Assembly (NCBI GenBank): GCA_964360785.1
Contig: CAYHXX010000001.1
Location: forward strand, 346,907 to 410,906
Source of the DNA: an uncultured Gammaproteobacteria bacterium
GTDB taxonomy: Bacteria; Patescibacteriota; Microgenomatia; Woykebacterales; RBG-16-39-9b
DNA length: 64,000 bases
Direction of reading: 5' to 3'
Shown here: piece by piece, positions 1 through 64,000 of the stretch
Position numbering within the stretch: position 1 is the first letter of the stretch
Layout: each line of letters starts with the position of its first letter
The notes under the pieces: generated by a model
What the model was told of the DNA's origin: nothing
What the model saw: the letters and a program-made list of their open reading frames with translations, nothing else
Database searches by the model: none
Position numbers and translations under genes: made by a program

Positions 1-22
1 TTTCTCCTCTGTCCTCAAAACG

Positions 23-1201
23 ATGAAATATTTCTTGCTGCGACTTACCATTTTCGTCTCTATAGCAACCAGTTTTTTCCTCAATCCACTGGCAGTTAAT
101 GTTGTCGAGGCCGACTACCTGAAGGTCACTTCACCTGCAGAAGTTACTCAAGATACGCAATTCGAAGTGGGTCTCCAAATAGCCGCCAAACCCGACACCA
201 AATACTATCTAAAAGGCAGACTTGGTCAAGCTTTAAACTCGCTAACAAAAGCCCAAACTTTTGATGAAAAAACGGGTGTCTGGCTCTCCGACACCGTCTC
301 TTGGGACCGCTTTCCAGAGTTTCAGACAGATTCTGATGGCCATTGGACAGGAAGACTAAAGATTCGTCCAAACCAGACGACTGCACTAGGAAAAAATTTA
401 TTGGTAATCAGAATTCGAAATAGTAGTGACAATTCAAACAAAGATTCCGAACCCTACCAAATCTCGGTTGTGGAAGCACCAAAAATCCCAGAACCACCAA
501 AAGTTGAAGCCAAAGGTGAACCGATTTTGAATGAGTTTATGTCTACACCCTCCGATGGTCAGGAGTGGGTCGAGATCAAAAACAAAGGCACCGGAAATAT
601 CGAACTTTCAGGCTGGCTCATTGACGATGAGGAAGGAAAATCCTCTCCCTTTGAAGTTCCCCAAGGAACAGTTGTCGCCCCAAACAGTTTTTACGTTGCT
701 TATTTCTCCTCGGCCAAACTCAATGATCTCACTGATTCTGTCCGTCTATTGAGAGCTGACAACTCGCTGGTCGAGGAATACCGTTACAATTCTCCAGAAA
801 AAGGCAAGAGTTTTGCAAAGAATAGTAGTGGTGCTTGGTTTCTAACAGACACACCAACACCTGGGACAGTCAACCCCAACCCTCTAGAGGCTGGTCCAAC
901 TCAAAGTACCCCAAACAAAACAAAGGTTCTGGCCGAACAAACCGAAGTTGTAGCTGAGGAGTCTTTATCCACATCGTTACCAAAACTAACAAACTCGACC
1001 GAGTCCGCCAAAGTTGCAACTGTGTCTGCAAGCTTTGGTAACAAAAAAACCAATGAAAACTTCTTGAACAAACTTCCGTTTGTCTTTGGCGGCTTATTAA
1101 TATTTGTGGCTTTGGGAATCTTGGGGAAAAACACTTATCTAAAACTCAAAGTTAAGAGTCCTCAGCTTGCCACAGATACTGAAGAGAAAACGTTAGAATA
1201 A
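23..1201 (+). CDS. Cell-surface protein with lamin-tail domain (LTD); N-terminal signal peptide and C-terminal TM anchor
   Basis: Hydrophobic N-terminus. Central segment EPILNEFMSTPSDGQEWVEIKN...LSGWLIDDEEG...FYVAYF matches the LTD consensus. C-terminal hydrophobic helix FVFGGLLIFVALGILG. Confidence 0.55.
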   Translation: MKYFLLRLTIFVSIATSFFLNPLAVNVVEADYLKVTSPAEVTQDTQFEVGLQIAAKPDTKYYLKGRLGQALNSLTKAQTFDEKTGVWLSDTVSWDRFPEFQTDSDGHWTGRLKIRPNQTTALGKNLLVIRIRNSSDNSNKDSEPYQISVVEAPKIPEPPKVEAKGEPILNEFMSTPSDGQEWVEIKNKGTGNIELSGWLIDDEEGKSSPFEVPQGTVVAPNSFYVAYFSSAKLNDLTDSVRLLRADNSLVEEYRYNSPEKGKSFAKNSSGAWFLTDTPTPGTVNPNPLEAGPTQSTPNKTKVLAEQTEVVAEESLSTSLPKLTNSTESAKVATVSASFGNKKTNENFLNKLPFVFGGLLIFVALGILGKNTYLKLKVKSPQLATDTEEKTLE

Positions 1202-1239
1202 AAAAAGCGGCCGCTCCGAAGAAACAACCGCCGTAGTCG

Positions 1240-2094
1240 TCACTGAGTGATGTAAACCCAATCACCTCTGACATTTTCTCCGCTTTCGTTAGAACCCAGT
1301 CGATAAGCTTTGATTGTCACAGGTGCACCGTTCCATCGATAGATTTGGCGTTCTAATCGATATAAACCATCTGGTCCTGGCAACTGACTGAAGCATATCT
1401 CAGATCCGTATGAATTTGGATTCCTACTGTACTCCATATCTGTTTGACCGTTGGGAAGGTCTACTAAGAGTTCCGGCCAAACTCTACCTGGAGGTTGCTC
1501 GATCAGTACCGTGGTACAAAACGCGCCTTCGTCCAGCTCTGGCCTCAAGTTTGGTATACGGACAGTGATTTTATTCACTTGTGCATATGCCAGTTGGTTC
1601 TCGACACTTTGTCTCTCACTACTTTCCTCGAACCCGGTAAACAAATCGCTCTTCACCTCCCAATCACCGTCTCCGCTAAGGAAAAGGTCGTAACTGATCT
1701 GTATTTCTCCTGGGCAAATAGAGGCACACGATTCCGAGTAACCCACAACCCTACCTTTAGCAGTTCTTCCCGTGTTATCGCTGATTTCAACTCTTAATGG
1801 CTGAAAATCGATTTCCTTGATATCCTCAGCATATTCACAGGCCTCAACTACCGCCGCCTCTTCTGGTGTCTCCCGTATGTAATTTGTCACGTAATCTCTT
1901 GGAGTGAGACAGCGCAACGCGCCCTCTACTTGACCGTTTTCTTCAGCATTCTGTTGGTTACTTACAGTAGCTGTGTTGCTTGACTCGGTACCAGCGTTGT
2001 CCTTCGTTGAACTATCTTCAGAACACGCCACGGCCGCTGCTCCTGCGAGTAGTAGGACCAGAAGTAGCCTACTCATGAGTCTCCTCCTTTTCAA
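1240..2094 (-). CDS. Putative secreted lipoprotein (GC-rich gene)
   Basis: Signal peptide MKRRRLMSRLLLVLLLAGAAAVAC with lipobox Cys. Local GC is clearly above the flanks. Confidence 0.5.
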   Translation of the reverse strand: MKRRRLMSRLLLVLLLAGAAAVACSEDSSTKDNAGTESSNTATVSNQQNAEENGQVEGALRCLTPRDYVTNYIRETPEEAAVVEACEYAEDIKEIDFQPLRVEISDNTGRTAKGRVVGYSESCASICPGEIQISYDLFLSGDGDWEVKSDLFTGFEESSERQSVENQLAYAQVNKITVRIPNLRPELDEGAFCTTVLIEQPPGRVWPELLVDLPNGQTDMEYSRNPNSYGSEICFSQLPGPDGLYRLERQIYRWNGAPVTIKAYRLGSNESGENVRGDWVYITQ

Positions 2095-2137
2095 GAGACC
2101 TCAAACCTAATTTGAAGTATAGCATAGCAGCAAAAAT

Positions 2138-2572
2138 TTGCTAGAATTAGTTCATATGTTAAGCAAAAGTGATAGTGAAACCAAAGAATATGCTAGAAAT
2201 CTAGTCAGGGATCTGAAAGGACCAACTGTCCTTGCGTTGGATGGAGAGCTTGGAGCCGGCAAGACTACTTTTGTTCAGGGGTTAGCCGAAGAGTTGGGAA
2301 TTGAAAAAAGAGTACTGTCGCCAACTTTCGTTTTTCTCCGCAGTTACAATTTGGAAAATCCGAAGTTCAAGAAATTTCATCACTTTGACCTTTACCGGTG
2401 CAGGAGTTTGGCAGATGTCAAAAGTATTGGCTTTGAGGAAGTGCTTGGAGAAGAAGGTTCTTTGGTTGTGATCGAATGGCCAGAAGTAGCCCGAGTTTTA
2501 CTTCCAAAAAACACAAGATGGATCAAGATTAGAAAAGTAGGGGAAAACGAACGGGAAATTGAGGTTAGTTAA
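2138..2572 (+). CDS. tsaE: tRNA threonylcarbamoyladenosine biosynthesis ATPase TsaE (YjeE)
   Basis: P-loop GELGAGKTT, SPTFVF motif and about 145 aa length typical of TsaE. Confidence 0.75.
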   Translation: MLELVHMLSKSDSETKEYARNLVRDLKGPTVLALDGELGAGKTTFVQGLAEELGIEKRVLSPTFVFLRSYNLENPKFKKFHHFDLYRCRSLADVKSIGFEEVLGEEGSLVVIEWPEVARVLLPKNTRWIKIRKVGENEREIEVS

Positions 2573-3701
2573 ATCTTCTTTCCAGATAATCGACCGCTGC
2601 CAGCAAATAATCTGATCCTTCGGATGAGAGTTTGACCCCCGAAAGTGCCTGGCGAGACTGTTCTAGAAGCCTCATACTCAGTTTAATACAGTAATCATAT
2701 GCCCCTGTAGCTTTCATTATTTTTCCTACTTGGTCAATTTCTTCTTTCGAGGACTGCTTGTTGCCGACAACTTTTGTTAGCAACTTTTTTTGACGAGTAT
2801 TTGCTCTCTCCAAAGCCTTTGCTAGCAGGAGAGTCTTTTTCCCTTCTTTGATATCACTATCGTTTGGCTTACCAATTTCATCTTCGCTTCCAAAAGTTCC
2901 GACAATATCATCTTGCATCTGGAAAGCTTGGCCGAAAGGAATACCGTAAGCTGTAAAGGTCTCGAGAACTTTATAATCAGCACCGGCGAGCATCGCGCCA
3001 ATGTGCAGTGGGCGCTCCACCGTATATTTTGCAGTTTTGTACTCGAGAATCTGCAAAACTTCATCCTCCGTCAAGGATTTTTTATAGCCTCCCAAAACAT
3101 CCAAATACTCACCATAGATAACTTGGGTTTTCATCTGGTCAAAAAAATACCGCGCTCGACGCAGTCTTTCCTGGGGAAAGGGAGCAGAGGTGAGCACTTC
3201 CTCGGCAAAACTTAGGGCCAGGTCCCCTGCTAGTATCGCAGACGACAAACCGTATTCTTTTGGATTTCCCTGTAATTTTCTTTGTTGGTGGGTTTTCTCA
3301 AATTGTTTGTGAGTCGTGAGTTGGTTTCTCCGCAGGTCAGAATTGTCAATAATATCATCATGCATCAAGGCAAAGACATGGAGTAGCTCCACTGCCATGC
3401 AGGCGTAGAGAATACTGTCATGGGCCCGACCACCAGAAGCTACATAACCAGAGTAAACAAAGGCTGGCCGGACTCTTTTTCCACCGTTGAGAGAAAAGCG
3501 AATGATTTCATCGACCAAAGCTGCAGCCTCTGGATTTATTTCAGTGGCTTCTTTCTTTTTTTCTTCGAGAAAGAGGAGCAGTTGTTGGTCAAACTCTTGT
3601 CGGAACCACTCAAGATAGTTTTCAGCATCTAGTCGTTCTTTGTTTTGAAATTCGCTGCCGAAACCAGAAACAAAAGGCTGTAAATTTGGAATTTCTTTCA
3701 T
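2565..3701 (-). CDS. Polyprenyl (geranylgeranyl/farnesyl) diphosphate synthase
   Basis: Two aspartate-rich motifs: LMHDDIIDNSDLRR (FARM) and FQMQDDIVGTFG (SARM). Confidence 0.8.
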   Translation of the reverse strand: MKEIPNLQPFVSGFGSEFQNKERLDAENYLEWFRQEFDQQLLLFLEEKKKEATEINPEAAALVDEIIRFSLNGGKRVRPAFVYSGYVASGGRAHDSILYACMAVELLHVFALMHDDIIDNSDLRRNQLTTHKQFEKTHQQRKLQGNPKEYGLSSAILAGDLALSFAEEVLTSAPFPQERLRRARYFFDQMKTQVIYGEYLDVLGGYKKSLTEDEVLQILEYKTAKYTVERPLHIGAMLAGADYKVLETFTAYGIPFGQAFQMQDDIVGTFGSEDEIGKPNDSDIKEGKKTLLLAKALERANTRQKKLLTKVVGNKQSSKEEIDQVGKIMKATGAYDYCIKLSMRLLEQSRQALSGVKLSSEGSDYLLAAVDYLERRFN

Positions 3702-3757
3702 ATTACTAAGGAGAAACTATAGTCTTTTTTACTCCTATTTTCAAGAAATCGGTTTGT

Positions 3758-4126
3758 CTAGAAACGATAAATACCCCACTTACCCGTAATTTCTTCCTCA
3801 GCAAGTATTTCAACTTCCAAACCAAGATTCCTTAATATTTCGACAATTGTCTCTGTAGAACAATTCGTTTTACAGAGAACTACGAGCTGGTTCAAGTACA
3901 ATTCCTGAATTCCAATACAAGAAAAATTACGTCCAAACTCTTTTGTTAAGGCTCCCCAAACTGGGCCAAATAGATACTCTTCTAAAGTTTGTGGGTTCTT
4001 TTTCTTTACCCTAGCCGCATCTTGCTCGGAGTTGACAATGCCCCGAGGATAAGAATCGATCTTTAACTGAATTCTCTTTAATTTTTGGTTTTTGAAGACC
4101 AAACTATAGTCAAAAAAAGTTTCCAT
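3758..4126 (-). CDS. Hypothetical protein
   Basis: ORF with host-like composition and no recognisable motif. Confidence 0.35.
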   Translation of the reverse strand: METFFDYSLVFKNQKLKRIQLKIDSYPRGIVNSEQDAARVKKKNPQTLEEYLFGPVWGALTKEFGRNFSCIGIQELYLNQLVVLCKTNCSTETIVEILRNLGLEVEILAEEEITGKWGIYRF

Positions 4127-4165
4127 TGTTTTGATCCATAAAATAATGAGGTCAACGACAAAACC

Positions 4166-4525
4166 CTATGGTCCGGTCACAAAACCGAACAAAGTAGTTC
4201 TCAATTCTCCTAATAATTGGTTTGCACGCACAGAAAAGCCAGCTTTTTCAACTGCCTTCACTACTTGCTCAATTGTGTGAGGTGCTTCACCGTCTCGAGA
4301 GTCTTTCGTCGACGCATTTCTTTCAACTATTCCAACTGTAAAAAAATCTTTATCCCAAGAATAAACATGGTAGGCGATGCGAAAGGTGCAAAGCAAGTCC
4401 TCAAGCGCCATGTTTTTCTCGCGGTTCGCAAGTGGAACTTTCTCAATCGTTACTTGATAAACCCTAATCCCTGTTTTTCTGGAAAAAAGAAATTCTTTTA
4501 TTTTCTGAAGAATTTTACTTTTCAT
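4166..4525 (-). CDS. Hypothetical protein
   Basis: ORF co-oriented with 3758..4126 and no recognisable motif. Confidence 0.35.
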   Translation of the reverse strand: MKSKILQKIKEFLFSRKTGIRVYQVTIEKVPLANREKNMALEDLLCTFRIAYHVYSWDKDFFTVGIVERNASTKDSRDGEAPHTIEQVVKAVEKAGFSVRANQLLGELRTTLFGFVTGP

Positions 4526-4544
4526 GTTTCTTGTTTAGCACACT

Positions 4545-4592
4545 ATTAATAATATTGGAAGGCCGCTGCGCTCTTTAAAGCAAACAGCGGCC
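4545..4592 (-). terminator. Putative intrinsic terminator after the 4628..5437 gene
   Basis: 8-bp stem GGCCGCTG/CAGCGGCC with a 16-nt loop, followed on the minus strand by TTCCAATATTATT. Confidence 0.35.
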
Positions 4593-4627
4593 TAAGGCAG
4601 ACAGAACCTCTCAACCTCCTTTCTAAA

Positions 4628-5437
4628 TCAGGGTGGTGGCGGAACGGCGGGTATTGCGGTCAGAGCAGCGATCACCAAGACAACCGCGGTGGCCGTGATG
4701 GGCCAAGAAAGGCCATCAAGGTACCATGGCAACCCTGCTTGAACACCCGAATTGACCGCATGCGCCATTGACCAGAAATCGATCTTTGGCACGCACACAC
4801 AGTAGTTCCAGTTTGTTCTGGACTCCCAAATGCCGAAGCATTGGCGTCCCGGTTCGTACCAGCTGGCAATGTGTATGCCAACGTAGACCACGTTCTTTCC
4901 GTATTCGGTGACACGGAAGTCAGCGTGGTTTACATCTCGATTGATACAACCACGAACAGTCCCGTAGTGGGTGCCACCACTCACTGACAATGGCCAAACG
5001 CCAAACTGCCAGGCTTCACTTTCGGAAGTACCTCCTGGCAGAAAATCACTCTTTGGCTGCGCACCAAGGAAGATTTTGGCATCATAGCCCGGGTTGTCAG
5101 TGAAGATCTTGGTGTACCGCTCGATTGAGTCGGTAATCCAAGATGGCTGATCGCTCTCCTGGTGATGAGGCTGTTCGAAACCTATAGCTGGTGGTCGATT
5201 AAGACCACTAAGATCCACTTCCTCCTTCAGGCCACCCACTTCACTCGGCTGAGACCTTGTGTACAATCCGGTGTCGCGGTTCAGCACATAGGCCTCATCG
5301 AAACCCGAAAAATCCACTCCCTCATCAAGGAAATGGTTGAGGACATCTGGTACATGGCTGCTTGCCAAGGCAAACGTACCTGCACCAAATCCCGCTGCGG
5401 ACAGTTGGAGCATTCTTCTCCGTGATATCCTGTCCAA
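4628..5437 (-). CDS. Tat-signal secreted protein with C-terminal TM anchor (GC-rich gene)
   Basis: N-terminal twin-arginine motif SRRRMLQLSAAGFGAG. C-terminal hydrophobic segment ending PPPP. GC above flanks. Confidence 0.45.
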   Translation of the reverse strand: MDRISRRRMLQLSAAGFGAGTFALASSHVPDVLNHFLDEGVDFSGFDEAYVLNRDTGLYTRSQPSEVGGLKEEVDLSGLNRPPAIGFEQPHHQESDQPSWITDSIERYTKIFTDNPGYDAKIFLGAQPKSDFLPGGTSESEAWQFGVWPLSVSGGTHYGTVRGCINRDVNHADFRVTEYGKNVVYVGIHIASWYEPGRQCFGIWESRTNWNYCVCVPKIDFWSMAHAVNSGVQAGLPWYLDGLSWPITATAVVLVIAALTAIPAVPPPP

Positions 5438-5527
5438 GAGATAACCTCCGTTACTGACTAGACACCAACCGACAGAGCGCCCTTTCCTCTCCTTTCTTCT
5501 ACTAACCCGCTTTAAAGAAGATAATAA

Positions 5528-5767
5528 TCAAATGTTAAGTACTCTCTCGTTATCAACTCTCAAAATTTTCACTCTTACCAACTGCTTGCTTGAATTCAAA
5601 AATTCCACATCTTCACCTTGATTTCTCCCTAATATTGCCTTACCGACTGGAGAGCTAACAGAAATTTCATTTAACTGCTTATTCGGAGAAGATGATGATA
5701 GAAAGTAAAACCCGTCACCGTCTTCAAACTGAAGATGAACTTTACAACTAAGCTCAACTGTTTTCAT
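5528..5767 (-). CDS. GreA/GreB C-terminal (FKBP-like) domain-only protein
   Basis: SPVGKAILGRNQGEDVEF resembles the GreA C-terminal domain motif SPVGKALLGKKVGDEV. It lacks the coiled-coil N-domain. Confidence 0.4.
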   Translation of the reverse strand: MKTVELSCKVHLQFEDGDGFYFLSSSSPNKQLNEISVSSPVGKAILGRNQGEDVEFLNSSKQLVRVKILRVDNERVLNI

Positions 5768-5874
5768 TGTGGGAATTTTATAGGTAGAAGTTGCCCTAGA
5801 TCAGTCCTAGAAGAGTATCTAGGAGGTTCTTTTTAATAAATAATTATTTGTAGTGTTTTCGAGATAGGAAAATT

Positions 5875-6102
5875 TTATGTTTTAAGTAACTGATTATATT
5901 CATCAATGGAGATTTCCGCCTGGCGGAGGATTGCACGTTGGGTACCAGATGGTAAATCACGTGGATGTATTGGTACTGAAATCGGCCGTCGAATACCTTT
6001 TTTGAATAAGATTAGGTGGGAGCCGGTTTGTTTCCGAACTATAAAATCCTTTTTCTCAAGGATTTTAACTAATTCTTTTGGTTTAATCGGAATTAATCTC
6101 AT
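5875..6102 (-). CDS. hicA: Type II toxin HicA
   Basis: About 75 aa, YcfA/HicA-like with GSH motif (RKQTGSHLIL). Directly downstream of the HicB gene. Confidence 0.7.
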   Translation of the reverse strand: MRLIPIKPKELVKILEKKDFIVRKQTGSHLILFKKGIRRPISVPIHPRDLPSGTQRAILRQAEISIDEYNQLLKT

Positions 6103-6356
6103 TAGTGGAGGACAAGAACCGCTGTTTCAACTTCCTTTGGAACGTCAATTCCCTCTTCACGGGCAACTTCTACCCAACCCGTCATCGCATCCATAACATT
6201 CTTCAATGATTCATCGATAGTTTTTCCAAAGGAAACACAGCCAGGAAGTGTCGGTACCGTTATAGTAAAACCACCTTCTTCTTCTGGCTCAAGTTCGAAA
6301 ACTATTCCATTCTTAATAACTTGAAACTTTTCCATTTGCAATGATTCTAGCACCAT
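6102..6356 (-). CDS. hicB: Type II antitoxin HicB (UPF0150)
   Basis: FTITVPTLPGCVSFGKTIDESL is the classic HicB N-terminal fold motif. Overlaps hicA by 1 nt. Confidence 0.7.
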   Translation of the reverse strand: MVLESLQMEKFQVIKNGIVFELEPEEEGGFTITVPTLPGCVSFGKTIDESLKNVMDAMTGWVEVAREEGIDVPKEVETAVLVLH

Positions 6357-6389
6357 GATTTGTTGGAGTAAAGTTTGGATATACCCAAA

Positions 6390-7787
6390 TTAACTTTTGT
6401 AATGCTTTTCGAGGTAGGAAATCCTCCATGCGAGATCGTGAATCGCTTCTTTCTTTAGGGAAATAAAGGCGCTACGAGACGTGGCTTGATAGTCAGTCGG
6501 AAATTGGATGGCAAAACGTGGCTTCTGACCATCCCCATTTTCAGCAATTCCCAGTGGGTACTCCTCAAAACCCAAATCCCAAAGAATCTGCCCTTCTTCT
6601 GTTTGGTTAGCAATCATTTTCAGAATATTGTACTTTAATGTTGCTTTAGTCCGAATATTTTCGTCTGGTTTAAAATACTCAATTGAGTCTTTAATTAAGT
6701 CGCGAAGTTTATCAAGGCTTGGTTTTGGATTGGAAATGGTAACCGATTTTAGCCGCATTAATGTACTTGTCTCCAACCTTTCCGGCCGCTGTAGGTTTCG
6801 TAAAGCAATATTCACTTCTTCATCGGTAACCCGAGGGAAACTAATCTCCCCTTGGAAGATATTTCTGACAAAACTCATTATCCAATCGTATGTTGTATGT
6901 GTTAATAAAACTAAAATAATGAAAACTGACAAGAGAATTAAATTCTTTACGCCAAAGTTTACTTGGAATGAAAGTAAGGATCCCAGATAAACTAAGACGA
7001 TAATCGCTACCGTAAAAGTCGAGTAAAGAAATTCTTTTCCTAGACTAGTTTTTGCCCCGTCCAAGAAAAGCCGGTTGAAAAATACACTGGCCGCAAGCGA
7101 TACTATTGCCAAAGAAATAATCACTTCTCCTGCTTCTTTAATTAACTTAATCGGACCAACAACAAAGGTAGAAACGATGAGTATGACTCCAAGGGAAAAG
7201 ACCAGCGAAGTCACTAGTGGGAAAAGGTATTTTAATTTTCCTTCATCTCCACTCCTTGCTTTTTTGTAAAGCTCAAAAAGATTGCGGCTGGTTAAAAAGA
7301 AGTAACTTAGGACAAAACCAATAGCGGGAAAGAATAGCGGCCCTTTGGCGTAAATATATTTGAAGCGACTAACCGGATAAATCACTTTATCGTAATTGAG
7401 CACAAGATCTGTCTTGAGCTCCAAAAAACTAAAGAACAAGGCGAGCAAATAGCCAAGGAGGACAAGCAATTTCCATTTCTTCTGGTCATTTTTCTTTAAC
7501 ATTAGAACCGACACCTGCAACCATATCGCAGCAGGTAGGTAAATTGTAAAAGCGTTAAGCCGAAAAATAGTTCTGAATTCCTCTAGAGAATTGCTACTAA
7601 ATAAAAAGGCACCGGAAAGTAGGTAAATTGACAAACAAAAAAGTAGACTCGCGCCTACTCTGGAAAGTGTGTTAAAGGGGTTGGAAGTTAGAACAAAAAT
7701 TCCAACCCAAAAAAGGGCTGCAAAGGCAACTATGAAAATTAAAACCGCGGGATCTAACATTGCTCCTATTTTACACCCAAAAATCAA
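6390..7787 (-). CDS. Polytopic membrane protein with cytoplasmic C-terminal domain, hypothetical
   Basis: About 9 hydrophobic helices in the first 300 aa and a soluble C-terminal 160 aa. Confidence 0.5.
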   Translation of the reverse strand: MIFGCKIGAMLDPAVLIFIVAFAALFWVGIFVLTSNPFNTLSRVGASLLFCLSIYLLSGAFLFSSNSLEEFRTIFRLNAFTIYLPAAIWLQVSVLMLKKNDQKKWKLLVLLGYLLALFFSFLELKTDLVLNYDKVIYPVSRFKYIYAKGPLFFPAIGFVLSYFFLTSRNLFELYKKARSGDEGKLKYLFPLVTSLVFSLGVILIVSTFVVGPIKLIKEAGEVIISLAIVSLAASVFFNRLFLDGAKTSLGKEFLYSTFTVAIIVLVYLGSLLSFQVNFGVKNLILLSVFIILVLLTHTTYDWIMSFVRNIFQGEISFPRVTDEEVNIALRNLQRPERLETSTLMRLKSVTISNPKPSLDKLRDLIKDSIEYFKPDENIRTKATLKYNILKMIANQTEEGQILWDLGFEEYPLGIAENGDGQKPRFAIQFPTDYQATSRSAFISLKKEAIHDLAWRISYLEKHYKS

Positions 7788-7861
7788 TAAATTAGAACTA
7801 TTTTGGTAAATCTCTTATAATATAGGTAATAATTTGTTTCGCGTGATGTAAACCAGGATTT

Positions 7862-8359
7862 ATGAAAATTGTTGTTTGCTCTGGTAGCGGCACGGGTGAT
7901 ACCAAACTTTCTGCATTTGATAATGCCCTTAAAACTGCGGGGGTCTACAATTATAATCTGATCAAACTCTCTTCGGTTATCCCACCAAAAAGCGAGATAG
8001 TTATTGAAAAATATAAATCTCCTGAAAACGAATTTGGAGACCGCCTCTATGTTGTCTGTGCAGAAGAACGTACAGATCTCGTTGGCCGCAGCATCGCAGC
8101 TGGAATAGGTTGGTACCAATGGGAAGATGGTCGCGGAGTTTTTGCTGAACATCATGATATTATCGAAGCGCTTGATGAGAAGGAAGCTGAAAAAAATGTT
8201 TCAAAGAAGCTCGAAACAACTGTACGCAATCTGTGCGAGCATCGAAACATTCCTTTCAAACGCAGCAAAATGGGAATGCTTGTCTCCTCAAAAGAAGTCC
8301 GAACCAAACCCACGTGTACTCTTGTTATTGCAGTTTATAAGTCTGTCCCCTGGTCCTAG
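7862..8359 (+). CDS. pdaD: Pyruvoyl-dependent arginine decarboxylase PdaD
   Basis: LSAFDNALKTAGVYNYNLIKLSSVIPPKSEIV aligns with archaeal PdaD ([32 protein letters not shown]), including the Ser-Ser self-cleavage site. Confidence 0.85.
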   Translation: MKIVVCSGSGTGDTKLSAFDNALKTAGVYNYNLIKLSSVIPPKSEIVIEKYKSPENEFGDRLYVVCAEERTDLVGRSIAAGIGWYQWEDGRGVFAEHHDIIEALDEKEAEKNVSKKLETTVRNLCEHRNIPFKRSKMGMLVSSKEVRTKPTCTLVIAVYKSVPWS

Positions 8360-8389
8360 CTCACCCACAAGAACCCGTTATACTATAGG

Positions 8390-8418
8390 TTGATATATAC
8401 CTATTGTTATGGTAGAAT
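8390..8418 (+). promoter_or_regulatory. Sigma70-like promoter TTGATA-17-TAGAAT upstream of the GC-rich gene pair
   Basis: TTGATA at 8390-8395 and TAGAAT at 8413-8418. An AAGGAG RBS lies 6 nt before the GTG start at 8460. Confidence 0.45.
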
Positions 8419-8459
8419 GTAATAAACAACCAGTGGCATGAATTGCTAAGGAGTGTGCT

Positions 8460-8993
8460 GTGGCAACAGTAACGACGCAACGACGGGGTGGCTTGAGCCG
8501 AATACTCTTGGCCACCATCCTGGCAATTCCGGCCTTTGCTGGCGTTGTTTGGGATGAGGTTCTCCTCGCCGGGCCAATCATTTTCCTTGTGGAATGGCTT
8601 GGATTCTGGCTGGGATATTTCGTGTTCTGCACTTTCTGGGCAGGACTTGGTCTTCTCTTGCTCTTGGTTTGGCTTCGTGTCGAGCCCTGGGTGAGAAACC
8701 ACATCTTCGGTTCGAAGAAAAAGGAAGAGATAGTCACACAAGATGTACTTGAAAAACCAAAAAACTGGAGGGAACGAATCGCTCTTCGGCTGGCCAGAAT
8801 TGCCCAGATCTTGGGCGCGCTAGCGGCTGCAGTCCTTCTCGGACCTGTGTTCGGCTGGCCCGTCTTCAAGCTGCTGGGCTACAACCAGAAGCAGGTCTTG
8901 GGACTTACGATCGGTGCCTCGTACATTTTCGGGGCGATCTGGGTTCCGTTCTACGCAGGTATCTGGAGCTTTGGCTTCAGTAGACTCACCTAA
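8460..8993 (+). CDS. Membrane protein, hypothetical (GC-rich insert)
   Basis: GTG start with AAGGAG RBS. Multiple TM helices. GC about 55% against a host of about 40%. Confidence 0.45.
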   Translation: MATVTTQRRGGLSRILLATILAIPAFAGVVWDEVLLAGPIIFLVEWLGFWLGYFVFCTFWAGLGLLLLLVWLRVEPWVRNHIFGSKKKEEIVTQDVLEKPKNWRERIALRLARIAQILGALAAAVLLGPVFGWPVFKLLGYNQKQVLGLTIGASYIFGAIWVPFYAGIWSFGFSRLT

Positions 8994-9008
8994 GGAGGTG
9001 CACGGATC

Positions 9009-9560
9009 ATGGAAAATGTATCTTTGGTAGCACGGGTTGAGGTGAACCCAATCCTGAGTTGTGAAGACATCAAAGCCTTCTGGCAAACTTACGATGAATC
9101 CTTCACACCTATAAGGGATCGGAATCCCTGTCGACAGCACTTCCATCGAGAAGAGTTCGTCACAGCAATGAAGGACCCCGAGTTCATCAAATTGATCGGA
9201 TACGAGGAAAACCGTATGGTCTTCTTCGCTATGGGTACAGAAAATCTCGACAAGATCCCTTGGATCTACAGAGAATTCTACGACAAGACGCTACCCATGT
9301 ACGTCAACAGCAGGTTCTATGTCCCTGCAATTTACATCCCGCTGACCCAACAGGGACTCGGGTACTCCGATCAACTCTGCCGTTCGATACAGTCATACAT
9401 GCGGAGCAAGGGTCTGCAGTTGGTTCTATTTGACCACGGTTCAGCACCGCCAAACTCCGAGCTCGTTCGAATTATTCTGCGGGTTTCGGGAACTGAATTA
9501 GTCGATGGAAAACCAATCGGATCCCAGCTCTACAACGCTGTTCTAACGACTTTGGAATAG
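9009..9560 (+). CDS. Hypothetical protein (GC-rich insert)
   Basis: ORF co-directional with 8460..8993 and equally GC-rich. Confidence 0.4.
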   Translation: MENVSLVARVEVNPILSCEDIKAFWQTYDESFTPIRDRNPCRQHFHREEFVTAMKDPEFIKLIGYEENRMVFFAMGTENLDKIPWIYREFYDKTLPMYVNSRFYVPAIYIPLTQQGLGYSDQLCRSIQSYMRSKGLQLVLFDHGSAPPNSELVRIILRVSGTELVDGKPIGSQLYNAVLTTLE

Positions 9561-9671
9561 GGGTGTAATCAAAGGAGAAGTTAGTCAAAACCAAGAACTA
9601 AGGAGTGAGACGCCCCCTCACTCCTTCTTCAACCTTGTTTGCCTAAGAAAATGGTGGTAATCTAAATTAAA

Positions 9672-11930
9672 ATGCCTATAAGCACTCTAGCGTCGATAAC
9701 CACCTTTATTGTTTCCATCTTCCTTGGACTATTCATAATTTATAGAGATCCAAAAAAGTTAACTAATGTAACATTTGGAGCTTTCACAATTTGTGTGGCA
9801 TTTTGGGTGATTACTAATTTCTTTACAGACATAGCCAAAACAACAGATGTAGCCACTTTCTGGGCAAGAATGACATTAGCTGCTCCAGCCCTCATGCCCT
9901 TTCTTTTGTTAATGTTCTCTAAGGTTTTCCCTAGGCAAGAGGCTACCCTAAATAAAGGTTTCTGGTTTTTACTCCTTACCCCAGGTCTTATCACTTTAGT
10001 ACTCACCCCAACAGTATTAAACATTGAAAAAGTAAGCTTTACAGCCACTGGACAAGAACTTGTTGTTGGCCCCTTATATACACCCTTTTTCATTTATTTT
10101 GCCATATATTTAATTGGTACATTCATTAATCTATTTAAAAAGTTTAAAAGATCAACTTCTTTGGAAAAACTGCAAATCCAATATCTTATTTTCGGGTTGG
10201 TAACAGCTTCAATCTTCGCCTTGCTATTAAACGTAATTCTACCTATATTTGGATTATCCAACCTGGTAAGTTTGGGTGCTTTTTCCTCTGTCTTCATTGT
10301 TGGATCAACAGCTTATGCAATAGTGAAGCATAGATTACTTGATATCAGACTAGTTGTCGCTAGAACGGTAGCTTATTCATTATTGCTAGTTATACTTTCT
10401 GTTTTCTACATAGGTTCTACAGTTCTTCTTACAAACTTTCTGTTCAAAACAACTACATCTAGTGCCCAACTATTGCTCTACTCTGCCCTCACATTAGTTG
10501 TTGCCTTTACTTTTCAACCTTTGCGCTCATTCCTTGAAAAATCTACTGACAAAGTATTTTTTAAAGGTGATTATGATTTTAATAATTTACTTTCCCAACT
10601 CACAAAAATCATTGCTGAAACAATATTGATTGATGATATCGCCAATAGACTACTGACAAAACTTCTAGCAGACATGCGTATTACTCGAGGAGCATTTGTT
10701 CTAACAGATCAAGGTAAGATTTTCGTTTCCGAGACTCAAGGTTACAAAGAAGAACCGAAGTTTTCCGAAAAAGATGTTTTTAGCTTACAAGCTCTCGATA
10801 AGAATCTGATCTTCGAGGAGCTAGAAGAGGGTTCTGGTAAAGAGTTGATGCGGAAGCTGAATGTTACCGCAGTAATCCCTTTGAAAACCCAAGTTGACCA
10901 TGTTGGGCTTTTGTTGCTTGGAGAAAAAGCTTCGGGAGAGATTTACTCCGCCAAAGACATCAAGGTCCTGGAAATTTTCTCGCCTGAGGCAGCTATTTCT
11001 TTTGAAAATGCCAAAAGTGTTGAAAAAATCCGCCGCTTCAACATTACTCTTAAAGAACAGGTCGATCGAGCCACTCGCGAGCTGCGGAGCGCCAATGAAC
11101 AGCTCAAAGACCTGGATCGGCTCAAGGATGAGTTCCTTTCGATTGCCAGCCATGACCTGCGTACCCCAATGACCGCGATCAAGGGCTATCTCTGGATGGC
11201 AATCAATGGTCGAGCTGGAAAAATCGAGAACCAAGCCCTCAAGCGCTATCTCGATATCTCTTACTCCAGTGCTGAGCGTATGATCCAACTGATCAATGAT
11301 CTGCTCAATGTCTCGCGTATCAAAGCCGGGCGAGTCCAGATGATCTTTGAAGAGATCGATATCAAGACAATAATAGACCAGGTTTTTGCCGAGATTATGT
11401 CCAAAGTTACTGAGAAAAATATCTTGCTAAAATATGAAGGTTCTGCCAACCTTCCCAAACTTATCCTCGACAAGCAACGGTTCCCAGAAATATTGCAAAA
11501 CTTGATCGGCAACGCGCTTAAGTTTACCCCTGAGAAAGGCAAAATCACGGTCACTGCCAAAAGGTCAAAGGAAGAAGGTTTCATCGAGGTTGCAGTAACT
11601 GATACTGGAGTTGGGCTCTCCAAGGAAGATGCCGGTAAGCTTTTTGAAAAATACGGCCGTATTGAAACTTCCTACACCAAAGCCAAGGAAAGTGGTGGTA
11701 CTGGTCTAGGATTGTACATCACCAAAACCTATGTGGAACTTCATGGTGGCAAGATCTGGGTTGAGAGTGAAGAAGGCAAAGGTACGAGCTTTATCTTCAC
11801 TCTTCATGTGGCAGACCCCGAAATGATCAAAAAAATGAATTCCGATACCCAGCCAAAACAAGTTGCTCCAAACGTACCACAAACAAACAACAGCACTGTC
11901 AAAGAAATGGTTACCTCTTCCACCACATGA
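9672..11930 (+). CDS. Sensor histidine kinase with polytopic membrane N-domain
   Basis: HisKA H-box FLSIASHDLRTPMTAIKGY. HATPase_c motifs (NLIGNALKFT, DTGVGL, GGTGLGL). Confidence 0.8.
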   Translation: MPISTLASITTFIVSIFLGLFIIYRDPKKLTNVTFGAFTICVAFWVITNFFTDIAKTTDVATFWARMTLAAPALMPFLLLMFSKVFPRQEATLNKGFWFLLLTPGLITLVLTPTVLNIEKVSFTATGQELVVGPLYTPFFIYFAIYLIGTFINLFKKFKRSTSLEKLQIQYLIFGLVTASIFALLLNVILPIFGLSNLVSLGAFSSVFIVGSTAYAIVKHRLLDIRLVVARTVAYSLLLVILSVFYIGSTVLLTNFLFKTTTSSAQLLLYSALTLVVAFTFQPLRSFLEKSTDKVFFKGDYDFNNLLSQLTKIIAETILIDDIANRLLTKLLADMRITRGAFVLTDQGKIFVSETQGYKEEPKFSEKDVFSLQALDKNLIFEELEEGSGKELMRKLNVTAVIPLKTQVDHVGLLLLGEKASGEIYSAKDIKVLEIFSPEAAISFENAKSVEKIRRFNITLKEQVDRATRELRSANEQLKDLDRLKDEFLSIASHDLRTPMTAIKGYLWMAINGRAGKIENQALKRYLDISYSSAERMIQLINDLLNVSRIKAGRVQMIFEEIDIKTIIDQVFAEIMSKVTEKNILLKYEGSANLPKLILDKQRFPEILQNLIGNALKFTPEKGKITVTAKRSKEEGFIEVAVTDTGVGLSKEDAGKLFEKYGRIETSYTKAKESGGTGLGLYITKTYVELHGGKIWVESEEGKGTSFIFTLHVADPEMIKKMNSDTQPKQVAPNVPQTNNSTVKEMVTSSTT

Positions 11931-12211
11931 AAATCGCTTCAATAGACACAACTGTCGCCAAAATTGCCAAAGTCTCAATACTTGAAAACGCTATTTTGCT
12001 AACTTCCGCTGAGAAAGATTCCCCCTTAGTCGCTCTAAGAGAAGCACTGGGAAAATCAGGTCTAAAGCTCTCTGATATTGATAAATTTGAGTCCAACCCC
12101 GGCCCAGGGTCTTACACTGGTATCCGGGTCGGAGCAGCGGTCTGCAACAGCTTGAATTGGGTATTGGGAAAAGAGGCACAGTTGATCGAACCTATTTACG
12201 AAGGATCTTAA
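11927..12211 (+). CDS. tsaB: TsaB (YeaZ)-like N-terminal domain protein, truncated (94 aa)
   Basis: GPGSYTGIRVGAAV matches the TsaB GPGSFTGLRIG motif. Only about 94 aa. Confidence 0.5.
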   Translation: MKIASIDTTVAKIAKVSILENAILLTSAEKDSPLVALREALGKSGLKLSDIDKFESNPGPGSYTGIRVGAAVCNSLNWVLGKEAQLIEPIYEGS

Positions 12212-13047
12212 CCTCTTGCTAAAAGTAGCAGGATAACAACTCCCAACACTATTCTATAGATCACAAAGACATTGAAATTATTACTTCTTACGTAGGTGAG
12301 CAATACTTTGATTGCAAACCAGCCAGAAACTGCAGCTGATAGGAACCCTACTATAAAAACGCTGCTATTGCCCCCAAAGTGAGCGGTAATATCATAAAGT
12401 TTCAGTAAGCTTGCTCCGAGTATTGCTGGAGTCGAGAGCAGAAACGAAAATCTGGTCGCCGTCTCTCGATCCAAATTTCGAAACAAACCAGCGCTGATAG
12501 TGATACCACTACGGGAAACTCCGGGAAAGAGAGCTGCTGCTTGCGCAATCCCGACCAGAATCGAATCAACGAGATTGATACTGGTCTCGGAACGAGCCTT
12601 CTTACTCTGTTTGTCAATCCAATAAAGAAAAAGTCCAAAAATTATTAAGTTCGCTGCCACCAGCAAATTGCTTCGAAACGCACTTTCAATTGTTTTTTCT
12701 AAAACCAAACCGGCAAAAGCCGCAGGCACCGATCCGATACCCAGAAGAATTAACATTCTCGAGTTGGACTCTTTCCAGAGTGCTTTCCAACCTTTTGGTA
12801 AAGTCTTAAAGAAACTATTAAAAAGTTTTAGCCAATCTTTCCAGAAAAAGCCAACAACTGCTACAGTTGTCCCAAGATGCAAGGCAACATCAAAAGTCAG
12901 GCTGTTTACTAGACCCTCCCAACCCAAGACATTGGGAATGATTATTAAGTGCCCGGAAGAGGAGATCGGCAGAAATTCGCTCGCCCCCTGAACTATCCCC
13001 AGAACCAAAGCCTGAAAAATTTCAACATTAAACATAGGCGTACACAA
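12208..13047 (-). CDS. uppP: Undecaprenyl-diphosphatase UppP (BacA)
   Basis: GASEFLPISSSGHL and FPGVSRSGITISAG signature motifs. About 8 TM helices. Confidence 0.85.
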   Translation of the reverse strand: MCTPMFNVEIFQALVLGIVQGASEFLPISSSGHLIIIPNVLGWEGLVNSLTFDVALHLGTTVAVVGFFWKDWLKLFNSFFKTLPKGWKALWKESNSRMLILLGIGSVPAAFAGLVLEKTIESAFRSNLLVAANLIIFGLFLYWIDKQSKKARSETSINLVDSILVGIAQAAALFPGVSRSGITISAGLFRNLDRETATRFSFLLSTPAILGASLLKLYDITAHFGGNSSVFIVGFLSAAVSGWFAIKVLLTYVRSNNFNVFVIYRIVLGVVILLLLARG

Positions 13048-13672
13048 TTACATTATCGGTACTAAAACCACCTCGAACTAGCAAAATATCAGTTTTGTTA
13101 AAAATACCACCGATAAAATCAACATATTTATTAAGATTTTCTTTGTCTTTGAAAATCTTGTTGATCACCACAACAGCGTCTTTGGACAAAACTTGTTTTA
13201 CTTTTTTAAAAAATTGTTCCGATTCTGCCACCTTCGCAACATCGCCGTGCGCAAACAAATCGACCGCAACAAAATCATATTTATACCTGGTTTCTTTGAG
13301 AAAATCTTGTGCATCTTGATTGATCACATTAACATTCTTTTCTTTAAAATCCAAAAACTCTCGTCCTAGTTCTACCATCAAAGGGTCGATTTCAACCCCA
13401 TCGATAGAAATCAATCCAAACTTCTTGGTCAGAAGTTTTGCAATCGTGCCGCCGCCCAAGCCAAGTATCAATACACGAGCATCTTTCCCTAGGTCTGGAA
13501 TATTTCTCACGAACCCATCCCAGTAGGAACCTGTCATACCGTGTTTATTTAAAGTTCGTGATTGGGTATAGCCAGCAGCAACTAGCCTTCTTTCACCAAA
13601 GCTTTCAAAGACTCTAATTTCGCCGTTGTGTGGGCTAGTCCCGGAATATAGTGTCTTTGTGAATAAAGTCAC
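13028..13672 (-). CDS. Spermidine synthase-like class I SAM-dependent methyltransferase fold protein
   Basis: VLILGLGGGT Rossmann motif and VEIDP/DLF pattern typical of spermidine synthase-like enzymes. Confidence 0.55.
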   Translation of the reverse strand: MTLFTKTLYSGTSPHNGEIRVFESFGERRLVAAGYTQSRTLNKHGMTGSYWDGFVRNIPDLGKDARVLILGLGGGTIAKLLTKKFGLISIDGVEIDPLMVELGREFLDFKEKNVNVINQDAQDFLKETRYKYDFVAVDLFAHGDVAKVAESEQFFKKVKQVLSKDAVVVINKIFKDKENLNKYVDFIGGIFNKTDILLVRGGFSTDNVIVYAYV

Positions 13673-14897
13673 GCAGCGCCTCTGGTACCTTCACAGTACC
13701 ATCCTCTTGTTGATAATTTTCAAGTATTGCTATCAAAATACGACCAATTGCAAAAGCTGTTCCGTTGAGAATATGGACATAGTCCTTGCTTCCGTCTGCT
13801 CTCGCATACTTAATATTTAGTCGTTTAGATTGAAAATTGGTTGTTGTTGAGATTGAGTGAGTTTCGCGATATTTTTCTTGGGTTGGGATCCAAGTTTCGA
13901 TATCGATTGTTTCAGCTGAGGGAAAACCAAGGTCCCCAGCAGCGAGTTTGACCACTTGGTAGGGGAGGGACAGATCTTTCATCATATCTTCAACTATTTG
14001 TAGCATTTCCGCCCTGGTTTTTTCATCATCTTCTGGTTTGACGAAAGCAACCATTTCGAGCTTGTCAAACTGGTGTACTCGCAATACCCCTCGCGTATCT
14101 TTGCCGTAGGAGCCTGACTCGCGACGAAAACAGGGCGAGAAAGCAAGATATTTCTTTGGTAAATCTTTTTCCGCAAATACTTCACCTGAGTGCATTGGTA
14201 CAACGCTGTGCTCACCTGTCCCAACCAAATATAAATCTGTTTCTTGGTCACCACCATCGACTGAAGTATTTTTGACTGAGTAATAGTTCTCGTTGGCTCC
14301 AACTTGCCAATAACCCAAACCTTTAGTTATCTCTTGTTTGATCAGAGCCGGCGGAAAAATTGGCGTAAAACCGTTCTTTACCAGTTTGTTCACCGTAAAT
14401 TGAATTAAGGCTAGTTCCAGTAAAGCTCCATCTCCTTTGAGGTAGGCAAAACGCGCTCCCGAGACTTTGGCGGCTCGGGGAATATCAATAATATCAAGTT
14501 TATCACCGAGTTCTACATGAGAGAGCTGTTTGAAATTCTTCTTTGCAATGTCCCCTACTTTTCTCAACACAGCATTGTTACTTTCATCGCCTTCGGGAAC
14601 ACCAGGCAATGGTGGGTTTGGAATTTTGAAATACTCAGTTGCAAACTCCTCCTCGACTGCTTTCAGAGAATGCTCCAATTTTTCGAGTTTTTCTTTGATT
14701 TGCCTACCTGCTTCAATGTCACGCTTGTCTGCAGCGGCATTTTTCTGTGTACGAAACTCGTCGACTTCTTTAATCAACTTGTGGCGTTCGTCATCAACTT
14801 TGAGCAAATGGTCAAGGTTGTAGCCGGCAAAAGCTTTCCTTTTCAGCAGCTTTTCCACTTCTTCACGATTTTCACGGATTTGTTTAATGTCTATCAT
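13635..14897 (-). CDS. serS: Seryl-tRNA synthetase
   Basis: N-terminal coiled-coil MIDIKQIREN. Class II motifs (FRRESGSYGKDTRG, GTAFAIGR). Confidence 0.9.
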   Translation of the reverse strand: MIDIKQIRENREEVEKLLKRKAFAGYNLDHLLKVDDERHKLIKEVDEFRTQKNAAADKRDIEAGRQIKEKLEKLEHSLKAVEEEFATEYFKIPNPPLPGVPEGDESNNAVLRKVGDIAKKNFKQLSHVELGDKLDIIDIPRAAKVSGARFAYLKGDGALLELALIQFTVNKLVKNGFTPIFPPALIKQEITKGLGYWQVGANENYYSVKNTSVDGGDQETDLYLVGTGEHSVVPMHSGEVFAEKDLPKKYLAFSPCFRRESGSYGKDTRGVLRVHQFDKLEMVAFVKPEDDEKTRAEMLQIVEDMMKDLSLPYQVVKLAAGDLGFPSAETIDIETWIPTQEKYRETHSISTTTNFQSKRLNIKYARADGSKDYVHILNGTAFAIGRILIAILENYQQEDGTVKVPEALRDFIHKDTIFRD

Positions 14898-16408
14898 TGG
14901 TTAAGTTTCTTTTTTACCTCGTCAATTCCAACAGATTGCACTAAGGCTCCTGCTTTTGGTCCTTGATTCTTACCAAGCAGTGTTTGGTAAACCGCTTGGA
15001 AGGTTTCTGCTGGTTTTAACCCCAAGTCTTTGCCTTTATTATAGATAAAATTCTGTAGTTCGTCTTCTGACATTTGCTCATTTAGTTCCTGGGCGAGAAC
15101 TTTTAGCAACTCCTTTTGTTTTTCGTTCAATTCGACTTTTTCGTTTGCTTCTTCCTGACCAAACTTTTCGAGCCAAATCTTTACGTATTTAATTCTTAAT
15201 TTGACCGCGTCTTCATCAATCTTTAACAAGGCCCGTCCTTGCATTTTTTCAGCTTCTTTCAGAATATCGGCTTCGGATTTTAGATTTTTGACCAACTCCT
15301 TGATTAAATTAAAACGTAAGTTAAACTCTTCTTTGATCTCACCAATTTGTGCAGCTTCCCAAGTTTTGGCTAAATCCTCGTTATCTTTTGAAAAATATGC
15401 TTTCTGCCCTCGGTCAAACTCATCAAAAAGGTCGGGAATCGTATTACTTTGACTCGGGTCAAAATCAATTGCTCGCTGAAACGGTACCCGAGCAAAAAGG
15501 AAACGAAGAACCTCAGGCGGTAAAAGTTCGGCAACAGCTGCGGCCGAGGACCCAAGACCTTTGGATGAGCTCATTTTCTTGCCACCCAAAAGAATATGTT
15601 CGTAGGCAATGTCCTCCGGCGGCTCAATTTTGAAGATTTCCCGAGCAATATGATTGGCAACATCGCGCGTTCCACCTTTGGAGGCGTGATCTTTACCCTC
15701 ACCTTCAATAGTTACACCCAGGCTAAACCATTTGGCTGGCCACTCGACTTTGTACGGCATTTTTCCTGTCCCACCGAAAGGTGAGATTTTGCCTTCGTGA
15801 CCACAACCTTTTGCCCACTCGACCAAGTCTTCTTCGCAACTGTATTGGACTTCTTTACCATCCCAGTCAGTTGCGGTGGTGGTACCAATTTTTCCGCAAT
15901 TTTCACAAACTGGTTGAAAAGGCAACCAGCCTTTTTTCTTCTCCGACCCAGAAATTTCATGGTAAACTTTTTGGATTGCTTCCGCATTGTCCAATACTAT
16001 TTTTATAGCTTTATCTAATTTCCCACTTGTATAGAGTTGTGAACTCCAAATGATCTCTGGATGTGCACCCAAACTATTGAACACTTTGAGAAAATCACTA
16101 GCATAATACTCTGCATAAGAACCTTCTCCTTCGGGTGCTGGAAGATCCTTCAAAGGGAAGCCCATAAATTTTGAATATTTTTCTTGATCCAGGTAAACTG
16201 GCAACCCATCCATCGGATCAAAGTCGTCAAAATGGTAAGTGTAATTGGATTTAGTCCCTATGGACAAAAGAGATTTGTGGACAAAATCATGAATCAAAAC
16301 TCCGCGTAGAGACCCAACATGAACTTTTCCAGAAGGAGTTTTCGCGTCATTTACTAAATGAGAGGTTTTAGCCTTTAAATTTTTGGCAATGATATCAGCC
16401 CAAAACAT
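14894..16408 (-). CDS. Class I lysyl-tRNA synthetase (LysRS-I)
   Basis: HIGH-like HVGSLRG. KMSSSKG, the class I LysRS variant of KMSKS. Zinc-binding CENCGK. Confidence 0.55.
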   Translation of the reverse strand: MFWADIIAKNLKAKTSHLVNDAKTPSGKVHVGSLRGVLIHDFVHKSLLSIGTKSNYTYHFDDFDPMDGLPVYLDQEKYSKFMGFPLKDLPAPEGEGSYAEYYASDFLKVFNSLGAHPEIIWSSQLYTSGKLDKAIKIVLDNAEAIQKVYHEISGSEKKKGWLPFQPVCENCGKIGTTTATDWDGKEVQYSCEEDLVEWAKGCGHEGKISPFGGTGKMPYKVEWPAKWFSLGVTIEGEGKDHASKGGTRDVANHIAREIFKIEPPEDIAYEHILLGGKKMSSSKGLGSSAAAVAELLPPEVLRFLFARVPFQRAIDFDPSQSNTIPDLFDEFDRGQKAYFSKDNEDLAKTWEAAQIGEIKEEFNLRFNLIKELVKNLKSEADILKEAEKMQGRALLKIDEDAVKLRIKYVKIWLEKFGQEEANEKVELNEKQKELLKVLAQELNEQMSEDELQNFIYNKGKDLGLKPAETFQAVYQTLLGKNQGPKAGALVQSVGIDEVKKKLNQ

Positions 16409-16541
16409 GCTACCAGTATATATTGAAGTTCGTGGTTAGACAAGGGAAAAATAAGAGCGAGGTTTAATCCAGCAAACGAAAGTATTGAGAGTTATTTAAC
16501 TTAAAGGACTTTACTTTTGCGGAGCAAATGAAAGTATTGGA

Positions 16542-17033
16542 TTATTGAACTTCCAATACTTTATAAGTTGCTTGGATCTTGGAAGAAATTTGTACTTCGT
16601 CACCAACTTTTGAACCCAACAAGGCTTTCCCAACTGGGGAGTCTATCGAAATCTTACCTTCCATTGGATTGGCCTCGACGGAAGAAACAATAATGTATTC
16701 ATCAACGTCACTTCCTGATTGAACCTTAACCTTCGAGCCGATACCAACCTGGTTTTCACTTGATTTCTCGATCAATTTTGCATGGGTGAGGATTTCCTCA
16801 AGCTCCATGATGCGACCTTCGGTGAAACTCTGCTCGTCCCGTGCTGAGTCGTATTCTGAGTTTTCAGACAGATCACCAAACTCCCGAGCTTTGGCAATTT
16901 TTTCCGTCACCTCGTGGCGTTTTACACTAACCAAATCGTTATACTCTTCTTTTAGTCTTTTTAAACCCTCTTCTGTCAAAAGAACTTTTGGTTCTCTTTT
17001 TTCAATCGTTTCACTTTTGGCGGCTTTTTTCAC
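16542..17033 (-). CDS. greA: Transcription elongation factor GreA
   Basis: Full-length 163 aa with coiled-coil N-domain (LTEEGLKRLKEE, DLSENSEYD) and FKBP C-domain. Confidence 0.85.
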   Translation of the reverse strand: MKKAAKSETIEKREPKVLLTEEGLKRLKEEYNDLVSVKRHEVTEKIAKAREFGDLSENSEYDSARDEQSFTEGRIMELEEILTHAKLIEKSSENQVGIGSKVKVQSGSDVDEYIIVSSVEANPMEGKISIDSPVGKALLGSKVGDEVQISSKIQATYKVLEVQ

Positions 17034-17244
17034 CTTATTTTTCCTTCTCGAGCAGAATCAATTCTAAAGACTGTCCATAAAACGCAAAATCCCCTTGTCG
17101 GGGACTTCATTTGGGCTCAGACGGAGCTTCGATACTCAAACCCGAGCGTTACTGCTTTGTAACGACAAAATATAGCAGAAAGATAAAAATATGTCAACGG
17201 TATATGTGACGAAAATCACAAAAATATGGGTACTGAATTCACTC

Positions 17245-17964
17245 TTAAACAACTGGGTTCAGCGAGTAAATCATGTAGAAACCAAGTAGAAGTAAGAACA
17301 GCCCGATCCCGAGTCTCATCAACCCACGGTGTTCTTTTCGCCAGCCCTCCAGGGTCTCAGACGAAGCTCCAAAGTAAGCAATACCGATGATGATAAAGAG
17401 CGGGATTATGAAAATGAAGTTGTAAAGCAGTAACAACGGTACCGCTGTTGCAAAAGCGCCCTTTGATAGGAGTCCTAGGATCGCTAGATAGGGAGCACCG
17501 GTGCAAGGAAGTTCTACCAAAACCACAAAGACACCGAGAGCAGCGGTCATCAAGACTAGCAACGCCGGATGACTTTGCTCCATCTTTTCGATTTTACTGG
17601 TGTAAAGTTTTATTCTCTCACTCCCACCAGGAATTATCTGCAAGGAAGGGCCTTTTCCGTACCAAAAGTAATCTTTTATTTCAAGTAGCCCAGCAAGAAT
17701 TGCTACCAATGCTGCTACCCAGTAAAAAGCGGTTGCAATGTTTGCATTAAGAGCTAATTTCAGAATTCCAAAACCCAATAGTAGATAAGTTGCATAAACT
17801 ACTGCTGAATAGAGCAAACCACCAAGAAGCATCTTGTTTGGGCTTTTGAAAACCTTGGTCATGAAGGCGATCAAGAAAATTAAAACTCCAAAAACACAAG
17901 GGTTGATACTATCAACCACAGCCGCAACGATAACCAAAGGTAGTGTAAGTTCTTGACCACCCAT
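17245..17964 (-). CDS. ccdA: Cytochrome c-type biogenesis/disulfide reductant transfer protein CcdA (DsbD TM domain)
   Basis: INPCVFGVL and LPCTGAP conserved Cys motifs. 6 TM helices. Confidence 0.75.
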   Translation of the reverse strand: MGGQELTLPLVIVAAVVDSINPCVFGVLIFLIAFMTKVFKSPNKMLLGGLLYSAVVYATYLLLGFGILKLALNANIATAFYWVAALVAILAGLLEIKDYFWYGKGPSLQIIPGGSERIKLYTSKIEKMEQSHPALLVLMTAALGVFVVLVELPCTGAPYLAILGLLSKGAFATAVPLLLLYNFIFIIPLFIIIGIAYFGASSETLEGWRKEHRGLMRLGIGLFLLLLGFYMIYSLNPVV

Positions 17965-17965
17965 A

Positions 17966-18808
17966 TTATTCCTCCAATTTTTCGACTGGGACTCCAGCCC
18001 ACTTTGCTAAATCCGGAAGTTTTTGAACACCTTCAATCTTCTTTATTACTTCACCATCCTTTTCGATCAAAAAAGTTGGTGTGTGTTCAATCCCACGGTC
18101 CAGACACAACTGTGGATTGCCGTTTGGACCTTTAGGGTGGCATTCCACACTATTGAGTTTTTTGTACGCTGGACCAATCATTTGCTCTTGCTTCTTGCAG
18201 TTACTACAAGTGTAGGACTTGTAATAAACTAGTCCTTTTTCGTTGAGTGCTTCTACAAAGGGTGTGTAGTCTTTCTTGGCTACAATACTAGTCTGAGCAA
18301 AGTAAGTCACTCCAGCAACCACTACCCCAGCGATGATAACAGGCATGGCCATCCGGAAAACAACAGTGAACTTCTCCTTCATCGCAAAAAACGAAGTCAC
18401 AGCAATAAGAATCATCAAGATCTTGCTAGTCTCACACAGGATACAGAAAGCTTTGATAACAAAAGCTTCAAGAGCCGTAAAATAATACGATGGGATCAAA
18501 ACAAAGACAGTCAGATAAAAGATCGTCTGATAAAAAGCTTTGGTTCTTTGGAAAATAGCTAGCAAGAAAGTTAAACCAAAATACCCCAAACCCATTATCG
18601 ATATTGGAATTCCGAAAATTTCAGAATATATGCTAGTAGTGACTGCATCGCAGGAAAGTTTTTCGTTGATGTCACACACTGAAGATGCTTCGGCGAAATG
18701 GATATATGTGAGATACACCATTATCCCAAAACCAACCAGAGAAAGTATTGAAATTAGAAGTCTTGGAAATTTTGTGAGAGATTCTTTTTTTGTCTCGTCC
18801 GAACTCAT
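17966..18808 (-). CDS. Vitamin K epoxide reductase (VKOR) fused to thioredoxin-like domain
   Basis: VKOR TM core with CDINEKLSCD and CILCE Cys pairs. C-terminal Trx-like CSNC motif. Confidence 0.7.
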   Translation of the reverse strand: MSSDETKKESLTKFPRLLISILSLVGFGIMVYLTYIHFAEASSVCDINEKLSCDAVTTSIYSEIFGIPISIMGLGYFGLTFLLAIFQRTKAFYQTIFYLTVFVLIPSYYFTALEAFVIKAFCILCETSKILMILIAVTSFFAMKEKFTVVFRMAMPVIIAGVVVAGVTYFAQTSIVAKKDYTPFVEALNEKGLVYYKSYTCSNCKKQEQMIGPAYKKLNSVECHPKGPNGNPQLCLDRGIEHTPTFLIEKDGEVIKKIEGVQKLPDLAKWAGVPVEKLEE

Positions 18809-18913
18809 TTTGGCAAGGTGATTTGATAATTTACTCTAGTTTAATTATAGGTTTCCAATAAACTTTCTGTCAACTGTTCTTTAGTCGAAACCCTTGTAGG
18901 AGCCTACTAACAT

Positions 18914-20068
18914 TTGGTATTGTTTACCAGATTATTGAAGTTTATGAAAATACTTTCCTCAAAATTTGAAATATCTGTTATCGCTTTTTTGTTCTTTCTT
19001 TTTCTTGTCCCTACCGTAATTGCAGCTCAAGAAAATCAACAAACTCCCCCAAAGGAGGAGAGACTTGAAGCAGTTGTTACAAAAATACAAGAAGAGAAAG
19101 AAGTTGAAGCAGAAGGCACTGACAAGAAAACCCTTTATCAGAAGCTAGAAGTGCTAGTAGTAAGTGAGGAACGAAAAGGGGAAACCCTTGTGATCGAAAA
19201 CAATATGCCAGTTGTAAATGCTCAAAGGTATAAGGTTGGTGATAAAGTAGTCATCGCTGCCAACCAAACTGTGGATGGGAAAGAGTTGTTGTATATAAAT
19301 GATTATGTTAGAAGAACACCACTCTACTTTCTGTTTGCAATCTTCGCTGGGCTAACAGTTTTGATTGGTAGAAAAAGAGGACTTGCTTCGCTGATTGGAA
19401 TGGGACTGTCTTTCTTTGTCATTTTTACCTTTGTTCTCCCGCAAATTCTCTCTGGAAAAGACCCGATTTTTATCGCCATAGTTGCCTCTTTATTTATCAT
19501 TCCAACCAATTTTTACCTTGCTCACGGAGCAAATAGAAAAACAACCGCGGCAGTTATTGGAACGATAATAGCGCTGGTAATTACCGGAATACTAGCCAAT
19601 GTATTTGTTGACGCCGCCAGACTTACCGGTTTTGCTTCTGAAGAGGCGGCATTTCTTCAACAAGCCAAGCCTGATCTGATCAATATACGAGGACTTCTCC
19701 TCGCGGGTATTATCATTGGCGTTCTCGGAATCCTTGATGATATTACGATTTCTCAAGCTGCAATAGTCGCTCAGCTTAAGAAAGCTTCACCTAAAATTCC
19801 TTTTTGGGAACTGTTTAATCGCTCGATGGATATCGGCCGAGACCACATTGCTTCAATGGTAAATACGCTTATCCTTGTCTATACTGGAGCAGCGATGCCA
19901 CTGCTTCTGCTATTTTCCAACAACCCTCACCCTTTTTCTGAACTGATTAACTATGAGATCGTCGCCGAGGAGTTTGTCAGAACTTTAGTTGCAAGTATTG
20001 GTCTGATACTAGCAGTACCAATCACAACTTTTATCACAACAGTTTTGTTTGATAAAAAGGCAGGCTGA
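18914..20068 (+). CDS. YibE/F-family membrane protein
   Basis: N-terminal signal/TM, soluble segment, then about 7 TM helices with YibE/F-like organisation. Confidence 0.5.
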   Translation: MVLFTRLLKFMKILSSKFEISVIAFLFFLFLVPTVIAAQENQQTPPKEERLEAVVTKIQEEKEVEAEGTDKKTLYQKLEVLVVSEERKGETLVIENNMPVVNAQRYKVGDKVVIAANQTVDGKELLYINDYVRRTPLYFLFAIFAGLTVLIGRKRGLASLIGMGLSFFVIFTFVLPQILSGKDPIFIAIVASLFIIPTNFYLAHGANRKTTAAVIGTIIALVITGILANVFVDAARLTGFASEEAAFLQQAKPDLINIRGLLLAGIIIGVLGILDDITISQAAIVAQLKKASPKIPFWELFNRSMDIGRDHIASMVNTLILVYTGAAMPLLLLFSNNPHPFSELINYEIVAEEFVRTLVASIGLILAVPITTFITTVLFDKKAG

Positions 20069-20091
20069 TCCCTAAAGGCAGGAGTTGGCTA

Positions 20092-21216
20092 ATGATAATA
20101 AAGACATCTCGAGGAAAAAAGGTCCTAATAATCCTTTCAGTAAGCATAACCTTACTTTTGGTTATGGTCGCTCTCTTTAAGTTTTTTCTATTGCTGCCAA
20201 AAACTAAACTAACCACTCTTACACCCACTGCAAGTACTTCCTCGAAACTTATTCCAAAACAAGAACCAGTTGTACCAAAACTAAGTCTAGAAAGCATCTT
20301 CGCAACAGAGTCAGCAGATTTAACTGGGCTATCTGAGGGAAAGATACTCAAACTGATTGCTACCGGTGACGTCATACCTGCCCGCGGGGCCAATTGGCCA
20401 GGGGTCAAATCAGGTAATTTCAAAATCAACTGGGAGAAAACCGCCGACTATTTAAAAAGTGGGGATTTGACCCTCATTAACCTAGAAACCTCACTTTTCG
20501 CTGGTTGTCCCCTGCAAACCTCAGGATTTTCTTTCTGTGGAGATGCCCGACAAATCGAGGGAATAGTTTGGTCTGGAGTGGACGTGGCAAGCCTCGCCAA
20601 CAACCACATTGGTAATTACGGCTCTGCTGGAATCAATAAGACTATCAAATTACTGACTGACAATGCTGTTGAGTACTCCGGTTTTGACCACCTCGGGATC
20701 AAGGAAGTAAAGGGGGTCAAATTCGGATTTCTTGCTTACAATGGGGTAGGAACAAGTTTCAACCGGTCCGCAGTGGCAACCGAAGTCGCCCAAGCCAAAA
20801 AGAAAGTCGATATTCTCGTTGTTTCGATCCACTGGGGAGCGGAATACGAAGCTTTGCCAAAATCTGCTAGCAATGTTGCGCCTGATGATCCTAAGGAGAT
20901 TGCAAAAATCGTGATTGATGCGGGTGCAGATTTGATAATTGGCAATCACCCACATTGGGTGCAGGGCGTCCAGTTATTGGATGAGGGTTTTGTAACCTAT
21001 GCTCACGGGAACTTCATCTTTGACCAAACTTGGTCTGAGGAAACGAAAGAGGGTGTGGTTGGAGAATATACGTTTTATGACAAAAAACTAATAATGGTTC
21101 GCCTCAAACCAACCAAGTACGACAACCAATACCAACCAAGATTTTTAGATCCTTCTGGAGAAGGCGCACCAATCCTCAAACGCATGCAGGAATCTTCAGA
21201 AGAGCTTGCAAAGTAA
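20092..21216 (+). CDS. CapA/PgsA-family metallophosphatase (poly-gamma-glutamate capsule synthesis-like)
   Basis: N-terminal TM. ATGDVIPARG and GNHPHWVQG motifs of the CapA family. Confidence 0.7.
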   Translation: MIIKTSRGKKVLIILSVSITLLLVMVALFKFFLLLPKTKLTTLTPTASTSSKLIPKQEPVVPKLSLESIFATESADLTGLSEGKILKLIATGDVIPARGANWPGVKSGNFKINWEKTADYLKSGDLTLINLETSLFAGCPLQTSGFSFCGDARQIEGIVWSGVDVASLANNHIGNYGSAGINKTIKLLTDNAVEYSGFDHLGIKEVKGVKFGFLAYNGVGTSFNRSAVATEVAQAKKKVDILVVSIHWGAEYEALPKSASNVAPDDPKEIAKIVIDAGADLIIGNHPHWVQGVQLLDEGFVTYAHGNFIFDQTWSEETKEGVVGEYTFYDKKLIMVRLKPTKYDNQYQPRFLDPSGEGAPILKRMQESSEELAK

Positions 21217-21236
21217 CCATATATATTAAGGAAGAA

Positions 21237-22136
21237 TTATTTACAGTAGTCGCTGGTTTTACCGGCAGTACCATCTGCCGCCGGTAAACTTTTGACCTTA
21301 GCGGCATCGACACTTGGCAGAAGGTCAAACCAACACAAGGCGCGCTGAGCCAAAAGTGGATCATGGGCAGGATTGGCGGACCATGTAGCATCTTGTGAAG
21401 CCTGATTTTTGGTTTTGAGGTCGTAAACACCAAAGTCAAAGAATACATTCAATCCGCCTTTTGTTACACCAACAGCAATGGCGATTGTTTCTCCCGCAGT
21501 AACAGAAACCTGGGGATTAATATTTGTTGTCTTGGAATCGCCTTCCATCGCGGCCGGGAAGGTGTCGGCAATTTTCTGGTACTTGGGGTCAAGAACAAGC
21601 AGATGGCCAAGCCGGTACATGATTCCACAAGGTGCGATGAAATCAAATGTATATTGAATCTCCCCACCGACTAAATAACGGCTTCCGTTCACTATGACTG
21701 CGTCCATTGGAGCAGTGACAGTCACGGTGCTACTCTTGGCATTGTCAAAGCGAAAACCACCGTGCGGTTTATAATTCCCTCCCCTCTCTTGCCCAGGATA
21801 GAGGATTGAGGTGACATTGGTAAGATCAGTTGGAGTCTTCAACACTGGGCTTGGACAGGCTGGCAACGTACCACTGGCTTGCCAACCGTTTTCTATCGGC
21901 ATCCAAGTTACTTGTTCTGTCTGAGAAGAGGTTTTAGCCGAAGAAGAGGCTGTCGGCGAAGTTGTTGTTTTGTTTGTCAAACCGTTTTTTGTTGCCTCCT
22001 GACCATTAACAAAATACCAGATTCCCGCGACGGCAATAATAGTACCAATCAAGATCAAACCAACTGCTGCAAAAACTTTGTGTGTGTAAATATTTGGGTT
22101 TTTGGCCAAAGGATTAGGAACAGGTTTATCGAGCAT
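21237..22136 (-). CDS. N-terminally anchored secreted protein, paralog A of MLDxPVPNPLAKNPN family
   Basis: First about 45 aa are near-identical to 23788..24510 (MLD[KQ]PVPNPLAKNPN..THKV.AAVGL.LIGTI..VAGIWYFV). Divergent C-terminal globular domain. Confidence 0.5.
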   Translation of the reverse strand: MLDKPVPNPLAKNPNIYTHKVFAAVGLILIGTIIAVAGIWYFVNGQEATKNGLTNKTTTSPTASSSAKTSSQTEQVTWMPIENGWQASGTLPACPSPVLKTPTDLTNVTSILYPGQERGGNYKPHGGFRFDNAKSSTVTVTAPMDAVIVNGSRYLVGGEIQYTFDFIAPCGIMYRLGHLLVLDPKYQKIADTFPAAMEGDSKTTNINPQVSVTAGETIAIAVGVTKGGLNVFFDFGVYDLKTKNQASQDATWSANPAHDPLLAQRALCWFDLLPSVDAAKVKSLPAADGTAGKTSDYCK

Positions 22137-22143
22137 TGAATTA

Positions 22144-22172
22144 ATTATGAAGGTTTACTGAAATCTTGTCAA
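22144..22172 (-). promoter_or_regulatory. Promoter TTGACA-17-CATAAT placed 7 nt before ATG (leaderless) for paralog A
   Basis: Minus-strand TTGACA (22167-22172) and CATAAT (22144-22149). Identical architecture to the 24518..24546 promoter. Confidence 0.45.
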
Positions 22173-22177
22173 AATAG

Positions 22178-23266
22178 CTAATTTTTACTTCCAACCGCTT
22201 GACTGATACTCACAAAACCATCCTTCTTTAACAGTTCCACCAACCCGCTGTTAATATTCTTTATCGTCATTGGTCCACCATAAATTAAACCAGTTGCCAG
22301 CTCAATCAAAGAAGCACCCAAACAGATTTTTTCGTAAGCATCTGTGGCGGTAAAAACGCCACCCAAGCCGATGATTGGATACTTACCCGCAGTCTTTTGG
22401 TAAACTTTTCTGATCATTTGATTCGAAAGTTCCTTCAACGGTCGCCCCGACAACCCGCCAGGAAGATGAGCAAGTTCCGAAGTTTTAATATGTTTCAGTC
22501 CACTTCGATTTTTAGTTAAATTAGAAATGATAAACCCTTTAATAAAGTGGTACTTCATTACTGTTTCTAAAACTTGATATAAACTTTCATCACTCAAATC
22601 GGGCTTTAATTTTAAAACTACTGGTTTAGTGACTTTATTTTTGTTAATTATTTTTAGCAACTGATTGAGCATTTCTGGGTTTTCACAAAACATTTGTCCA
22701 TCGCCGGTATTCGGACAGCTGATGTTGATGTTGACAATGTCTGCCAAAGGTTGAAGCTTAACAAATGACTTCTTGTAGTCTTTAACAGAATCTTCCCCCT
22801 TAATAGTTGGATCATTTGTTTTTGCGATGTTTATAACTAACGGTACAAAGCGTTTTTGAGAAGCGATTCGTTTTTTGAGAACAGTCGCACCCTCGTTTTT
22901 TAAACCGTAATTGACTATCAAGGCCCCCTCTTTTATCAAACGGGTGTTCCAAGGCCGTCTATTACCCTGATAAGGTTTAGCAGTTATTGAACCCACTTCT
23001 GTAAACCCAAATCCAACTGAGGGAAGTATTTGAATCAATCTACAACCTTTATCAAAACCGCCGGCAATGCCAATGGGGTTTTTAAATTTTACGCCAAAAA
23101 CTTCAGTTTCTAGGGAGGGGTGTTCAAAATGACAAAACTTATCAACTAGAGTTCTTCCCAATTCGCTCTTACCAAGTGTCATCCCAATACTACTGACCAG
23201 TTCGTGAGCAATATCAGGATGCATTTTAAACAAAACTGGCTTTGCAAACCTTTGATAATAGTCCAT
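22178..23266 (-). CDS. pyrD: Dihydroorotate dehydrogenase (quinone-type, class 2)
   Basis: GFDKG and NISCPNT active-site region. N-terminal membrane-association segment. Confidence 0.8.
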   Translation of the reverse strand: MDYYQRFAKPVLFKMHPDIAHELVSSIGMTLGKSELGRTLVDKFCHFEHPSLETEVFGVKFKNPIGIAGGFDKGCRLIQILPSVGFGFTEVGSITAKPYQGNRRPWNTRLIKEGALIVNYGLKNEGATVLKKRIASQKRFVPLVINIAKTNDPTIKGEDSVKDYKKSFVKLQPLADIVNINISCPNTGDGQMFCENPEMLNQLLKIINKNKVTKPVVLKLKPDLSDESLYQVLETVMKYHFIKGFIISNLTKNRSGLKHIKTSELAHLPGGLSGRPLKELSNQMIRKVYQKTAGKYPIIGLGGVFTATDAYEKICLGASLIELATGLIYGGPMTIKNINSGLVELLKKDGFVSISQAVGSKN

Positions 23267-23323
23267 TAGCCCTAATTCCCGCCTACTTTAGATTGGTAAA
23301 GTTTATTTTCGTAATAAAGAAGA

Positions 23324-23614
23324 TTAATCATTGATAAATAAACCATGAAGCAAGATAAAAAGAACAGTACATACACCTATAAATATGGAAAGATAAACCA
23401 AAACGGAGCGATCTTTGTTTTTGCTTACTGCTATTATTCCAGTGATTAAAGCGATAATGCTTGCCGGAAATGAGATAGCTACTGTCACATCCCACCAGGA
23501 ATCGTCAAATTTAAGTATTTTAAGTATCAAAACAAGTACACAAGAAGTGGTAACTGCAAGCAGGAAAAAAGCGCTCAACCCTACAGACCATTTACCTAAG
23601 GTAGTTTTTGGCAT
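23324..23614 (-). CDS. Small membrane protein (3 TM), hypothetical
   Basis: 96 aa, almost entirely hydrophobic helices. Confidence 0.4.
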   Translation of the reverse strand: MPKTTLGKWSVGLSAFFLLAVTTSCVLVLILKILKFDDSWWDVTVAISFPASIIALITGIIAVSKNKDRSVLVYLSIFIGVCTVLFILLHGLFIND

Positions 23615-23787
23615 CTAAAATCACCACCTTTCGAAGCTACTTTACGCCTGCAGGAGTCTTAAAGTCAATATCTAAGATAAATAAGAGAAGTTTGTAGAGT
23701 AAACTCACAAAGATAAACCAGACCAACAAAAAACTAGCCTATAAGCTAGCTGCTGTACCAAACAAAACAATTTACTGACAAAAAGAA

Positions 23788-24510
23788 TTAGTTATTACCC
23801 CCACTCCCAGAATTACTCTCGACTTCTGTCTCGGTTTTGCCGTCATTATCGTCGTCCTGGTCTTCTTTATCTGCTACCCCATCCTTATCCTTATCATCCT
23901 CAAAGGTTTGAACTGAGTTTGAATCCGCGCTGTCCTTATCGTCCTTGTCCTCAACCCCATCGTTATCTCTATCCTCGTCATCTTTGTCAGAATCATCCTT
24001 GATACTGTCGTTATCATCATCGTCATCTATTTTATCGGAAATATTGTCGTTGTCATGGTCAAGCTCGTGGCTATCAGCAGTATCCACAAGACCATCCTCA
24101 TCGTCATCCAGATCGTCCATGTCTCCCAAACCATCGTTGTCGTGATCAAACAAAGCTTGGTCCCCACTTTTATCCTCCAAACCATCCTCATCGTCATCAC
24201 TATCCTGGTCATCGTCTAGGCTGTCGTTATCGTGGTCCTTTGGTTTAGCGTCATTAACATCAAGTACTCCATCGTTGTCGTCATCTTTATCCACGGAATC
24301 TTTGATCCCGTCATTATCATTATCAAAAGCCGAAAGTACCTTTACTTGATTTGAAGTGCCCTCAGTTCCAGAATTATCCCCAACGAAATACCAGATACCA
24401 GCAACAATGGCGATTGTACCAATTAGAACTAATCCAACAGCGGCAACTACTTTGTGAGTAAAGAAATTAGGATTTTTAGCCAAAGGATTTGGAACAGGCT
24501 GATCGAGCAT
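23788..24510 (-). CDS. N-terminally anchored highly acidic Asp-rich repeat protein (TSP3/calcium-binding-like), paralog B
   Basis: Same N-terminus as 21237..22136. C-terminus is iterated DxDxDGxxDxxD-like repeats (DNDGIKDSVDKDDDNDGVLDVNDAK...). Confidence 0.55.
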   Translation of the reverse strand: MLDQPVPNPLAKNPNFFTHKVVAAVGLVLIGTIAIVAGIWYFVGDNSGTEGTSNQVKVLSAFDNDNDGIKDSVDKDDDNDGVLDVNDAKPKDHDNDSLDDDQDSDDDEDGLEDKSGDQALFDHDNDGLGDMDDLDDDEDGLVDTADSHELDHDNDNISDKIDDDDDNDSIKDDSDKDDEDRDNDGVEDKDDKDSADSNSVQTFEDDKDKDGVADKEDQDDDNDGKTETEVESNSGSGGNN

Positions 24511-24517
24511 TGAAGTA

Positions 24518-24546
24518 ATTATGAGGGTTTATTCTAGTTTTGTCAA
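24518..24546 (-). promoter_or_regulatory. Promoter TTGACA-17-CATAAT placed 7 nt before ATG (leaderless) for paralog B
   Basis: Minus-strand TTGACA (24541-24546) and CATAAT (24518-24523). The upstream 40 nt is conserved with the paralog A upstream region. Confidence 0.45.
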
Positions 24547-24715
24547 AACATGATGTTTCTTATTGATATATCAGTCAAAATGGTGACCATAACTTCTCTG
24601 CAACTAAACACTTTGGTTCAGGTTCTGAAGAAATGGAAATACTTAGATCTTCTACTTCCACTTGAAGCTAATAATCAGTTTGGTAATAACGACCTCCATT
24701 TATTAGAATCTTGAA

Positions 24716-25630
24716 TTGACCACGCTGAAAATATATTGGATAATAATTATAATGTCCGATACTTTACCAGATCAACCGACTCCTTTAGTAAATCCACAAA
24801 CCGTTCCAAATACGAACTCATCTGTTGTTGAAAACACATCAGGAACAGATACTAACGCACCCCTCCCTCTTGGCGTAGCTGGGTGGGGCTGGGGACCCTT
24901 CTTTTTAACTGTCTGGTGGGGAATATTCAATAATGTATGGATCAGCCTAATCACATTTATACCCTTGATTGGAAGTATTATGCCTGTTGTTCTTGGTATA
25001 AAGGGTCGAGAATTGGCTTGGAAAGCGAAGAGGTGGAAAGATGTTGACGATTTTAACAGAGTACAGCGTATTTGGAGTGTAACAGGACTTGCCTTTTTCA
25101 TTGTTGGGATAATAATAAACATCGTGCTTGCAATTATTTTCCTACCAATGGCTTTTAATTTTTATTTTGGTTACACAACAAATATTAATGCCGCTAGTAA
25201 AGCTTACTCAAATAAGCAGTATGATTTGCAGTTGGAAAAAGCAACATTGTCATTAGAGTTTGCCAGAAACAATCAGACTAAGTCCGTCAGTTATTATTGG
25301 AAAGGCCTTGCAGAATACAAACTTGGAGATATTGAATCTGCAGAAAAAGACGAGAAATTAGCCTTAAGTTTAAATCCATATTCCTCCGGACCTTATGTTA
25401 CTCTTTCGGCAATAGAAGGAGACAAGGGTAATCACCAACAAGCTTTGAATCTGGGTAAAAAATGTGTAGAAATAGATCCTAATTGGGGTTGGTGTCACAA
25501 TGCAGTGGGGGTATCATTGATTCAATTGGGCAGTAAAGAAGAAGGTATACAAGAATTAGAAAAGGCAGTTTCGCTAGATCCTAATAACCCTGTCTTTGCG
25601 GAAAATCTGACGTTGGCAAAATCCAACTAA
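24716..25630 (+). CDS. Membrane-anchored TPR-repeat protein
   Basis: Two TM segments then TPR-like repeats (YYWKGLAEYKLGDIESAEKD..., ALNLGKKCVEIDPNWGW...). Confidence 0.55.
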   Translation: MTTLKIYWIIIIMSDTLPDQPTPLVNPQTVPNTNSSVVENTSGTDTNAPLPLGVAGWGWGPFFLTVWWGIFNNVWISLITFIPLIGSIMPVVLGIKGRELAWKAKRWKDVDDFNRVQRIWSVTGLAFFIVGIIINIVLAIIFLPMAFNFYFGYTTNINAASKAYSNKQYDLQLEKATLSLEFARNNQTKSVSYYWKGLAEYKLGDIESAEKDEKLALSLNPYSSGPYVTLSAIEGDKGNHQQALNLGKKCVEIDPNWGWCHNAVGVSLIQLGSKEEGIQELEKAVSLDPNNPVFAENLTLAKSN

Positions 25631-25707
25631 TAAGTTTGGAAACAACTACCTCAGCTTATTAAAGCATAATATTGACACGATTTTCTCCCTAAAGGATAAT
25701 TAACTTA

Positions 25708-26241
25708 ATGCCTGAAGAAAATATTCAACAACCGATTCCCCAACAAATACCTCAACCAATAATGCAACCCCAACCAGTCGCCACTTCACACTCTAAAGTC
25801 GGTTATATTTTTGGTGGTTTGTCTTTCATACCGCTTTTTGGAGTTTTATTCGGAATAATCGCAATTATTATTGGTATATTCACAAAATCAAAACTCTCCA
25901 TTTTCTTGGGAGTAGGAGGCATATTATTTTCAGTAATTCTATATGGAAGCCTTTTCTATTTTGGCTTTGTGGCAAAATCTGGCCCTTTTGCTGATATTAA
26001 AGTACAACTAACACAACAAATCATTAATCAGGATAAAGCGCAAATACTTGCCTATAAAACTAATAACGGAAAGTTGCCAGATAGCTTAAGTAATTTACCA
26101 AGAGAATATATGATTAATCCAAGCGATGCTTGGTTAAAACCAATTAATTACAAAGTTAATGGGGATGGAACTTTTGAATTGAGAAGTGATGGACCAGATG
26201 GAATACCAAATAATAGTGACGATATTCTTCCTAATAACTAG
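25708..26241 (+). CDS. Membrane protein with C-terminal type II secretion GspG/pseudopilin-like domain
   Basis: Gln/Pro-rich N-terminus, two TM helices, then ILAYKTNNGKLPDSLSNL...YKVNGDGTFELRSDGPDGIPNNSDDI resembling the T2SS_G domain. No prepilin leader. Confidence 0.4.
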   Translation: MPEENIQQPIPQQIPQPIMQPQPVATSHSKVGYIFGGLSFIPLFGVLFGIIAIIIGIFTKSKLSIFLGVGGILFSVILYGSLFYFGFVAKSGPFADIKVQLTQQIINQDKAQILAYKTNNGKLPDSLSNLPREYMINPSDAWLKPINYKVNGDGTFELRSDGPDGIPNNSDDILPNN

Positions 26242-26384
26242 ATAATATTTCCTGTTACAACAACCTAATATAGGAACTGGTGACCCCGGCGGGAGACAGT
26301 CCGATCCGATCGGACTAATCATTAAGAAATGAGCGAACCCAAGTGGGTTCAAACCAATGGCCAGAGATCATAAAAACAAAAAGA

Positions 26385-26414
26385 CAGGCAAAGATTGCCT
26401 GCTTTCTGTTTTGG
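26385..26414. terminator. Bidirectional intrinsic terminator
   Basis: Stem CAGGCAA/TTGCCTG with loop AGA, flanked by an A-run upstream and CTTTCTGTTTT downstream. Downstream of the XRE gene on the minus strand. Confidence 0.5.
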
Positions 26415-26499
26415 TGACCCGAACAGTACACAGTTCGAACCGGTCGTGGCTTTCTGGGACAGGATTATACAGTCTTACTGTGAAACTTCAGATCAGGAA

Positions 26500-26727
26500 C
26501 TATAAAAGTTTTGTCTTTAACACCTCTGCAATTTTGCGCAGTTTATCGTACGATGTATTTATTTCCCCACGCTCAATTCTGGCATAGTATGTGACATCCA
26601 TTCCGGATTTTTCGGCTACCTCCGCCTGAGTTAAACCAGACTTTTCTCTGGCGTCTTTTAGTTTATTGCTTAAATCTTTAGTTATTTTGTCGTTTTGATC
26701 GCTATTCATATGTGTATAGTATAACAC
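26500..26727 (-). CDS. XRE-family helix-turn-helix transcriptional regulator
   Basis: GLTQAEVAEKSGMDVTYYARIERGE is a canonical HTH_XRE. 75 aa. Confidence 0.75.
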   Translation of the reverse strand: MLYYTHMNSDQNDKITKDLSNKLKDAREKSGLTQAEVAEKSGMDVTYYARIERGEINTSYDKLRKIAEVLKTKLL

Positions 26728-26812
26728 TTAAGGAAAAAAGTGACTTATTCTTATTTTTATTTTTATAACTCATTTCACTAAAATTCGTAAACCGTTTTGA
26801 ATTAAATAGCCC

Positions 26813-26842
26813 TTGACTTTTGACTATAGGTTTATGTATACT
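26813..26842 (+). promoter_or_regulatory. Promoter TTGACT-18-TATACT with tandem TTGAC motif upstream of the 230-aa cargo gene
   Basis: TTGACT 26813-26818 and TATACT 26837-26842. RBS AAGGAG 26874-26879. Divergent from the XRE gene. Confidence 0.45.
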
Positions 26843-26884
26843 TTGCCTCAATAAATACTGACCCATCAAGCCAAAGGAGCTGCC

Positions 26885-27577
26885 ATGCAAAGGATTCGCT
26901 TGTACTGCGAAGGTATCAAGCCCGTAATGTTCGACCCAGCGTCTGAAGCATTCTTGGACAAACTGGGTACTCGTGTTCGACAACAACCAAGAACTGATAT
27001 CAATGTCGAAGAAGAGGCCAGAAGCAGAGTTCTCGTTACTGAAAGAGATTACCTGTATTTCCCGCTGGGCTACCTCTTCTCGTGCTTGGTTGAAGCGGGA
27101 AGGTTCGTCAAATACGAAGGGAAGATGAGCCTGTCAACTGCCGATTCTACTCGTCTCACCATGATCCTCACTCTCGAAGGCGAACAGGTAATTCTGGGGT
27201 TACGGGATGGTAATGGCACTTTCCAGCCACTATCCCCCGATGAATGGACCGTGGATAAGCGACGTGGGGTGAACAAAGTCACCAAAGCCCCTGTTCGTAT
27301 CATTCGTCCCAAGATTGCTCGTTGGGGTTTCGAGGTGGAAGCGGTTTTCGATAACGATCGATTCGCTCTCAGTAAACTGATCGAGCTCTTTCGGGTGGCA
27401 GGTTTGGGGATTGGAATCGGAAGCTTCCGGGCAGAAAATAAAGGCGAGTTCGGAATGTTCGAACTCAAGGAAGTAAAGATCCTCGAGGAATGGAAGCCAG
27501 AGGAGACGGTGAAGGTCGTCAGCTTGGTCGAGACCAAACCGACTACGAAACGATCAAGGTCAAAGGCTAAGCAATGA
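26885..27577 (+). CDS. Hypothetical 230-aa protein with C-terminal glycine-rich loop (RAMP-like?), GC-rich cargo gene
   Basis: Strong RBS and promoter. GC-rich with coherent codon usage. GLGIGIGSFRAENKGEFG glycine-rich loop. No catalytic motif recognised. Confidence 0.5.
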   Translation: MQRIRLYCEGIKPVMFDPASEAFLDKLGTRVRQQPRTDINVEEEARSRVLVTERDYLYFPLGYLFSCLVEAGRFVKYEGKMSLSTADSTRLTMILTLEGEQVILGLRDGNGTFQPLSPDEWTVDKRRGVNKVTKAPVRIIRPKIARWGFEVEAVFDNDRFALSKLIELFRVAGLGIGIGSFRAENKGEFGMFELKEVKILEEWKPEETVKVVSLVETKPTTKRSRSKAKQ

Positions 27578-27707
27578 CGACAACATGAGCAAGGATGCTC
27601 ATACTGAAGGCAGACCCAGATTGGGAGCTGTGACTCTGCACTGCACTCCTGTGCTTTGCTTTGTTCTCTCTAGCTATCCATTCTGTTGCAGTCTGTAGCA
27701 CAGGGCT

Positions 27708-27760
27708 GGGGGTTCTTCGACTTCGGTTGTCGAACCCCTGCCATCTTTTTTATACTTTTT
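27708..27760 (+). terminator. Intrinsic terminator after the 230-aa gene
   Basis: GGGGGTTCTTCGAC / GTCGAACCCC stem with loop TTCGGTT, then TGCCATCTTTTTT. Confidence 0.4.
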
Positions 27761-27819
27761 CCTACTGTTCAATTTTGTAATCAGCACTTTTCAGCTGAAA
27801 TAGTTCAAGGAGAAGGATC

Positions 27820-29628
27820 GTGAACCAAGGGGAACATCTTGGACCGCTCACCTTCGAGGAGCTGTCCTCTGCCTTTCCAAGGCAGTATCGGCAAATGCAC
27901 CCCAACCAGAGGGAGGCATTCAGACGAATTGCCCAAGCAAGGGGTTCGGTTACCATTGAAGCCCCAACCGGGAGTGGCAAAACCGCAATTGGCTACACTG
28001 TTCTGCGGGCGCTTGCCGCCAGAGGTGAAGGGCCTCTGTTCTATGTCGTGCCCAATAGGGCATTGGTCGGGCAGGTGCACACTTTGCACCGCGACCTCGT
28101 TGAGGTGTACGGACGGCACGAGTATGAGTGTCTCTACTTCCCGGAGCAAAATTACCGGGCGGATGAGATACCGTGCTCTCTGCTAACCGACTGTGCTCAC
28201 CGGGTTGACCAGGAAACTGGGCAAACCTTTGGACGGGGTCGACGCTGCCCGTATTACTGGGCAAAGTATCAGGCGAAGCAGAGTCAGATCGTTGTCTGCA
28301 CCATGGCTTTTTACCTCTTTACCCAACTGTTCAGTCGGGAATGGGGGGAACCTGCTGGCCTGGTGATCGATGAGACCCACCAAATTGCCAAGGTGTTCCG
28401 CAATGCCCTGAGTTTCGAGATCTCGGACTACCACCTTGAAAGTGCGATTCGGCTTCTCGAGCCGTTTGCCCCAGAAGGTGCGGCTGGTCTCGAGGTGTTT
28501 CTTGAGACGATGAACCGGATCGTGAGAATCAAACGGTCCAACACGCCAAGTTTGCTTGAAGACACCGAGATTGAAGAACTGCTGATGACGCTGATGCTTA
28601 TCGACCACAACAGGTTGCGGCAAGGGTTGTCAACGGCAGTTACGTCGGGTTCCATTGATGTCAGTCAGCACGTGGAGGTGCTCACCCGAGTCGACCGGAT
28701 CGTGCGAGATCTTGTACGTTACCTGCGTGCGTTTGAGTTCTCGCTACCGACTGAAGATCGTCACCCTCTTAACTACACCTTCGCCTATTACGACAGGGAG
28801 CAGGTAGTGGGTAGGCGAGTCAACAACCGGCTTGTGGTCAAAGCCTATCACGTTGCTCCGCTGGTAAGGAGCCTGTTGTCTTCGAGGATGACACTTGCCT
28901 ACTCGGCGACAATTGGGGATGAGAACATCTTTGCACTCGAGACAGGAATTCGTCAGCCGACCTACCACTTTGGCTCGGACTTCCCCAACGAGAATACCCG
29001 GGTGTTCATGCCAACCAATACACCGAACCTGGCAATGCAGGCTCGAGGTCGGAGGGATCTGGCTAACACCATCCGAAGGATAGCTCGGGCTTGCCGACGT
29101 TTCAATGACGCTGGGCATCGTTGCCTGGTCGTGGTGGTTTCTGATGCGGAGAGACAGAGGTTCCTGCGAATGGCGGCCGAAGAAGGTGTTGACGTCGTTT
29201 CTTATGGCGACGGTGTTAGCGCACGTGCTGCTGCTGAAAGGTTCCGTGATCGTGGCGAGGGTGGTGTGTTGTGTGGGACAGTGGCCAACTACGGGGAAGG
29301 GATTGACCTACCCGATGGTAAGGCCCCGGTGATTTTCTTCCTCCGCCCGGCGTACCCCTCTCCGAATGATCCGGCAACTCAGTTCGAGGAGCGCCGTTTT
29401 GGAAGCAGGCGCTGGTCGGTTTGGAACTGGCGTGTGATGATGGAGGCTCTCCAGGTCCGTGGTCGCAACGTGAGAAGCACAACGGATTTGGGTGTGACCT
29501 TCTTCATGTCGCAGCAGTTCCGCAGATTCCTCTACGGATCCCTGCCAAACTGGCTGCAGCCTGCCTATAGGGGAGATCTCACCTTTGACGAAGGAGTTGA
29601 GGAGGCGTTGGAGGTGTTGGAAAGATAG
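27820..29628 (+). CDS. XPD/DinG/Rad3-family Fe-S ATP-dependent DNA helicase (GC-rich cargo gene)
   Basis: Walker A EAPTGSGKT. Four Cys between motifs I and II (ECLYF, PCSLL, TDCAH, RRCPYY with the CPY signature). DExH box VIDETHQ. C-terminal helicase_C_2-like VANYGEGIDLPDG. GTG start with AAGGAG RBS. Confidence 0.7.
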   Translation: MNQGEHLGPLTFEELSSAFPRQYRQMHPNQREAFRRIAQARGSVTIEAPTGSGKTAIGYTVLRALAARGEGPLFYVVPNRALVGQVHTLHRDLVEVYGRHEYECLYFPEQNYRADEIPCSLLTDCAHRVDQETGQTFGRGRRCPYYWAKYQAKQSQIVVCTMAFYLFTQLFSREWGEPAGLVIDETHQIAKVFRNALSFEISDYHLESAIRLLEPFAPEGAAGLEVFLETMNRIVRIKRSNTPSLLEDTEIEELLMTLMLIDHNRLRQGLSTAVTSGSIDVSQHVEVLTRVDRIVRDLVRYLRAFEFSLPTEDRHPLNYTFAYYDREQVVGRRVNNRLVVKAYHVAPLVRSLLSSRMTLAYSATIGDENIFALETGIRQPTYHFGSDFPNENTRVFMPTNTPNLAMQARGRRDLANTIRRIARACRRFNDAGHRCLVVVVSDAERQRFLRMAAEEGVDVVSYGDGVSARAAAERFRDRGEGGVLCGTVANYGEGIDLPDGKAPVIFFLRPAYPSPNDPATQFEERRFGSRRWSVWNWRVMMEALQVRGRNVRSTTDLGVTFFMSQQFRRFLYGSLPNWLQPAYRGDLTFDEGVEEALEVLER

Positions 29629-29757
29629 GGCGATCGTGAACCCAGGGTTATAGCTACTCTCTTGAGTACGCCGTAACGACCCTGGGTTTTTCATTTCTAG
29701 ATTTACCAGCTGAAAGGCTGGTTTTTTGTTGATTAAATCCTAAAGCGCAGGGTAATA

Positions 29758-30639
29758 TTACTCTTTTCTGACTATTGTCCAGATATTATCACTACCCAAC
29801 CCTTCTTCGGTTGCTTGCTTTAAAGTTGTTAGTAAAAACGTTATTTCTTCGAGGTCGTAAGAACTGTCAAGTTGTTTTTTAATGTATTTGCCAATCTGGT
29901 TTAATTTTTGTTGGTTGGGAAAAATTAGCAGAAGAATAGGGAATTTTCTGTCCAAGCCGCTAAATCTATGTTTCCCCCCTTCACTTTGATTAAATTTAAT
30001 ATATTGGTCTACTTTATACCTGAGAGCATATCTTGGAACACCTGGGTCAAAGAGTTGCAGAAAGTAAGTTTGAGAGCTATTGTCTTCTTGATCAGGATTA
30101 ATTAATTTTTCAAAGTAAATATCTGGAATAATTTCCTTGATCTTTTCAAAATCGTCTTCTTTGTATAAATCCATCTTTTCAGTTATCCAAAGTTCTGTTT
30201 TTGTAGCGAACTGATACTCTATGTTAGTACTTTTCTTTTGTTTTTCCTTGAGCTGGATATAGAAGTCAAAGAGGCTGATGCAGTGATCAATAAAAGTTTG
30301 GGAGGCGTGTTTATCCTCATAGAACTTTTTAATAAGCTTAAAGTCCAGTTTTTCATTATCTGCCTGGTAAGCTTCACCCTTTTCAAAACGTGCCCATAAG
30401 ATGCCGTTATTCGCCAGGTAATAGATGGCAGGTTTGGTATTTTCGAGTAGCTTGTGGGAATATATCCTGCCTAAATAACCTTTTTCCACTAAATCTTTAA
30501 GCCAGACGTTAATTCTTTTTGGATCCTTGTGGTCAAGAATCCTTTGTATTTGTTTCCGGTTAATAAACCGAAACCTGTAAACAAGATCAACTATCTCTTT
30601 TTGTTTTTCAGTTATCTCGGGACGTTCTTTGTAGTTCAT
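29758..30639 (-). CDS. Replication-relaxation family protein (winged-helix N-domain)
   Basis: N-terminus ITEKQKEIVDLVYRFRFINRKQIQRIL matches the replication-relaxation (PF13814-like) pattern. Sits beside the palindromic ori-like site. Confidence 0.45.
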   Translation of the reverse strand: MNYKERPEITEKQKEIVDLVYRFRFINRKQIQRILDHKDPKRINVWLKDLVEKGYLGRIYSHKLLENTKPAIYYLANNGILWARFEKGEAYQADNEKLDFKLIKKFYEDKHASQTFIDHCISLFDFYIQLKEKQKKSTNIEYQFATKTELWITEKMDLYKEDDFEKIKEIIPDIYFEKLINPDQEDNSSQTYFLQLFDPGVPRYALRYKVDQYIKFNQSEGGKHRFSGLDRKFPILLLIFPNQQKLNQIGKYIKKQLDSSYDLEEITFLLTTLKQATEEGLGSDNIWTIVRKE

Positions 30640-30849
30640 AAGATCATTCCAGTTTATTAATAGTTATTTAATTGGCAGATTTCTAGATTTAGGACAGGAG
30701 GTTTATTAGTTGGGCAGGGAAACTTAAAGGAGCAGAGGTTTAGGGGATTATACACATTTACTCAGCAACATTACTACTTCTCTTCCTTTTACCTTGTAAA
30801 AGGGTAAAGACCGGAAATTAAAATTCCTTTAATAAACCTAATATAAGCT

Positions 30850-30904
30850 CGTACGTAGCCACGACCCGTGTCCTAGACAGTTAGGACACAGCCCATGCGT
30901 ACGT
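30850..30904. promoter_or_regulatory. 55-bp imperfect palindrome; putative recombination/oriT/operator site
   Basis: CGTACGT-(11)-GTGTCCTA-(6)-TAGGACAC-(8)-CGTACGT. Followed by AT-rich iterons, with ATATGTATAT at 30938 and 30961. Confidence 0.45.
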
Positions 30905-30986
30905 GCGAACTATTTTTACTAATTGACAACTATACACATATGTATATATAATATATACAGATATGTATATGTAACTTGCCTAACTC

Positions 30987-31316
30987 TTGGATATGAAAGT
31001 ACTAGATTCGGAACAATTGGAAATTAGACCTAAACAACGAGAATTTAAACTCCTAGAACAACAAGATGTCTACGAAAACCTCAATCAACATCTTTCCGAA
31101 CAAGAAAAGGAACAAAGAATCATTCTCGAAGCTCGAGATATCTTAGGAGAAGCTGCGGAAAACCTAACTGATGAGCAAATTTGCAATTTAGTAAGTGAGA
31201 TTCAATATCTGGTTGATACTTGGTTAGAGGAATTTGAAACAAAGGTTTATGGGGGTAAGACCTTAAGTGAGTTACTACACCTAAATTATCATGAACACAC
31301 CGTTTCCAGCAAATAA
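30987..31316 (+). CDS. Hypothetical acidic protein upstream of and overlapping the recombinase (possible directionality/accessory factor)
   Basis: TTG start. Overlaps the recombinase start by 26 nt. No motif recognised. Confidence 0.35.
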   Translation: MDMKVLDSEQLEIRPKQREFKLLEQQDVYENLNQHLSEQEKEQRIILEARDILGEAAENLTDEQICNLVSEIQYLVDTWLEEFETKVYGGKTLSELLHLNYHEHTVSSK

Positions 31317-32838
31317 TATTTCAGAACCAAGAAAAGCTGTTATCTATATCCGAGTTTCTTCTGAGGAACAAGTAGAAAACTTTTCTTTGGGAACACAGGA
31401 GGAAATATGCCGCAGAGATGCGAAATATAAAGGTTATGAAATAGCGGAAGTATTTAAGGAAGAGGGTCGCTCAGCAAAAACTATTATTGGAAGGCCAGTG
31501 CTACTTGAAATGCTCGACTTTTGCAGAAAAAACAAGAAAGATCTTCAAGCGGTTTATGTTTACCGACTTGATAGATTATCCAGGCAAACTTCCGATTACC
31601 TAGCAATAAGAAAAAGGCTTGCCGACTATAATATCGCTATTCTTTCCGCAACTGAACCAACAGGAAATTCACCAACAGAAAAATTACTTGAAACTGTTCT
31701 GGCAAGTTTTGCTCAACACGATAATGACGTGCGAAGTGAAAGAACGAAAAACGGTATGCGAGCAAGGTTTTTATCAGGCCTGATTACAAACAAGTTAACC
31801 GCTGGGTATGTTAATCAAGGTGGCTATGCTATTAAAGATTCGGAAAAGTTTGAAACTATTAAAAAAGCTTGGGACTTAATGGCAACGGGAACAAAGAGTT
31901 TAAGAGAAATAAGAACTATTTTAAGTTGCTGGGGAGTTGAGATAAAACCGCACGCGATTCACGCAATGTTCCACAATAAGTTCTACATGGGCATATTAAG
32001 CTCTCCAAAATACCCAGAGGAGGTTCGTGGTCAGCACTCTCCTATGGTTACTGAAGAGCAGTTCTATAAAGTACAAGCAATTTTGGACGGTCGCGATACA
32101 AACAGGTTGGTTATGCCACGGAAAAGCAGAGATAACAAAGACTTTCCTCTGAGAAGGATCGTTAGATGCGGTAGATGTGGCACTCCGTTTACTGGAGCCA
32201 AAACCAAAGGGAGAAGTGAATACTATTCATATTATTTTTGTCGAAAAAGATGTGTTAATACTTCGGTGCCAGTTGAAACTTTAGACAAGTCATTAGGAAA
32301 CCTGCTCCAAATTCTTAACCCTACTGAAAACGGAATAAAACTTTACTGCAACGCCCTTATCAAAACCTACAACAAGAAAATGTTTCGACTTGAGAAAACT
32401 AAGAATGGAGCTGACGAGGAGATCAAGAAGCTTTTTGGACTCCGACAGACTTTAGTTGAAAAAAACCTAGCTGGAACTTTTTCAGATGAGATCTTTAAAG
32501 AACAGAACGCCGTTATTGAAGAAAAACTAATAGCTGCTCAAGCCTCAAAAAATGACGCTCTCATTGATAAGTACGATATCGCCGCAATTGTAGCCTTTAT
32601 CGAAACTAAACTAGCCGATATTGCCCAAACCTATTTTAGCTCGACTCTTAGCCAAGCTCGCTGCCTTCTCGGTTCGATATTTCTCTCGGGATTGAGTTGG
32701 GACTATCCTGGTTGTTCGAACCGCGGTATTAGCCCGATATATCAAGGTATTATTGATGTTGAAAGTAAGGGTGTTCCCTTTGGTGACCCCGGCGGGATTC
32801 GAACCCGCGATCTCTTGGATGAAAACCAAGTATCCTAA
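31291..32838 (+). CDS. Large serine recombinase (integrase)
   Basis: Resolvase catalytic domain AVIYIRVSSEEQ, recombinase domain and zinc ribbon CGRCGTPF...CRKRC. The ORF reads through into the tRNA-Glu gene, so the last about 19 aa are tRNA-encoded. Confidence 0.8.
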   Translation: MNTPFPANNISEPRKAVIYIRVSSEEQVENFSLGTQEEICRRDAKYKGYEIAEVFKEEGRSAKTIIGRPVLLEMLDFCRKNKKDLQAVYVYRLDRLSRQTSDYLAIRKRLADYNIAILSATEPTGNSPTEKLLETVLASFAQHDNDVRSERTKNGMRARFLSGLITNKLTAGYVNQGGYAIKDSEKFETIKKAWDLMATGTKSLREIRTILSCWGVEIKPHAIHAMFHNKFYMGILSSPKYPEEVRGQHSPMVTEEQFYKVQAILDGRDTNRLVMPRKSRDNKDFPLRRIVRCGRCGTPFTGAKTKGRSEYYSYYFCRKRCVNTSVPVETLDKSLGNLLQILNPTENGIKLYCNALIKTYNKKMFRLEKTKNGADEEIKKLFGLRQTLVEKNLAGTFSDEIFKEQNAVIEEKLIAAQASKNDALIDKYDIAAIVAFIETKLADIAQTYFSSTLSQARCLLGSIFLSGLSWDYPGCSNRGISPIYQGIIDVESKGVPFGDPGGIRTRDLLDENQVS

Positions 32839-32856
32839 CCACTAGACGACGGGGCC
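32781..32856 (-). tRNA. tRNA-Glu (anticodon UUC), CCA encoded
   Basis: Folds as a cloverleaf: acceptor GGCCCCG/CGGGGTC, anticodon stem CTTGG/CCAAG, loop TTTTCAT giving anticodon TTC, T-loop TTCGAAT. Similar to E. coli tRNA-Glu. Confidence 0.85.
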
Positions 32857-32884
32857 ACAAGTTATTTTATTTTTAAACCGGCGG

Positions 32885-32925
32885 ACCGGACCCGGGATCT
32901 CTTGGATGAAAACCAAGTATCCAGT
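32885..32925 (-). pseudogene. tRNA-Glu fragment (D-arm to anticodon arm copy), remnant
   Basis: GATCTCTTGGATGAAAACCAAGTATCC is identical to the internal part of the adjacent tRNA-Glu. It lacks a proper T-arm and acceptor stem. Confidence 0.4.
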
Positions 32926-33104
32926 CCTTCTTCAGGAATGAATGCGAAGCATTTGCCTCACTAGCCAACGGGTCCAAGAACCAAGAGATTATACACAAAA
33001 ACTGAACCTAATTCAAACCCAAGAAATTCTTGACAATACTTGACAGACTGGTGTAATCTTTCTCTAAGGAGTGCTGCTCAAAATTTGCAGTTCAAAAATC
33101 TTAA

Positions 33105-34055
33105 ATGCCCGAAGAAACAAACACTTCAAACCCAACTAGTCCTACATCACCGATAGGTTCTGCACCTTCAGGTTCAGTAACCGAAAGTCCGGCGCCAACT
33201 TCTCCTACAACACCAATTGACACTAGCGTAAGCCCCATACCAAACCCAATGGCTTCTCCGGCTTCAGAACCTACTGTCACCGCAGCACCAATGCCGACAA
33301 CACCAGACCCAACACTTATACCTTCCACTCCAATGGAAGCTTCGCCGGTGATGCCAACGGTTTCAACACCCGTAACTGATACCCCTGTTGGGGTATCTGC
33401 GCCAGTAACAGAAACGCCAACACCTGTTGTACCTGAACCAACATCAGCGGAAACTACCCCTGTACCAAGGGTAGATAAACCAGTCTGGGCCAATGAACAA
33501 CCAACACCACCTATGGTAACTACCCCAGAATCAGTAACACAGCCTGTTTCTGTCCCAACACCTGAACCAACAAACTCAGTACCCACCGAAACCATACCAA
33601 TCACTACACCAATCGAACCAACTCCAAACCCAATTGAGACTGTGACAACTCCAGAGCCGCCAAAAATGCCTGAAGTCCCAGCTGTAGAAACACCAGCTCC
33701 GACGCCAGCACCTGCTATGGAACCACCAACACCACCCGCTGACAGTGACAACAATGGCCCTGCCTGGCTCCGAACTGATTCTCAAGCTCCTGCAACGCCA
33801 GAACCGGCTCCGGCAACTGCAGAATCAAGACCTGATCTTTCAAACGCACCGCTGCCATGGCAAGTCCCAAGCGAACAACCTGCAGCTGGAAACACACCGG
33901 CAGCAAATGCAGGGGGAGCAGTTGCAGCAACCGCAGCTCCAGGAGTGGAAGAGCATCACGGCTTCCCAATTATGATCTTTGTTGTACTGGTAATTGCGAT
34001 TATTGTCGCGATTGGAATATTTCTCTTTGCCAACGGCTCACTACCTGGAACGTAA
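33105..34055 (+). CDS. Pro/Thr/Glu-rich low-complexity protein with C-terminal TM anchor
   Basis: Long PT-rich sequence and a terminal hydrophobic helix IMIFVVLVIAIIVAIGIFLF. The antisense Gly-rich ORF is an artefact. Confidence 0.4.
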   Translation: MPEETNTSNPTSPTSPIGSAPSGSVTESPAPTSPTTPIDTSVSPIPNPMASPASEPTVTAAPMPTTPDPTLIPSTPMEASPVMPTVSTPVTDTPVGVSAPVTETPTPVVPEPTSAETTPVPRVDKPVWANEQPTPPMVTTPESVTQPVSVPTPEPTNSVPTETIPITTPIEPTPNPIETVTTPEPPKMPEVPAVETPAPTPAPAMEPPTPPADSDNNGPAWLRTDSQAPATPEPAPATAESRPDLSNAPLPWQVPSEQPAAGNTPAANAGGAVAATAAPGVEEHHGFPIMIFVVLVIAIIVAIGIFLFANGSLPGT

Positions 34056-34060
34056 AAATT

Positions 34061-34738
34061 CTACGCCCCAAAATTTCTCTTTCGATTTTTATATTCCTCA
34101 ACTGCCTTTTTTAGCTCTTTTTCGTCAAAATCCGGCCAAAGCACATCGGTAAAATATAGTTCTGAATAAGCAGCTTGCCAAAGCAAAAAATTTGATAAGC
34201 GTTTTTCCCCACCGGTTCTAATTATCAATTCAGGATCCGGAAGACCTGCACTATAGAGAAGGTCTGAAAATTCTTCTTCGGAAAGCTTCTTCTCTTTCCC
34301 AGTTTTTTCAATTGCCGCTAAAATTTCAGCTCGAGATCCATAACTAATGGCTATATTCAGTTGCAAGTTATTACCAGCGCTCAAACGTTTCTGGGTTTCA
34401 CCCAGAGTCACTCGTACCGCCAAAGGAAGTTTCTCAAATTGGCCAAAGAAAGTTACTTTGACACCTTCTTTTTTTAGCATTGGCAACTTGTCGACAAAGC
34501 CTTTCTGCAACAAAGAAAATAGATCTTTGAGCTCTGTCTTTGCACGGTTTCTGAGGTTTTCAGTGGAAAGTGCGTAAACTGTGAGATATGTAACGCCCAA
34601 TTTCGCAGCCGCCCGCACTACTTTTTCCAAAGCCTCCACACCCTCTCTGTGGCCATCTGCAATTTTCAAGCCTTTTTGTTTGGCCCAACGGCGGTTACCG
34701 TCCATTATGATTGCTACATGTTTAGGAATAGTGCTCAT
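34061..34738 (-). CDS. uppS: Isoprenyl transferase / undecaprenyl diphosphate synthase
   Basis: HVAIIMDGNRRWA and the rest of the UPP synthase signature. About 225 aa. Confidence 0.85.
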   Translation of the reverse strand: MSTIPKHVAIIMDGNRRWAKQKGLKIADGHREGVEALEKVVRAAAKLGVTYLTVYALSTENLRNRAKTELKDLFSLLQKGFVDKLPMLKKEGVKVTFFGQFEKLPLAVRVTLGETQKRLSAGNNLQLNIAISYGSRAEILAAIEKTGKEKKLSEEEFSDLLYSAGLPDPELIIRTGGEKRLSNFLLWQAAYSELYFTDVLWPDFDEKELKKAVEEYKNRKRNFGA

Positions 34739-34805
34739 GAAGATACATTATCGCAGACCCAGGCAAATATAGACAAACAACTCCAACTTCCATAGAATTA
34801 AGTAG

Positions 34806-35882
34806 ATGGAATCTGCTCAAGCCTCAAATAGCGGTGAAAAGACTCTTCTGGAGATTGCTTCTCAGTTGGAAAAAGTCGAAAAAACCAGTCTCCCTCCAGA
34901 ACTAAAAGAGAATATCAAGGAAGCTCTCACCAGACTCAATCGTGCTATGCAACACGGCGTCTATCAACAAGAGTACGAACAAACCGCTCGTTATGTTGAA
35001 TGGCTGCTGGGAATTCCTTGGACAAAATCTTCCGAAGACAACCTCGACATCAAGAAAGCTAAAGAAATTCTTGATCAGAGCCACTACGGGTTAGGATCGA
35101 TAAAGAATAGAATTCTTGAATATTTATCCGTTCTAAAACTCCAACAAGACCAGGGTGAAAAAAGGATCAAGCCACACGCTAGCGTACTTTGTTTTGTTGG
35201 TCTCCCTGGTACTGGTAAAACCTCATTTGCGTCTTCAATTGCAGAAAGCTTGGGCCGGAAATTTATTCGTATTGCTATGGGAGGTGTTAGTAGCCCAATG
35301 GTCCTGCGTGGACAACCACGAGCCTTCCCCCAAGCCGAGCCTGGCGCCGTTGTCCGAAACTTGGTCCGCGCGGGGACAAAAAATCCGGTAATTTTACTCG
35401 ATGAGATCGACTCGATCGTTGGTGGTTCGGAAAGCGATGTTATGGGTGTGCTGTTGGAGCTGCTTGACCCGGAGCAAAACCAAGCATTCACGGATTATTA
35501 TGTAAATTATCCCATCGATCTCTCTGAAGCCCTCTTTGTCTGTTCTGCCAACCGTATGGGCAATATCACCTCCGCAGTTATGGATCGACTTGAGATGATC
35601 TTGATGCCGCGCTATACCGATGATGACAAAGTCCATATTGCCCGCGACTACCTATTTCCCCGCGAACTTACAAATACTGGCATCGACCAGAGCAAGATAC
35701 GGTTCACTGACGATATGTGGCCACTGATAATCAAACCGTTTGGCTATGACATCGATATTCGTAATATCCAAAGAACGCTGAATGGAATCTTGCGAAAAGT
35801 CGCCCGGAAAATTGTCGAAGATAATGTTACCCTCGTAGAAATCAACCCCACAAACTACCGCGAATATTTGCCTGAGTGGTAA
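34806..35882 (+). CDS. Lon-family AAA+ ATPase module only (no N-domain, no protease domain)
   Basis: VLCFVGLPGTGKTSFASSIAESLGRKFIRIAMGGV...ILLDEIDSI...LLELLDPEQNQAFTDYY...DRLEMI is collinear with the Lon AAA+ core. The ORF ends before any protease domain. Confidence 0.6.
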   Translation: MESAQASNSGEKTLLEIASQLEKVEKTSLPPELKENIKEALTRLNRAMQHGVYQQEYEQTARYVEWLLGIPWTKSSEDNLDIKKAKEILDQSHYGLGSIKNRILEYLSVLKLQQDQGEKRIKPHASVLCFVGLPGTGKTSFASSIAESLGRKFIRIAMGGVSSPMVLRGQPRAFPQAEPGAVVRNLVRAGTKNPVILLDEIDSIVGGSESDVMGVLLELLDPEQNQAFTDYYVNYPIDLSEALFVCSANRMGNITSAVMDRLEMILMPRYTDDDKVHIARDYLFPRELTNTGIDQSKIRFTDDMWPLIIKPFGYDIDIRNIQRTLNGILRKVARKIVEDNVTLVEINPTNYREYLPEW

Positions 35883-35906
35883 AAAAAGAGTTTTTGAGGA
35901 TAAGTC

Positions 35907-36048
35907 CAGGTTTTTCCATAAAAACCAGTTAGAATTGACATGTCAGTGCAATTTGATATAACCGTCAATTAGGTATACAGGTTTTTCCATAAAAACCAGT
36001 TAGAATTGACACATCGGTGCTATTGATATAACCATCAAGATTGAGATC
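35907..36048. repeat. Tandem direct repeat, 2 x about 71 bp (diverged)
   Basis: CAGGTTTTTCCATAAAAACCAGTTAGAATTGACA... at 35907 and 35978. The second copy encodes the C-terminus of the 35965..37074 gene. Confidence 0.6.
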
Positions 36049-37074
36049 ATATCTCTTGGTGTAATATTTCCCAGACGAATTTAACGAAGTGTTGTAAGCA
36101 GTTCCGACATACTTTGACAAAATCAATTGATCCACAGAGTCAATCTTGTTATCATTGTTGAGATCTGGTGGTCGAGAACTGGTCCCCACCCAAGATGAAC
36201 AAGATGCATATGTACCCGTCCCCATATGTATCTCAGCCGCATCACCAAAAGTGTCCCCATCAGAATCAATTTTCAGTGTTCTAGTGCTATAAGAAGTTTC
36301 TTTTTTATTGTTAGCGGTATCATAAGCAGTCACAACAATATTATACAATGTATCATCTTTTAGATTTGTTAAAAATAGTACTTCTGTTGCTGACATTGGA
36401 CTACAAGAAGTTGAAGAAGAACCTCCACCACCCCCACCGCTAGTTACATCCTTATAATATTTCGGATCGACTGAATCTGTATAACAATACGAATATCCCG
36501 AAACTCCACCAACATCGGTCGCTGACCAAATCCAAGTAATCTCGTTGGGGCCAACCTTAGCCGCTTTAATAGTGAGAATTGGTGGTGTCTTATCAACAAC
36601 AGTAAAGGCTTGGGTATTTGAAGTAGTACACCCACCAGTTAGACATGAGACTGTCCAGTAGTATGTTTTTCCTTCAGGCAATGCAGGGGGACTTGGTTTG
36701 TAATTGTTGTTGAGAAAACCGCTGTAGCCAGTGGAAGAGATATTTGAACTACCTTTAGTTACGTCTTTGTACCAAGAGCCAGCGTAGAAATTCCCATCGC
36801 CTTCTCTCAAGAAAACCCGGTATTTGGTTGTATAGCAATAACAATCCCAACGAAACGTTGGTGTGGTTGAAGTGGCACTGTAGGCTGGGGTTAGTGAAGT
36901 CGGTTTTCCAGTCGCCGCCTGAGGACTCACTTGCCTCAAGGCAATTGCGCCAAAAACTGTTACCGGAATCGCTCCAAAGATTGCGACCACTAGAATCAGG
37001 GAAAATTTGTTGAGGTGATGCCAATCATCAAGTCCTTTAAACCTTTGGCTGATTTTGTCTAGGGCAGAGTCCAT
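35965..37074 (-). CDS. Membrane-anchored surface protein with Ig/FN3-like region and C-terminal dockerin-like repeats
   Basis: N-terminal TM. Thr/Ser/Tyr-rich beta-rich middle. C-terminal repeats DLNNDNKIDSVD and DLNLDGYINSTD (dockerin/EF-hand-like). Confidence 0.5.
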   Translation of the reverse strand: MDSALDKISQRFKGLDDWHHLNKFSLILVVAIFGAIPVTVFGAIALRQVSPQAATGKPTSLTPAYSATSTTPTFRWDCYCYTTKYRVFLREGDGNFYAGSWYKDVTKGSSNISSTGYSGFLNNNYKPSPPALPEGKTYYWTVSCLTGGCTTSNTQAFTVVDKTPPILTIKAAKVGPNEITWIWSATDVGGVSGYSYCYTDSVDPKYYKDVTSGGGGGGSSSTSCSPMSATEVLFLTNLKDDTLYNIVVTAYDTANNKKETSYSTRTLKIDSDGDTFGDAAEIHMGTGTYASCSSWVGTSSRPPDLNNDNKIDSVDQLILSKYVGTAYNTSLNSSGKYYTKRYDLNLDGYINSTDVSILTGFYGKTCIPN

Positions 37075-37123
37075 TGATAAGTTAATTATCTTTCATTAAT
37101 AATTTACTTGTCAAGTTTAACCA

Positions 37124-37969
37124 TTAATAGTAACTAGTCGGAATATGGTTCTTTTCGATATATTCTCTCTTGCAAGCCTCTGAACAGAAATAATATTTCT
37201 TACCTCGAAAATCCAATCTTGTAGTTTCAGATCTAACCTCAACACTGGTACCACAATTGGGATCCACCACCAGATCTTCAGAATTCTTAAACCTACCATC
37301 CTCCATCCACATTACCCGATCGGCAATCTCCATCACTCTCTGATCATGACTCACTACCACAACTGTCTTTCCCATATTCTTCGCCACTGCCTGCAGCAAC
37401 CGCATCACTTCACGCCCGCGTTGGGAGTCGAGATTGGCTGTCGGCTCGTCTGCCAAAATAAGTTTTGGGTCATTTGCCAGGGAACGTGCAATCGAAATTC
37501 TTTGCTTCTCCCCTCCAGAAAGACGTTCTGGGGTAAAATCTTCTCTTTGGGAAAGGCCAAACGCCTTAAGCAGACCCTGAGCTTTCTTTCTGGCAATATC
37601 TTTCTTGACTCCAGCTAGCCCCAACGGAATCAAAACATTCTCCAGTGCAGTTAGATTGCTCAATAGATTGAAGGCTTGGAAAACAAAACCGATCTTATGC
37701 AAACGTAGGAACCGTCTGTTTCTCTCTGGCATGGAGCCAACATCTTCCCCATCGATAAAGATCGAACCGGAACTCGGCCGCAAAAGTAAACCGGCCATGG
37801 TTATCAAAGTAGTCTTACCACTGCCTGAAGGACCCATGATCAAAAGAATTTCTCCGCCGCGTACAACCAAGTCGGTGTTATCGACAGCCCGAACTTCAAC
37901 TGCTCCAACACCATAAACTTTTGATACATTTTCAAGTTTTAGTACTTCTGAGTTCTCTTGATTCATCAT
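37124..37969 (-). CDS. ABC transporter ATP-binding protein (MacB/LolD-type) with C-terminal Cys-rich metal-binding tail
   Basis: GPSGSGKTT, LSGGEKQRISIAR and ILADEPT motifs. The C-terminal about 50 aa carry PNCGTS...YYFCSEACK (TRASH/YHS-like). Confidence 0.75.
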   Translation of the reverse strand: MMNQENSEVLKLENVSKVYGVGAVEVRAVDNTDLVVRGGEILLIMGPSGSGKTTLITMAGLLLRPSSGSIFIDGEDVGSMPERNRRFLRLHKIGFVFQAFNLLSNLTALENVLIPLGLAGVKKDIARKKAQGLLKAFGLSQREDFTPERLSGGEKQRISIARSLANDPKLILADEPTANLDSQRGREVMRLLQAVAKNMGKTVVVVSHDQRVMEIADRVMWMEDGRFKNSEDLVVDPNCGTSVEVRSETTRLDFRGKKYYFCSEACKREYIEKNHIPTSYY

Positions 37970-39072
37970 TATGATTTAAACACTAATGCTGGATCTATTT
38001 TTACAATTCGCCGTACTGGCGTATAACTAGCTACAACACTCATCAGAATCGAGATTACAAAAACCATTGCAACGTCTTTCACCAAAACCACGGTTACAAA
38101 AGCTGGGGCAAAGATTGGTATCAACCAAAGTAAGACAAATGTAAGCCCAACGCCGATAACATAACCAATTCCACCAGATACCAGGGATTGCTCAAAAACG
38201 ATCCTGTACACCTGCATATTTGAGGCTCCAAGTGCTTTTACAACTCCAAACTCTCGGGATTTCTCGACTGTTGCTGTATAAATTGTCAGACCAATAACAG
38301 CTGTTCCGACAAGAATACTAATAATCACAAGCACCGAGATAATCGGGAGAAATACTTCATCGATAAAACGTTTATTTTTTTCGACAAATTTCTCTCTGGA
38401 AAGAGCTTCTATTCCTTTAATCCCATTTACAGAATCTATAACTTGGTCTACTTTACCCGGCTCAGCCTTAAGTAAGTAAAAGGTAAACAGCTCTCCCGTG
38501 TTGAATATTTCTTTTGCATCCTCCATAGTTACGAAAGAAAACTGGAAGACAAACATATTTGCGCCTTCGGCAATTCCGGCAACTTTGAATGTTTTGTCGA
38601 AGATCTCAATAAAGTCCCCAATAACAAGTTTGTTGTTCTTGGCTAGAACTTTATCGACAACTATCTCACCCTTATGGATTTTGTCGGTCCCTTCGATAAT
38701 ATTTTTTGGGCCGGTAATTGGATCTTTGATGTCAAAACCAACAATATAGGCATTTACATCCCGATCCTTAATGGAAAGCTGATTTGGTCGGCCAAGAAAT
38801 TTGTGCACCACAGCAATACCGTCAATATTTTCGATTTCCTCGGCGATATCAGGGTAAATAATCGAGGCACTACTTGAGATATCTGAGGCCCCATCTTGGG
38901 AAACCCAGATATCAGTATCAACCTCGCGGATATATTCTGTCGATTTGATCTGCCAGCCACGGTAGAGTGAAAGGATTATCAGAATCAGCATGACAGAGAA
39001 GGCCACACCACCGATCGAGATCAGCAGTCGGGTCTTTTCACCAAAAAGATTTCTTAGGGCAATGGAAATCAT
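37969..39072 (-). CDS. ABC transporter permease, FtsX/MacB-type
   Basis: N-terminal TM, large periplasmic domain and 3 C-terminal TM helices (FtsX fold). Overlaps the ATPase gene by 1 nt. Confidence 0.7.
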   Translation of the reverse strand: MISIALRNLFGEKTRLLISIGGVAFSVMLILIILSLYRGWQIKSTEYIREVDTDIWVSQDGASDISSSASIIYPDIAEEIENIDGIAVVHKFLGRPNQLSIKDRDVNAYIVGFDIKDPITGPKNIIEGTDKIHKGEIVVDKVLAKNNKLVIGDFIEIFDKTFKVAGIAEGANMFVFQFSFVTMEDAKEIFNTGELFTFYLLKAEPGKVDQVIDSVNGIKGIEALSREKFVEKNKRFIDEVFLPIISVLVIISILVGTAVIGLTIYTATVEKSREFGVVKALGASNMQVYRIVFEQSLVSGGIGYVIGVGLTFVLLWLIPIFAPAFVTVVLVKDVAMVFVISILMSVVASYTPVRRIVKIDPALVFKS

Positions 39073-39120
39073 CTACTATTTAAGTATGCCTGAATTGGGG
39101 TTTTAGATCAATTACGCTGA

Positions 39121-40920
39121 CTACCAATGGCTTCTAATTATTAATCCCCGTTCTTTTTTACCCAAAATTCGGTCTTGGATTACGTACATATCATCTTCTA
39201 TTTTTTGAGCTAAAGCATCAACCTCTTTCTTGGTCTCTTCTAAAGAGACATCGACTTTTCCGAAAGTTTGTAGGTAGTATTTGAACTGGGGTTGAGTCCC
39301 TGACGGTCTAGTGAGCAAACGAATTCTTTCATCTTCGGAAAGAATAAAGGTAATTTCATCGCCGGTTACTCCAGCTTTATAGTTTTCTGGTTTCCGCTGT
39401 TCTTCGGGCAATTTATCAATTACTTTTACAACCTTCAGACCAGCGATTTCTTTCGGGGGGTCAGCTCGCAAGGCTTTATAAAGTTTAACAATGTCTTCAA
39501 AACCTTCTTTACCAAAGGATTCAACCTGATAAAGCACATTGCGGTAATAACCATATTTAAGATAAATTTCGTTCAAATAATCGGTTACGGTTTTTCCTTG
39601 GTCCTTAAGACACGAAACCATCTCTGCCGCAGTAATGGCACCAATTGCGCCATCCTTATCTCTGATAAAATCCCCACGACAGTAGCCACAAGTATCCTCG
39701 AAGGAAAAGATAAAATCCTTAGTATTTTTCATGTGCTCAACTGTTTGGCCAATCCACTTGTAACCAACCAGCAAGTCGTCAATAACACTTATCCCAAAAC
39801 TTTTGGCTATGTCAGTCGCCAAAGTGGTACTGGCAAAAATTTTAACGAGAAGCAATTCTGGCTTGATCTTTCCTTCCTCTTTTATTTTGTTGAGAATTAA
39901 GTAAAGCATGGCCGAGGCAATTTCGTTGGCGGTGAGATAAGTTAACTTATTCGAATTAATGTTTGTTTTAAAACTAGCAGCAAAACGGCACCCGTCCGGA
40001 TCAGTACAAATAGCAATATCAGCGCCAATTTTTTCACCAAATTCTGTGGTTGGTTGAAGAACTTGCTCAAATTCTGGGTTAATGTAGTCTCGATAAGCCC
40101 CGGGAAAGTTCTCATCTGGGTTCGCCTGGCTCTCTAAAACAGTCACATCAAAGCCTTCTTGTTTAAGAATCGGTAGGGCATTTGTAATACCTGAACTATT
40201 CAAAGGACTAAAGGCAACTTTGGCCGACCGACTTTTTGTTAATGAAAGCTCCAGAAGTCTTTGTAAATAGGCCTCGTCAACTTCTTTACCAATTATTTTT
40301 ACAAAACCTTGTTTCTCTGCATCCTCAAAACCAGTTCTTTTAATTTCTTGGACATCAAGTACCAACTGCATGAACTTCTCGTCGAGTGGTGGAACCACCT
40401 GCCCACCATCGGTCCAGAAAAATTTAAAACCATTATCCGTTCTTGGGTTGTGAGAGGCTGTTAATTGAACACCCGCAATTGTCTGCAAATGGCGCACTGC
40501 GAAGGAAACTTCTGGAGTCGCACGGATTCCGTCAAAGAGAAAGGTTTTGATTCCGTTGGCAGCTAGAATACTGCAAGTAAGTTTTGCAAAATCTCGGGAG
40601 TATTTTCGAACTTCATGGCTAACAATAACACCTTTATCTTTTGCTTCTTGACCAAAATCTTCAATGAAATTGGCTAGACCTTGGGCCGCTTCGCCAATTG
40701 TGCGCAAGTTAATTCTGTTTGGTCCAGCACCAATTTTTCCTCGAATCCCACCAGTTCCAATACGAATGCGGGTATAAAAAGCATCTTCAAGTTCGATGAT
40801 ATTGTTATCGGAAATTAATTTATTAAGTTCGTCTTTATAAATAGTAAATTCTGAATCAGTTAACCACTTGTTTAGGTTTGAATAAGCTTCTTCTGAAAGT
40901 TTGTTTTTTAATTCTTCCAT
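39121..40920 (-). CDS. Phosphoglucomutase/phosphomannomutase-family enzyme
   Basis: Active-site loop GVQLTASHNP and metal-binding DPDGCRFA (DxDxDR-like). About 600 aa. Confidence 0.8.
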   Translation of the reverse strand: MEELKNKLSEEAYSNLNKWLTDSEFTIYKDELNKLISDNNIIELEDAFYTRIRIGTGGIRGKIGAGPNRINLRTIGEAAQGLANFIEDFGQEAKDKGVIVSHEVRKYSRDFAKLTCSILAANGIKTFLFDGIRATPEVSFAVRHLQTIAGVQLTASHNPRTDNGFKFFWTDGGQVVPPLDEKFMQLVLDVQEIKRTGFEDAEKQGFVKIIGKEVDEAYLQRLLELSLTKSRSAKVAFSPLNSSGITNALPILKQEGFDVTVLESQANPDENFPGAYRDYINPEFEQVLQPTTEFGEKIGADIAICTDPDGCRFAASFKTNINSNKLTYLTANEIASAMLYLILNKIKEEGKIKPELLLVKIFASTTLATDIAKSFGISVIDDLLVGYKWIGQTVEHMKNTKDFIFSFEDTCGYCRGDFIRDKDGAIGAITAAEMVSCLKDQGKTVTDYLNEIYLKYGYYRNVLYQVESFGKEGFEDIVKLYKALRADPPKEIAGLKVVKVIDKLPEEQRKPENYKAGVTGDEITFILSEDERIRLLTRPSGTQPQFKYYLQTFGKVDVSLEETKKEVDALAQKIEDDMYVIQDRILGKKERGLIIRSHW

Positions 40921-41014
40921 AGGGAAAATTATATCAGAAATTTTGCTGGAAAAGAAAAGGCCACCCCGGAAGAGTGTGGGGTGGCCATATGGACAAGCGA
41001 CTTCCTCAGGTTGG

Positions 41015-41158
41015 TTACCGCTCGATCCCAGTTGGATGGTAACTGTGGTTGCGAACCGAAGCGTACACCCAGGTGCCGTATACGAAATGTACCAGCATCA
41101 ACGGGCCGATCAATAGCGACGTCACCACAACTGCGACGTATGCATCTACCGGATTCAT
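41015..41158 (-). CDS. Candidate 47-aa hydrophobic small protein (GC-rich)
   Basis: MNPVDAYVAVVVTSLLIGPLMLVHFVYGTWVYASVRNHSYHPTGIER. GAAGGGAG RBS about 5 nt upstream. Hairpin plus T-tract downstream at 40941-40986. Confidence 0.3.
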   Translation of the reverse strand: MNPVDAYVAVVVTSLLIGPLMLVHFVYGTWVYASVRNHSYHPTGIER

Positions 41159-41202
41159 CTGACTCCCTTCAGTCGCTACATTCTACCACTTCTTACCCAA
41201 AC

Positions 41203-41228
41203 AAAAAGCGGCCTTGCGGTCGTTTTTT
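41203..41228 (-). terminator. Intrinsic terminator (A5-hairpin-T6) downstream of the DUF4342 gene
   Basis: AAAAAGCGGCCTTGCGGTCGTTTTTT with stem GCGGCC/GGTCGT including G-U pairs. Confidence 0.45.
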
Positions 41229-41268
41229 GAAATAGCAGTATAGCAGATTTGCAAACCTACGGTCAAGC

Positions 41269-41526
41269 CTACTTACGCTCAACCGAAATCGTGCATTCTG
41301 TTACCAATGCTGTGATTGCACCAATGGCGGCCAGCACAGGAGCGAGAACCACACCAACCACACCAACGGTGAGTGGAAATTCGGCGATAGTTTTGCCTTC
41401 TTTTGAAGTAATAGTTATCTTGCGAACATTACCTTCTTTGATAAGCTCTTTAATTTTTTCAGTAACATCTTCCCCTTTGACTTCGAACTTTTCCTGCCTG
41501 CCGGCAGGCTGGTCAGTTTTTGCCAT
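41269..41526 (-). CDS. DUF4342-family protein
   Basis: ITITSKEGKTIAEFPLTVGVVGVVLAPVLAAIGAI pattern characteristic of DUF4342. Confidence 0.55.
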   Translation of the reverse strand: MAKTDQPAGRQEKFEVKGEDVTEKIKELIKEGNVRKITITSKEGKTIAEFPLTVGVVGVVLAPVLAAIGAITALVTECTISVERK

Positions 41527-41527
41527 G

Positions 41528-42073
41528 TTATTTTTTGTCTCCTATTTTTACAAAAGCCAGTTTCTTCTGGCTCACTATTGCTTTTACAAGTTCAAAACTT
41601 CCAAAGAATACCCCTGTATAAAACAAATCGCCTGCCATCGTATTGCGGAAGAAAGGAATTGCCGCACTGTAGCAAGCCACCAAACCTGCAAAGGTTTTTG
41701 GGTAAAGTGAACCCGCGAGCCAAATGGCAAGATTCGTAATAATAAAGAAAAGTACTGAAGCAGTGATTGAAGCCAAGACTATATTTCCAATACTTTTGCG
41801 ATTTCGCAACCAAAATCCGATCAAAACAATCAGAGCAAAACTACCATACACAGTCAGTCTTGAAGTAATTGAATCAAAGCCAATGAAAAAATCTGACAGG
41901 ACCATTGCCGCTAGTGGCAAGACAAGTGCGGTTTTCTTGTTTAGATAAGAACCACCAAAAAGGGCCATAGCCCCGATCGGTGCGAAATTCGGGGCGTGTG
42001 GGACAAGCCGAATAAACGCTGCTGCGATCACAAAGATTAAGGGGTTTGAAATTTTCTCGAAGTATTTTTGCAT
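41528..42073 (-). CDS. Small polytopic membrane protein, ECF-transporter S-component-like (possible cobalamin CbrT-like)
   Basis: About 180 aa with 5-6 TM helices. Sits between the DUF4430 and DUF4342 genes, as in B12 ECF loci. Confidence 0.4.
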   Translation of the reverse strand: MQKYFEKISNPLIFVIAAAFIRLVPHAPNFAPIGAMALFGGSYLNKKTALVLPLAAMVLSDFFIGFDSITSRLTVYGSFALIVLIGFWLRNRKSIGNIVLASITASVLFFIITNLAIWLAGSLYPKTFAGLVACYSAAIPFFRNTMAGDLFYTGVFFGSFELVKAIVSQKKLAFVKIGDKK

Positions 42074-42138
42074 AACTTACTGGGAAGATATAGGCTGGAA
42101 CTTAGTATAACAAGTCCAGCCCATACCAACAACCCTCC

Positions 42139-42558
42139 TTAGTAGGTAGCTATCTCCCAACCAATAGTGTCACCTGTGACAATAGTGTAAGAGCCAGCTC
42201 CAACCTTGGCCTCCTGACTATTTACCAAGAATTTCCAATACTCTTTCTTAGAGTCGCTAGCCAATCTTCCATTGATACTAGTAATAAAGGCCATTTCGCC
42301 TTCACCAGATTTCTCTATTGTGACTACCGCTTCTGTAGCTTCCAATGCTGTTTTTCCAACTACATTTTTTGCCTGGTATTCCTTTTCTGCTCCATCAGCT
42401 TTAACAGTGAAAGTTACTGCTTCAGTTGCTTCTTGTGTAGTACTAGATGAAGATTTCGTTGCTTCTTTGTTGTTTTGATTTACAAAATAGTAACCGCCAC
42501 CAAGAAGTACTACCAAGGCAGCTATAACTAGAATAATATTGCTTCGAATTTTGTTCAT
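42139..42558 (-). CDS. Secreted DUF4430-like (transcobalamin-like) protein
   Basis: Likely true start is MNKIRSNIIL at 42558 (AGGAAG RBS, signal peptide). C-terminus AFITSINGRL...WKFLVN...GDTIGWE resembles DUF4430. Confidence 0.5.
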   Translation of the reverse strand: MNKIRSNIILVIAALVVLLGGGYYFVNQNNKEATKSSSSTTQEATEAVTFTVKADGAEKEYQAKNVVGKTALEATEAVVTIEKSGEGEMAFITSINGRLASDSKKEYWKFLVNSQEAKVGAGSYTIVTGDTIGWEIATY

Positions 42559-42625
42559 GAGATAACTTCCTAAAAAATTAACTATTAATAAGGCAGAAAC
42601 CAAAAAACCAACCTGCTAAAGGTTG

Positions 42626-42760
42626 GTCGATTACATACTCATCGGCACCTCCTTTGCTCGAAGGAATTCAAAGGCTGGGTTCTGGGTTTACAGTAGCGGC
42701 ACTCCCCTGGAATCGCACCAGGCTTCACCAAAAATCCTTTGATCTAAATTTTAAAAGTAG
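42626..42760 (-). ncRNA. Candidate cobalamin (B12) riboswitch in the 5' leader of the DUF4430 operon
   Basis: Minus-strand GGTGAAGCCTGGTGCGATTCCAGG resembles the GGGAAGCCGGTGAAAATCCGG core. GTGCCGCTACTGTAAACC resembles the CCCGCCACTGTAACC B12 box. Preceded by promoter TTGACA-18-TAAAGT at 42765-42794. Confidence 0.45.
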
Positions 42761-42857
42761 TAAGACTTTAGCCCAAAGCGGGAAAATTTGTCAACAGTTT
42801 TTTGTAAATTTGCACTCTAGTGAGATAATTTGATCAGAATCGAGAGCGCTAAGGAGG

Positions 42858-43241
42858 TTGGTCGTGGCTAACGATATGCCCATGGTACGTGTACCTGCCG
42901 GTATATGGACTCTAGGTGTGAGCTCGAAACGAACTCCCTACCCCATTTTCTCTTGGGGAATAGGAGAATTTCAGAATGGCGACAGCCCACTCTGGGCTTC
43001 GGCAATACGCCGCGTTTACTGTTGGGAATGGCCTGGGCAAGAACCGCTTTCCTTCGCAGATCCCGACGGAGTACTTGCCCAGATCGCAGATCACGGGTTT
43101 TCCACACCACCCCTGATTTACGAGGTTGGAGACGTCCTGAGCGAGTTCAGCCCAAAGATGCAAGGCAAGGAGTTTGAAGAGATGGGAGAACTGTTCGCGG
43201 AGATCGAGCAACGCTGGCGAGAACTAATCCGACAGCTCTGA
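42858..43241 (+). CDS. Hypothetical protein (GC-rich orphan)
   Basis: AAGGAGG RBS. The real start is probably GTG at 42864. GC above the flanks. Confidence 0.35.
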   Translation: MVVANDMPMVRVPAGIWTLGVSSKRTPYPIFSWGIGEFQNGDSPLWASAIRRVYCWEWPGQEPLSFADPDGVLAQIADHGFSTPPLIYEVGDVLSEFSPKMQGKEFEEMGELFAEIEQRWRELIRQL

Positions 43242-43303
43242 GAAAAAGCTGATCGAGACACCAGCTGGGCTCCGAACAACCGTTCCGAGCTCAGCCACAT
43301 TTA

Positions 43304-44269
43304 TTAATAGTAAACGGTTTTGGTAAGGTGATAGGGTTTATCGATCTTTGTTTTATCTTGACTTTCTAGCCACAAAATTCCCAGAAAATCCACATAGTTC
43401 AGCTTTGGGTATTTGGGCCTAAGTTTCTCAACAGTTAGATAACTGGCCATTAGCATATTGGCACGGATTTCAATCTCTTCTCCACTGGCTTCAGCCAACT
43501 CAACCCGATTGTCCACTTTTTCCGCTAAAGGCTTGCTGTATTTCAAAAATCCCAAAGTGCGCATAATTGCTGGTATTTTGTAGTCTGCAAAGCCCAAAAT
43601 TTCATCTGTTTTCGGCAGAGGTTTGTCAAAATAAGCAACATCTGTCAAAAAAACTTGGGTCTTTTTGTAGAAAAGTACACTATTACCTTTGTATTTTGGA
43701 ACATCGTAAAAACCAGCAAACTCAGTTGATAAACCTTCCATCATTCTAAAAGCGTCTGTACGATACTCTTCAAAAAAATTGTGAAAATGGCCTTGATACT
43801 TCGCCACAAGAACTTCACCAATCTTTTTCATCATTTCGTAGCGCTCTTTCAAAAGCGGAATTTCCGGCTCGCCTGCATAGATTTCACGCGTCTTTTCTAG
43901 AGTCAAATTAGCAAGAAAATTGCCGTCAAGAATGTTGTTTCCCTGCTCTATTGCCCGCTCAAAGGCAGCAATATTTGCCCACCAACCATCTAGATTTTGG
44001 CCTCGAAATGAAATTGTCCATTTCTGGGGATAGCCCCAGTAACAAAAGGCTTGATTTGCCAGTAAAAACAAAAAATCTATTTCGTCTTCCTTGTTAGGTT
44101 GAGGTTTGTAGCCCAGTGGATAGGCATTGCTACCTTTGGTCCAATGGATAATTTCTTGGGAAGCAAAACCTTTGACATAGCGATCAATCGCTTCCTCGTC
44201 AATGGAAACGAAACTACTCTGCTCAACAACAGATTTTATTGAGTCGAGGATTTTTTGTTTAGAAAGCAT
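43304..44269 (-). CDS. Queuosine salvage family protein (DUF2419/Qng1-like)
   Basis: About 320 aa. FLFLLANQAFCYWG and other blocks typical of DUF2419. Confidence 0.5.
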   Translation of the reverse strand: MLSKQKILDSIKSVVEQSSFVSIDEEAIDRYVKGFASQEIIHWTKGSNAYPLGYKPQPNKEDEIDFLFLLANQAFCYWGYPQKWTISFRGQNLDGWWANIAAFERAIEQGNNILDGNFLANLTLEKTREIYAGEPEIPLLKERYEMMKKIGEVLVAKYQGHFHNFFEEYRTDAFRMMEGLSTEFAGFYDVPKYKGNSVLFYKKTQVFLTDVAYFDKPLPKTDEILGFADYKIPAIMRTLGFLKYSKPLAEKVDNRVELAEASGEEIEIRANMLMASYLTVEKLRPKYPKLNYVDFLGILWLESQDKTKIDKPYHLTKTVYY

Positions 44270-44539
44270 CTAATGTTTGCTAGTTATCTTTAATTTATTT
44301 ATTCTAACATCCTCGATCAACAGGTCTCTATTCTCTGGAATAAAGGGGATGGAAGGATTTACATAATCAGCTTTCCTTAGGTTACAGCTTAAACAGGAAA
44401 TAACCCAAGTCCAAGGTACATCAGCATACGCCCTAAATTTTCCTTTGGGTATTAAATGGTCTGTTGTTCCAATGTTTGAAGATGTGAAAGTTTGACCACA
44501 ATATTCACAACTCTTATTATCATTTATTGTCCAAAACAA
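44270..44539 (-). CDS. Free-standing HNH endonuclease
   Basis: CEYCG...DHLIPKG...CLSCNLRKAD HNH/zinc-finger pattern. Immediately downstream of nrdJ. Confidence 0.65.
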   Translation of the reverse strand: MFWTINDNKSCEYCGQTFTSSNIGTTDHLIPKGKFRAYADVPWTWVISCLSCNLRKADYVNPSIPFIPENRDLLIEDVRINKLKITSKH

Positions 44540-44547
44540 TAATTACC

Positions 44548-47139
44548 TCAACATTCAGAATGGCCGCACGAGTAGCACTTCTTACAACCTTCTTCATAAA
44601 CAAAGCTGGCGACACCACATTTTGGGCAGATGTCCCGGCGACTTGGTATTTTTCCAATTGTCGGAATTGCCGAAAGTTGCATTGTCACACCCGTTGACTC
44701 ATCTTTAGTTTCCTCGGTTGATTCACTAGCTTCCTTGGCAGTAGCAATTACTGCGTGACCATTGCCGTTGCCATTACCGTTTAGTTGTGCGTGTCCATTG
44801 CCATTTTGGAGCGAATGACCGTTGCCGTTTGTAAGTACCGCAGCATTACCATTGGCTAGTTTTGCTTCGGTTACTGCTGGATAGGTGCTTTCCTTTCCAG
44901 AATATTCGGACAGTACTTTGCTGACGGCATCAGCAAGTGAATGGATACGATCTGCTCCAAAGCCTCGGGCCGAACTACCACCGATTCCGGAAAGCTGGTT
45001 TACTACCTGCTGGATGACCTCAGTTGGAGCGTAGTTTGACGGGATTCTTAGTGCCAGTGATATCAGACGACCGATTGCTTCGGCGTCGGCATAAATATCA
45101 GTCCCCGCTTTTCCAACGTTGATGAAGACCTCGAAAGGATTGCCTTGCTCGTCTTCGTTTATCGTCACAAAAGCGTGCCCGACTGGAGTCGCAATTCGAC
45201 GAGTGATACCTCGCAGGTTGTCTGGTCGTTTGCGCAGATGTGCTGGAACTGCGGCTGCAACTGCTTCTTCTGCCTTTGCCTCTTTTTTATCATCTTTGTG
45301 GGAGAGTACTCCTTCACGAGAACCATCCCGCATGTAGGTCACCCCTTTACAACCAAGATCATAGGCGTCCATATACAAACGGCGAACTTCCTCAACCGTA
45401 TGAGCGTTTGGCGCGTTCACAGTTTTGGAAATGCTGCTGTCGGTGTAGTCTTGGACCAAAGCTTGAACCTTGACGTGTTCTTCTGGGGTCAGATCGTTGG
45501 CTGAGACAAAATATGCTGGTGCTTTCTCAGTATCTGGATTTTGTTCCTTCCAAGCCTGATAGAGTGGGTGATACATTGTCGATTCGCCAGTGCGGTCGCG
45601 ACGCACCATTGCAAAGTCATAGACTGGTTCGATCCCTGAAGAAACTCCGGATACCAGAGAAGTAGTCCCAGTTGGAGCTTGGGTCAAAAGCACAGCGTTG
45701 CGAATACCGTTTTTGGCAATCAAATCACGAACTTTTTGAGGGAGTTTCTTGATAAACCACCCTTGCAAATATTTTTCTTTATCAAAGTTTGGAAACGCAC
45801 CTCTTTCCGCTGCCAATTCAGCTGAAACTTCGTAGGCACTGTCTCGGATCGTTTTGTAGATTTTTTCAATCACTGGTTGGGCCTGGTCAGAACCATAAGC
45901 AAGTTTCATCTTGATCATAGCGTCTCCAAGACCCATGGTTCCAAGTCCGGTTCGACGAATACCCATCTGCTGCTTCCGATTTTCAGGGAAATAGTAACCA
46001 GTCGACTCGATGACATTGTCCATCATTCGAATCGCAATTTTTACTTTCTCTTCAAGATCAGCAAAGTCAAACTCCCCGTTTTCATTGACAAAAGCAGAAA
46101 GATTAACTGCACCAAGATTACAAACTGCCCAAGCTCCAAGCGGTTGTTCACCACAGGGGTTGGTGGCAATCAGTTTTTCAAAATACCAAGTGTTGCTTCT
46201 TTTGTTTGAGCGTTCGATAAAATGTAGCCCTGGCTCGGCGGATCGCCATGCAGACTGACAGATTTTCTCCCAGACAGCAGCTGCTTTTACAGTTTTGTAC
46301 AGGACAACCTTCTTGCCCGCAGCCTTCCACTTATCCATATCACCATCCCAAAGCTTGTCATAATCCGGTTCAGCTAAGTCAGGGTAATAGAGATCCCAAT
46401 CTTTGTTGTTTTTCACTGCGTCCATGAAACCATCAGAAACACAGACTGAGAGATTAGCCCCATTTATTCTAGTTAAATCTTCTTTGACTGTAATGAATTC
46501 TTCAACGTCGGGGTGCCAATCGTTGAGCATGAGCATCAAAGCCCCGCGTCTGGTCCCTCCTTGCTGGATAACGTCATGGGTGGCCGTAGAATAAAGCTCG
46601 GCCCAGTTAGTTGGCCCAGAGCTAGTACCGTTGACTTTCTTGACTCTGGCCCCACGTGGACGCAAAGAAGAGAGGTTGATGCCCACACCGCCGGAGCGCG
46701 ACATGATATCAACCATGAGTTTTAAATTATCGATTATTCCGTTGCGTGAGTCGTGTGGGGAAGGAATGACAAAACAATTATAGAAAGTTACTTCATAGGG
46801 AGTCCCGGCTCCAGAAAGCACCCGACCACCGGGAACATATTTAAAATCTTTCAAAGCAGAGTAAAACTTCTGGGTCCACTCTTTCTGAAGTTCTGGAGTT
46901 TTTTCGACCTGGGCTAGACCAGCGGCAACTCGAGTCCACATCTGCTCTGGGTGAGCCTCGATTGACTTACCTTCATCATCTTTCAAACTGTAGCGATCTC
47001 GGAAAACTTTGGCGCGAACACCTTCAAGTTGGGTTTGCTCAGAATCTGTGATCAAGCTCTCGAGCTTTCTTTGCAAAACAATTGAAAAGCGGAACTCCTT
47101 TCCTTGGGATTTCTTTGATTTAGAATTTCCGCTACTCAT
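44548..47139 (-). CDS. nrdJ: Class II (adenosylcobalamin-dependent) ribonucleotide reductase NrdJ
   Basis: ATNPCGEQPL catalytic Cys loop. Overall collinearity with NrdJ. C-terminal Zn ribbon CPKCG...CYSCGH. Confidence 0.85.
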   Translation of the reverse strand: MSSGNSKSKKSQGKEFRFSIVLQRKLESLITDSEQTQLEGVRAKVFRDRYSLKDDEGKSIEAHPEQMWTRVAAGLAQVEKTPELQKEWTQKFYSALKDFKYVPGGRVLSGAGTPYEVTFYNCFVIPSPHDSRNGIIDNLKLMVDIMSRSGGVGINLSSLRPRGARVKKVNGTSSGPTNWAELYSTATHDVIQQGGTRRGALMLMLNDWHPDVEEFITVKEDLTRINGANLSVCVSDGFMDAVKNNKDWDLYYPDLAEPDYDKLWDGDMDKWKAAGKKVVLYKTVKAAAVWEKICQSAWRSAEPGLHFIERSNKRSNTWYFEKLIATNPCGEQPLGAWAVCNLGAVNLSAFVNENGEFDFADLEEKVKIAIRMMDNVIESTGYYFPENRKQQMGIRRTGLGTMGLGDAMIKMKLAYGSDQAQPVIEKIYKTIRDSAYEVSAELAAERGAFPNFDKEKYLQGWFIKKLPQKVRDLIAKNGIRNAVLLTQAPTGTTSLVSGVSSGIEPVYDFAMVRRDRTGESTMYHPLYQAWKEQNPDTEKAPAYFVSANDLTPEEHVKVQALVQDYTDSSISKTVNAPNAHTVEEVRRLYMDAYDLGCKGVTYMRDGSREGVLSHKDDKKEAKAEEAVAAAVPAHLRKRPDNLRGITRRIATPVGHAFVTINEDEQGNPFEVFINVGKAGTDIYADAEAIGRLISLALRIPSNYAPTEVIQQVVNQLSGIGGSSARGFGADRIHSLADAVSKVLSEYSGKESTYPAVTEAKLANGNAAVLTNGNGHSLQNGNGHAQLNGNGNGNGHAVIATAKEASESTEETKDESTGVTMQLSAIPTIGKIPSRRDICPKCGVASFVYEEGCKKCYSCGHSEC

Positions 47140-47181
47140 CGAGCAGTTCCTCCTTGAGTATAAATAATAATGTTAAACAAA

Positions 47182-47340
47182 TTACTTTTCCCTCCGCACA
47201 CCTTTGAAAGGTCTCTTATCCGCTTTTACATCCATAAACTTGCCTGTATCGGCGTTCCTTTTCTGCCAGTTTTGGGTAACTGGGTTCTCTAGCTGTGATC
47301 TTTTTCTGACTTCGCCAACTCGTCCGTTATTTTTACCCAT
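47182..47340 (-). CDS. Candidate 52-aa basic small protein between nrdR and nrdJ
   Basis: MGKNNGRVGEVRKRSQLENPVTQNWQKRNADTGKFMDVKADKRPFKGVRREK with a GAGGGTGGTG RBS-like sequence upstream. Confidence 0.3.
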   Translation of the reverse strand: MGKNNGRVGEVRKRSQLENPVTQNWQKRNADTGKFMDVKADKRPFKGVRREK

Positions 47341-47357
47341 TTTTCATTCACCACCCT

Positions 47358-47825
47358 CTAGCTAACTTGTCCTTTATCTTTAATCAAACTTTTGACTTCT
47401 TTTTCAAATGTTTCCAAATCGTCGAACGAACGGTAAACCGATGCAAAACGAATATAAGCAAGCTCATCAAGTTTCTTCAAACGCTTGAGCACTATATCAC
47501 CCATGTCAGCTGATGGTATCTCGATCGAATCTCTTTTGCGAAGCTCCATTTCAATCTCATCAACTGCTTTCTCGATCTGGTCCAGAGTTACTGGCCTTTT
47601 CTCGGTGGCCTTGAGCATCCCAGTCATCAGTTTCTTGCGATCAAACTGTTCTCGACGCCCATCCTTTTTCAAAACGATCAAATCAACCATATCCGTACGT
47701 TCGTAGGTGGTGAATCTCTTTTCACACTTGAGACACTCTCGGCGGCGGCGGATAGAGCCAAGATCCTCACTGTCACGTGAGTCAAGAACTGAGGTGTCGT
47801 AATAACTACAATACGGACATTTCAC
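47358..47825 (-). CDS. nrdR: Transcriptional repressor NrdR
   Basis: MKCPYCSYYDTSVLDSR zinc ribbon and ATP-cone domain. Confidence 0.85.
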   Translation of the reverse strand: MKCPYCSYYDTSVLDSRDSEDLGSIRRRRECLKCEKRFTTYERTDMVDLIVLKKDGRREQFDRKKLMTGMLKATEKRPVTLDQIEKAVDEIEMELRKRDSIEIPSADMGDIVLKRLKKLDELAYIRFASVYRSFDDLETFEKEVKSLIKDKGQVS

Positions 47826-48137
47826 GGTACACTCCCCACAATTTCAAGGGCGCAAAAAAGTACGCCATGATAAACACTTACTATCTAGCTTTCTGTCCTT
47901 AAGCTGATTGTTTAGAAGTTAAAAAAGAACTTTTGGCCCAGTATCTTGTGCTATGTGGTTTGATGGGTCTTTGGGTCCCTCCACCGGCTGGCGGATTTAG
48001 GGAGTACGTTTCTCTGAAAAGAAACTCGAAAGCACAATATATTGGGTACTAAGTAAATGCTAACACCAAGATCTTGACACTGTCAATACCTGTATTATGT
48101 CCATTTTTCCTGACAATTGGACTGTCCACCTATAGCC

Positions 48138-49073
48138 TCAGGCGTTCTTTGCCTTTTCCTCTTCTAGGAACTCTTCTACCTCAAGTGCTGCAATACAACC
48201 CGCTCCGGCAGCGGTAACTGCTTGCTGATATTTGTAGTCGTGGACATCTCCGGCAGCAAAAACTCCTTTGACACTAGTTCGGCTACCTTCTTTCAACTTT
48301 ATATACCCGGTTTGATCAGTCTCGACCTGGCCTTTGAGAAAGTCAGTATTTGGTTTGTGGCCAATAGCAACAAAAACCCCTTCGACAGGTAGAGTCTGTT
48401 CTTTGCTTGTTTTCTTATTTTTTATCTTTAACCCTTCAACTTTGGTCTCACCAAGAACTTCCACTACTTCACTATCCCAAACAAATTCTATCTGATCGTT
48501 TGCTTTGGCTCGATCTTGCAAAGCTTTAAATCCGCGTAGTTCGTCGCGCCTATGAACAAGGAAAACTTTAGGAGCAAATTTTGTCAAAAACAAAGCCTCA
48601 CGCAGAGCAGTGTCTCCACCACCAATCACCGCTAAGTTCTTGCCTTTGAAAAAAGCACCATCACAAACTGCACAGGCAGAGACGCCACGCCCACGGAGTT
48701 TTTGTTCTGACTCTAGTCCAAGCCATTTAGCCGACGCTCCTGTAGCAATGATCAATGATTTCCCCTGAAAAGTCTTTGAACCAACTTTCACGGTAAATGG
48801 TCTCTTAGTCAAATCTACTTCGGTAATATCGCCATCCGCAAAACTAGACCCAAGACGCTCTGCTTGTTTACGAAAAAGCTGCATCAGCTCTGGTCCCAGA
48901 ATCCCCTCTGGAAACCCCGGGTAATCCTCAACTTCCGTGGTCCAAATAAGCTGTCCGCCGGCTTCGACTCCGGAAACAACCAAAGCTTTGAGGTTTGAAC
49001 GGGCAATATAAATAGCTGCCGTCAGCCCAGCTGGTCCAGAACCAGCAATAATCACATCATAAATTTCATCCAT
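48138..49073 (-). CDS. trxB: Thioredoxin-disulfide reductase
   Basis: GSGPAGLTAAIY FAD motif, redox CAVCDG and GGGDTA NADPH motif. Confidence 0.85.
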   Translation of the reverse strand: MDEIYDVIIAGSGPAGLTAAIYIARSNLKALVVSGVEAGGQLIWTTEVEDYPGFPEGILGPELMQLFRKQAERLGSSFADGDITEVDLTKRPFTVKVGSKTFQGKSLIIATGASAKWLGLESEQKLRGRGVSACAVCDGAFFKGKNLAVIGGGDTALREALFLTKFAPKVFLVHRRDELRGFKALQDRAKANDQIEFVWDSEVVEVLGETKVEGLKIKNKKTSKEQTLPVEGVFVAIGHKPNTDFLKGQVETDQTGYIKLKEGSRTSVKGVFAAGDVHDYKYQQAVTAAGAGCIAALEVEEFLEEEKAKNA

Positions 49074-49127
49074 AATATATTTTGATATAGTTTGTTCTTA
49101 CTTCTGCAAGGACGGGCCTTGTAATAA

Positions 49128-49568
49128 TTAGGAGTTCCACCCACGGTTTGGTTGAGATCGAACTTCTTCTGTTTCGTCGGTTCGCGAATAATCATCCTCG
49201 AGTCGATAGGTTGTACCTGTTTCTGGTGTAGAAACCTCCCAGATATCGCAATCCGTGATGCCAAAGAGACGATGTTTTTGCCCAATCTTTGTGGTATAAC
49301 CTTTACCCTGTTCAAACTCTATTGTTTGCATTTGACCACTAGAATCTTCGATTATCACCCCACCCTTACCAAAACCCAAAAAGTACGTCTCTTCTTTTTG
49401 GTCATGAATCTGCAAACTTTGTCTTTTACCCGCCTCAATGTGCATAATTTTACCCGTGTAAGGCTGCCCTTCTGGTGTAAAAATCAGTTCATAACCCCAG
49501 GGTTTGTCCACCTTTTGAGAATAACCTTGTGTCAAAAATTTTGATTTATCAAACTGATTTTTTTCCAT
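49128..49568 (-). CDS. Cupin-domain protein (mannose-6-phosphate isomerase-like)
   Basis: Cupin motifs around KPWGYE...QSLQIHDQKEE. Confidence 0.45.
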   Translation of the reverse strand: MEKNQFDKSKFLTQGYSQKVDKPWGYELIFTPEGQPYTGKIMHIEAGKRQSLQIHDQKEETYFLGFGKGGVIIEDSSGQMQTIEFEQGKGYTTKIGQKHRLFGITDCDIWEVSTPETGTTYRLEDDYSRTDETEEVRSQPNRGWNS

Positions 49569-49591
49569 TTATTAACCTTTCTTGGGTAGCA

Positions 49592-49840
49592 TTAGGAAAT
49601 ATTTAGAATCCGATTGATTCTTTCTCTATCATAACCTAATAGTGTTTCTTTCGAACCGTCGTCCTTGATAAAAACTGTGAAGGGAATTCCGGCCTGGCCT
49701 TCCATCTGCATTAGCTCTTGTGCTGCTTTTTCATTATGATCGATGGAAATATCTTCATATTCGATACCCTTGGCGTCAAGGTATTCCTTTTCCATTTTGC
49801 AGTAAGGGCACGTAGTAGTTGTGTAGATTTTAATTTTCAT
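49592..49840 (-). CDS. Glutaredoxin-like protein (NrdH/Grx family)
   Basis: 82 aa with CPYC active site. Confidence 0.7.
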   Translation of the reverse strand: MKIKIYTTTTCPYCKMEKEYLDAKGIEYEDISIDHNEKAAQELMQMEGQAGIPFTVFIKDDGSKETLLGYDRERINRILNIS

Positions 49841-49852
49841 TATTTAAACTCA

Positions 49853-50872
49853 CTATATTTTCTGGGCAGAAAATTCAGGTTTGCCACCCCGACGGTTTTT
49901 TATCTCATCTAGAGTCAGCAACCCTGCTTGGGGACCTACTTGACCAACAACGGAAGCAGCATTAATACTACCCCAAATCATGGCTTCGGGTAAAGATTCT
50001 CCATGAAAAAGTCCTGCGCAGACGGCCGTGGCATAAGAATCTCCGGCACCAGTTGCTTCAACTCGCCCCCCTGGAAACTCGGGCAGTTTCCAAAAGTCAT
50101 TACCATCATAGCTGTAGGAACCCTCCCTGCCATCGGTTATTACTACTATTTTTAACCCCAGATCATCTCGAGTTTTCTTCAACAGCTCTTTGATATCCGT
50201 GTGGTTTTCTTCGGGCAAACCCAGAATTCTTTTTGCCTCTTCGACATTTACAAAAAATACTTCGGTGGCAGATAAGATTTCTGGATAGTTCTTAACACCC
50301 GCTTTCATTTGGTATGTTCCAGGATTGTAGCCCATTTTGGCGCCAGTTGATTTCACGTACTCGGCTAGATCTTTTGAAAAAGTTCCATTGGCAAAGCTTG
50401 CCGAAGCGCTGGTGTAATAAACCCATTTCGCACTCTCCATTTTTGGAAGTTCATAAACCCATTGTTGGTGATAAACAAAAATACTCCGTTCACCTTGAAA
50501 ACGAAGTACCACAGAGTAGTTTGATTCCATTCCTTCGTTGACTTTTATATAGACTGGATCGACCTTTTCCTCAACCATTTTCTTTTTGATACGAAATCCT
50601 GCATCATCTGCCCCCACATTCATATACATGGCAGTCTTCAAACCCAAGCGCGAGGAACCCACCGCATTGTTGGCAGCATTTCCAGCCACCAAATTTTGCA
50701 TTTCCTCGACTGCAATTTTGTCTCCATACTTGAGGCAAAGCTCGCAAATCTCTTTGTTGATTGTGCATTGTACATGGGCATCGTTGATCTTGATGAAGAC
50801 ATCGATTGTGGCATCACCAACACTGATCAGGTCAAACATGTTTTTTTCCTTTTGACAATAACCTCTCATCAA
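49853..50872 (-). CDS. PfkB-family carbohydrate kinase
   Basis: Ribokinase-like fold with the ATGAGDSYATA (GAGD) motif near the C-terminus. Confidence 0.7.
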   Translation of the reverse strand: MMRGYCQKEKNMFDLISVGDATIDVFIKINDAHVQCTINKEICELCLKYGDKIAVEEMQNLVAGNAANNAVGSSRLGLKTAMYMNVGADDAGFRIKKKMVEEKVDPVYIKVNEGMESNYSVVLRFQGERSIFVYHQQWVYELPKMESAKWVYYTSASASFANGTFSKDLAEYVKSTGAKMGYNPGTYQMKAGVKNYPEILSATEVFFVNVEEAKRILGLPEENHTDIKELLKKTRDDLGLKIVVITDGREGSYSYDGNDFWKLPEFPGGRVEATGAGDSYATAVCAGLFHGESLPEAMIWGSINAASVVGQVGPQAGLLTLDEIKNRRGGKPEFSAQKI

Positions 50873-51308
50873 CCTGGATATTCAACAAGTCTACGATAAC
50901 TAAAAATGTCGAGAAAGCTATATACAAGGAAGCGGTATCGCGCAAAGTGTGGTCTACAAGTAAGAAATTGTACGAAAAGAAAAATATTGCTAGAACTAGC
51001 ACCGCCAACCCAACCACAGTACTTACTTCTGAAAGCTTCAAGAGGAATTTGGAACGATAGTTGGTCAAACACAGAGCATCTACCAACACGGCAAATAAGG
51101 CTGACACCAAACTGATTTGGTAAATTTTGAATGTCGAAAAGTAATCCAAACCATTAAACTGCGAGGTTATCCCGATAAATGTGGGGACTCGAAAAATATC
51201 CAGTGCCGGTCTGTCAAAAGTATGCATTAGGATCACAAGCAAGACGCCAACAATAAACGCTCCAAAGTATAAATTTCTCAACCAAACTAGTTCTTTGGAA
51301 AGTTTCAT
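50832..51308 (-). CDS. Membrane protein, hypothetical
   Basis: 4 TM helices. Confidence 0.4.
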   Translation of the reverse strand: MKLSKELVWLRNLYFGAFIVGVLLVILMHTFDRPALDIFRVPTFIGITSQFNGLDYFSTFKIYQISLVSALFAVLVDALCLTNYRSKFLLKLSEVSTVVGLAVLVLAIFFFSYNFLLVDHTLRDTASLYIAFSTFLVIVDLLNIQVDERLLSKGKKHV

Positions 51309-52171
51309 ATCTTACCTCCACTTCCACAAAGATTAATCCACCGCAAGGCTTCTTTTTTTACTTCTTCTACAACTCCAGGAAAAACTTTATACATCGCAAT
51401 TTCTTTGTGTTCAACAAGTGCCTTTTCCAAAGACTCTCTGTAAGCTAAGCGAATTTCCGTGTTGACATTAACTTTAACAACATCAGCAGCGACCGCTGCC
51501 CGAACTTGATCATCCGGTGTTCCAGATGATCCGTGCATCGAAAGAAAGGTATTGGGAATTGCTTGTCCGACTGCCTTTAGTAAATCAATATCGAGTTGGG
51601 GAGTGTAGCCTGGGTAAATTCCGTGAACATTACCGAAAAACGAAGCGAAAATATCGACTCCGGTTTCAGCAACAAACTTCGCAGCCGTTTCCGGATGACT
51701 TTTTCCTGATTCGATCACTGCCGGATCAACGGTCTCGCCAGTGTGGACTTCGGAACCACTACCTAAGATCTTGTCAATTTCCCCTTCCACCATTTGACCC
51801 TTACCATGTGCTTCAGGAACAATTCTTTTACAAACCTCAATGTTTTCTTCGTAAGGAAGTTTCGAACCGTCGAAATGAATTAGATCATAACCAGCTTCAA
51901 AACCTGGCCGAGTATCTTCGTAAGTATAAGCGTGGTCAAGGTTTACAATAATTGGAATCTTGTATTTATCACTAAAGTTACGGCAGATGCAAAGTACGTT
52001 TTCCGCTTCCATCCATTTGGTTTCGCCAGTTGAAGTTTCAATGATAACGGGACTTTTTGCCTCAACCGCCGCCGCAACAATTCCCTTAATCGTTTCTAGA
52101 TTACCAGCGTTAAGAGCGGGGATAGCAAAATTTTCTTTTTTAGCTTTTTCTAACCAGTCGTGGGCAGTCAT
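51305..52171 (-). CDS. fba: Class II fructose-bisphosphate aldolase
   Basis: ALNAGNLETIKG start, HLDHAYTYED and HGSSGTPDD metal/phosphate motifs. Confidence 0.8.
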   Translation of the reverse strand: MTAHDWLEKAKKENFAIPALNAGNLETIKGIVAAAVEAKSPVIIETSTGETKWMEAENVLCICRNFSDKYKIPIIVNLDHAYTYEDTRPGFEAGYDLIHFDGSKLPYEENIEVCKRIVPEAHGKGQMVEGEIDKILGSGSEVHTGETVDPAVIESGKSHPETAAKFVAETGVDIFASFFGNVHGIYPGYTPQLDIDLLKAVGQAIPNTFLSMHGSSGTPDDQVRAAVAADVVKVNVNTEIRLAYRESLEKALVEHKEIAMYKVFPGVVEEVKKEALRWINLCGSGGKI

Positions 52172-52180
52172 ATCTCAATT

Positions 52181-52615
52181 CTAACTGAAAGGGTTGATAA
52201 CTTCTATCCCTTTAAAAATACGGAAGTGTTTTTCATTGTCTGTATAAATCGTCTCTACTTCATTATCCAGCATAGTAGCTGCTAAATAGGCATCAAAAAT
52301 ATTTGCCTTATTAATTTGATGTTTTTTAGCTAGCTCGATTGCTCTAGCTAGAGTTGAATTATGGGGATAAATAAAAGTGAAATCTTCACTATTCAAAAAT
52401 TCGTTTATAACCCATTGGATATCTGTGGTATTTAGAACCTTCTCAACTTGCCTCGGGTTTGTAATAACAGAGTAGAATTCCAAAATATTCTGTTGAGCCA
52501 AAGCAACATCAATTTGACCACTAGTCGCTGATAATATTAATTCTTTGGCTTTTTCATGTTTGGGGGAAAGAGAATTGTGAGCAAATAACAAGATATTACT
52601 GTCGAATAATATCAT
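52181..52615 (-). CDS. vapC: PIN-domain toxin VapC
   Basis: MILFDSNILL with conserved acidic residues. Overlaps the upstream small antitoxin-like gene. Confidence 0.65.
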   Translation of the reverse strand: MILFDSNILLFAHNSLSPKHEKAKELILSATSGQIDVALAQQNILEFYSVITNPRQVEKVLNTTDIQWVINEFLNSEDFTFIYPHNSTLARAIELAKKHQINKANIFDAYLAATMLDNEVETIYTDNEKHFRIFKGIEVINPFS

Positions 52616-52847
52616 TTAAGTGTTCTTCATAAATATCTTCACGTGTAAGTGGGGTTTTTATCTGACCCATATCGAAAGTTCTCAACCTAAATTTTCTTTT
52701 TTTCTTAATCTGCTTAGTAACATCCAATTTTTCCTTGAGGGCTTGGTTTAGAAGCTCTTTTAAACTAATATCTGCTTCGACAGCTTTGTTTTTGGCGGCT
52801 TTTAATAGGTTTTCTTCAATTGCAACTGTGGTTCTTTTTTCTTTCAT
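52596..52847 (-). CDS. Putative antitoxin of the VapBC pair
   Basis: 83 aa charged protein overlapping vapC by 20 nt. Confidence 0.45.
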   Translation of the reverse strand: MKEKRTTVAIEENLLKAAKNKAVEADISLKELLNQALKEKLDVTKQIKKKRKFRLRTFDMGQIKTPLTREDIYEEHLNDIIRQ

Positions 52848-53005
52848 ATTTACACCCTAGCATAAAAGCATATTAGCATCAAGATGTCTTGGTATTGAAA
52901 AGGCTGCGATTAACTTAGGTTCATGGGCCTGACCCTCAACCACAAGGTTATTAGCTCTTCCTGCCTAGCGACTGGCAAGTCTAAACCCATTCTCGAGAAA
53001 GTCAT

Positions 53006-53401
53006 TTATGTAACCACTTTTCTTTTTGTTATTAAAAGAGCACCAACTACCAAAATATAGATTAAAGCGTAAATAAGAATTGGTCCTAAGTTGGTGAGGA
53101 AATATCTCATGTTAAATAATACTAAATACCCCTGAAACCCTTGAACTAACATTAAAATTGCAAGGACTAATAAACCGCCTGAAAATTTATTTTGTTTTGC
53201 TCGTATCATAAATAAAATTGGAAAAATTAAAGTAACGGCTAGATGGTAAAAGCTCCAGAAAAGGAAAACAACCATCTCCCCAATGCCCCGCAACTTATTC
53301 GAGTAATCGATCAACCCATCCTGAAAAACCCAAGCAAAGAAAAGGATGTCTAAAATCCCCAAGATTATAAATGTTTTTGTTAACCAATTGTGGGTATTCA
53401 T
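53006..53401 (-). CDS. Membrane protein, hypothetical
   Basis: 4 TM helices. Confidence 0.4.
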   Translation of the reverse strand: MNTHNWLTKTFIILGILDILFFAWVFQDGLIDYSNKLRGIGEMVVFLFWSFYHLAVTLIFPILFMIRAKQNKFSGGLLVLAILMLVQGFQGYLVLFNMRYFLTNLGPILIYALIYILVVGALLITKRKVVT

Positions 53402-54400
53402 TTATTTAACCTTTCTCTTCAAAACATTCTCCACTGCTTTAAAAATAGCGTCAGGGCTCATTCCGTATTTTTCGTATAACTCATTGGTATTGCCGCTTTC
53501 TCCAAAAGTATCTTGCATACCAATAAATTCTATTGGTACTGGGTAATTTTTTGCCAAACTTTCCGCAACCGCCGCTCCCATTCCTGCCATCACCTGGTGT
53601 TCTTCAACTGTTACAATCGCGCCGGTTTCTTTGGCAGCCTTTGCTAGGGTCAAAGCATCGATCGGTTTGATTGTGTGGTTATTGATAACCCTGACATTTA
53701 TTCCTTTATTTTCTAGCTGTTTGGCAGCAAGAAGTGACTGGTACACCAACGGTCCGCAAGCAACGATCGTGGCATCATCGCCATCTTTGAGAACTTCCGC
53801 TTTTCCAACCTCAAAAGAGGATTCCTCAGTGGTGATGATTGGCGTTTTTTCCCGTCCAAAACGGAAATAAAACGGGCCTTTGTGGGCCGCTGCTGCCAAA
53901 GTAGTTTTCTTCGCCTCGATTGCGTCGGAGGGAACCTCAACTACTATATTAGGTAGTACTCGCACAATGGCAATGTCTTCAAGCGCCTGGTGCGTTGCCC
54001 CATCTGGACCAACTGAGATACCCGTCTGCGCTCCGGCAACTTTAACATTGGCTTCTGTATAGCAAACACTCACTCGCAACTGATCCCAACTCCGACCAGG
54101 TGAAAAAACGGCGTAAGAACTAACGAATGGAATCTTTCCAGAAAGAGCAAGTCCAGCCGCAATTCCCATCATGTTTTGTTCGGCAACTCCACACTCGATA
54201 AATCTTTCAGGAAATTTCTTGCCAAACTCTTCAACTCTGGTAGATTCGGCCAAATCAGCAGTTAAAACTACAACGTCTTTATTGGAATCACCAAGTTCCA
54301 GCAATGCTTGACCATAACCATCTCTAGTCCCGGCCTGCTGCACACCTGCCTTGCCGTCAGGCAGGTCTTTATCAAAAAGTTTTGGATTCAGGTATTGCAT
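53402..54400 (-). CDS. Transketolase C-terminal subunit (pyrimidine-binding plus C-terminal domains)
   Basis: Collinear with the transketolase C-half (ECGVAEQNMMGIAAGLA...). Confidence 0.85.
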   Translation of the reverse strand: MQYLNPKLFDKDLPDGKAGVQQAGTRDGYGQALLELGDSNKDVVVLTADLAESTRVEEFGKKFPERFIECGVAEQNMMGIAAGLALSGKIPFVSSYAVFSPGRSWDQLRVSVCYTEANVKVAGAQTGISVGPDGATHQALEDIAIVRVLPNIVVEVPSDAIEAKKTTLAAAAHKGPFYFRFGREKTPIITTEESSFEVGKAEVLKDGDDATIVACGPLVYQSLLAAKQLENKGINVRVINNHTIKPIDALTLAKAAKETGAIVTVEEHQVMAGMGAAVAESLAKNYPVPIEFIGMQDTFGESGNTNELYEKYGMSPDAIFKAVENVLKRKVK

Positions 54401-54433
54401 AAATTAAATTAGTAATAATTTCAAACCAGCTTT

Positions 54434-55159
54434 CTAACTTGCTGGACAGTAGGCTTCATTACTAAAATCTGTACTTGCCGACACTGAAGAACCCTGATAA
54501 ATAGCAACTAAAATCATACCTTTACAGTAGTAATCGATTGATTCTGATACGGAATGTTCAAAGCCTTTTCCGGTTAATTTTGTGCGTAAATTCTCAGCTA
54601 CTCCCTCACTTTTTATGTTATATCCAATTGTCCCACTTTTCCCCCCTTCCCACGAACTACCTGTAGAAATTCTAACAGAATAGCTAGCTACATTTTTGTC
54701 CTTTACTAAGGAAAACATTTCCTTCCAGACTGGTTTTCTTTCAGACAATATTTTAACTACACCCAAACTATTGGTGATCTGAGCAATTAGGAAAATACTT
54801 AGAGGTAAACCTAAAATTACTAATTTTTTCTGGTGTCTCGATTTTGAAGAGATCAGAAAAATAACCCAACCGATCAGAAGTGTTGGGACGATTACCCAGA
54901 CCACAATCTCAAAAAAATTCATAAACTGAGTATCTCTATGATACTTCTCAACAAATTTTAATAGCTCTCCTTCAGCCGAAATAATGGTTGCCCTGTCATA
55001 GTCATTGTTTGTCGGGTCTGTCAGATTATAGATACTATGAGCTAGGATCATTCCCACGGGTATTGGCAAGCAAATAACTGATATTAGAACTTTTACCACT
55101 GCTTTTATGGGGATAAGGTTACTTGGCTCTTCGTTGTTTATTGTTCCAGGCTCACTCAT
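54434..55159 (-). CDS. Membrane protein inserted between the transketolase subunit genes, hypothetical
   Basis: 2-3 TM helices and a soluble C-terminal domain. Confidence 0.45.
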   Translation of the reverse strand: MSEPGTINNEEPSNLIPIKAVVKVLISVICLPIPVGMILAHSIYNLTDPTNNDYDRATIISAEGELLKFVEKYHRDTQFMNFFEIVVWVIVPTLLIGWVIFLISSKSRHQKKLVILGLPLSIFLIAQITNSLGVVKILSERKPVWKEMFSLVKDKNVASYSVRISTGSSWEGGKSGTIGYNIKSEGVAENLRTKLTGKGFEHSVSESIDYYCKGMILVAIYQGSSVSASTDFSNEAYCPAS

Positions 55160-56024
55160 GTTCCCCTCTGATCCTTCCTTTGAGAGTTCTTAGCTCCTTC
55201 AATGCTAGTTTGGCCTCATCTGGTTTTGGTGGTTTGCCGTGCCAACTGTATTCAAACTCCATAAAGTCCACACCTTTTCCAGGAATAGTGTGGGCGATGA
55301 TCATGACTGGTTTTTCGTAAATTGTCTTGGCCATATTGCAGGCATCAATGATAGATTCAATATTGTGGCCATCGACTTCGAGCACGTGCCAGTTGAAAGC
55401 TTCATACTTTTCCTTGATCGGCTCAAGCGGCATGATATCCTCGGTCATACCATCAATCTGAATATTATTTCGATCCATGATCGCCGTGATATTGTTTATC
55501 TTGTTTTTGCCAGCAAAAAGTACTGCCTCCCAGACTTGCCCCTCGTCGTGCTCCCCATCACTCATCAGACAATAAATTTGATGTTTCTCATCATTCATTT
55601 TGGCAGAAAGTGCCATTCCAATTGCTTGTGAGAGACCCTGTCCCAAAGGACCACCAGTATTTTCTATCCCCGGAAGGGAACCAAAATGGGGGTGTCCCTG
55701 CAAACGAGAATTAAGTTTTCTAAGTGTGAAAATTTCTTCTTTAGGAAAATATCCAGCATGCGCCAATGTAACATACCAAACCGGAGCGATATGACCATTG
55801 GAAAGTAGGACTCGGTCACGGTCTTTCCACTTTGGATTTTCAGGATCGTGGTTGAGAACGTAAAAGTAAAGCGCGGTGAAGACATCAGCCATTCCCAATG
55901 GCCCAGCCGAATGCCCACTACCGGCCTCCACCAAGGCTTTGATGATGTCCTGCCGAATATCATCAGCTATTTGGTTGAGTTTTTGCAGCGTTTCTTGATT
56001 AAAAAACTCTTTTTGTCTTTCCAT
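55152..56024 (-). CDS. Transketolase N-terminal subunit (TPP-binding)
   Basis: GHSAGPLGMAD and GDGEHDEGQVWEA TPP-binding motifs. Confidence 0.85.
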   Translation of the reverse strand: MERQKEFFNQETLQKLNQIADDIRQDIIKALVEAGSGHSAGPLGMADVFTALYFYVLNHDPENPKWKDRDRVLLSNGHIAPVWYVTLAHAGYFPKEEIFTLRKLNSRLQGHPHFGSLPGIENTGGPLGQGLSQAIGMALSAKMNDEKHQIYCLMSDGEHDEGQVWEAVLFAGKNKINNITAIMDRNNIQIDGMTEDIMPLEPIKEKYEAFNWHVLEVDGHNIESIIDACNMAKTIYEKPVMIIAHTIPGKGVDFMEFEYSWHGKPPKPDEAKLALKELRTLKGRIRGEHE

Positions 56025-56054
56025 AGGGCAGTCCGCCAGTTGGCGGATTGAATT

Positions 56055-56489
56055 TTACTCTACAACTATTGTACCTCCTGCTGAAGCATTAAGGTGATCA
56101 TGATATTCCCAGGTACCTTTTTTTGTCACTGTGAATGACTTTGACTCACCAGCTCCAACTAATCCTAGATTCAGCTCCGTATTGTCCGTGTGAGCTGGAT
56201 GAGGATTACTGTCAAACTGGATCGTTCTACTAGAGTTGTTCTTAACAGTAACACTACCTCCAGAGATAACTTTGACACTAGACGGTGAAAAGCCACTGTC
56301 AGTATAGATAATTGTCACACTACTAGTTGCTGTTGTGGTATCTGTGGTTGTACTAGTTGAACTATTTGTTGAGTTCTCAGTATTTTGTTTTGAGGTTGTG
56401 TTGTTGTCCTTTTTGGAATTGTTTACAAATAAAAACGCTGCGCCTGCAACTACTGCAACAATAACAACACCAATTATTAAAGTCCGCAT
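56055..56489 (-). CDS. Secreted cupredoxin-fold-like protein (no Cys ligand), hypothetical
   Basis: N-terminal TM/signal, Ser/Thr-rich linker and a beta-sandwich-like C-domain (FSPSSVKVISGGSVTVKN...WEYHDHLN). Confidence 0.3.
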   Translation of the reverse strand: MRTLIIGVVIVAVVAGAAFLFVNNSKKDNNTTSKQNTENSTNSSTSTTTDTTTATSSVTIIYTDSGFSPSSVKVISGGSVTVKNNSSRTIQFDSNPHPAHTDNTELNLGLVGAGESKSFTVTKKGTWEYHDHLNASAGGTIVVE

Positions 56490-56504
56490 TCTTTTACCTC
56501 CTTT

Positions 56505-57180
56505 TTAGGCATTATTTTCTGGTATGACGTCTGCGACTGATTCCCTCAGGGTTTCGATCGCATTTCGAACCTTTTCGTTATAACTTGATCCTTCCATTTT
56601 ATCATTGTTAAAAACATAACTCCCTGATGCAAGAATTGTCGCTCCTGCTTCGGCGCATTTTCGCGCAGTGTCTGGCTCAATACCACCATCGATTTCAATC
56701 GGCAAATCAGGGCGCATGCTCCGCAATTGTCGGATCTTGTCGATAACAACATGGGCAAAATGCTGTCCAGAAAAACCTGGGTTCACAGCTAAAAGCAGGG
56801 CGATATCGATCTTGTCTACCAAATGCTGCAAACGCTCGGTACTAGTGTGCGGATCAAGGGAGAATCCAAATGCTATCTGGTGGGCTCTCATGTGATTGAC
56901 CAAACCAATCGGATCACGAGCAGATTCTATTGGGAAGATGATTCTTTCTGGCTTTAGCTCTACAAAACTATCAAGCCAGTTTTCAATGTGCTCAACCATT
57001 AATTGAATCTCGAGTTTGAGGTTAGTTCGTATCGAACCAACAACCTTGGCATCAATTGTCTGATTTCGTGCATAAATATTGTCAACAATATCAATTTGGA
57101 CCCACTCAGTATAGGGTTCGACTGCTTTTAGCTTGCGGTGATAGTCTGAAGGTGTTTTCGCTAGTATTGCCGGTAGAATC

Positions 57181-57206
<26 letters not shown>
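56505..57206 (-). CDS. rpe: Ribulose-phosphate 3-epimerase
   Basis: QIDIVDNIY, QLMVEH, VNPGFSGQ and IDGGI align with the Rpe motifs. Confidence 0.7.
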
Positions 57207-58754
<1,548 letters not shown>

Positions 58755-58783
58755 TCAGTCTCTGACCGTCTTCAAAAATTATA

Positions 58784-59164
58784 TCAGCTTTGGGAATTCA
58801 TTGCTGAACCAAGTATTACCTCAACTAGCTTTGGTAACCTTGGATTGAGGCCATAATAGACTACTTTGCCTTTTCTCTTGAAGACAACCAGATTTTCTTT
58901 TCGTAAAATTTGAAGTTGGTGGGATATGGCCGAAATATCAAGCCTGAGCACATCGGCGATATCGCCTACACAAATACTACTTTTTAGCGCTAACAGAGCT
59001 AATATTTGCATTCTTGTATCTTTAGACAGTAACTCAACCAAATGCTGCTCTTTTCGAATTCCTGGATTTTGAAAGATTTGTTTTTGCAACTCCCGCAGCA
59101 TGGTAGGAGAGTAACTATGTTTTTTCGTCCAGAAAACATTTTCTGGCTTTGAAATTCTTCGCAT
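58784..59164 (-). CDS. ArsR/SmtB-family transcriptional regulator
   Basis: HTH CVGDIADVLRLDISAISHQLQILR. Confidence 0.65.
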   Translation of the reverse strand: MRRISKPENVFWTKKHSYSPTMLRELQKQIFQNPGIRKEQHLVELLSKDTRMQILALLALKSSICVGDIADVLRLDISAISHQLQILRKENLVVFKRKGKVVYYGLNPRLPKLVEVILGSAMNSQS

Positions 59165-59239
59165 GTTCTTTAGTTACTTGAATATCTATTCAAATGATAG
59201 CAGGTGAGTGTAGGGGATTCAATATGAAGTTTGGTTTTT

Positions 59240-60277
59240 CTAAAAAGCTTTTGGTAGTAGGAGCATTACTTTGGTCAAACGCTCAATTGTGAGTAGGGAG
59301 GTGTCAACTTCCTTGACCTCTCCCCCAAGAGCGTTTAGAAGGTCTTGGGTAGATGGTTTTTCACCCGAAGTAAGCAACAGATATAATTCGACTGGATTGT
59401 TTATCTTTTTTGCTCCTTTTGGTTCGGAAAGTTCAAACTTCTGATTTTGTGAATTTATTTTGTAATCAAGACTAAGCTTTGTTTGAGATTTATCCACCGC
59501 TTCTAGCTTCAATTCTGAGAGAAAGTAGCTATCCTTTTCAATCAAAAGTGTTACTTCTGAATCTTTGTCTTTCAAATTTGGAAAGAAAATCTTCGTCAGG
59601 TAATCCCCTTTTAATTTTGTTTCGATTTCAAAATAGGTTTTCTTGTCCCTTGATATTTCTTTCCGTTTCAAATCCTGGCTTAGGGATTGATCAAAATAAG
59701 CTTGAAGCTCTTTACTGATGTCTTTTGTGATCTCACTCTCCCCTCTCAGATCCACTTTGAGATCCTTTTCCATTTCAACAGAATCAAGCTGATACCACCC
59801 CTTTAAATTGCTTGTAGTAAAGCCTTGGAGATTTACACCTTTGCTGACCTTGAAAAAAATATTTTTGCCAGAGGCAGCCGTCTCAAAGTCAAAGGTAGCA
59901 GAAATTGGAAAAAGTATCTGACCTTTTGTTGTCAGTTGACTCTGTGACTGCTCTGTACCTGGATTCAGAACCGAACCAACCATCTTTATATCCACAAATT
60001 TTAACTTTTCGGTTCCAACTTTTAATTCCGAATCTATTTTATAGGAAGTCAGGTTTTTATTAACAGCTGTGGCACGAACCAAGATTTGTCTTGAAGTTTT
60101 CGGTGTAAATGGAACCTGAGCAAAGAGGTTGTCCAGGAAGTAAACTACTCTTTTATCCAGGTACTTTGTAGAAATATCGGAATAGGAAATTGAGCAAAGA
60201 AGCAGCCCCAATACCAAAATTACAAGTAGTCCTAGTACAGTTTTGTTCTTATATTTATTTATTTCTCTTTTCGCCAT
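59240..60277 (-). CDS. N-terminally anchored extracytoplasmic protein, hypothetical
   Basis: Signal/TM anchor then a beta-rich soluble domain. Confidence 0.4.
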   Translation of the reverse strand: MAKREINKYKNKTVLGLLVILVLGLLLCSISYSDISTKYLDKRVVYFLDNLFAQVPFTPKTSRQILVRATAVNKNLTSYKIDSELKVGTEKLKFVDIKMVGSVLNPGTEQSQSQLTTKGQILFPISATFDFETAASGKNIFFKVSKGVNLQGFTTSNLKGWYQLDSVEMEKDLKVDLRGESEITKDISKELQAYFDQSLSQDLKRKEISRDKKTYFEIETKLKGDYLTKIFFPNLKDKDSEVTLLIEKDSYFLSELKLEAVDKSQTKLSLDYKINSQNQKFELSEPKGAKKINNPVELYLLLTSGEKPSTQDLLNALGGEVKEVDTSLLTIERLTKVMLLLPKAF

Positions 60278-60336
60278 TGTGATTTGTTACTGTAATCTAA
60301 AGCTTAGGTTGATATAATGATGGTACACCTGCTCGA

Positions 60337-61746
60337 ATGGATAAAATAAGTTTGCTTCTAAAATTTGCCTTTGCTTCTTTCTTTGTTGGTACAGTTTCCA
60401 TCTGGATTTCAATTTTTGTCTTTGGCAGTGATCTTTCCACCCTAGCAAAACTAATTCTAGTATTAACCAATCTAATATTTATAATCTTAGTTCTTTACTT
60501 AGCTGCCAAGACACGCGAAGGCTTACATTATTTTATATCTGTTTCAAATCTTATTGCTAGTGGTGATCTCGACCGGGAAATTGATCGAAAACTTACCTCC
60601 GAGTTTGGTCAAACTGTACAAGCGCTTGAGAAAATGCGCACTTCATTGCGTGAGCGGATCAATGACCTTGAGCAACGTAAAGATCGAGCGGAAGCAGTTG
60701 TCTTTAATGTCGGAGAAGGGGTATTTGCTGTCAATCTCAAGGGCGAAGTTATCATCTTCAACCAAGTCGCTGAGAAAATAGTTGGGCTAAAGAAAGAGCT
60801 GGTGGTTGGTCAAAAATACGAACAATTACTTCAGTTTTTCAATTCCAAAACAAAAGAGAGTTATGGATCGTTTATCAACAAAGTCTTGCTCGAAGGAAAA
60901 TCTGTGAGTTTGCCAGCGGACACTGTGCTAATAACCTCCAGCAAAGCAGAAATACCAGTAGCTGTAAACTCTTCGCCGATTAAAAATCAAAAAGGAATAA
61001 TTGTCGGCGGGATAGTTGTCTTTCGAGATATTACACATGAACGAGAGATTGAAGAGATCCGTACTGACCTTATTTCTATTGCCTCTCATCAACTACGCAC
61101 ACCACTCTCTGAAATCAAAGGCTTAGTCTCTCTACTTGATGATAATATCGCCGGTCCCCTAAATCCCAAACAAAAAGAGTACATCGAATTACTTAGTGTT
61201 GCTAACGAACGCATGATCAACCTTGTTAATGACCTTCTTAATATTTCGCGAATTGAGCAAGGTAGGCTACAATTAAACTTTCAGAAAGTAAGTTTAGGGA
61301 CACTGACCGCTGAAATCTGCAAAGGACTTATGGTAAATACCAAGCAGAGAAAACAAAACCTAGAAATTTTTATTGATCAAAATCTTCCTTATGTTGTCGC
61401 CGACCCAGAAAAGACTAAAGAAATTATTAGTAATTTAGTTGATAACGCCTTGAAATACACCCCCAATGGCGGTACAATTCAAGTTAGAGCTAGCGCAAAC
61501 TCTTCTGGCTGTTGGGTACTTGTCAAAGATAGCGGGGTTGGTATTCCAAAAGCAAAACAAAAAGAGCTGTTTCAGAAATTTTCTCGGATCGAAAACCCGC
61601 TCAGCCAAAAAACAACCGGTAGCGGTCTGGGACTATACGCGGTAAAACAATTAGTTGAGAAACAGAACGGTCATGTCTGGGTGGAATCAGAAGAAGGAAA
61701 GGGTAGTACTTTTGGGTTCGTGCTTCCAATAGCGAAGGATAAATAA
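60337..61746 (+). CDS. Sensor histidine kinase (TM-HAMP-like-PAS-HisKA-HATPase)
   Basis: H-box ISIASHQLRTPLSEIKG and HATPase_c motifs. Confidence 0.8.
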   Translation: MDKISLLLKFAFASFFVGTVSIWISIFVFGSDLSTLAKLILVLTNLIFIILVLYLAAKTREGLHYFISVSNLIASGDLDREIDRKLTSEFGQTVQALEKMRTSLRERINDLEQRKDRAEAVVFNVGEGVFAVNLKGEVIIFNQVAEKIVGLKKELVVGQKYEQLLQFFNSKTKESYGSFINKVLLEGKSVSLPADTVLITSSKAEIPVAVNSSPIKNQKGIIVGGIVVFRDITHEREIEEIRTDLISIASHQLRTPLSEIKGLVSLLDDNIAGPLNPKQKEYIELLSVANERMINLVNDLLNISRIEQGRLQLNFQKVSLGTLTAEICKGLMVNTKQRKQNLEIFIDQNLPYVVADPEKTKEIISNLVDNALKYTPNGGTIQVRASANSSGCWVLVKDSGVGIPKAKQKELFQKFSRIENPLSQKTTGSGLGLYAVKQLVEKQNGHVWVESEEGKGSTFGFVLPIAKDK

Positions 61747-62316
61747 ATGAAAAAAATACTTATTGTCGATGACGAAGAAATCTTAAGAAAAATCTATTCC
61801 GACCGATTAACTTTTGAGGGTTTTACTGTCGAAACAGCCGCAGATGGTGAAGAAGCAATAGCTAAAATACGTACCTCACCTCCAAACCTAATACTTCTTG
61901 ATATATTGATGCCAAAGCTCAACGGATTGCAAGTTCTTGAGCAGCTCAATACAGACTCCACCCTAAAAGCAATTCCAGTCATCGTTCTCTCAAATGTTGC
62001 CAATGATGACAATATCAAGAAGGCCCTTGTTCTCGGTGCCAAAGACTACTTACTTAAAACCAACTTCTCACCGAACGAGATCATCAACAAAATAAAAACT
62101 CTGATCGATACCACGCTTGAGAAAAGCTACCGAATCTCCCCTCGGGATGGTTATGGAGATGTCATCAAAATCTCACAAGACTTCCCGTTTATCAATTTGT
62201 ACAAGTGCCCTAGTTGTGGTGGAATTCTGGTTTTTGAACTGAAGCCAACCAAGAATCCTGATGATCATCAATTTATCACCAGCGTAGTTTGCGATACCTG
62301 TAAAAAACGGGTTTAA
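61747..62316 (+). CDS. Response regulator receiver protein with C-terminal zinc-ribbon
   Basis: Receiver motifs (DDEE, LLDILMP, ...K). C-terminal CPSCGG...CDTCKK. Confidence 0.7.
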   Translation: MKKILIVDDEEILRKIYSDRLTFEGFTVETAADGEEAIAKIRTSPPNLILLDILMPKLNGLQVLEQLNTDSTLKAIPVIVLSNVANDDNIKKALVLGAKDYLLKTNFSPNEIINKIKTLIDTTLEKSYRISPRDGYGDVIKISQDFPFINLYKCPSCGGILVFELKPTKNPDDHQFITSVVCDTCKKRV

Positions 62317-62522
62317 TTTTTCCTACCCCATCTAACCTTATCCCAAATCCGTTCATGACTGTAGTATAGGAAAAACGATACAACAACCTTAATCAAGGCT
62401 AATTTTGTTGCTAAAGTATAACTTCCAAGAATTAGATAAGCAATGGAAAAGTCGGCAACAAAAACAATTAAACGCCAAAAAAGTGCTTTAACAACTGATC
62501 TAGTTCTTGTTTCTTTAAACAT
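62313..62522 (-). CDS. DUF2061-like small membrane protein
   Basis: 69 aa with 2 TM helices. TRSVVKALFWR pattern. Confidence 0.4.
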   Translation of the reverse strand: MFKETRTRSVVKALFWRLIVFVADFSIAYLILGSYTLATKLALIKVVVSFFLYYSHERIWDKVRWGRKN

Positions 62523-62526
62523 AAAA

Positions 62527-63810
62527 TTATTTGGGGTACCCTGTCAAAACCAGCATCAAATCTGCAACATTTGACTCAAGCAATCCGGTATCTATCCCTT
62601 CCCCGACCTGTTTAAAAAAGAAATAGGAGTTGTTATTTTCCAAATAATCTTTTGGATCCAATTTCATCTCTTTTGCTTTTTTTAATGTATAGGTATCACA
62701 AATAGCCCCAGCAAAATCTGAATGGTCATGACCATCACTACCCACCGCAACCAAAATCTGGTCTTCTTTTACATTTTTGAGATTTGCCAAAACCATTTCC
62801 TGGTTTCTCCCACCAATACCACTACCAACCACTTCGACGGTAGTTTCTCCGGCAGCAATTAAGGCTTCACCTTTTTTGCCTTCTTTGAGAAGTTTCTTGC
62901 CAACTTCCCGCGCGTCGCCTTTCAGATTGTTGGCATAAACCCTTATCGAATACCCTAGTGCTCGGGCTGCCTCTTCCATTGCTGTTGTAGCAACCTGGTT
63001 ATCCATAATCAAGAAATTTTCTACTTTCTGAAAATACTTCTGGTCTTTTGGCGATTCGGTCAGCTCCAAGCCAGAGAAAACTACTTGATCTAAAACATGG
63101 AATTTTCGAAGTACCGCTTTTGCCTCCTCAACCGTTGTGTGATCCAAAACCGTCGGTCCTGAAGCAATTGTACTAAAGTCATTTCCGATCACATCTGAAA
63201 AAACCAAAGTTGCGACGGTGGATGGATAAGCCAGCTCTGCAAGCCTACCACCTTTGATTTCAGAGAGGTGTTTCCTCACTATATTTAGTTCTTGAATATT
63301 GGCACCATTGTTCATCAAGGTATCGGCAATTAGTGCTTTGTCTTGGTAGGTTATCTTGTATGGGGAGGTTAGCATTGCCGATCCTCCTCCGGAGATGACT
63401 ACAATTATCAGATCATCTTCTTGTGCCTTCTTTACTAGATCGCTGACTTTTTTTGTTGCTTCCACGTTGTTTAGAGAGGGTTGTGGGTGGGTACATTGAT
63501 AGGTCTCTAATCCTGGGATCTTTTCTGATTTTAGGGAGAGAACAACCCCACCATCCAATCTGTCCTTAAGCACTTCTTTGATTTCTCCCGAGGCAGCGAA
63601 AGAATCTTTTCCAAAAGCCACCAAGAAAATCTTCCGATATTTTGAGAGGTCGTACGGTTTCTCTTTGATAAACAAGAAGTTATCTCTTAGTTTGAAGTTT
63701 CGTTTGATTGTTTGACGTGTGTCAATCGCCTCAAGGCCTCTTTCTATTATCTTTAGAGCACTGTCACGGAGTGGGTTTATAGCTAGTAAGTCACAGTTTC
63801 GAATAATCAT
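62527..63810 (-). CDS. Glycerate kinase, MOFRL family (DUF4147)
   Basis: About 430 aa. VISGGGSAMLTSP loop typical of MOFRL glycerate 2-kinases. Confidence 0.6.
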   Translation of the reverse strand: MIIRNCDLLAINPLRDSALKIIERGLEAIDTRQTIKRNFKLRDNFLFIKEKPYDLSKYRKIFLVAFGKDSFAASGEIKEVLKDRLDGGVVLSLKSEKIPGLETYQCTHPQPSLNNVEATKKVSDLVKKAQEDDLIIVVISGGGSAMLTSPYKITYQDKALIADTLMNNGANIQELNIVRKHLSEIKGGRLAELAYPSTVATLVFSDVIGNDFSTIASGPTVLDHTTVEEAKAVLRKFHVLDQVVFSGLELTESPKDQKYFQKVENFLIMDNQVATTAMEEAARALGYSIRVYANNLKGDAREVGKKLLKEGKKGEALIAAGETTVEVVGSGIGGRNQEMVLANLKNVKEDQILVAVGSDGHDHSDFAGAICDTYTLKKAKEMKLDPKDYLENNNSYFFFKQVGEGIDTGLLESNVADLMLVLTGYPK

Positions 63811-64000
63811 AAGGAAAATTTACTTTTTTTGATAACTTTTGGTAAAAGTATTCTAGCTACTGCCACTTAAAAGTTCTAGCTGCTAAGAAATAAGCGATCA
63901 CACCCCAAACTAAAAGAGCAAGGATTTGTGTACGTATATCAACAAAACTTGCTCCTTCAGTAGCTACTTTTCTGATTGCGTCGTTGAGAAATGTCAGTGG

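Follow-up and report, generated by a model that had tools for sequence, protein, structure and literature searches.

Two neighbouring genes of a groundwater Patescibacterium share the N-terminal module of a wider, putative signal-anchor family and carry unrelated ectodomains

The DNA analysed here is a 64-kb stretch (the window) from an uncultured groundwater Patescibacterium, in which two neighbouring genes, named A and B, have the same orientation and lie at a distance of 2.2 kb from each other. The features of the locus are as follows.

21237..22136, minus strand: gene A, ORF of 299 aa
21240..21905, minus strand: gene A ectodomain (residues 78-299), globular, LytM/peptidase-M23 fold, four invariant Cys
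21906..22007, minus strand: Ser/Thr-rich disordered stalk of gene A (residues 44-77), with the family motif SPTASSSAKTSS to about residue 67, followed by the foreign ectodomain
22008..22136, minus strand: shared N-terminal module of gene A (codons 1-43), predicted cytoplasmic tail MLDKPVPNPLAKNPNIYTHK and 23-residue hydrophobic helix VFAAVGLILIGTIIAVAGIWYFV
22144..22172, minus strand: predicted gene A promoter, -35 TTGACA (22167..22172), 17-nt spacer, -10 CATAAT (22144..22149)
22178..23266, minus strand: pyrD (dihydroorotate dehydrogenase; Pfam PF01180, E 9e-68), an unrelated housekeeping gene between A and B
23324..23614, minus strand: 96-aa ORF between A and B, apparently a small membrane protein outside the family (sub-threshold Pfam matches to membrane-protein families)
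23732..23751, minus strand: terminator-like hairpin and T-run, 37 nt past the gene B stop codon
23788..24510, minus strand: gene B, ORF of 240 aa
23857..24324, minus strand: polyacidic gene B ectodomain (residues 63-218), 11 DxDxD[GSN]xxD loops of the thrombospondin-type-3/calcium-binding kind
24382..24510, minus strand: shared N-terminal module of gene B (codons 1-43), MLDQPVPNPLAKNPNFFTHK and predicted transmembrane helix
24518..24546, minus strand: predicted gene B promoter, -35 TTGACA (24541..24546), 17-nt spacer, -10 CATAAT (24518..24523)
24716..24754, plus strand: same-layout promoter TTGACC-17-GATAAT-7-ATG of an unrelated neighbour (ATG 24752, membrane TPR protein)
25672..25710, plus strand: same-layout promoter TTGACA-17-GATAAT-7-ATG of an unrelated neighbour (ATG 25708, 177-aa membrane protein, weak T2SS-G-like match)

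The promoter of gene A begins 6 nt past the pyrD stop codon, and the terminator-like hairpin 3' of gene B suggests that B is transcribed separately and alone. The gene of a large serine recombinase lies at a distance of 7 kb, beside a tRNA gene and among helicase and relaxase-type genes. The RNA family scan of the window returned a tRNA-Glu and nothing else.

BLASTP aligned the N-termini of A and B (40/54 identities, E 6e-24) and gave no significant match for the remainder of the two proteins. Residues 1-43 agree at 36 positions (84%), so the similarity reported in the initial annotation is real, although its description of the first 45 residues or so as near-identical was slightly generous and the shared part extends further. 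Indeed, alignment with other family members shows that both genes keep the stalk motif (K)V-S/L-T/S-S-S-A, which ends near residue 62 in B and near residue 67 in A. The 43 codons display 17 synonymous and 7 non-synonymous differences; codon positions 1 and 2 are 88% identical as against 47% for position 3, which indicates that the duplication is old and that selection acts on the protein.

The arrangement TTGACA-17-CATAAT-7-ATG is present exactly, as first annotated, upstream of both genes (22137..22143 separates the -10 from the ATG in A; the B start codon is at 24510). Each promoter matches the consensus at 11 of 12 positions, and TTGACA-N17-CATAAT with at most one mismatch occurs three times in the 64 kb compared with 0.46 expected. 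The upstream 40 nt agree at 32 positions (80%), a clear similarity that again falls somewhat short of near-identity. Outside the hexamers, 20 of 28 positions are identical versus 6 to 12 of 28 for unrelated same-layout promoters in the window; judged by this comparison, the A and B promoters are homologous. DNA homology starts at about -38 (TTTTGACAA) and no alignment is found farther upstream. In the other genome where an ortholog of gene A was found (L007), the layout is TTGACA-17-CATACT-7-ATG, and the 7-nt spacing is kept at L001, L003, L004, L006a, L006b and L007 as well as at a 259-aa family gene. The proposal of a common expression module is thus upheld for A and B and beyond their genome, but not as a promoter of its own for every member, since the family protein P0238 begins 5 nt past an upstream ORF.

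With 7 nt between the -10 hexamer and the ATG, the mRNAs of A and B should start with the start codon itself or with the base that precedes it; a predicted start at the seventh base past the -10 would leave a 1-nt rather than a zero-length leader. No Shine-Dalgarno motif is found in the 13 nt upstream of the two genes (cataattaattca and cataattacttca, each followed by ATG), both start with AUG and an earlier in-frame start is impossible. Leaderless genes are known in Actinobacteria and Deinococcus-Thermus, where a fixed short distance between -10 and ATG and the lack of a Shine-Dalgarno motif form a layout common to many genes; a leaderless transcriptome was reportedly described for M. tuberculosis by Cortes et al. 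in 2013, a paper cited in PMC12641261. By sequence, genes A and B resemble them in all these respects and differ by a clear -35 TTGACA and by their origin in a Patescibacterium. The layout, initially noted for the pair, turned out to be common in the genome: in 8 of the 73 window genes, the unrelated neighbours with start codons at 24752 and 25708 among them, a -10 hexamer and the start codon are separated by exactly 7 nt, versus 0-3 genes at any other spacing, and independent gene calls give 9 of 35 genes with a -10-like hexamer at a spacing of 6-9 nt.

A leaderless mRNA would need an unstructured, G-poor 5' end, and the stretch transcribed first from the promoter is also coding sequence, so the first 20 or so codons might be conserved for the mRNA instead of the protein. 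In line with this, in four leaderless-type genes the initial 60 nt are nearly unstructured with an unpaired AUG (-1.1 to -4.3 kcal/mol), and the tails at the start of unrelated genes of leaderless type are here likewise rich in Pro/Asn/Gln, with A/C-rich codons. However, the folding energies are not distinguishable from those of shuffled controls (z -0.2 to 0.9), hence the weak structure is no evidence by itself; the amino acids are kept while synonymous sites vary freely, and the motif is as conserved when it lies 17-20 codons within an ORF. We therefore regard this explanation as quite improbable, though an mRNA constraint could be a source of the composition bias, as opposed to the specific motif.

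At the protein level, the hydrophobic residues of gene A span positions 21-43 (n = 23), within an AlphaFold2 helix covering 17-47. The helix is flanked by +3/-1 charges before it (three Lys, one Asp) and +2/-1 after it, a modest bias, while an acidic flank follows it in B. The module thus has one N-terminal hydrophobic helix of at least about 20 residues with a more positive N-terminal flank, as signal anchors do. The hydrophobic stretch is long and a conserved small-x-small site is absent across the family, but the helix or the stalk may still be cleaved. Helix prediction and this modest charge bias point to a single-pass, N-in/C-out topology. Prediction of the gene A stalk gives a pLDDT of 47-69 for residues 41-70, dropping under 50 at 54-57 and 62-64. 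Among 75 members, conservation reaches at least 90% at P7, P9, H19, K20, V21, F22, A23 and G26 and, in the stalk, at K61, T64 and S66. Neither Pfam nor NCBIfam holds a named N-terminal domain for A, B or the family members. Sub-threshold hits to DUF6556, T7SS_Rv3446c and SAG1386 lie over the helix and stalk and were rejected as composition or transmembrane matches. A prepilin identity of the module was considered because homologues of the gene A ectodomain have prepilin-like N-termini; it was rejected since the prepilin motif (a leader ending in Gly, F/M-T/S-L-I-E and a helix; PF07963) is absent from A and B.

The module is not restricted to the two genes. An exhaustive profile search with the two N-termini through 1.84 billion proteins yielded 89 protein clusters (representatives at 50% identity), 68 of them at E<=1e-10. 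A word-indexed search with a profile of the 46-aa module had returned two short proteins only and missed known carriers; it was replaced, and the family size is consequently based on one exhaustive search. A genome scan located six loci in four species-representative genomes, some with two or three copies, and the genome matches are labelled Patescibacteria with the sole exception of one contig labelled 'uncultured Gammaproteobacteria'. Although tblastn detected no third copy in the 64-kb window, the search for further copies proposed at the outset was productive: at least three appear to lie elsewhere in the genome of A and B, a placement deduced from contig L012, which comes from the same sample and encodes P0238 (253 aa), the 259-aa member and a 75-aa anchor-only fragment, and from the longest contig of 497,150 nt given for both P0238 and P0001, the protein of gene A. 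The N-terminal piece is therefore a family-wide module ahead of differing outer domains, and the similarity is not limited to two genes. Many members display an extension of 17-20 aa ahead of the motif. Family copies are located within the dcw cell-division/cell-wall cluster. Some copies are clustered, one is truncated to an anchor-only fragment and another is cut short by an early stop codon.

These data bear on the simplest view of the pair, a recent duplication followed by divergence with no wider family. Its proximity and common orientation would fit such an event; the near saturation of third codon positions, the many clusters elsewhere and the further copies in other genomes and apparently in the same one all speak against it. 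Moreover, the gene A ortholog in GCA_030704665.1 lies in a different neighbourhood, without a B-like copy in the 20.9-kb locus fetched. We consider a recent simple duplication extremely unlikely. As that neighbourhood differs, synteny gives no functional clue for gene A.

Of the 77 members whose C-terminal part reaches 80 aa or more, 69 have one type of ectodomain (a single BLAST cluster), and 38 of the 75 members scanned, including some apparently from the same genome, match the PsbP-like family PF18933 (PsbP_2) at E<=0.01. By comparison with these extracytoplasmic PsbP_2 proteins, which make up about half of the scanned module carriers, A and B have only the anchor and stalk in common, and neither matches PF18933 even at E<=10. 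Their ectodomains are rare replacements, joined just past the conserved Ser/Thr stalk. They are also unrelated to each other, as initially annotated, that of A being globular (AlphaFold2 pLDDT 89) and that of B acidic (36% Asp, net charge -66). The idea of a cassette-like family consequently stands insofar as a common module precedes different ectodomains, and fails insofar as it implies free mixing.

The ectodomain of gene A adopts the beta-sheet fold of LytM domains in the AlphaFold2 model, while searches with the sequence gave no Pfam match at E<=10, Peptidase_M23 included, and no match in the PDB. The zinc/catalytic motifs HxxxD and HxH are absent, each occurring in only 1 of 119 family members. 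Compared with degenerate LytM factors (EnvC, NlpD, DipM, SpoIIQ) and peptidase M23, gene A is set apart by the missing Peptidase_M23 match, a sequence identity of 12-17% only, an invariant set of its own (H125, H178, R118, R129, Q116 and four Cys) and about 100 additional residues around the core. This domain probably binds or regulates the cell wall and is probably not a canonical zinc peptidase. Its family comprises 1288 matches, of which the module is found only in the four closest, with identities of at least 79%; by qualitative description, the remaining homologues have other anchors with lipoprotein-like or prepilin-like N-termini, the prepilin-like motif being present in P0012 and P0076.

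In gene B, a regular expression finds 11 overlapping matches to DxDxD[GSN]xxD, i.e. repeated loops of the DxDxDGxxDxxD kind. Pfam returned no match for B, TSP_3 being absent even at E<=10, to which the composition filter may contribute. P0125, a partial ortholog, is joined at the same place. These 11 loops resemble the thrombospondin-type-3-like repeats in the tails of bacterial envelope proteins, and similar repeat tails, with DHDNDG/DDDNDG runs very close to those of gene B, stand behind other N-terminal domains in further uncultured bacteria (one of them labelled Ca. Nomurabacteria). Elsewhere, such repeats form a tail on another domain, whereas in B they are the whole ectodomain.

Taken as a whole, we think it likely that A and B are diverged members of a lineage-specific Patescibacterial signal-anchor family whose ectodomains were swapped behind a promoter-anchor-stalk unit. 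The module would consist of a short cytoplasmic tail (LDxxVPNPLAKNPNxxTHK), one membrane-spanning helix about 23 residues long (N in, C out) and a Ser/Thr-rich stalk ending in KVSTSSAK, and would tether the ectodomain on the outer face of the membrane. Its usual passenger, apparently a PsbP-like domain, would have been replaced by a LytM/M23-fold domain in A and by a polyacidic run of calcium-binding-type loops in B, with both joins placed directly after the stalk. The moved 5' unit would extend from the -35 element through the stalk, so that A and B would have inherited the same strong sigma-70-type promoter.

The strong conservation of the cytoplasmic tail (P7, P9, H19, K20) and of the stalk motif, compared with ectodomains that average about 30% identity, is not explained by simple anchoring. 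The module could go beyond an anchor and act as a dedicated sorting, processing or partner-binding signal, its tail and KVSTSSAK stalk being read by a specific machine for division-site or pole targeting, stalk cleavage and release, or glycosylation, so that any fused ectodomain is routed alike. The conservation far exceeds the needs of a generic transmembrane anchor, the motif is retained behind the 17-20 aa extension and the module is kept on at least three unrelated ectodomains; copies inside the dcw cluster and the cell-wall-type LytM fold of gene A also fit. Nonetheless, neither a partner nor a processing enzyme emerged as a candidate, known N-terminal sorting families in Pfam and NCBIfam give no match, and gene neighbourhoods vary between orthologs, which makes such a role rather unlikely. 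We give an equally small chance to its fullest form, in which tail, helix and stalk would be an unrecognised signal of this Patescibacterial clade that sends PsbP-like, LytM-like, calcium-binding and other ectodomains to the division plane or host-contact surface, or releases them through cleavage of the stalk.

The likeness to variable surface proteins also has to be weighed. In the mycoplasma vlp, vsp and vsa lipoprotein families, a conserved promoter and signal region precedes divergent mature parts, and vlp/vsa and pilE/pilS are known recombination-variable surface systems. The family of A and B shares with vlp, vsp and vsa the multi-copy paralogs, the common 5' expression and N-terminal membrane-targeting segment, the differing exposed part and the clustered copies. 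It departs from them by an uncleaved-looking transmembrane helix without a lipobox Cys, by one globular PsbP-like domain in most members instead of repeats, and by the fact that switching machinery, homopolymer tracts and recent recombination are unseen. If the 5' units were substrates of ongoing recombination, i.e. cassette switching with phase or antigenic variation, then divergent exposed parts behind a conserved promoter and leader, copy clusters, anchor-only and early-stop copies, and the serine recombinase at 7 kb would find an explanation. But the direct repeats are about 81% identical with saturated synonymous sites, indicating no recent gene conversion, and recombination between them would remove pyrD. 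Promoterless silent cassettes, flanking inverted repeats and an invertase associated with them are all absent around A and B, the setting of the recombinase is as expected of a separate integrated element, and the arrangement of A is identical in three assemblies and one sequencing run from the same site. Nothing points to active cassette switching, which we judge very improbable.

To conclude, the preferred reading remains a signal-anchor family with domain swaps, which is real, undescribed and familiar in kind: as the anchor is part of an undescribed multi-copy family, A and B amount to ordinary domain shuffling. Its practical use lies in annotation and in the choice of candidate envelope proteins, with nothing surprising in kind. 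In the library searched, no relevant paper turned up on PsbP-like proteins or leaderless transcription in Patescibacteria, CPR or Saccharibacteria. The promoter layouts of the window suggest a frequent leaderless organisation of genes in this lineage, which, if true, would affect how genes are called and start codons are chosen in genomes of this type. Patescibacteria are ultrasmall and mostly uncultured, with envelope proteins that are largely unannotated, and a family-specific anchor and stalk with no entry in Pfam or NCBIfam marks a set of proteins that would be displayed at their surface. Finally, the grafting of a ready promoter-anchor-stalk unit to other ectodomains is probably a way in which new surface proteins arise in reduced genomes.

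The two genes whose common start and promoter the initial annotation had singled out, here called A and B, are both open reading frames of the minus strand, and their resemblance was borne out at the protein as well as at the DNA level:

21237..22136, minus strand, gene A, ORF of 299 aa (protein P0001)
23788..24510, minus strand, gene B, ORF of 240 aa

BLASTP alignment of the two proteins is confined to their N-termini (40/54 identities, E 6e-24), where 36 of residues 1-43 are identical. Upstream of each gene, an exact TTGACA-N17-CATAAT, 11 of whose 12 hexamer positions agree with the consensus, is followed by 7 nt and the start codon. With at most one mismatch, the 64 kb contain three instances of this pattern where 0.46 would be expected; the one not belonging to A or B precedes another gene (start 25708). 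The 40 nt upstream of A and B are identical at 32 positions. Outside the two hexamers, 20 of 28 positions still agree versus 6-12 of 28 among unrelated promoters of the window with the same layout, and the two promoters are thus homologous beyond mere closeness to consensus. The DNA likeness starts at about -38, with none further upstream; a terminator-like hairpin lies downstream of gene B. Aligned with other family members, both proteins keep the tail MLDxPVPNPLAKNPNxxTHK, a hydrophobic helix of 23 residues and a stalk rich in Ser and Thr that closes with the family motif (K)V-S-T-S-S-A, in the variants SPTASSSA (A) and VKVLSA (B). A and B diverge directly after this stalk, and the common unit (the module) therefore extends from the -35 element to the stalk end. 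A six-frame search of the 64-kb window found no third copy.

Among the 43 module codons, 19 are identical between A and B, 17 differ synonymously and seven change the amino acid. Codon identity is 88% at positions 1 and 2 but only 47% at position 3, which indicates an old duplication maintained by protein-level selection; the same figures speak against a recent duplication or gene conversion. Active switching of module genes as cassettes is unlikely too, because synonymous sites are saturated between A and B, the A/B repeats are direct with pyrD between them, and the sole recombinase sits in a separate element. Beside tRNA-Glu, a probable integrated mobile element occupies 26357..32856 of the window and also encodes a 230-aa protein without assigned family:

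26503..26727, minus strand, HTH_3 regulator
27820..29628, plus strand, DEAD/Helicase_C_2 helicase
29758..30639, minus strand, Replic_Relax protein
31291..32838, plus strand, large serine recombinase, its gene 3' end overlapping tRNA-Glu
32781..32856, minus strand, tRNA-Glu, flanking the probable element

No Shine-Dalgarno motif precedes A or B, and neither has an in-frame start codon earlier than the annotated ATG. The 7-nt spacing between -10 and ATG is kept in module copies of other genomes (loci L001, L003, L004, L006a, L006b and L007, the last holding the A ortholog) and in the gene of a 259-aa member. This conservation is good indirect evidence, drawn from sequence, that transcription of module genes would start at the AUG or one base before. 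The leaderless layout proposed for the pair is not peculiar to the module family. Indeed, when 73 window ORFs were scanned for -10 hexamers (TATAAT match of 5/6 or better), these peaked sharply at the 7-nt spacing (eight ORFs, versus 0-3 at every other spacing), and the eight include unrelated neighbours of A and B:

24752..25630, plus strand, membrane protein, TPR-containing, TTGACx-17-GATAAT-7-ATG, unrelated to the module family
25708..26241, plus strand, membrane protein with weak T2SS-G-like match, TTGACx-17-GATAAT-7-ATG, unrelated to the module family

Independent gene calls at two other loci placed a -10-like hexamer 6-9 nt before the start of 9 of 35 genes. A literature search found no publication on leaderless transcription in Patescibacteria. 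The Pro/Asn/Gln-rich initial tails of these two neighbours, MSDTLPDQPTPLVNPQ and MPEENIQQPIPQQ, resemble those of module members with an MPEE extension, and such tails may be widespread among leaderless genes of this genome. That the 5' ends are A/C-rich and fold weakly may reflect a constraint at the mRNA level, but such a constraint leaves the motif itself unexplained, since the latter is conserved as amino acids, also where it is internal.

The similarity extends well beyond the two genes. An exhaustive HMMER search of 1.84 billion representatives with the N-termini of A and B matched 89 proteins at E<=1e-3, of which 68 also passed E<=1e-10, and lengths of 200-260 aa predominate; in 21 of the 89 listed members, about a quarter, an extension of 17-20 aa (MPEE...) precedes the motif. 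Once the anchor is removed, a C-terminal part of 80 aa or longer is left in 77 members, and BLAST groups 69 of these together. Outside this cluster stand A and B, a protein bearing an FtsX extracellular domain, and six further proteins that form five small groups. Of 75 scanned members, 38 match PF18933, a PsbP-like Pfam family (E<=0.01). The proposal of a cassette-like family with a common expression and anchoring module consequently holds as to a wider family, but most members carry one ectodomain type and A and B are rare cases within it. Six module loci were found in four genomes in a scan of species representatives. One genome has two loci, and another has two on a single contig that really holds three copies within 13 kb, with toxin-antitoxin-like genes between copies and a stop at codon 4 in one of them. 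On that contig (CAYIWY010000003.1; L006 1566..3678 and L003), AbrB/Doc-like and RelE-like toxin-antitoxin pairs are interleaved and the stop is TAA; its label 'uncultured Gammaproteobacteria' looks wrong, its genes being of Patescibacteria type.

Searching with gene B also retrieved P0238 (253 aa). In the same ENA sample, its gene lies among the dcw genes, with ftsW on one side and murD on the other. Adjacent ORFs encode an anchor-plus-stalk fragment of 75 aa and a PsbP-like protein of 159 aa that has a different anchor, and the 259-aa MPEE-extended member (promoter TATAAT-7-ATG) lies 5 kb away:

L012 5280..6762 and 11566..12345, module copies in the dcw cluster, same sample and apparently same contig as the window

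P0238 starts 5 nt past the end of the preceding 75-aa ORF and exemplifies that an own promoter is not universal among family members. The longest contig recorded for P0238 equals that of P0001 in length (497,150 nt). Since the L012 copies apparently share a genome with A and B, that genome very probably holds at least five module copies. The window (G+C 42%) matches contigs of the 0.1-um fraction of Hainich groundwater well H52, and where relatives of its proteins are named, the labels read Patescibacteria, Saccharimonadales, Berkelbacteria or Woykebacteria.

The ectodomain of A, which Pfam does not recognize, belongs to a large family (1288 matches) with highly varied N-termini. Within this family, only the four proteins most similar to A (at least 79% identity) carry the module, and grafting is therefore recent in that lineage. 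HxxxD and HxH zinc motifs were found neither in A nor in 118 of 119 relatives. The domain is closer to non-catalytic LytM factors (EnvC, SpoIIQ) than to the enzymes, although it has invariant residues of its own. Across Patescibacteria, its LytM-fold homologues (P0005-P0120) begin with plain anchors, Cys-containing lipoprotein-like signals or prepilin-like G-F-S/T signals (PF07963 in P0012 and P0076); one is called PilV-like by JGI, and some may be pilus-associated. A VKOR-thioredoxin fusion (disulfide-bond formation) encoded near gene A (17966..18808, minus strand) fits the four invariant cysteines of the A ectodomain. The B ectodomain is 36% Asp with a net charge of -66, and contains 11 DxDxD[GSN]xxD loops of the same kind as thrombospondin-type-3 calcium-binding repeats, which in other uncultured bacteria occur as protein tails. 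P0125, a partial ortholog of B, has an identical junction.

Tail and stalk motifs are conserved well above the needs of anchoring. A dedicated sorting, partner-binding or processing signal would account for this otherwise unexplained excess, but we regard such a role as rather improbable. The module family is absent from domain libraries and is of a familiar kind, namely paralogs that share a conserved region for expression and anchoring, together with domain shuffling. In the best-supported reading, the module is a lineage-specific signal-anchor plus stalk that would display ectodomains at the cell surface, and in A and B the entire 5' unit of promoter, anchor and stalk would have come before another ectodomain.

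Follow-up and report, generated by a model that had tools for sequence, protein, structure and literature searches.

A mobile element with a large serine recombinase in a tRNA-Glu gene of a Patescibacteria genome, and a probable attachment site inside its own recombinase gene

We propose, with a probability of roughly three in four, that a segment of ~6.37 kb in the window (the whole stretch of DNA that was analysed, 64,000 nucleotides) is a mobile element whose own large serine recombinase integrated it into the tRNA-Glu(UUC) gene of the host, at the 3′ end, that it derives from a family of conjugative-type elements widespread in Patescibacteria and has no transfer apparatus, and that its attP lies inside the recombinase frame. 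The presence of an integrated element in tRNA-Glu is in itself well supported.

Results

Gene content of the element

The first-pass annotation had placed at this tRNA-Glu gene an integrated element with a large serine recombinase, a replication-relaxation-like gene, an XRE repressor, a palindromic site and cargo of foreign GC content, all of which we confirm (Pfam PF00239, PF13814 and PF01381; palindrome at 30931-30969). The GC profile of the window reaches 50-55% within 27-30 kb, where the cargo lies, against ~42% in the surroundings. The host is an ultra-small groundwater bacterium (CPR/Patescibacteria). The features of the segment are as follows.

26278-26294, plus strand: outer 17-bp repeat, a copy of the 3′ end of tRNA-Glu (exact, 0 expected)
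26384-26402, both strands: bidirectional terminator-like hairpin (terminator scan)
26410-26420, plus strand: putative attL core TTTGGTGACCC, read from sequence, identical to 32779-32789
26413-26505, plus strand: 30 codons and a stop, putatively cut off from the 3′ end of the recombinase gene, GDPNSTQFEPVVAFWDRIIQSYCETSDQEL (tail alignment)
26421-26441, plus strand: arm on the element side (P′), containing the T-loop-like box TTCGAACC at 26434-26441 (nt 23-30 counted from TGG, the antisense of CCA)
26500-26727, minus strand: XRE-family HTH repressor (PF01381, 5.4e-17)
26703-26718, no strand assigned: one occurrence of the 16-bp operator motif, which overlaps with the start of the XRE gene (motif search)
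26885-27577, plus strand: cargo ORF, 230 aa (phrog_4652, unknown function, 6e-7)
27820-29628, plus strand: helicase of the DinG/XPD family, cargo within the high-GC segment (PF13307, PF00270, PF06733)
29758-30639, minus strand: Replic_Relax protein, conserved in the family (PF13814, 5.3e-8)
30849-30908, no strand assigned: nested hairpin of high GC content, upstream of Replic_Relax (z = -2.8 at a DNA fold energy of -12.3 kcal/mol)
30923-30969, plus strand: sigma-70 promoter TTGACA-18-TATAAT (30923-30952, 12/12 match) and overlapping palindromic operator (30931-30969)
30987-31316, plus strand: orf109, small acidic protein; its end runs over the start of the recombinase gene (homologues upstream of related recombinases)
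31291-32838, plus strand: large serine recombinase, integrated form (PF00239, PF07508, PF13408)
32779-32789, plus strand: attR core TTTGGTGACCC, crossover predicted at ~nt 5-7 of TGGTGACCC
32781-32856, minus strand: intact host tRNA-Glu(UUC), its 3′ end the integration target (ARAGORN and Rfam, 67.3 bits)

The recombinase has the domains of a large serine recombinase, namely a catalytic domain (PF00239, 5.6e-31, residues 16-160), a recombinase domain (PF07508, 2e-8) and a zinc ribbon (PF13408, 1e-7) with a long helical insert; in the AlphaFold model of the homologue P0054, helices 345-392 and 398-418 follow the zinc ribbon. Y19, R21 and S23, of which R21 and S23 are catalytic, are invariant among the 30 sequences of alignment A1, as are the zinc-ribbon cysteines C293, C296, C317 and C321. 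The protein matches the phrog_95 integrase at 1.4e-75, while its best NCBIfam matches (CcrB, XisF and CcrA) all fall far under their cut-offs. Its last 16 codons are antisense to the tRNA gene.

A 16-bp motif, TATACACATATGTATA, has seven matches where 0.41 are expected, all of them at the XRE start or the recombinase promoter, and the repressor would bind it at its own start and over the consensus promoter from which orf109 and the recombinase are transcribed. The product of orf109 has no informative match in Pfam, PADLOC, PHROG or NCBIfam, and its position makes it a candidate accessory or directionality factor. The Replic_Relax protein is a candidate for a replication or relaxase function, and the hairpin upstream of it, present only in contigs of the same population, for an ori or oriT; no canonical relaxase family had a match in the element, which offers only Replic_Relax (PF13814, 5e-8) and this hairpin. 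As for the cargo, the 230-aa ORF has no Pfam, PADLOC or NCBIfam match and no homologue in 80 related loci, and the DinG-like helicase, which matches PADLOC typeIV_DinG over its full length (1.6e-44) and phrog_2488 (1e-39), is missing from all 80 as well. The recombinase at the right end, the 11-bp core repeat and the lack of transfer genes give the element the make-up of an IME; to be an ICE it would need a coupling protein and genes for mating-pair formation or type IV secretion, and it has none of these.

An attachment site inside the recombinase gene

In three natural contigs (L089, L090 and L091) the recombinase gene stands without a tRNA, and its reading frame runs through into a conserved tail, FEPxLxWLxxLMxAY. 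These attP-form genes put the recombination site inside the recombinase's own gene, and the reconstructions of four integrated elements agree: the reconstructed tail of the window's protein aligns with the natural attP-form proteins P0054, P0103, P0109 and P0044 and with the reconstructions from L013, L051 and L072. The AlphaFold model does not indicate that the tail is structured (pLDDT < 50). Given that the attachment site lies within the frame, integration would exchange the last ~30 residues of the protein.

In four elements, the stretches of core that attL has in common with attR overlap over nt 3-9. All four tRNA (B′) arms have the T-loop box at nt 18-25, and six of the seven element (P′) arms have it at nt 23-30, the element arms being limited to seven cases because most relatives reach past the 10-kb flank. 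The box stands at nt 23-30, for example, in the attL of L051, L013 and L072 and in the attP of L090 and L091. From the tRNA arm to the element arm the box thus moves outward by 5 bp, in agreement with the attP/attB rule described for LI integrase, whose zinc-ribbon-domain (ZD) motif is shifted outward by 5 bp in attP relative to attB (PMC3783163). A shared recognisable motif was seen on the tRNA-side half-site (P′/B′) only, and none on the other half-site. From the box positions and the published ZD-motif positions, the crossover would be centred near nt 6-7, and the zinc-ribbon domain would read the universal T-loop box TTCGAACC.

A scheme can be drawn from these positions in which attP, within the 3′ end of the recombinase's own frame, would recombine with the tRNA 3′ end by a crossover inside GTGACCC. 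The exchange would restore an intact tRNA, leave the recombinase gene reading into antisense tRNA sequence (32779-32838) and strand its final 30 codons at the opposite junction (26413-26505); the circular form would rejoin this tail to 31291-32789.

It is possible, though we think it unlikely, that the element is real but fixed, the remnant of a decayed conjugative element that has lost its transfer genes, does not excise, and carries a recombinase crippled by the loss of its C-terminus. All five contigs of the population are occupied, the records contain no protein that spans a circular junction at either boundary, the element has neither the coupling protein nor type IV secretion genes, and the recombinase is split in two in one replicate assembly, which could reflect decay or low coverage; moreover, the SSV-type integrases, which split their own gene, are thought to be incapable of excision (PMC8371274). 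Against such decay, however, the five conserved genes are all full length, the catalytic residues are intact, the detached tail is still open over 30 codons and keeps the family motif, the promoter is a perfect consensus, the operator motifs are paired and the core repeat is perfect. We infer that the integrated element may still be mobile at the present day.

The left boundary

The element had been taken to extend over about 6.5 kb between two copies of a 17-bp direct repeat. The repeat is exact: TGGTGACCCCGGCGGGA occurs at 26278-26294 and at 32781-32797, the second copy being the reverse complement of the tRNA-Glu(UUC) 3′ end including CCA, and there are exactly two copies in the 64-kb window, with none more even at two mismatches and 0 expected (100 shuffles). 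Overlooked at that stage was a third, partial copy of the tRNA end at 26412-26446 (repeat family D2). Judged by sequence, with a core and arm of the family type followed by the detached tail, 26410-26420 is the more likely site of the recombinase's own left junction (attL); the composite GGTGACCC-N13-TTCGAACC occurs once in the window, with 0 expected. The repeat and the element are thus real, but the left junction probably lies 134 bp further inward, which gives an element of 6,369 bp rather than 6,503 bp.

If the 17-mers were nevertheless the true bounds, with the crossover within the 17-mer, the copy at 26412 would be an internal relic. The outer match is longer and perfect, and so could be the junction in use; the sequence that follows it is 74% identical, ungapped, to that after 26412 (D2), and may on that account be a diverged element arm. 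We nonetheless find these bounds doubtful. What follows the outer 17-mer is a 9-bp hairpin (26298-26316) in place of the family arm, nt 23-30 do not contain a T-loop box, and read-through yields a 13-codon tail, GGRQSDPIGLIIKK, that lacks the family motif, whereas 26412 yields the complete conserved tail. Sharing of 17 bp would also be atypical, since in bounded relatives the match to the tRNA is only 8-11 nt long. Furthermore, the terminator-like hairpin at 26384-26402, of the tRNA type, stands between the two copies and abuts the inner junction on the host side; before the insertion it would have ended both the tRNA-Glu gene and a pilin gene. Finally, a comparable tRNA-end relic of 20 nt is found without any element in the related locus L088, 185 nt from a tRNA-Glu identical to that of the window. 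With the inner junction as attL, the outer 17-mer is probably a relic of an older insertion. The proposal, besides correcting the left boundary, explains the odd recombinase frame that runs into the tRNA gene.

A family of tRNA-abutting elements

The recombinase has at least 950 homologues, and 80 species-representative loci from Patescibacteria MAGs were used for the comparison of loci. Of the 72 recombinase genes that could be evaluated, 68 overlap an antisense tRNA gene, with 25 anticodons and 14 amino acids represented among these tRNAs. The other four genes are exceptions, and in one of these cases the tRNA contains a group I intron. The tRNA 3′ end is 50-52 nt downstream of a conserved SPxYQ motif in the 59 tRNA-abutting loci where the pattern found the motif. 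The identity of the tRNA tends to track the similarity groups of the recombinases. Closely related recombinases (65-73% identical) occupy different tRNA genes and carry the matching site in their own 3′ end.

Bounded relatives measure 8.7-10.1 kb and have a common layout, with XRE at the left (XRE homologues stand at the left end of both L013 and L051) and orf109 and the recombinase at the right. An orf109 homologue is directly upstream of the recombinase in 74-79 of the 80 loci, and Replic_Relax homologues are found in 53. Most loci (52 of 80) also have a TrwB/TraG-like coupling protein, linked to Replic_Relax, orf109 and the tRNA-abutting serine recombinase; VirB4 is present in six, a VirB2-like pilin in seven, and M23, ArdC-like and RadC-like genes in five to six each. 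Since many relatives have type IV secretion genes that the window copy lacks, the earlier label of mobilisable element is a fair one.

The suggestion of a satellite, by contrast, found no support, and we consider a prophage remnant or phage satellite with a phage-type serine integrase very improbable. The phrog_95 and phrog_2488 matches and the control by an XRE-type repressor, which is typical of phages, would suit it, but searches of the element's ORFs (Pfam, PHROG) yielded no gene for a capsid, terminase, portal or tail protein, the relatives carry a coupling protein and in some cases VirB4 and the VirB2-like pilin, and the recombinase family is almost missing from IMG/VR, where the best 80 matches include one close relative and the others are at most 34% identical.

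Nor is it at all plausible that the tRNA is the element's own cargo, fused to the recombinase gene, with the true insertion site elsewhere: the constant distance between tRNA and recombinase and the tendency of tRNA identity to follow the recombinase groups would fit, but a relative (L093) has a tRNA-Glu identical at 74 of 76 positions beside the same AAA and UppS neighbours, free of the element although its other flank is not syntenic, the identical tRNA of L088 is likewise element-free, natural attP-form genes stand without a tRNA, and left junctions hold just 8-11 nt of tRNA sequence. The comparison turned up no exact empty site at which both flanks are conserved.

Discussion

Insertion into tRNA genes is textbook behaviour of tyrosine integrases. 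The tRNA islands, ICEs and IMEs with such integrases (P4-like and relatives) likewise insert at the tRNA 3′ end with the integrase gene beside the tRNA junction, and tRNA-end relics likewise build up at the site; as in the window family, the element supplies a replacement 3′ end, and so the tRNA stays intact. In contrast to these, the enzyme described here is a serine recombinase, its core is only 8-11 bp, and the T-loop box is apparently read in a shifted register. Large serine recombinases are the integrases of conjugative or mobilisable elements in Firmicutes (TndX of Tn5397, TnpX of Tn4451 and the Ccr proteins of SCCmec), where the targets are short dinucleotide-centred sites or rlmH; none of these is known to have tRNA specificity or an att site inside the gene.

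The large serine integrases of phages (Listeria A118/LI, phiC31, Bxb1 and SPbeta) share the same three domains and a short att core, and with LI integrase the window family also has in common a recognition box 5 bp further out in attP (PMC3783163). Phage integrases, however, target protein-coding genes or intergenic sites rather than tRNA 3′ ends, and those in IMG/VR are at most 34% identical; the family's attP is inside the recombinase frame, and it is carried by a conjugative-type element of Patescibacteria, not by a phage.

An att site within the integrase gene is also a property of the SSV-type ("suicidal") integrases, tyrosine recombinases reported as confined to archaea, in which integration likewise separates the parts of the gene and leaves them non-functional (PMC8371274). 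Membership in that group proper is ruled out by the serine recombinase domains (Pfam) and the Patescibacteria MAG hosts; in the bacterial enzyme only the last ~30 codons are swapped, and the frame remains open into the tRNA antisense.

A survey of type IV secretion in Patescibacteria reported few relaxases and proposed a chromosomal, co-opted system, with no mention of recombinases or tRNA junctions (PMC12102498). The relatives of the window element share with those clusters the TrwB/TraG-like coupling protein and, in some cases, VirB4 and the VirB2-like pilin, but in 52 of the 80 loci this coupling protein comes with Replic_Relax, orf109 and a serine recombinase that abuts a tRNA. The family thus ties transfer genes that the survey judged mostly relaxase-less, and perhaps co-opted, to a bounded element inserted in tRNA genes.

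In the searchable literature we found no description of a large serine-recombinase clade that systematically inserts into tRNA genes, with a fixed junction and a recombination site in its own gene. If the zinc ribbon does read a universal T-loop box, such an enzyme could hop between tRNA genes. Tentatively, then, and as a proposal that may well prove wrong, the clade might move among at least 25 tRNA genes by changing only the core in its own 3′ coding end; the swap of ~30 residues might act as a state switch, the integrated and free forms differing in activity or direction; the enzyme might be a bacterial serine counterpart of the archaeal self-splitting integrases; and these elements, in which Replic_Relax lies beside the coupling protein, might be the missing self-transmissible elements behind type IV secretion in Patescibacteria. 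The family also offers a natural specificity series, useful for understanding, and possibly redirecting, the specificity of serine integrases.

The tRNA-Glu repeat and the genes of the element

The first-pass annotation had described an element integrated in tRNA-Glu and bounded by a 17-bp direct repeat, and the repeat held up on inspection: TGGTGACCCCGGCGGGA occurs exactly twice in the 64-kb window, at 26278-26294 and 32781-32797, and no third match was found there at up to 2 mismatches (chance expectation 0). Since tRNA-Glu(UUC) is encoded on the minus strand (ARAGORN and Rfam), the second copy represents the 3' end of the tRNA, CCA included, in reverse complement. The DNA comes from a 0.1-um metagenome of Hainich groundwater. 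The recombinase, Replic_Relax and XRE genes listed earlier were all present, as were a helicase gene, the palindromic site and cargo of deviant composition (GC 50-55% across 27-30 kb vs ~42% in the surroundings).

Features of the element and its junctions in the window
26384-26402, bidirectional terminator
26412-26446, third, partial repeat copy (inner copy, from a repeat search)
26500-26727, XRE repressor
26885-27577, orf230, a 230-aa cargo ORF (phrog_4652, of unknown function)
27820-29628, DinG/XPD-type helicase
29758-30639, Replic_Relax protein
30923-30952, perfect promoter TTGACA-18-TATAAT, facing the recombinase and orf109, a small acidic protein gene
30931-30969, palindrome overlapping that promoter
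31291-32838, large serine recombinase, 515 aa (Resolvase, Recombinase and Zn_ribbon_recom domains)
32781-32856, minus strand, tRNA-Glu(UUC) (Rfam, 67.3 bits)

A relative of conjugative-type elements

The coupling-protein and secretion-gene counts at 80 related loci from species-representative genomes identify the relatives as conjugative-type elements.

Genes near the recombinase, loci out of 80
orf109, immediately upstream of the recombinase: 74-79
Replic_Relax: 53
TrwB/TraG-like coupling protein, ~870 aa: 52
DUF2958: 21
VirB2-like pilin: 7
VirB4: 6
M23 peptidase: 6
ArdC-like: 5
RadC: 5

The window copy has neither coupling protein nor secretion genes, and the same is true of the three relatives whose two ends both fall inside the fetched flanks (L013, L051 and L072), save that L051 has a coupling-protein fragment of 231 aa. 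All four have XRE at the left, Replic_Relax and the orf109-recombinase pair at the right, and unique cargo between. In the window this cargo is orf230 and the DinG-family helicase, neither of which is present among the 80 loci, in a segment with GC ~10% above the rest. The helicase is a full-length match to the CRISPR type IV-A DinG (Csf4) model (PADLOC typeIV_DinG, 1.6e-44; phrog_2488, 1e-39); no Cas genes were found near it, and orf230 matched no defence system. A prophage or satellite, the latter a label proposed earlier, was rejected, as virion genes are absent and IMG/VR holds a single close relative.

Replic_Relax and the coupling protein co-occur by the recombinase at ~52 of the 80 GTDB loci, usually at a distance of 1-4 kb on its upstream side. 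Replic_Relax may be a relaxase or replication protein that has gone unrecognised. A 2025 survey of type IV secretion in Patescibacteria found few relaxases and suggested co-option (PMC12102498).

Two assemblies, L003 and L002, are replicates of the same population; one has the recombinase as two ORFs (137 + 369 aa), and in another of this set orf230 is shortened to 161 aa. With coverage of just 4-6x, these differences could be errors or real variants.

The recombinase frame enters the tRNA gene in nearly all of the family

The recombinase ORF crosses the repeat without a stop and extends into the tRNA gene, read in antisense, by 16 codons. This is no accident of the window locus. There are at least 950 homologues (the top 120 are 53-73% identical), those with named organisms being mostly from Patescibacteria, and nearly all carry a C-terminal ...GDPxGIRT... 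that is the antisense translation of the tRNA acceptor end and T-loop. At the 80 loci, 72 recombinase genes could be evaluated; 68 of these overlap a tRNA gene in antisense, with 25 anticodons and 14 amino acids represented, and among the other four, one case involves a tRNA broken by a group I intron. At the 59 tRNA-abutting loci in which the conserved SPxYQ motif was picked up by the search pattern, 50-52 nt separate it from the tRNA 3' end. Phage-type serine integrases from IMG/VR served as a control; of 49 evaluable loci, only the 3 most similar to the window family abut a tRNA.

At the related locus L019 the recombinase gene is followed directly by a group I intron (3646-3873, minus strand; Rfam, 105.8 bits), the target being an intron-containing tRNA gene overlooked by ARAGORN. 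Two IMG/VR contigs of 46-47 kb labelled viral (L096 and L097) carry distant homologues, 30-32% identical, that end inside antisense tRNA genes (Arg and His), and given these, tRNA targeting may reach beyond the Patescibacteria clade. In L009 the recombinase frame (P0011, 658 aa) stays open through the tRNA and into a glycosyltransferase gene; read-through of this type appears in databases as a fusion protein, so that annotated recombinase lengths are inflated and distorted.

The attachment site within the recombinase gene

The contigs encoding the homologues P0054, P0103 and P0109 (L091, L089 and L090, respectively) have no tRNA after the recombinase gene. These proteins and P0044 are the unintegrated (attP) form, and their natural occurrence places the attachment site inside the recombinase gene. 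Integration strands the last ~30 codons at the far junction (26413-26505 in the window), with antisense-tRNA codons taking their place. In L013 the 3' end of the recombinase gene recurs at the left junction as a 71-nt stretch (1328-1398 vs 11411-11481, 96% identical), joined in frame to the conserved tail; this is a fossil attP and suggests tandem or serial insertion events in a single tRNA gene. An AlphaFold model of an attP-form homologue was of low confidence in the tail, and uninformative on its function.

In 4 of 4 tRNA arms the T-loop box spans nt 18-25, and in 6 of 7 element arms it spans nt 23-30. For the Listeria integrase, the zinc-ribbon-domain (ZD) motif was shown to fall at positions 16-24 of the attP half-site and 11-19 of the attB half-site (Rutherford et al., PMC3783163), the identical 5-bp shift. 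Should the box correspond to the ZD motif, crossover would occur near nt 6-7 of TGGTGACCC, a position within nt 3-9, the interval common to the cores of four elements. This would account for the use of many tRNAs by one clade, since the T-loop is universal and only the short acceptor-stem core would need to be supplied by the variable 3' end of the recombinase gene.

The left junction

In L013, L051 and L072 the left junctions have just 8-11 nt in common with the tRNA end, and the arm after the core has TTCGAACC, which spans exactly nt 23-30 when numbering starts at the CCA-antisense TGG. The inner copy in the window has the same structure, TGGTGACCC followed by 13 nt and TTCGAACC, a combination unique in the window; no box is present at nt 23-30 after the outer copy, the 17-mer at 26278. 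Fusion of the recombinase gene with the bases that follow 26420 yields a protein of 527 aa that ends in GDPNSTQFEPVVAFWDRIIQSYCETSDQEL and has a tail homologous both to those reconstructed for L013, L051 and L072 and to the natural tails of P0054, P0103, P0109 and P0044, while read-through via the 17-mer gives a 13-codon tail without the family motif. Directly against the host-facing edge of the inner copy lies the bidirectional terminator, located where that of the tRNA and pilin genes would be expected before insertion.

Given the arm and box structure, the family-type tail and the abutting terminator, attL is probably 26410-26420 and attR 32779-32789, with core TTTGGTGACCC and an element of 6,369 bp. 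The earlier observation is confirmed and its interpretation as an integrated element is right in kind, but the left boundary it drew at the outer 17-mer, which we read as an older relic, is probably off by 134 bp. Direct repeats of at least 10 bp upstream of the recombinase were mostly not found in relatives, whose cores are short and most of which run past the 10-kb flank.

Unoccupied sites and circular forms

The suggested comparison with relatives lacking the insertion yielded an unoccupied tRNA-Glu but no strict empty site. All five public contigs with the left-flank gene also carry the element, and exact protein look-up of the pilin (left) and UppS (right) flank genes returned only the same occupied population. 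The related contig L093 (UppS 67% and AAA 70% identical) has a tRNA-Glu(UUC) identical at 74/76 positions on the same side of UppS, with no recombinase and no repeat at the tRNA; its far flank is non-syntenic, and it thus represents an unoccupied target. This tRNA by UppS also led us to reject an element-borne tRNA. Among other UppS relatives, L092 is too short and L094 stops before the tRNA; pilin relatives are all at most 61% identical and none is syntenic. Terminal overlaps indicating circularity were found in 0 of 15 short related contigs, and the reconstructed circle-form recombinase, under either boundary, was absent from the collection by exact look-up.

An exact tRNA-Glu scan of metagenomes returned one unrelated genome without the element, L088 (JGI Ga0210019_1003504; tRNA-Glu 76/76 identical, recombinase absent). 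A 20-nt repeat of its tRNA 3' end, TGGTGACCCCGGCGGGATTC, lies ~185 nt beyond the tRNA-Glu 3' end, followed by GC-rich hairpins, and resembles the outer 17-mer relic of the window.

Regulation and neighbouring genes

A 16-bp motif of the promoter palindrome also overlaps the XRE start, and its 7 matches (0.41 expected) all lie at one or other of these places, a layout from which regulation by XRE may be inferred. A promoter-like site lies at 33016-32988 (minus), upstream of tRNA-Glu and of a tRNA-Glu-like pseudogene (32881-32976, minus) just upstream of it. Because the insertion moved the tRNA terminator 6.4 kb, transcription from this site would run antisense into the recombinase gene. The pseudogene, called by neither ARAGORN nor Rfam, is 94% identical to tRNA-Glu along a 36-nt stretch that covers some of the T arm and continues through the anticodon arm; its D region carries an insert of ~33 nt, and its 3' end is truncated. 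Beyond it a 316-aa ORF (33105-34055, plus) overlaps a 217-aa ORF (33101-33754, minus), the one taken by the source gene caller. The plus-strand ORF is probably the gene adjoining the tRNA; over its C-terminal third it shares 82% identity with the protein encoded next to UppS in L092.

Significance

In the literature searched we found no description of serine recombinases at tRNA genes in Patescibacteria, and the type IV secretion survey mentions neither recombinases nor tRNA junctions (PMC12102498). It is the tRNA targeting of this family, together with an attachment site inside the recombinase gene, that sets the window element apart from known elements of its kind.

Follow-up and report, generated by a model that had tools for sequence, protein, structure and literature searches.

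A helicase-associated VIPR cassette, very probably the cargo of a small tRNA-Glu-integrated element

Organisation of the locus and its carrier element

Within the window, that is, the whole 64-kb stretch of DNA that was analysed (a fraction of a contig of about 0.5 Mb), two ORFs encoding proteins of 230 and 602 amino acids were confirmed on the forward strand at the coordinates given in the preliminary description of this DNA (Table 1). They lie between an XRE gene and a replication-relaxation gene on an integrative element, a placement proposed earlier that is upheld by Pfam matches, by the tRNA and by 17-bp direct repeats. The remaining genes of the element encode a 109-aa protein and a large serine recombinase.

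Table 1. Features of the VIPR cassette and of the element that carries it.
Feature	Position	Strand	Basis or details
Carrier integrative element, ~6.5 kb, in 3' end of tRNA-Glu	26278-32797	.	Direct repeats, tRNA, Pfam matches
att 17-bp direct repeat TGGTGACCCCGGCGGGA	26278-26294 and 32781-32797		Bounds the ~6.5 kb element
XRE/HTH_3 gene	26500-26727	-	Pfam, E 5e-17
Putative sigma-70-like promoter of cassette (TTGACT-18-TATACT)	26813-26842	+	Consensus scan, 10/12 matches
vipr ORF	26885-27577	+	230 aa, ATG start, AAGGAG upstream
Conserved leader AGGCAGACCCAGATTGGGAGCTGTGACTC, directly 5' of repeats	27609-27636	+	Near-identical in L008, one indel
Guide region of vrRNA: tandem repeats, 13 pentanucleotides of form N-[G/C]-[C/T]-N-N	27637-27701	+	
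vrRNA 3' tail: AGGGC + extended hairpin (TGGGGGTTCTTCGAC-TTCG-GTTGTCGAACCCCTG) + CCA + T-run	27702-27752	+	
Helicase ORF	27820-29628	+	602 aa, GTG start, AAGGAG upstream
Terminator-like hairpin and T-run closing cassette	29705-29730	+	Consensus scan
Replic_Relax gene	29758-30639	-	Pfam, 33.6 bits vs 25.3 cutoff
109-aa ORF of carrier	30987-31316	+	
Large serine recombinase	31291-32838	+	
tRNA-Glu	32781-32856	-	

The GC content of 26885-29628 was 53.6% (vipr 49.9%, helicase 55.9%) and that of the cassette 53.3%, against 42.2% for the 64-kb window and 37.6-37.7% for the carrier genes that make up the remaining element. The contrast reported earlier (57% against 40%) is therefore real, but its size was somewhat overstated, the measured values being 53.6% and 42.2%. 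Homology to a close orthologous locus, L008, was limited to 26824-29629, and the genomic context of L008 is different. A TTGACA/TAAACT pair occupies the position equivalent to the putative promoter in the orthologous cassette of L007/L008. The terminator-like hairpin falls outside the conserved cassette, since its position is some 75 nt beyond the point where L008 homology stops, within element DNA. A repeat search of the 64-kb window found no CRISPR array, tandem repeats or CRISPR repeat family, in agreement with the earlier statement that an array is absent.

A Vipr-family RAMP encoded by the first gene

Searched as a single sequence, the 230-aa protein matched no family in Pfam, NCBIfam or PADLOC, and its one match in PHROGs was phrog_4652 (E 6e-7), a family of unknown function. 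The earliest clue from the PDB was a sub-threshold single-sequence match (E 0.86), a word-indexed homologue search returned only three proteins, and AlphaFold run with a three-sequence alignment gave a pLDDT of only 36. An exhaustive HMMER search yielded a Vipr family of 2217 cluster representatives, of which 88 members, with the window protein first, were taken for a profile. The sole PDB match of this profile was the Vipr protein of Escherichia phage SUSP1 (36pp; E 7.6e-14, residues 1-192/202), to which hhalign gave a probability of 98.2% at about 20% identity; a housekeeping family, which would have spoken against an interference role, was not among the matches. The AF2 model of the protein had a pLDDT of 93.5 and a pTM of 0.85.

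The protein has the minimal RAMP fold, with a single RRM core, a thumb and a glycine-rich loop, and is a Vipr-family RAMP, i.e. a minimal Cas7-like protein. Alignment to the solved Vipr places its C-terminal G-rich loop GIGIGSFRAENKGEFG (residues ~175-190), guessed earlier to be a RAMP-type G-loop, over the G-loop of that structure. The thumb arginine and the aromatic-arginine pair of the G-loop are conserved between the SUSP1 and window proteins, being R141, F181 and R182 here. H17 and D177 of SUSP1 Vipr, which read the first G of GGY, are replaced by D17 and S180 in the window protein, and these substitutions fit the lost conservation at the first-G position of the repeat described below.

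A predicted vrRNA between the two genes

The 242-nt spacer between vipr and the helicase gene carries one predicted vrRNA. The structured RNA suspected here in the preliminary description was found to be real, with a folding z of -3.96 against shuffled sequences, a covariance-model match and a conserved tail. The covariance model (R1), built from distant relatives with the window locus left out, had a single match in the 64 kb, at 27647-27746 (E 1.1e-6).

The guide region consists of the units TGCAC TGCAC TCCTG TGCTT TGCTT TGTTC TCTCT AGCTA TCCAT TCTGT TGCAG TCTGT AGCAC. This is the longest run of N-S-Y-N-N units in the window, where the next best has eight, and shuffling never reproduced it: the longest runs had 9 units in 5000 shuffled spacers and 10 in 100 shuffles of the whole window. 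A looser score scan was the first to point to a tract of period 5; a strict scan of the window for YNNGG/NNNGG found nothing at the locus. Membership of the VIPR class therefore rests on the variant consensus N-S-Y-N-N, which is YNNNG-like. For VIPR repeats, the criterion applied was a tract adjoining vipr of at least four pentanucleotide units, 9-16 being typical.

Sixty non-redundant modules, anchored by their tails and drawn from 11 loci, gave a logo with a strict 5-nt period, in which G/C and C/T were fixed over ten units and the remaining three repeat positions were near background; the window guide is in register with it. The 'G' position was C in about 25-45% of units. In the relatives, a GGGGC-stem-loop-stem-GCCA motif follows every repeat tract, and compensatory changes were found in nine of ten stem pairs of the tail hairpin, a count that is partly circular because modules were selected by requiring the hairpin (the periodicity logo is not circular in this way). 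A replicate logo on the GC-rich loci L030-L034 with a simple hairpin finder was too noisy; in covariance-model matches from the same loci, a set biased by the model, 114 of 130 units fitted N-S-Y-N-N. Arrays of 2-20+ modules, some of them separated by hammerhead ribozymes, occur in relatives; the spacer of the window gave neither a hammerhead nor another Rfam match.

Compared with L008, the spacer (84% identical, tail 92%) has changed less than the coding DNA (77-79%). The leader, almost unchanged in L008, may be a promoter, a site of processing or a 5' handle. The L008 guide differs from that of the window by one whole 5-nt unit, and among the last nine units 1 of 18 NN bases was changed. Substitutions counted by repeat position in four guide pairs, an under-powered set with one non-orthologous pair, suggest, as no more than a hint, that position 1 varies most freely. 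From its sequence, the intergenic RNA is predicted to be functional.

The helicase and its linkage to vipr

Judged by its sequence, the 602-aa protein is an intact XPD/Rad3/DinG-type Fe-S helicase encoded by a vap-type accessory gene. The expected hallmarks were all located: Walker A (G51-SGKT), DExH (D184-ETH), motif III (SAT362), motif VI (Q545xxGR) and, between Walker A and DExH, the four cysteines C104, C119, C125 and C143 (the last in CPY). The motifs and cysteines are invariant in nine Vipr-linked orthologues. Pfam matches were to DEAD, DEAD_2 and Helicase_C_2, and the protein matched PADLOC typeIV_DinG (PDLC01439) over its full length (1.6e-44, 150 bits) and phrog_2488 in PHROGs (1e-39). 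A PDB profile search gave XPD (3e-18) and DinG (4e-9), with no solved CasDinG chain among the matches at E<=1e-3. The protein scored 19 bits against NCBIfam TIGR03117 cas_csf4 (cutoff 400) and stayed below the equivalog cutoffs for YoaA (42.5/680), DinG (40.4/789 and 31.1/598) and rad3 (31.4/247). The checks against Csf4, DinG and XPD that had been suggested thus place it in the XPD/DinG superfamily, and a housekeeping DinG, YoaA or XPD repair helicase is rejected, every equivalog cutoff having been missed.

The pair is adjacent across relatives at 31-78% Vipr identity. When loci were found from Vipr, the helicase lay downstream in all ten that were informative; when five were found from the helicase, vipr was directly upstream in four and within 5 kb in the fifth, and all five had vrRNA-model matches. 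The helicase is co-inherited with vipr and the vrRNA arrays. Related cassettes also occur without element genes: that of L008 adjoins alaS, and those of L030-L034 are surrounded by housekeeping genes.

Interpretation of the cassette

The combination of Vipr protein, single vrRNA and Fe-S helicase identifies the locus as a VIPR (Viral Interference Programmable Repeat) system, an already known but little-studied kind. It is very likely that 26813-29730 (~2.9 kb) forms a self-contained helicase-associated VIPR cassette, carried as cargo by the small tRNA-Glu-integrated element of a bacterium that probably belongs to CPR/Patescibacteria. The preliminary description had combined a RAMP-like protein, a DinG-like helicase, a structured RNA and a missing CRISPR array into a new defence or interference module. 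Each of these elements was borne out and the kind of system was right, but it is no longer new, as VIPR was published in preprints of April-June 2026.

By analogy with the experimentally characterised VIPRs of SUSP1 and P. fulva, vipr and the vrRNA would be transcribed from the putative promoter, and one Vipr protomer would bind per repeat, so that some 13 subunits would make up the filament. With the conserved S-Y dinucleotide masked by the thumb (R141) and G-loop (F181, R182), the variable bases would be left on display and may then pair discontinuously with dsDNA from a phage or a rival mobile element to form an R-loop or triplex. XPD-family helicases translocate 5'->3' on ssDNA. On the model of this translocation and of CasDinG in type IV-A CRISPR, the helicase could be loaded at the R-loop and would unwind or clear the target DNA, so that mere binding would become a more potent interference with transcription or replication. 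This role of the helicase is suggested by analogy.

For possible targets, the guide of the window and 61 others, taken from relatives, were searched against the window and related loci at >=80% match under seven rules (NN with skips of 0-3 and NNN with skips of 0-2), and only background scores were obtained. Four exact-pattern scans of IMG/VR were empty; the relevant CPR mobilome is probably missing from the databases. Relatives of Vipr or the helicase were likewise not found in the viral collections and GenBank phages searched.

A VIPR acting as a regulator, in which the single vrRNA targets host or element DNA (e.g. for excision, or at a host gene) and the helicase remodels the locus, is considered improbable. 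It would suit the presence of one guide only, the location of the system among core genes in many CPR genomes and the near-constancy of the guide across two hosts with 79% identity between their cassettes. However, no more than 65% of guide positions were matched anywhere in the 64-kb window, itself only part of the ~0.5 Mb contig, under any rule, and the available preprint text reports no self-targets for other VIPR types.

Even less probable is a replication or maintenance module, raised as an alternative in the preliminary description, in which the helicase would replicate or repair the element, aided by the 230-aa protein as a nucleic-acid-binding cofactor, and the hairpin would simply be a terminator. 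The pair does adjoin the Replic_Relax gene on a mobile element, and PHROGs labels the helicase family 'DNA helicase', but the GC content of the cassette is foreign to the element (53% vs 38%), the cassette occurs beside alaS and among housekeeping genes without any element genes, and this model would explain neither the RNA arrays with their 5-nt period nor the homology to Vipr. This alternative was not supported. The least credible reading, a type IV CRISPR-Cas locus reduced to a degenerate or minimal remnant in which a Csf2-like Cas7 and Csf4/DinG survive, the array and other csf genes are lost and the spacer is a decayed leader or repeat, is contradicted by the window being without an array or CRISPR repeat family, by PADLOC Cas5/6/7 models and Pfam RAMP families matching neither the 230-aa protein nor any of the 88 family members, by the PDB profile match to Vipr only, by the Csf4 score far under its cutoff and by a three-part architecture, with its RNA under purifying selection, that recurs in dozens of loci, unlike decay.

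Significance

VIPR is a newly recognised mode of protein guiding to DNA and a proposed ancestor of CRISPR RAMP effectors; repressor-type (type II) VIPRs alone are studied in depth, and none of the helicase vaps is known to have been characterised experimentally. The helicase-associated VIPR of the window is clean and compact, with about 2.9 kb, one putative promoter, a 13-repeat guide and an intact Fe-S helicase, and the close orthologue L008, whose guide differs by exactly one unit, makes it a convenient test bed. Questions that could be addressed are the contribution of the helicase to the VIPR filament, whether the N-S-Y-N-N variant retains the 1-nt-skip code and the production of a lone vrRNA without ribozymes. 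The cassette also moves as a unit between chromosome and small integrative element in ultra-small groundwater bacteria.

As a more speculative suggestion, the helicase-linked clade, apparently concentrated in CPR/Patescibacteria, may read a different code, with two S-Y positions fixed and three contiguous positions varying instead of the SUSP1 2+1 rule, and its XPD-like helicase and Cas7-like filament could represent an evolutionary step leading from VIPR towards type IV CRISPR-Cas, which has a Csf2 filament and DinG. This is rather unlikely; if true, it would give the 'VIPR preceded CRISPR' hypothesis a concrete intermediate.

Comparison with known systems

Of the CRISPR effectors, the type III Cas7 proteins Csm3 and Cmr4 share 8-17% identity with the window Vipr and have another genomic context, and neither a second RRM nor a catalytic loop is evident in the window protein. 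Type IV-A CRISPR-Cas is similar on paper, with a Cas7-type filament on a guide RNA, dsDNA that is bound uncut and a DinG-family effector; the window helicase matches PADLOC typeIV_DinG and the window Vipr resembles Csf2 in fold. However, the window has no CRISPR array, Cas6, Csf1 or Csf3, and its guide would be a gapped pentanucleotide code, whereas that of type IV-A is a contiguous spacer. The window helicase also retains all four Fe-S cysteines, and XPD is nearer to it than any solved CasDinG. In CasDinG the Fe-S domain is vestigial only.

Type II VIPR (Escherichia phage SUSP1 and a P. fulva prophage; PDB 36pp) has a Vipr homologous to that of the window and a vrRNA likewise made of a repeat tract and a tail, and the 13 repeats of the window are within the published 9-16. 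SUSP1 differs in its strict YNNGG repeat, small DNA-binding vap1, four vrRNAs and phage-encoded location. In the window the first G is not conserved, a single vrRNA is present and the accessory protein, of 602 aa, is an Fe-S helicase.

VIPR is described as a CRISPR-like RNA-guided DNA-targeting module whose loci comprise vipr, vap and vrRNA (10.64898/2026.04.26.720920), and the available text of the preprints assigns nuclease or helicase vaps to types III-V and includes variant repeats (NNNGG, YNNNG, NNNNG), single-vrRNA loci and ribozyme arrays (10.64898/2026.04.26.720920; 10.64898/2026.04.26.720927). Types III-V and the window share a Vipr RAMP, a vap enzyme, a pentanucleotide-repeat vrRNA with a structured tail and the absence of a CRISPR array; hammerhead-separated arrays like those of the relatives are described in the preprints too. 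By elimination, types III and V being the nuclease types in the text available, the window system is probably a type IV VIPR. It differs from types III-V in that the 'G' position of the repeat is G or C. Most published VIPRs are viral, whereas the helicase-linked clade was absent from the viral collections searched and appears to be cellular and CPR-borne, carried in the window by a 6.5 kb serine-recombinase element and not by a (pro)phage.

Identification of the Vipr protein

Viral Interference Programmable Repeat (VIPR) loci have been described in two 2026 preprints (bioRxiv 10.64898/2026.04.26.720920 and 10.64898/2026.04.26.720927) as comprising a minimal RAMP protein (Vipr), an accessory (vap) gene and vrRNAs, in which 9–16 YNNGG repeats precede a structured tail and whose variable NN bases recognise double-stranded DNA with a single-base skip. 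The locus studied here is a member of this family, of a helicase-associated kind. The preliminary description had recognised no relative of its 230-aa protein, and as a single query this protein indeed gave no match in Pfam, NCBIfam or PADLOC and matched only an unannotated PHROG. A single-sequence PDB search gave a sub-threshold match (E 0.86) across the G-rich loop to the "SUSP1 Vipr protein" (36pp). Three close sequences served as query in an exhaustive HMMER search, which returned 2217 cluster representatives; 88 of these, with the window protein placed first, were used to build a Vipr profile. The sole match of this profile in the whole PDB was the SUSP1 Vipr chain, over its full length (E 7.6e-14), with an hhalign probability of 98.2%.

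In SUSP1 Vipr, R138 of the thumb and W178 and R179 of the G-loop hold G2 and Y3 of the GGY motif, while H17 and D177 read G1 (2026 VIPR preprints). In the hhalign alignment the former three correspond to R141, F181 and R182 of the window protein and the latter two are replaced by D17 and S180. It was also observed that many Vipr relatives (alignment A4, P0003–P0012) have an ssrA-tag-like -AA terminus (AEAA, AQAA, PKAA, ADAA, EEAA); the window Vipr instead carries a Lys/Ser/Thr-rich C-terminal extension of 35 residues (196–230), modelled with lower confidence.

Guide RNA modules

Wherever the DNA downstream of a related Vipr gene (31–78% identity) is long enough, the next gene is that of the helicase, after a gap of 0.23–2.8 kb. 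The gaps consist of module arrays, in which every module has a variable tract of ~50 nt and then a conserved Y-GGGGC-hairpin-GCCA tail. When 60 non-redundant modules were chosen by the tail alone and their upstream sequences stacked, a strict 5-nt period was found through ten units, with one position G or C (A/T almost never), the next T or C (G almost never) and the remaining three near background. The modules of the relatives are the decisive evidence for the vrRNA. Compensatory changes were seen in nine of the ten tail stem pairs, a count which is partly circular since the hairpin had been a requirement in selecting modules. Hammerhead ribozymes lie between modules in four loci (L006, L012, L020, L021), and none was found in the window. 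A preprint (bioRxiv 10.64898/2026.04.26.720920) mentions variant consensus sequences, loci with a single vrRNA and ribozyme arrays.

The window was negative in a scan for strict YNNGG repeats. The spacer between its two genes holds 13 consecutive N-S-Y-N-N pentamers (S, G or C; Y, C or T) at 27637–27701, with a hairpin and T-run downstream. No other run of this kind in the window is as long (the runner-up has 8 units), and neither 5000 dinucleotide-shuffled spacers nor 100 shuffles of the whole window reached its length. A covariance model built on 49 modules from distant loci only gave a single match in a search of both strands of the 64-kb window, full length at 27647–27746(+) with E about 1e-6, bearing out the structured RNA that had been proposed between the genes. 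In comparison with an orthologous cassette (L007/L008, 79% identical), the spacer has diverged less than the genes: identity is 92% in the vrRNA tail, 84% in the whole spacer and 77–79% in coding DNA. A single 5-nt unit, together with a few substitutions, separates the two guides.

Two further features of the modules should be noted. CCA is found almost always directly 3' of the tail stem (L006, L009, L012, L014, L017, L018, L020, L021 and window 27741–27744), with C and A at least 90% conserved in alignment A6; this stem-NCCA end resembles a tRNA acceptor end and might be relevant to how 3' ends are processed in loci that lack ribozymes. Some arrays also contain conserved small ORFs of ~120–140 aa (L012 ~5385–5800 and 6260–6600, L020 ~3090–3440, L021 ~2395–2760), absent from the window, which begin MPL..DGL.RG.H..HV.PH.KLGRH directly after a hammerhead ribozyme and may encode a further accessory protein.

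Carrier element and mobility of the cassette

Both ORFs were confirmed as first proposed, as were the XRE repressor and Replic_Relax gene on either side and the integration in a tRNA gene.

Features of the VIPR cassette and its carrier element
Feature	Position	Strand	Remark
HTH_3/XRE gene	26500–26727	−	
Vipr gene	26885–27577	+	230 aa; AAGGAG upstream
Helicase gene	27820–29628	+	602 aa; AAGGAG upstream
Replic_Relax gene	29758–30639	−	
Large serine recombinase	31291–32838	+	
tRNA-Glu	32781–32856	−	

Direct 17-bp repeats of the tRNA 3' end (26278–26294 and 32781–32797) bound the integrated element of ~6.5 kb. The cassette stretch has 53.6% GC against 42.2% for the whole window and 37.6–37.7% for the remainder of the carrier; the contrast is thus real, yet below the "57 vs 40" initially given. 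Homology to the Saccharimonadales contig L008 is limited to 26824–29629, namely the predicted promoter, vipr, vrRNA and helicase; there the cassette follows alaS, outside any integrative element. As the shared segment lies in different contexts and exceeds its surroundings in GC in both hosts, the cassette moves as a unit. Taxonomically labelled related loci belong to Patescibacteria and copies identical to the window originate from 0.1 µm groundwater filtrates; we infer a Patescibacteria host.

The recombinase ORF overlaps the opposite-strand tRNA-Glu gene by 58 nt, and its C-terminal ~19 residues are therefore read from the antisense strand of the tRNA where the att junction lies; in a replicate sample (L002) one indel splits this gene into 137 and 369 aa. 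Additional tRNA-like fragments occur within the left end of the element (26412–26446, 74% resemblance to the att/tRNA 3' end) and just beyond tRNA-Glu (32887–32922, 94% identity to the tRNA body 32800–32835), and may have been left by earlier or tandem integrations. A 23-nt unit (TATACACATATGTATATATAATA) repeated 1.9 times at 30931–30974, in the intergenic region from which the Replic_Relax gene and a 109-aa ORF diverge, may serve the carrier as an iteron or operator. The host flanks encode an extremely Asp-rich 240-aa protein with DxDxDG-like repeats (23788–24510, −) and a Pro/Thr-rich 316-aa protein with a C-terminal membrane anchor (33105–34055, +), both low-complexity, surface-type and unrelated to the cassette.

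The helicase as accessory gene

The helicase contains the Pfam domains DEAD, DEAD_2 and Helicase_C_2. Its Walker A, DExH, motif III, motif VI and the four Cys lying between motifs I and II show no variation across nine Vipr-linked orthologues, in agreement with the XPD/DinG hallmarks first noted. The orthologue profile is nearest to XPD/Rad3 (3e-18), then CHL1, FANCJ and DinG. The protein falls far under all NCBIfam equivalog cutoffs (DinG, YoaA, rad3, Csf4), and one PADLOC "typeIV_DinG" profile matches it end to end (1.6e-44).

A reverse search was made with five helicase homologues (53–58% identity) on long Patescibacteria contigs. The Vipr gene lay directly upstream in four and within 5 kb in the fifth, and vrRNA-model matches were present in all five, often flanking the helicase on either side. 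The pair is conserved as neighbours in four of these and in every informative Vipr locus. Given this linkage, the helicase behaves like an accessory gene dedicated to VIPR rather than a repair orthologue. In several Patescibacteria genomes (L030–L034) the vipr-vrRNA-helicase locus was seen amid core genes (ClpB, RelA, HisRS, ThrRS, ArgRS, DnaG, RpoD, PolA), with modules flanking the helicase on both sides (up to ~20 in L031) and, in L032, two Vipr-like ORFs side by side.

Proposed mechanism and comparison with known systems

The three parts and their co-inheritance are demonstrated. By analogy with characterised type II systems, one Vipr would bind each repeat and sequester the S-Y dinucleotide, exposing the variable bases so that these pair with double-stranded DNA in a gapped manner. 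From XPD-family biochemistry and the CasDinG precedent, the helicase may be loaded at the R-loop and make interference stronger. The guide matched no target in the window or the related loci examined under any of seven rules (NN skip 0–3, NNN skip 0–2), nor in four exact-pattern scans of IMG/VR.

In the preprint (bioRxiv 10.64898/2026.04.26.720920), VIPR types III and V are given as the nuclease types, so by elimination the locus is probably the type IV described there. The original reading as a defence or interference module is supported, and its hoped-for novelty has been overtaken by the 2026 preprints; moderate interest is left in the putative helicase role and in the relaxed N-S-Y-N-N code. 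An assignment to type IV CRISPR-Cas was rejected because a CRISPR array, whose absence from the window had been reported correctly, Csf1, Csf3 and Cas6 are all missing, although on paper the VIPR locus works much like that system.

Follow-up and report, generated by a model that had tools for sequence, protein, structure and literature searches.

A conserved palindrome upstream of a MOBC-type relaxase gene as candidate origin of transfer of a tRNA-associated mobilizable element in Patescibacteria

Here we describe a divergent intergenic region that combines a palindrome with a strong sigma-70 promoter and that is, with a probability of roughly one half, the cis-acting hub of a 6.5-kb integrative mobilizable element residing at a tRNA-Glu gene of a Patescibacteria chromosome. 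The palindrome would form the core of an origin of transfer (oriT), short CTGYY boxes in the leader of the adjacent relaxase gene are candidate repeats for relaxase binding, and the relaxase promoter would have its operator in another, A+T-rich inverted repeat (hereafter IR2); for this assignment of parts we consider the odds to be about even. The proposal that the consensus TGTCCYA-N6-TRGGACA functions as oriT in a widespread family of tRNA-integrating elements of Patescibacteria, characterized by a MOBC relaxase and a serine recombinase, reaches further and is made tentatively, at somewhat less than even odds. In the window, by which we mean the complete 64,000-nt stretch of DNA that was analysed, and in related loci we observed the sequence features with their conservation and their linkage to specific genes, as well as a probable tRNA junction repeat.

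The element extends from about 26278 to 32797, its ends being set by a single 17-nt repeat. The left copy (TGGTGACCCCGGCGGGA, 26278-26294, forward strand) corresponds to the displaced 3' end of a tRNA-Glu gene on the attL side and is repeated exactly at 32781-32797, inside the tRNA-Glu(UUC) gene (32781-32856, reverse strand) that holds the junction on the attR side. Identity between the copies stops in the T-loop of the tRNA. This was the sole junction repeat detected for the element and its two copies probably mark the element's ends. In about 30 of 39 related loci the recombinase gene likewise runs with its 3' end into a tRNA gene, for Glu, Gln, Lys, His or Tyr, therefore tRNA targeting is a family trait. 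Left junctions were also sought in the other loci, where no repeat of the tRNA 3' end, of at least 10 nt or of 18 nt with at most three mismatches, turned up within 8 kb. Neither the predicted attB of the empty site (TATAGGAACTGGTGACCCCGGCGGGATTCGAA) nor the attP junction of the excised circle (TTTGGTGACCCCGGCGGGAGACAGTCCGATC) gave an exact match in metagenome contigs.

Between these ends lie six genes, and the genes that flank the element are housekeeping genes. An XRE-family protein of 69 aa (26500-26709, reverse strand; Pfam HTH_3, E = 4e-17) is followed by an ORF of 230 aa without known family (26885-27577, forward strand), located upstream of a cargo helicase with Pfam domains DEAD_2 and Helicase_C_2 (27820-29628, forward strand), the gene of which has a G+C content of 52.5% as compared to about 42% for the window. 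A Replic_Relax (PF13814) protein, a MOBC-type relaxase, is encoded at 29758-30639 on the reverse strand (33.6 bits, Pfam cutoff 25.3). Divergent from it is an operon, the first gene of which encodes a small acidic protein of 107 aa with pI 4.6 (30993-31316, forward strand) and overlaps by 26 nt the start of a large serine recombinase gene (31291-32838, forward strand; domain matches Resolvase, Recombinase and Zn_ribbon_recom). The last ~58 nt of the latter overlap the tRNA-Glu gene on the opposite strand. No secretion system or mating-pore genes were found within the 64 kb and the element has no coupling-protein gene. With an integrase, a relaxase, target-site flanking repeats and no mating-pore genes, it has the make-up of an integrative mobilizable element.

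Relatives of the recombinase number 39 and all come from MAGs. Where the label is informative it names Daviesbacteria, Levybacteria, Microgenomates or a similar group, and about 15 of the 39 carry the generic labels 'uncultured Gammaproteobacteria' or 'uncultured Pseudomonadales'. The small gene is present in 33 of the 39 loci and the relaxase gene in 24, counts that are affected by the many loci cut off by contig ends. Fuller copies encode, between these genes, a TrwB/TraG-like coupling protein of 860-960 aa; most related loci have it and the window's element has lost it. A search of a plasmid collection with the 6.4-kb region, in a mode for distant DNA, gave no match, tblastn of the relaxase protein against PLSDB plasmids gave no detectable similarity, and Rfam over 26200-33100 returned the tRNA only, matches on the repeats being at chance level.

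The core palindrome, putative oriT core or site of the relaxase module, is composed of GTGTCCTA (30868-30875) and TAGGACAC (30882-30889) with a 6-nt gap (GACAGT). It lies 230 bp upstream of the Replic_Relax gene, and the 20-bp family consensus maps to 30869-30888. Around it lies a nested structure of 55 bp (30850-30904), bounded by outer CGTACG(T) boxes with CGTACGT at 30850-30856 and 30898-30904. These strings, as well as the A+T-rich repeat ATATGTATAT discussed below, were all found where the initial annotation of this DNA had placed them, including the 23-bp spacing of the latter. That annotation saw a large nested palindrome, of which the core proved real and conserved; the outer arms are weaker than the inner ones, since the boxes are direct copies of the self-complementary hexamer CGTACG at unequal distances, 11 and 8 nt, from the core. 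An inverted repeat search returned arms of 37 nt with 70% complementarity around the 6-nt gap. Folded as single-stranded DNA, the 76-nt stretch reaches -12.3 kcal/mol (z = -3.2), which was equalled by 2 of 200 shuffles. With at most two mismatches TGTCCTA-N6-TAGGACA occurs once in the 64 kb, against 0.16 expected. The palindrome indeed has the divergent location that had been described, between the relaxase and recombinase promoters and outside both predicted transcripts. Because transcription is not expected between diverging promoters, the site would act as DNA rather than as RNA.

The decisive evidence that the palindrome is unlikely to be a chance occurrence is a comparative scan. Screening 600 kb of related loci for the pattern with at most two mismatches gave 18 matches, 14 of which are located 110-290 bp upstream of a relaxase start, whereas shuffled sequence gave two to nine matches at any place. 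Alignment of 22-23 elements on their palindrome centres yielded the consensus TGTCCYA-N6-TRGGACA. In this alignment 89.6% of the cells pair, a value inflated by the fact that the palindromes were hand-selected, a bias of which the pattern scan is free; all seven pairs vary on both sides and none of 500 shuffles matches. Examples of paired changes are GTACCTA/TAGGTAC, GCCCTC/GAGGGC and GTAACAGC/GCTGTTAC. The core is thus present and conserved in related elements, the comparison by which the initial annotation had proposed to judge it. In the close relative L041 the core reads GTCCTAG..CTAGGAC with loop GACGTC, and the outer boxes, the nested structure, IR2, the CTGYY boxes and the promoter are all retained. 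The stretch from palindrome to start codon is ~94% identical between L041 and the window, as compared to ~65% for the relaxase leader outside the boxes. Two other loci, L007 and L037, have only a CGTAC remnant of the outer boxes.

The palindrome stays beside the relaxase gene in four different gene contexts. In nine loci the hairpin ends 0-3 nt past the stop codon of the coupling-protein gene; in L029 the palindrome faces an ORF of 172 aa; in L007 it faces cargo ORFs, at 1.6 kb from the recombinase promoter; and in the window, L041, L014, L015, L038 and L037 it faces the recombinase promoter, an arrangement confined to copies without a coupling protein. A location between coupling-protein and relaxase genes was found in at least ten related loci and in plasmid pTEF1, not in the window. 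Relaxase similarity predicts the type of palindrome, as L007 and L037, which have the closest relaxases, share the GTCCTA core. Recombinase similarity does not: the L001 and L005 recombinases, 67-73% identical, are the closest and yet their palindromes differ.

Read in the direction of the relaxase gene, nearly every locus shows the same order of elements, i.e. the G+C-rich palindrome, IR2, a -10-like element, one to six CTGYY boxes and the start codon. In the window IR2 (CCTTTTAC-ctt-GTAAAAGG, 30785-30803, reverse strand) is A+T-rich, lies 84 nt from the core palindrome and is preceded by a CTTTACC box. An equivalent was found 65-84 nt from the palindrome in 11 loci, and a CTTTAC or CCTTTAT box precedes IR2 in 18 of 23. 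Its position suggests that IR2 is probably the operator of the relaxase promoter. The -10-like element of the relaxase gene, TATAAT at 30747-30752 on the reverse strand, was read from the sequence and has no good -35; other loci have TGnTAcAAT at this place.

Four CTGYY boxes (CTGCC, CTGCT or CTGTC) are found in the relaxase leader at 30674-30735 on the reverse strand, spaced 18-20 nt. In forward letters these are GGCAG (30674-30678), GACAG (30693-30697), GGCAG (30713-30717) and AGCAG (30731-30735). L005 also has four boxes, L037 has five and L007 six. Over all loci 42 boxes were observed where 14.8 are expected, the opposite strand showing almost none, and in L041 the boxes are retained while the spacers between them have diverged. 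This pattern makes the boxes candidate relaxase binding repeats. They are located 130-210 bp from the palindrome on the relaxase side, and several loci have one or none; this distance, and their lack in several loci, count against an oriT at the palindrome. A loose T-rich motif resembling GAGGCTAA is seen 15-18 nt downstream of the palindrome in some loci; neither this nor the CTTTACC box could be assigned as a conserved nick motif, and we know of no nic consensus for MOBC relaxases.

In the relaxase the near-invariant residues cluster at positions 10-75, the N-terminal winged-helix region, and such a conserved DNA-binding region fits a conserved DNA target. Most members keep the PD motif and an (F/I)D downstream of it, and at the 85% level there is no invariant acidic residue. 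The acidic residue of the second PD-(D/E)xK-like motif, variable across the family, is Q in the window and intact in, for instance, L029, hence the window's copy of the relaxase may be catalytically impaired. Together with the absence of a coupling protein this substitution indicates that the window's copy may be a decaying element. According to PMC3424549, PMC5357655 and PMC12857230, PF13814 represents the MOBC relaxases, enzymes of the PD-(D/E)xK type that carry a winged helix at their N-terminus. The MobC of the Streptococcus suis 89K paper (PMC3132442) is an accessory protein, distinct from the MOBC relaxases.

The arrangement resembles known transfer origins of enterococcal plasmids of the pAD1 type. 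In pAD1, the MOBC relaxase TraX binds five direct repeats at 70-120 bp from nic (PMC12857230), and pTEF1 (NC_004669) has a 142-bp nested inverted repeat plus five 12-bp direct repeats between its coupling-protein and relaxase genes. Both belong with the same relaxase family as the element described here (replication-relaxation, MOBC). As in pTEF1, a nested inverted repeat is combined with a series of short repeats, here candidate direct repeats, and in the fuller relatives, not in the window, the relaxase gene is preceded on its own strand by the coupling-protein gene, the cis site separating the two. The outer arm of the pTEF1 repeat starts with GTCCTC...GAGGAC, to be compared with TGTCCTC...GAGGACA in variant L011, which we regard as a lead only. 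In contrast to pTEF1, the candidate direct repeats here are CTGYY units of 5 nt, spaced 18-20 nt, on the relaxase side, whereas the 12-bp units of pTEF1 adjoin the repeat on the coupling-protein side, and the element is integrated by a serine recombinase whereas pTEF1 is a plasmid. The inverted repeats also differ in length, 20-55 bp here versus 142 bp; the palindrome itself measuring 20-22 bp (55 bp with the outer boxes), this difference counts against an oriT.

A mobilizable element needs an oriT, which usually adjoins the relaxase gene. For this reason, and because of the linkage to the relaxase gene and the likeness to pTEF1 and pAD1, we read the palindrome as the putative oriT. Of the functions the initial annotation had offered for it, this is the one that best suits a conserved site that accompanies a MOBC-type relaxase gene in four contexts.

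The main rival, though unlikely, is that the palindrome is a purely regulatory protein-binding site, i.e. a transcriptional operator at which a dimeric regulator, either the winged-helix domain of the relaxase or another protein, would control the relaxase promoter and, in the window, also the recombinase promoter. A dyad of fixed length, 20 bp, in which the outer bases are conserved and the central 6 bp are free, is typical of the binding site of a dimer, and the palindrome is always upstream of the relaxase promoter. The relaxase start is however 110-290 bp away, IR2, which follows the palindrome by 65-84 nt, is directly at the -10 region and hence the more natural operator, and the centres of the half-sites are 13 bp apart, which deviates from one helical turn. 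Relaxases and accessory proteins often autoregulate at or near oriT, so control from this site is compatible with the palindrome being an oriT.

A role of the palindrome as intrinsic terminator or RNA-end hairpin of the coupling-protein gene, left in the window as a relic after loss of that gene, is quite improbable. This would explain the nine loci in which the hairpin ends 0-3 nt past the coupling-protein stop and the T-run that follows some copies (L014, L015 and L040). Most copies are however followed, on the transcribed strand, by an A-run rather than a T-run, and the stem sequence is conserved although the relaxases are only 30-40% identical, which is unusual for terminators. Moreover, the palindrome is kept in at least seven loci without an upstream gene on the same strand, L029 keeps it despite an intervening ORF on the forward strand, and in the window it is outside both predicted transcripts. 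That the palindrome abuts the coupling-protein stop in nine loci, which suits a terminator or mRNA-end hairpin as well, is an observation that does count against an oriT.

The initial annotation had also considered the palindrome as an att core, and a site of the large serine recombinase, be it the att core or an accessory or pseudo-att site, is very improbable. Attachment sites of large serine recombinases (attP/attB) do show imperfect dyad symmetry near the recombinase gene, as does this palindrome, which in many copies has a 2-nt centre. Its TGTC...GACA ends presumably resemble resolvase half-sites, a lead only, and in the window the left flank and loop share GACCC-N7-AGACAGT with the reconstructed attP. 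But the sole junction repeat is found elsewhere, at 26278-26294 and 32781-32797, with the palindrome 2-4.6 kb from either copy and the probable junctions in the T-loop region of tRNA-Glu, and an att core could not stay intact inside an integrated element. A dyad of 20 bp is also too short for a site of such enzymes (about 40-50 bp), the palindrome follows the relaxase module instead of the recombinase module, the attP-like match is lost in L041 with its GACGTC loop, and several copies have a palindromic CG centre, which would abolish polarity. Serine recombinases in tRNA-linked elements have been described in the tycheposon preprint.

The initial annotation's recombinase operator finds support for the A+T-rich repeats next to the palindrome, not for the palindrome itself. 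The operon of small gene and recombinase gene has a promoter at 30923-30952 on the forward strand, composed of TTGACA (30923-30928), an 18-nt spacer and TATAAT (30947-30952). It matches the sigma-70 consensus at 12 of 12 positions and is one of two perfect sites in the 64 kb, against 0.04 expected; nearly all related loci keep the frame cTTGACAAC...TATAyT. The repeat ATATGTATAT is found at 30938-30947 and 30961-30970, as part of a 21-nt direct repeat (30931-30951 and 30954-30974, 90% identity, spacing 23). A 17-mer of the repeat unit gave six overlapping matches in the window, against 0.02 expected. We describe these as operator-like repeats O1 (about 30929-30948) and O2 (about 30952-30971), which together occupy 30929-30974 on the forward strand. 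O1 fills the promoter spacer, O2 runs from the -10 across the expected start site, and the two together form 19-nt arms with 89% complementarity.

Nearly all related loci have a palindrome of 18-20 bp that begins within the -10 or directly behind it, many of them having another copy in the spacer, and the inverted repeat at the promoter is significant in 24 of 29 loci as compared to dinucleotide shuffles. Its sequence differs among subgroups of elements, the variants being ACTGTAAATATATTTACAGT; ACTATCCGTATA...TATACGGATAGT; ACTGTCTATATATAGACAGT; TATACAnATATGTATA; and GTAAACATATTTGTTTAC. By the position of the palindrome, conserved among homologues, these sites belong with promoter-embedded repressor operators, and palindromes that are embedded in a promoter and vary by subgroup are the signature of operators rather than iterons. 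They resemble the operators of phage and ICE XRE regulators of the Cro/CI type, which control integration and excision genes, where 18-20-bp palindromes cover the -10 and the start site and a second site lies in the spacer about two turns away. That the A+T-rich repeats are origin iterons for the 'replication-relaxation' protein, with the palindrome as adjacent origin element, is hardly credible: they are A+T-rich, direct and about two helical turns apart, the family name contains 'replication' and excised elements of other families can replicate from oriT, but there are two copies where three or more are expected, and these fall precisely on spacer and start site of a 12/12 promoter. Every unit is a palindrome in its own right, some relatives have a single unit, in most relatives the repeats are 1.6-3 kb from the relaxase gene and palindrome, and their sequence type tracks the recombinase module, not the relaxase. 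The iteron-type ori of the initial annotation is unsupported.

A third copy of the operator, ACTATACACATATGAATA (26703-26720, reverse strand), is identical to O1 at 17 of 18 positions and overlaps the XRE gene's ATG as well as TATACT, a -10-like hexamer. A further copy at the start of the element's own XRE gene is another likeness to phage and ICE operators, and because of it the XRE protein is the best local candidate for the repressor of the window's operators. In contrast to the phage and ICE systems, XRE genes were seen in five loci only and no divergent repressor/antirepressor switch is evident. A copy of the operator at the XRE gene was found in none of the four other loci with XRE homologues, and the XRE protein was dropped as a general repressor on account of its presence in only five loci, four of which lack matching operators. 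The small protein was considered as operator binder as well and judged unlikely: it is acidic (pI 4.6), is predicted to form a hairpin of two long helices (pLDDT 75), and no Pfam family or PDB fold match was found for it. A role as partner of the recombinase is more likely.

The region would then work as follows. After excision, the MOBC-type (Replic_Relax) relaxase would assemble on the palindrome region, its winged-helix domain probably binding the CTGYY boxes, the palindrome or both, and nick near or within the palindrome. The nicked strand would be passed to a coupling protein and a type IV secretion system. For this step the window's element, having lost its coupling protein, would depend on a helper. 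At the sigma-70 promoter, a dimeric repressor bound to the two operators of roughly 18-20 bp would block RNA polymerase, so that neither the small protein nor the large serine recombinase would be expressed before induction. Binding, nicking and repression, as well as the identities of the proteins that would bind, we infer from sequence.

Elements of this kind have been described in streptococci, where IME_Class_8 combines a VirD4 coupling protein, a PF13814/MobC relaxase and a serine integrase, according to Coluzzi et al. (2017, PMC5357655). The same three signature families are here found in a compact module without own secretion system. The present element differs in its host, Patescibacteria instead of Bacillota; in its recombinase operon, which diverges from the relaxase and coupling-protein genes; in its target, a tRNA gene into which the recombinase ORF reads; and, for the window's copy, in the absence of a coupling protein. 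The integrative mobilizable class with MOBC relaxase and serine integrase is therefore already known, and the architecture is ordinary and the host group unusual. New are the defined cis architecture with its consensus in an uncultivated Patescibacteria lineage, and a tRNA target into which the recombinase ORF extends. Since the architecture obeys the known rules of integrative mobilizable elements, its value is that of a new example and not of a new principle.

A recent survey of type IV secretion in the candidate phyla radiation (CPR) already counted MOBC relaxases close to coupling-protein genes in Patescibacteria; it found relaxases to be rare, detected 58 of the MOBC family and concluded that the systems mostly have other roles (PMC12102498). 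Should the palindrome be an oriT, a cis-acting conjugation site would for the first time be defined in the Patescibacteria radiation, and at least some of the type IV secretion systems of Patescibacteria, or those of their hosts, would still move DNA, in contrast to the conclusion of that survey. In metagenomes, more such elements, or orphan origins, could be detected by looking for the 20-bp consensus in the DNA 110-290 bp upstream of PF13814 genes. Little is known of gene exchange in bacteria of the candidate phyla radiation, and the region offers a concrete, testable handle on it, with a compact element with candidate tRNA ends, a candidate oriT consensus and a strong, putatively repressible recombinase promoter.

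The ORF of the large serine recombinase (31291-32838) overlaps at its 3' end with a tRNA gene encoded on the other strand (32781-32856), and a tRNA gene is overlapped in the same antisense arrangement at about 30 of the 39 loci related by recombinase (L001-L039), the tRNAs concerned being of five identities (Glu, Gln, Lys, His and Tyr). The conserved C-terminal ...GIRT... peptide of the recombinase corresponds to the antisense of the tRNA T-arm. Because of this overlap the last ~14-20 codons of the enzyme are altered by integration. Immediately upstream of the intact tRNA lies a degenerate second tRNA-Glu-like sequence (32878-32975). The anticodon-arm segment is identical in both copies, forming an exact repeat of 27 nt (32809-32835 and 32896-32922), and the degenerate copy may be what remains of either a tandem gene or a previous integration.

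Directly inside the left junction a perfect hairpin was found, GTCCGATC-C-GATCGGAC (26299-26315), which could be a portion of the recombinase's P' arm and is followed by two terminator-like hairpins (26334-26351 and 26384-26402). The attP reconstructed from 32784-32797 and 26295-26301 (GTGACCCCGGCGGGAGACAGT) has GACCC-N7-AGACAGT in common with the left flank and loop of the palindrome, the putative oriT core (ACGACCCGTGTCCTAGACAGT, 30859-30881). Since the loop in close relative L041 is GACGTC, unlike that of the window, this resemblance is probably due to chance. Plasmid pTEF1 contains a 142-bp nested repeat between its coupling-protein and relaxase genes (L043 19498-19639), the outer arms of which start with GTCCTC...GAGGAC, a hexamer shared with the Patescibacteria palindrome in its L011 variant.

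The operator of the recombinase promoter recurs with a 17/18 match at the start of an XRE/HTH_3 gene within the element (26500-26720), where it lies across the ATG and a -10-like TATACT; this suggests that the XRE/HTH_3 and recombinase genes are under one common repressor. The sole other perfect TTGACA-N18-TATAAT in the window besides that of the recombinase operon is located at 18844-18873 (-), flanked by diverging ORFs 17966-18808 (-) and 18914-20068 (+). In the ~145 bp that separate the coupling-protein gene from the small gene, one or two CCTGCC(C) boxes were identified per coupling-protein leader, downstream of a TATAC -10-like element and frequently inside a small CCC...GGG dyad (L005, L016, L022, L024, L025, L031, L039 and L040); the box is also found in relaxase leaders.

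At 52.5%, the G+C content of the cargo helicase (DEAD_2/Helicase_C_2, 27820-29628) exceeds both the ~42% of the window and the 36% of the element genes next to it, which points to a separate origin for the cargo. L040 (1-4109), a fuller relative of the element, has cargo genes for type I restriction-modification (HsdR, HsdM/S) together with one for an AAA_15/AAA_21 ATPase; elements of this kind may carry defence genes around.
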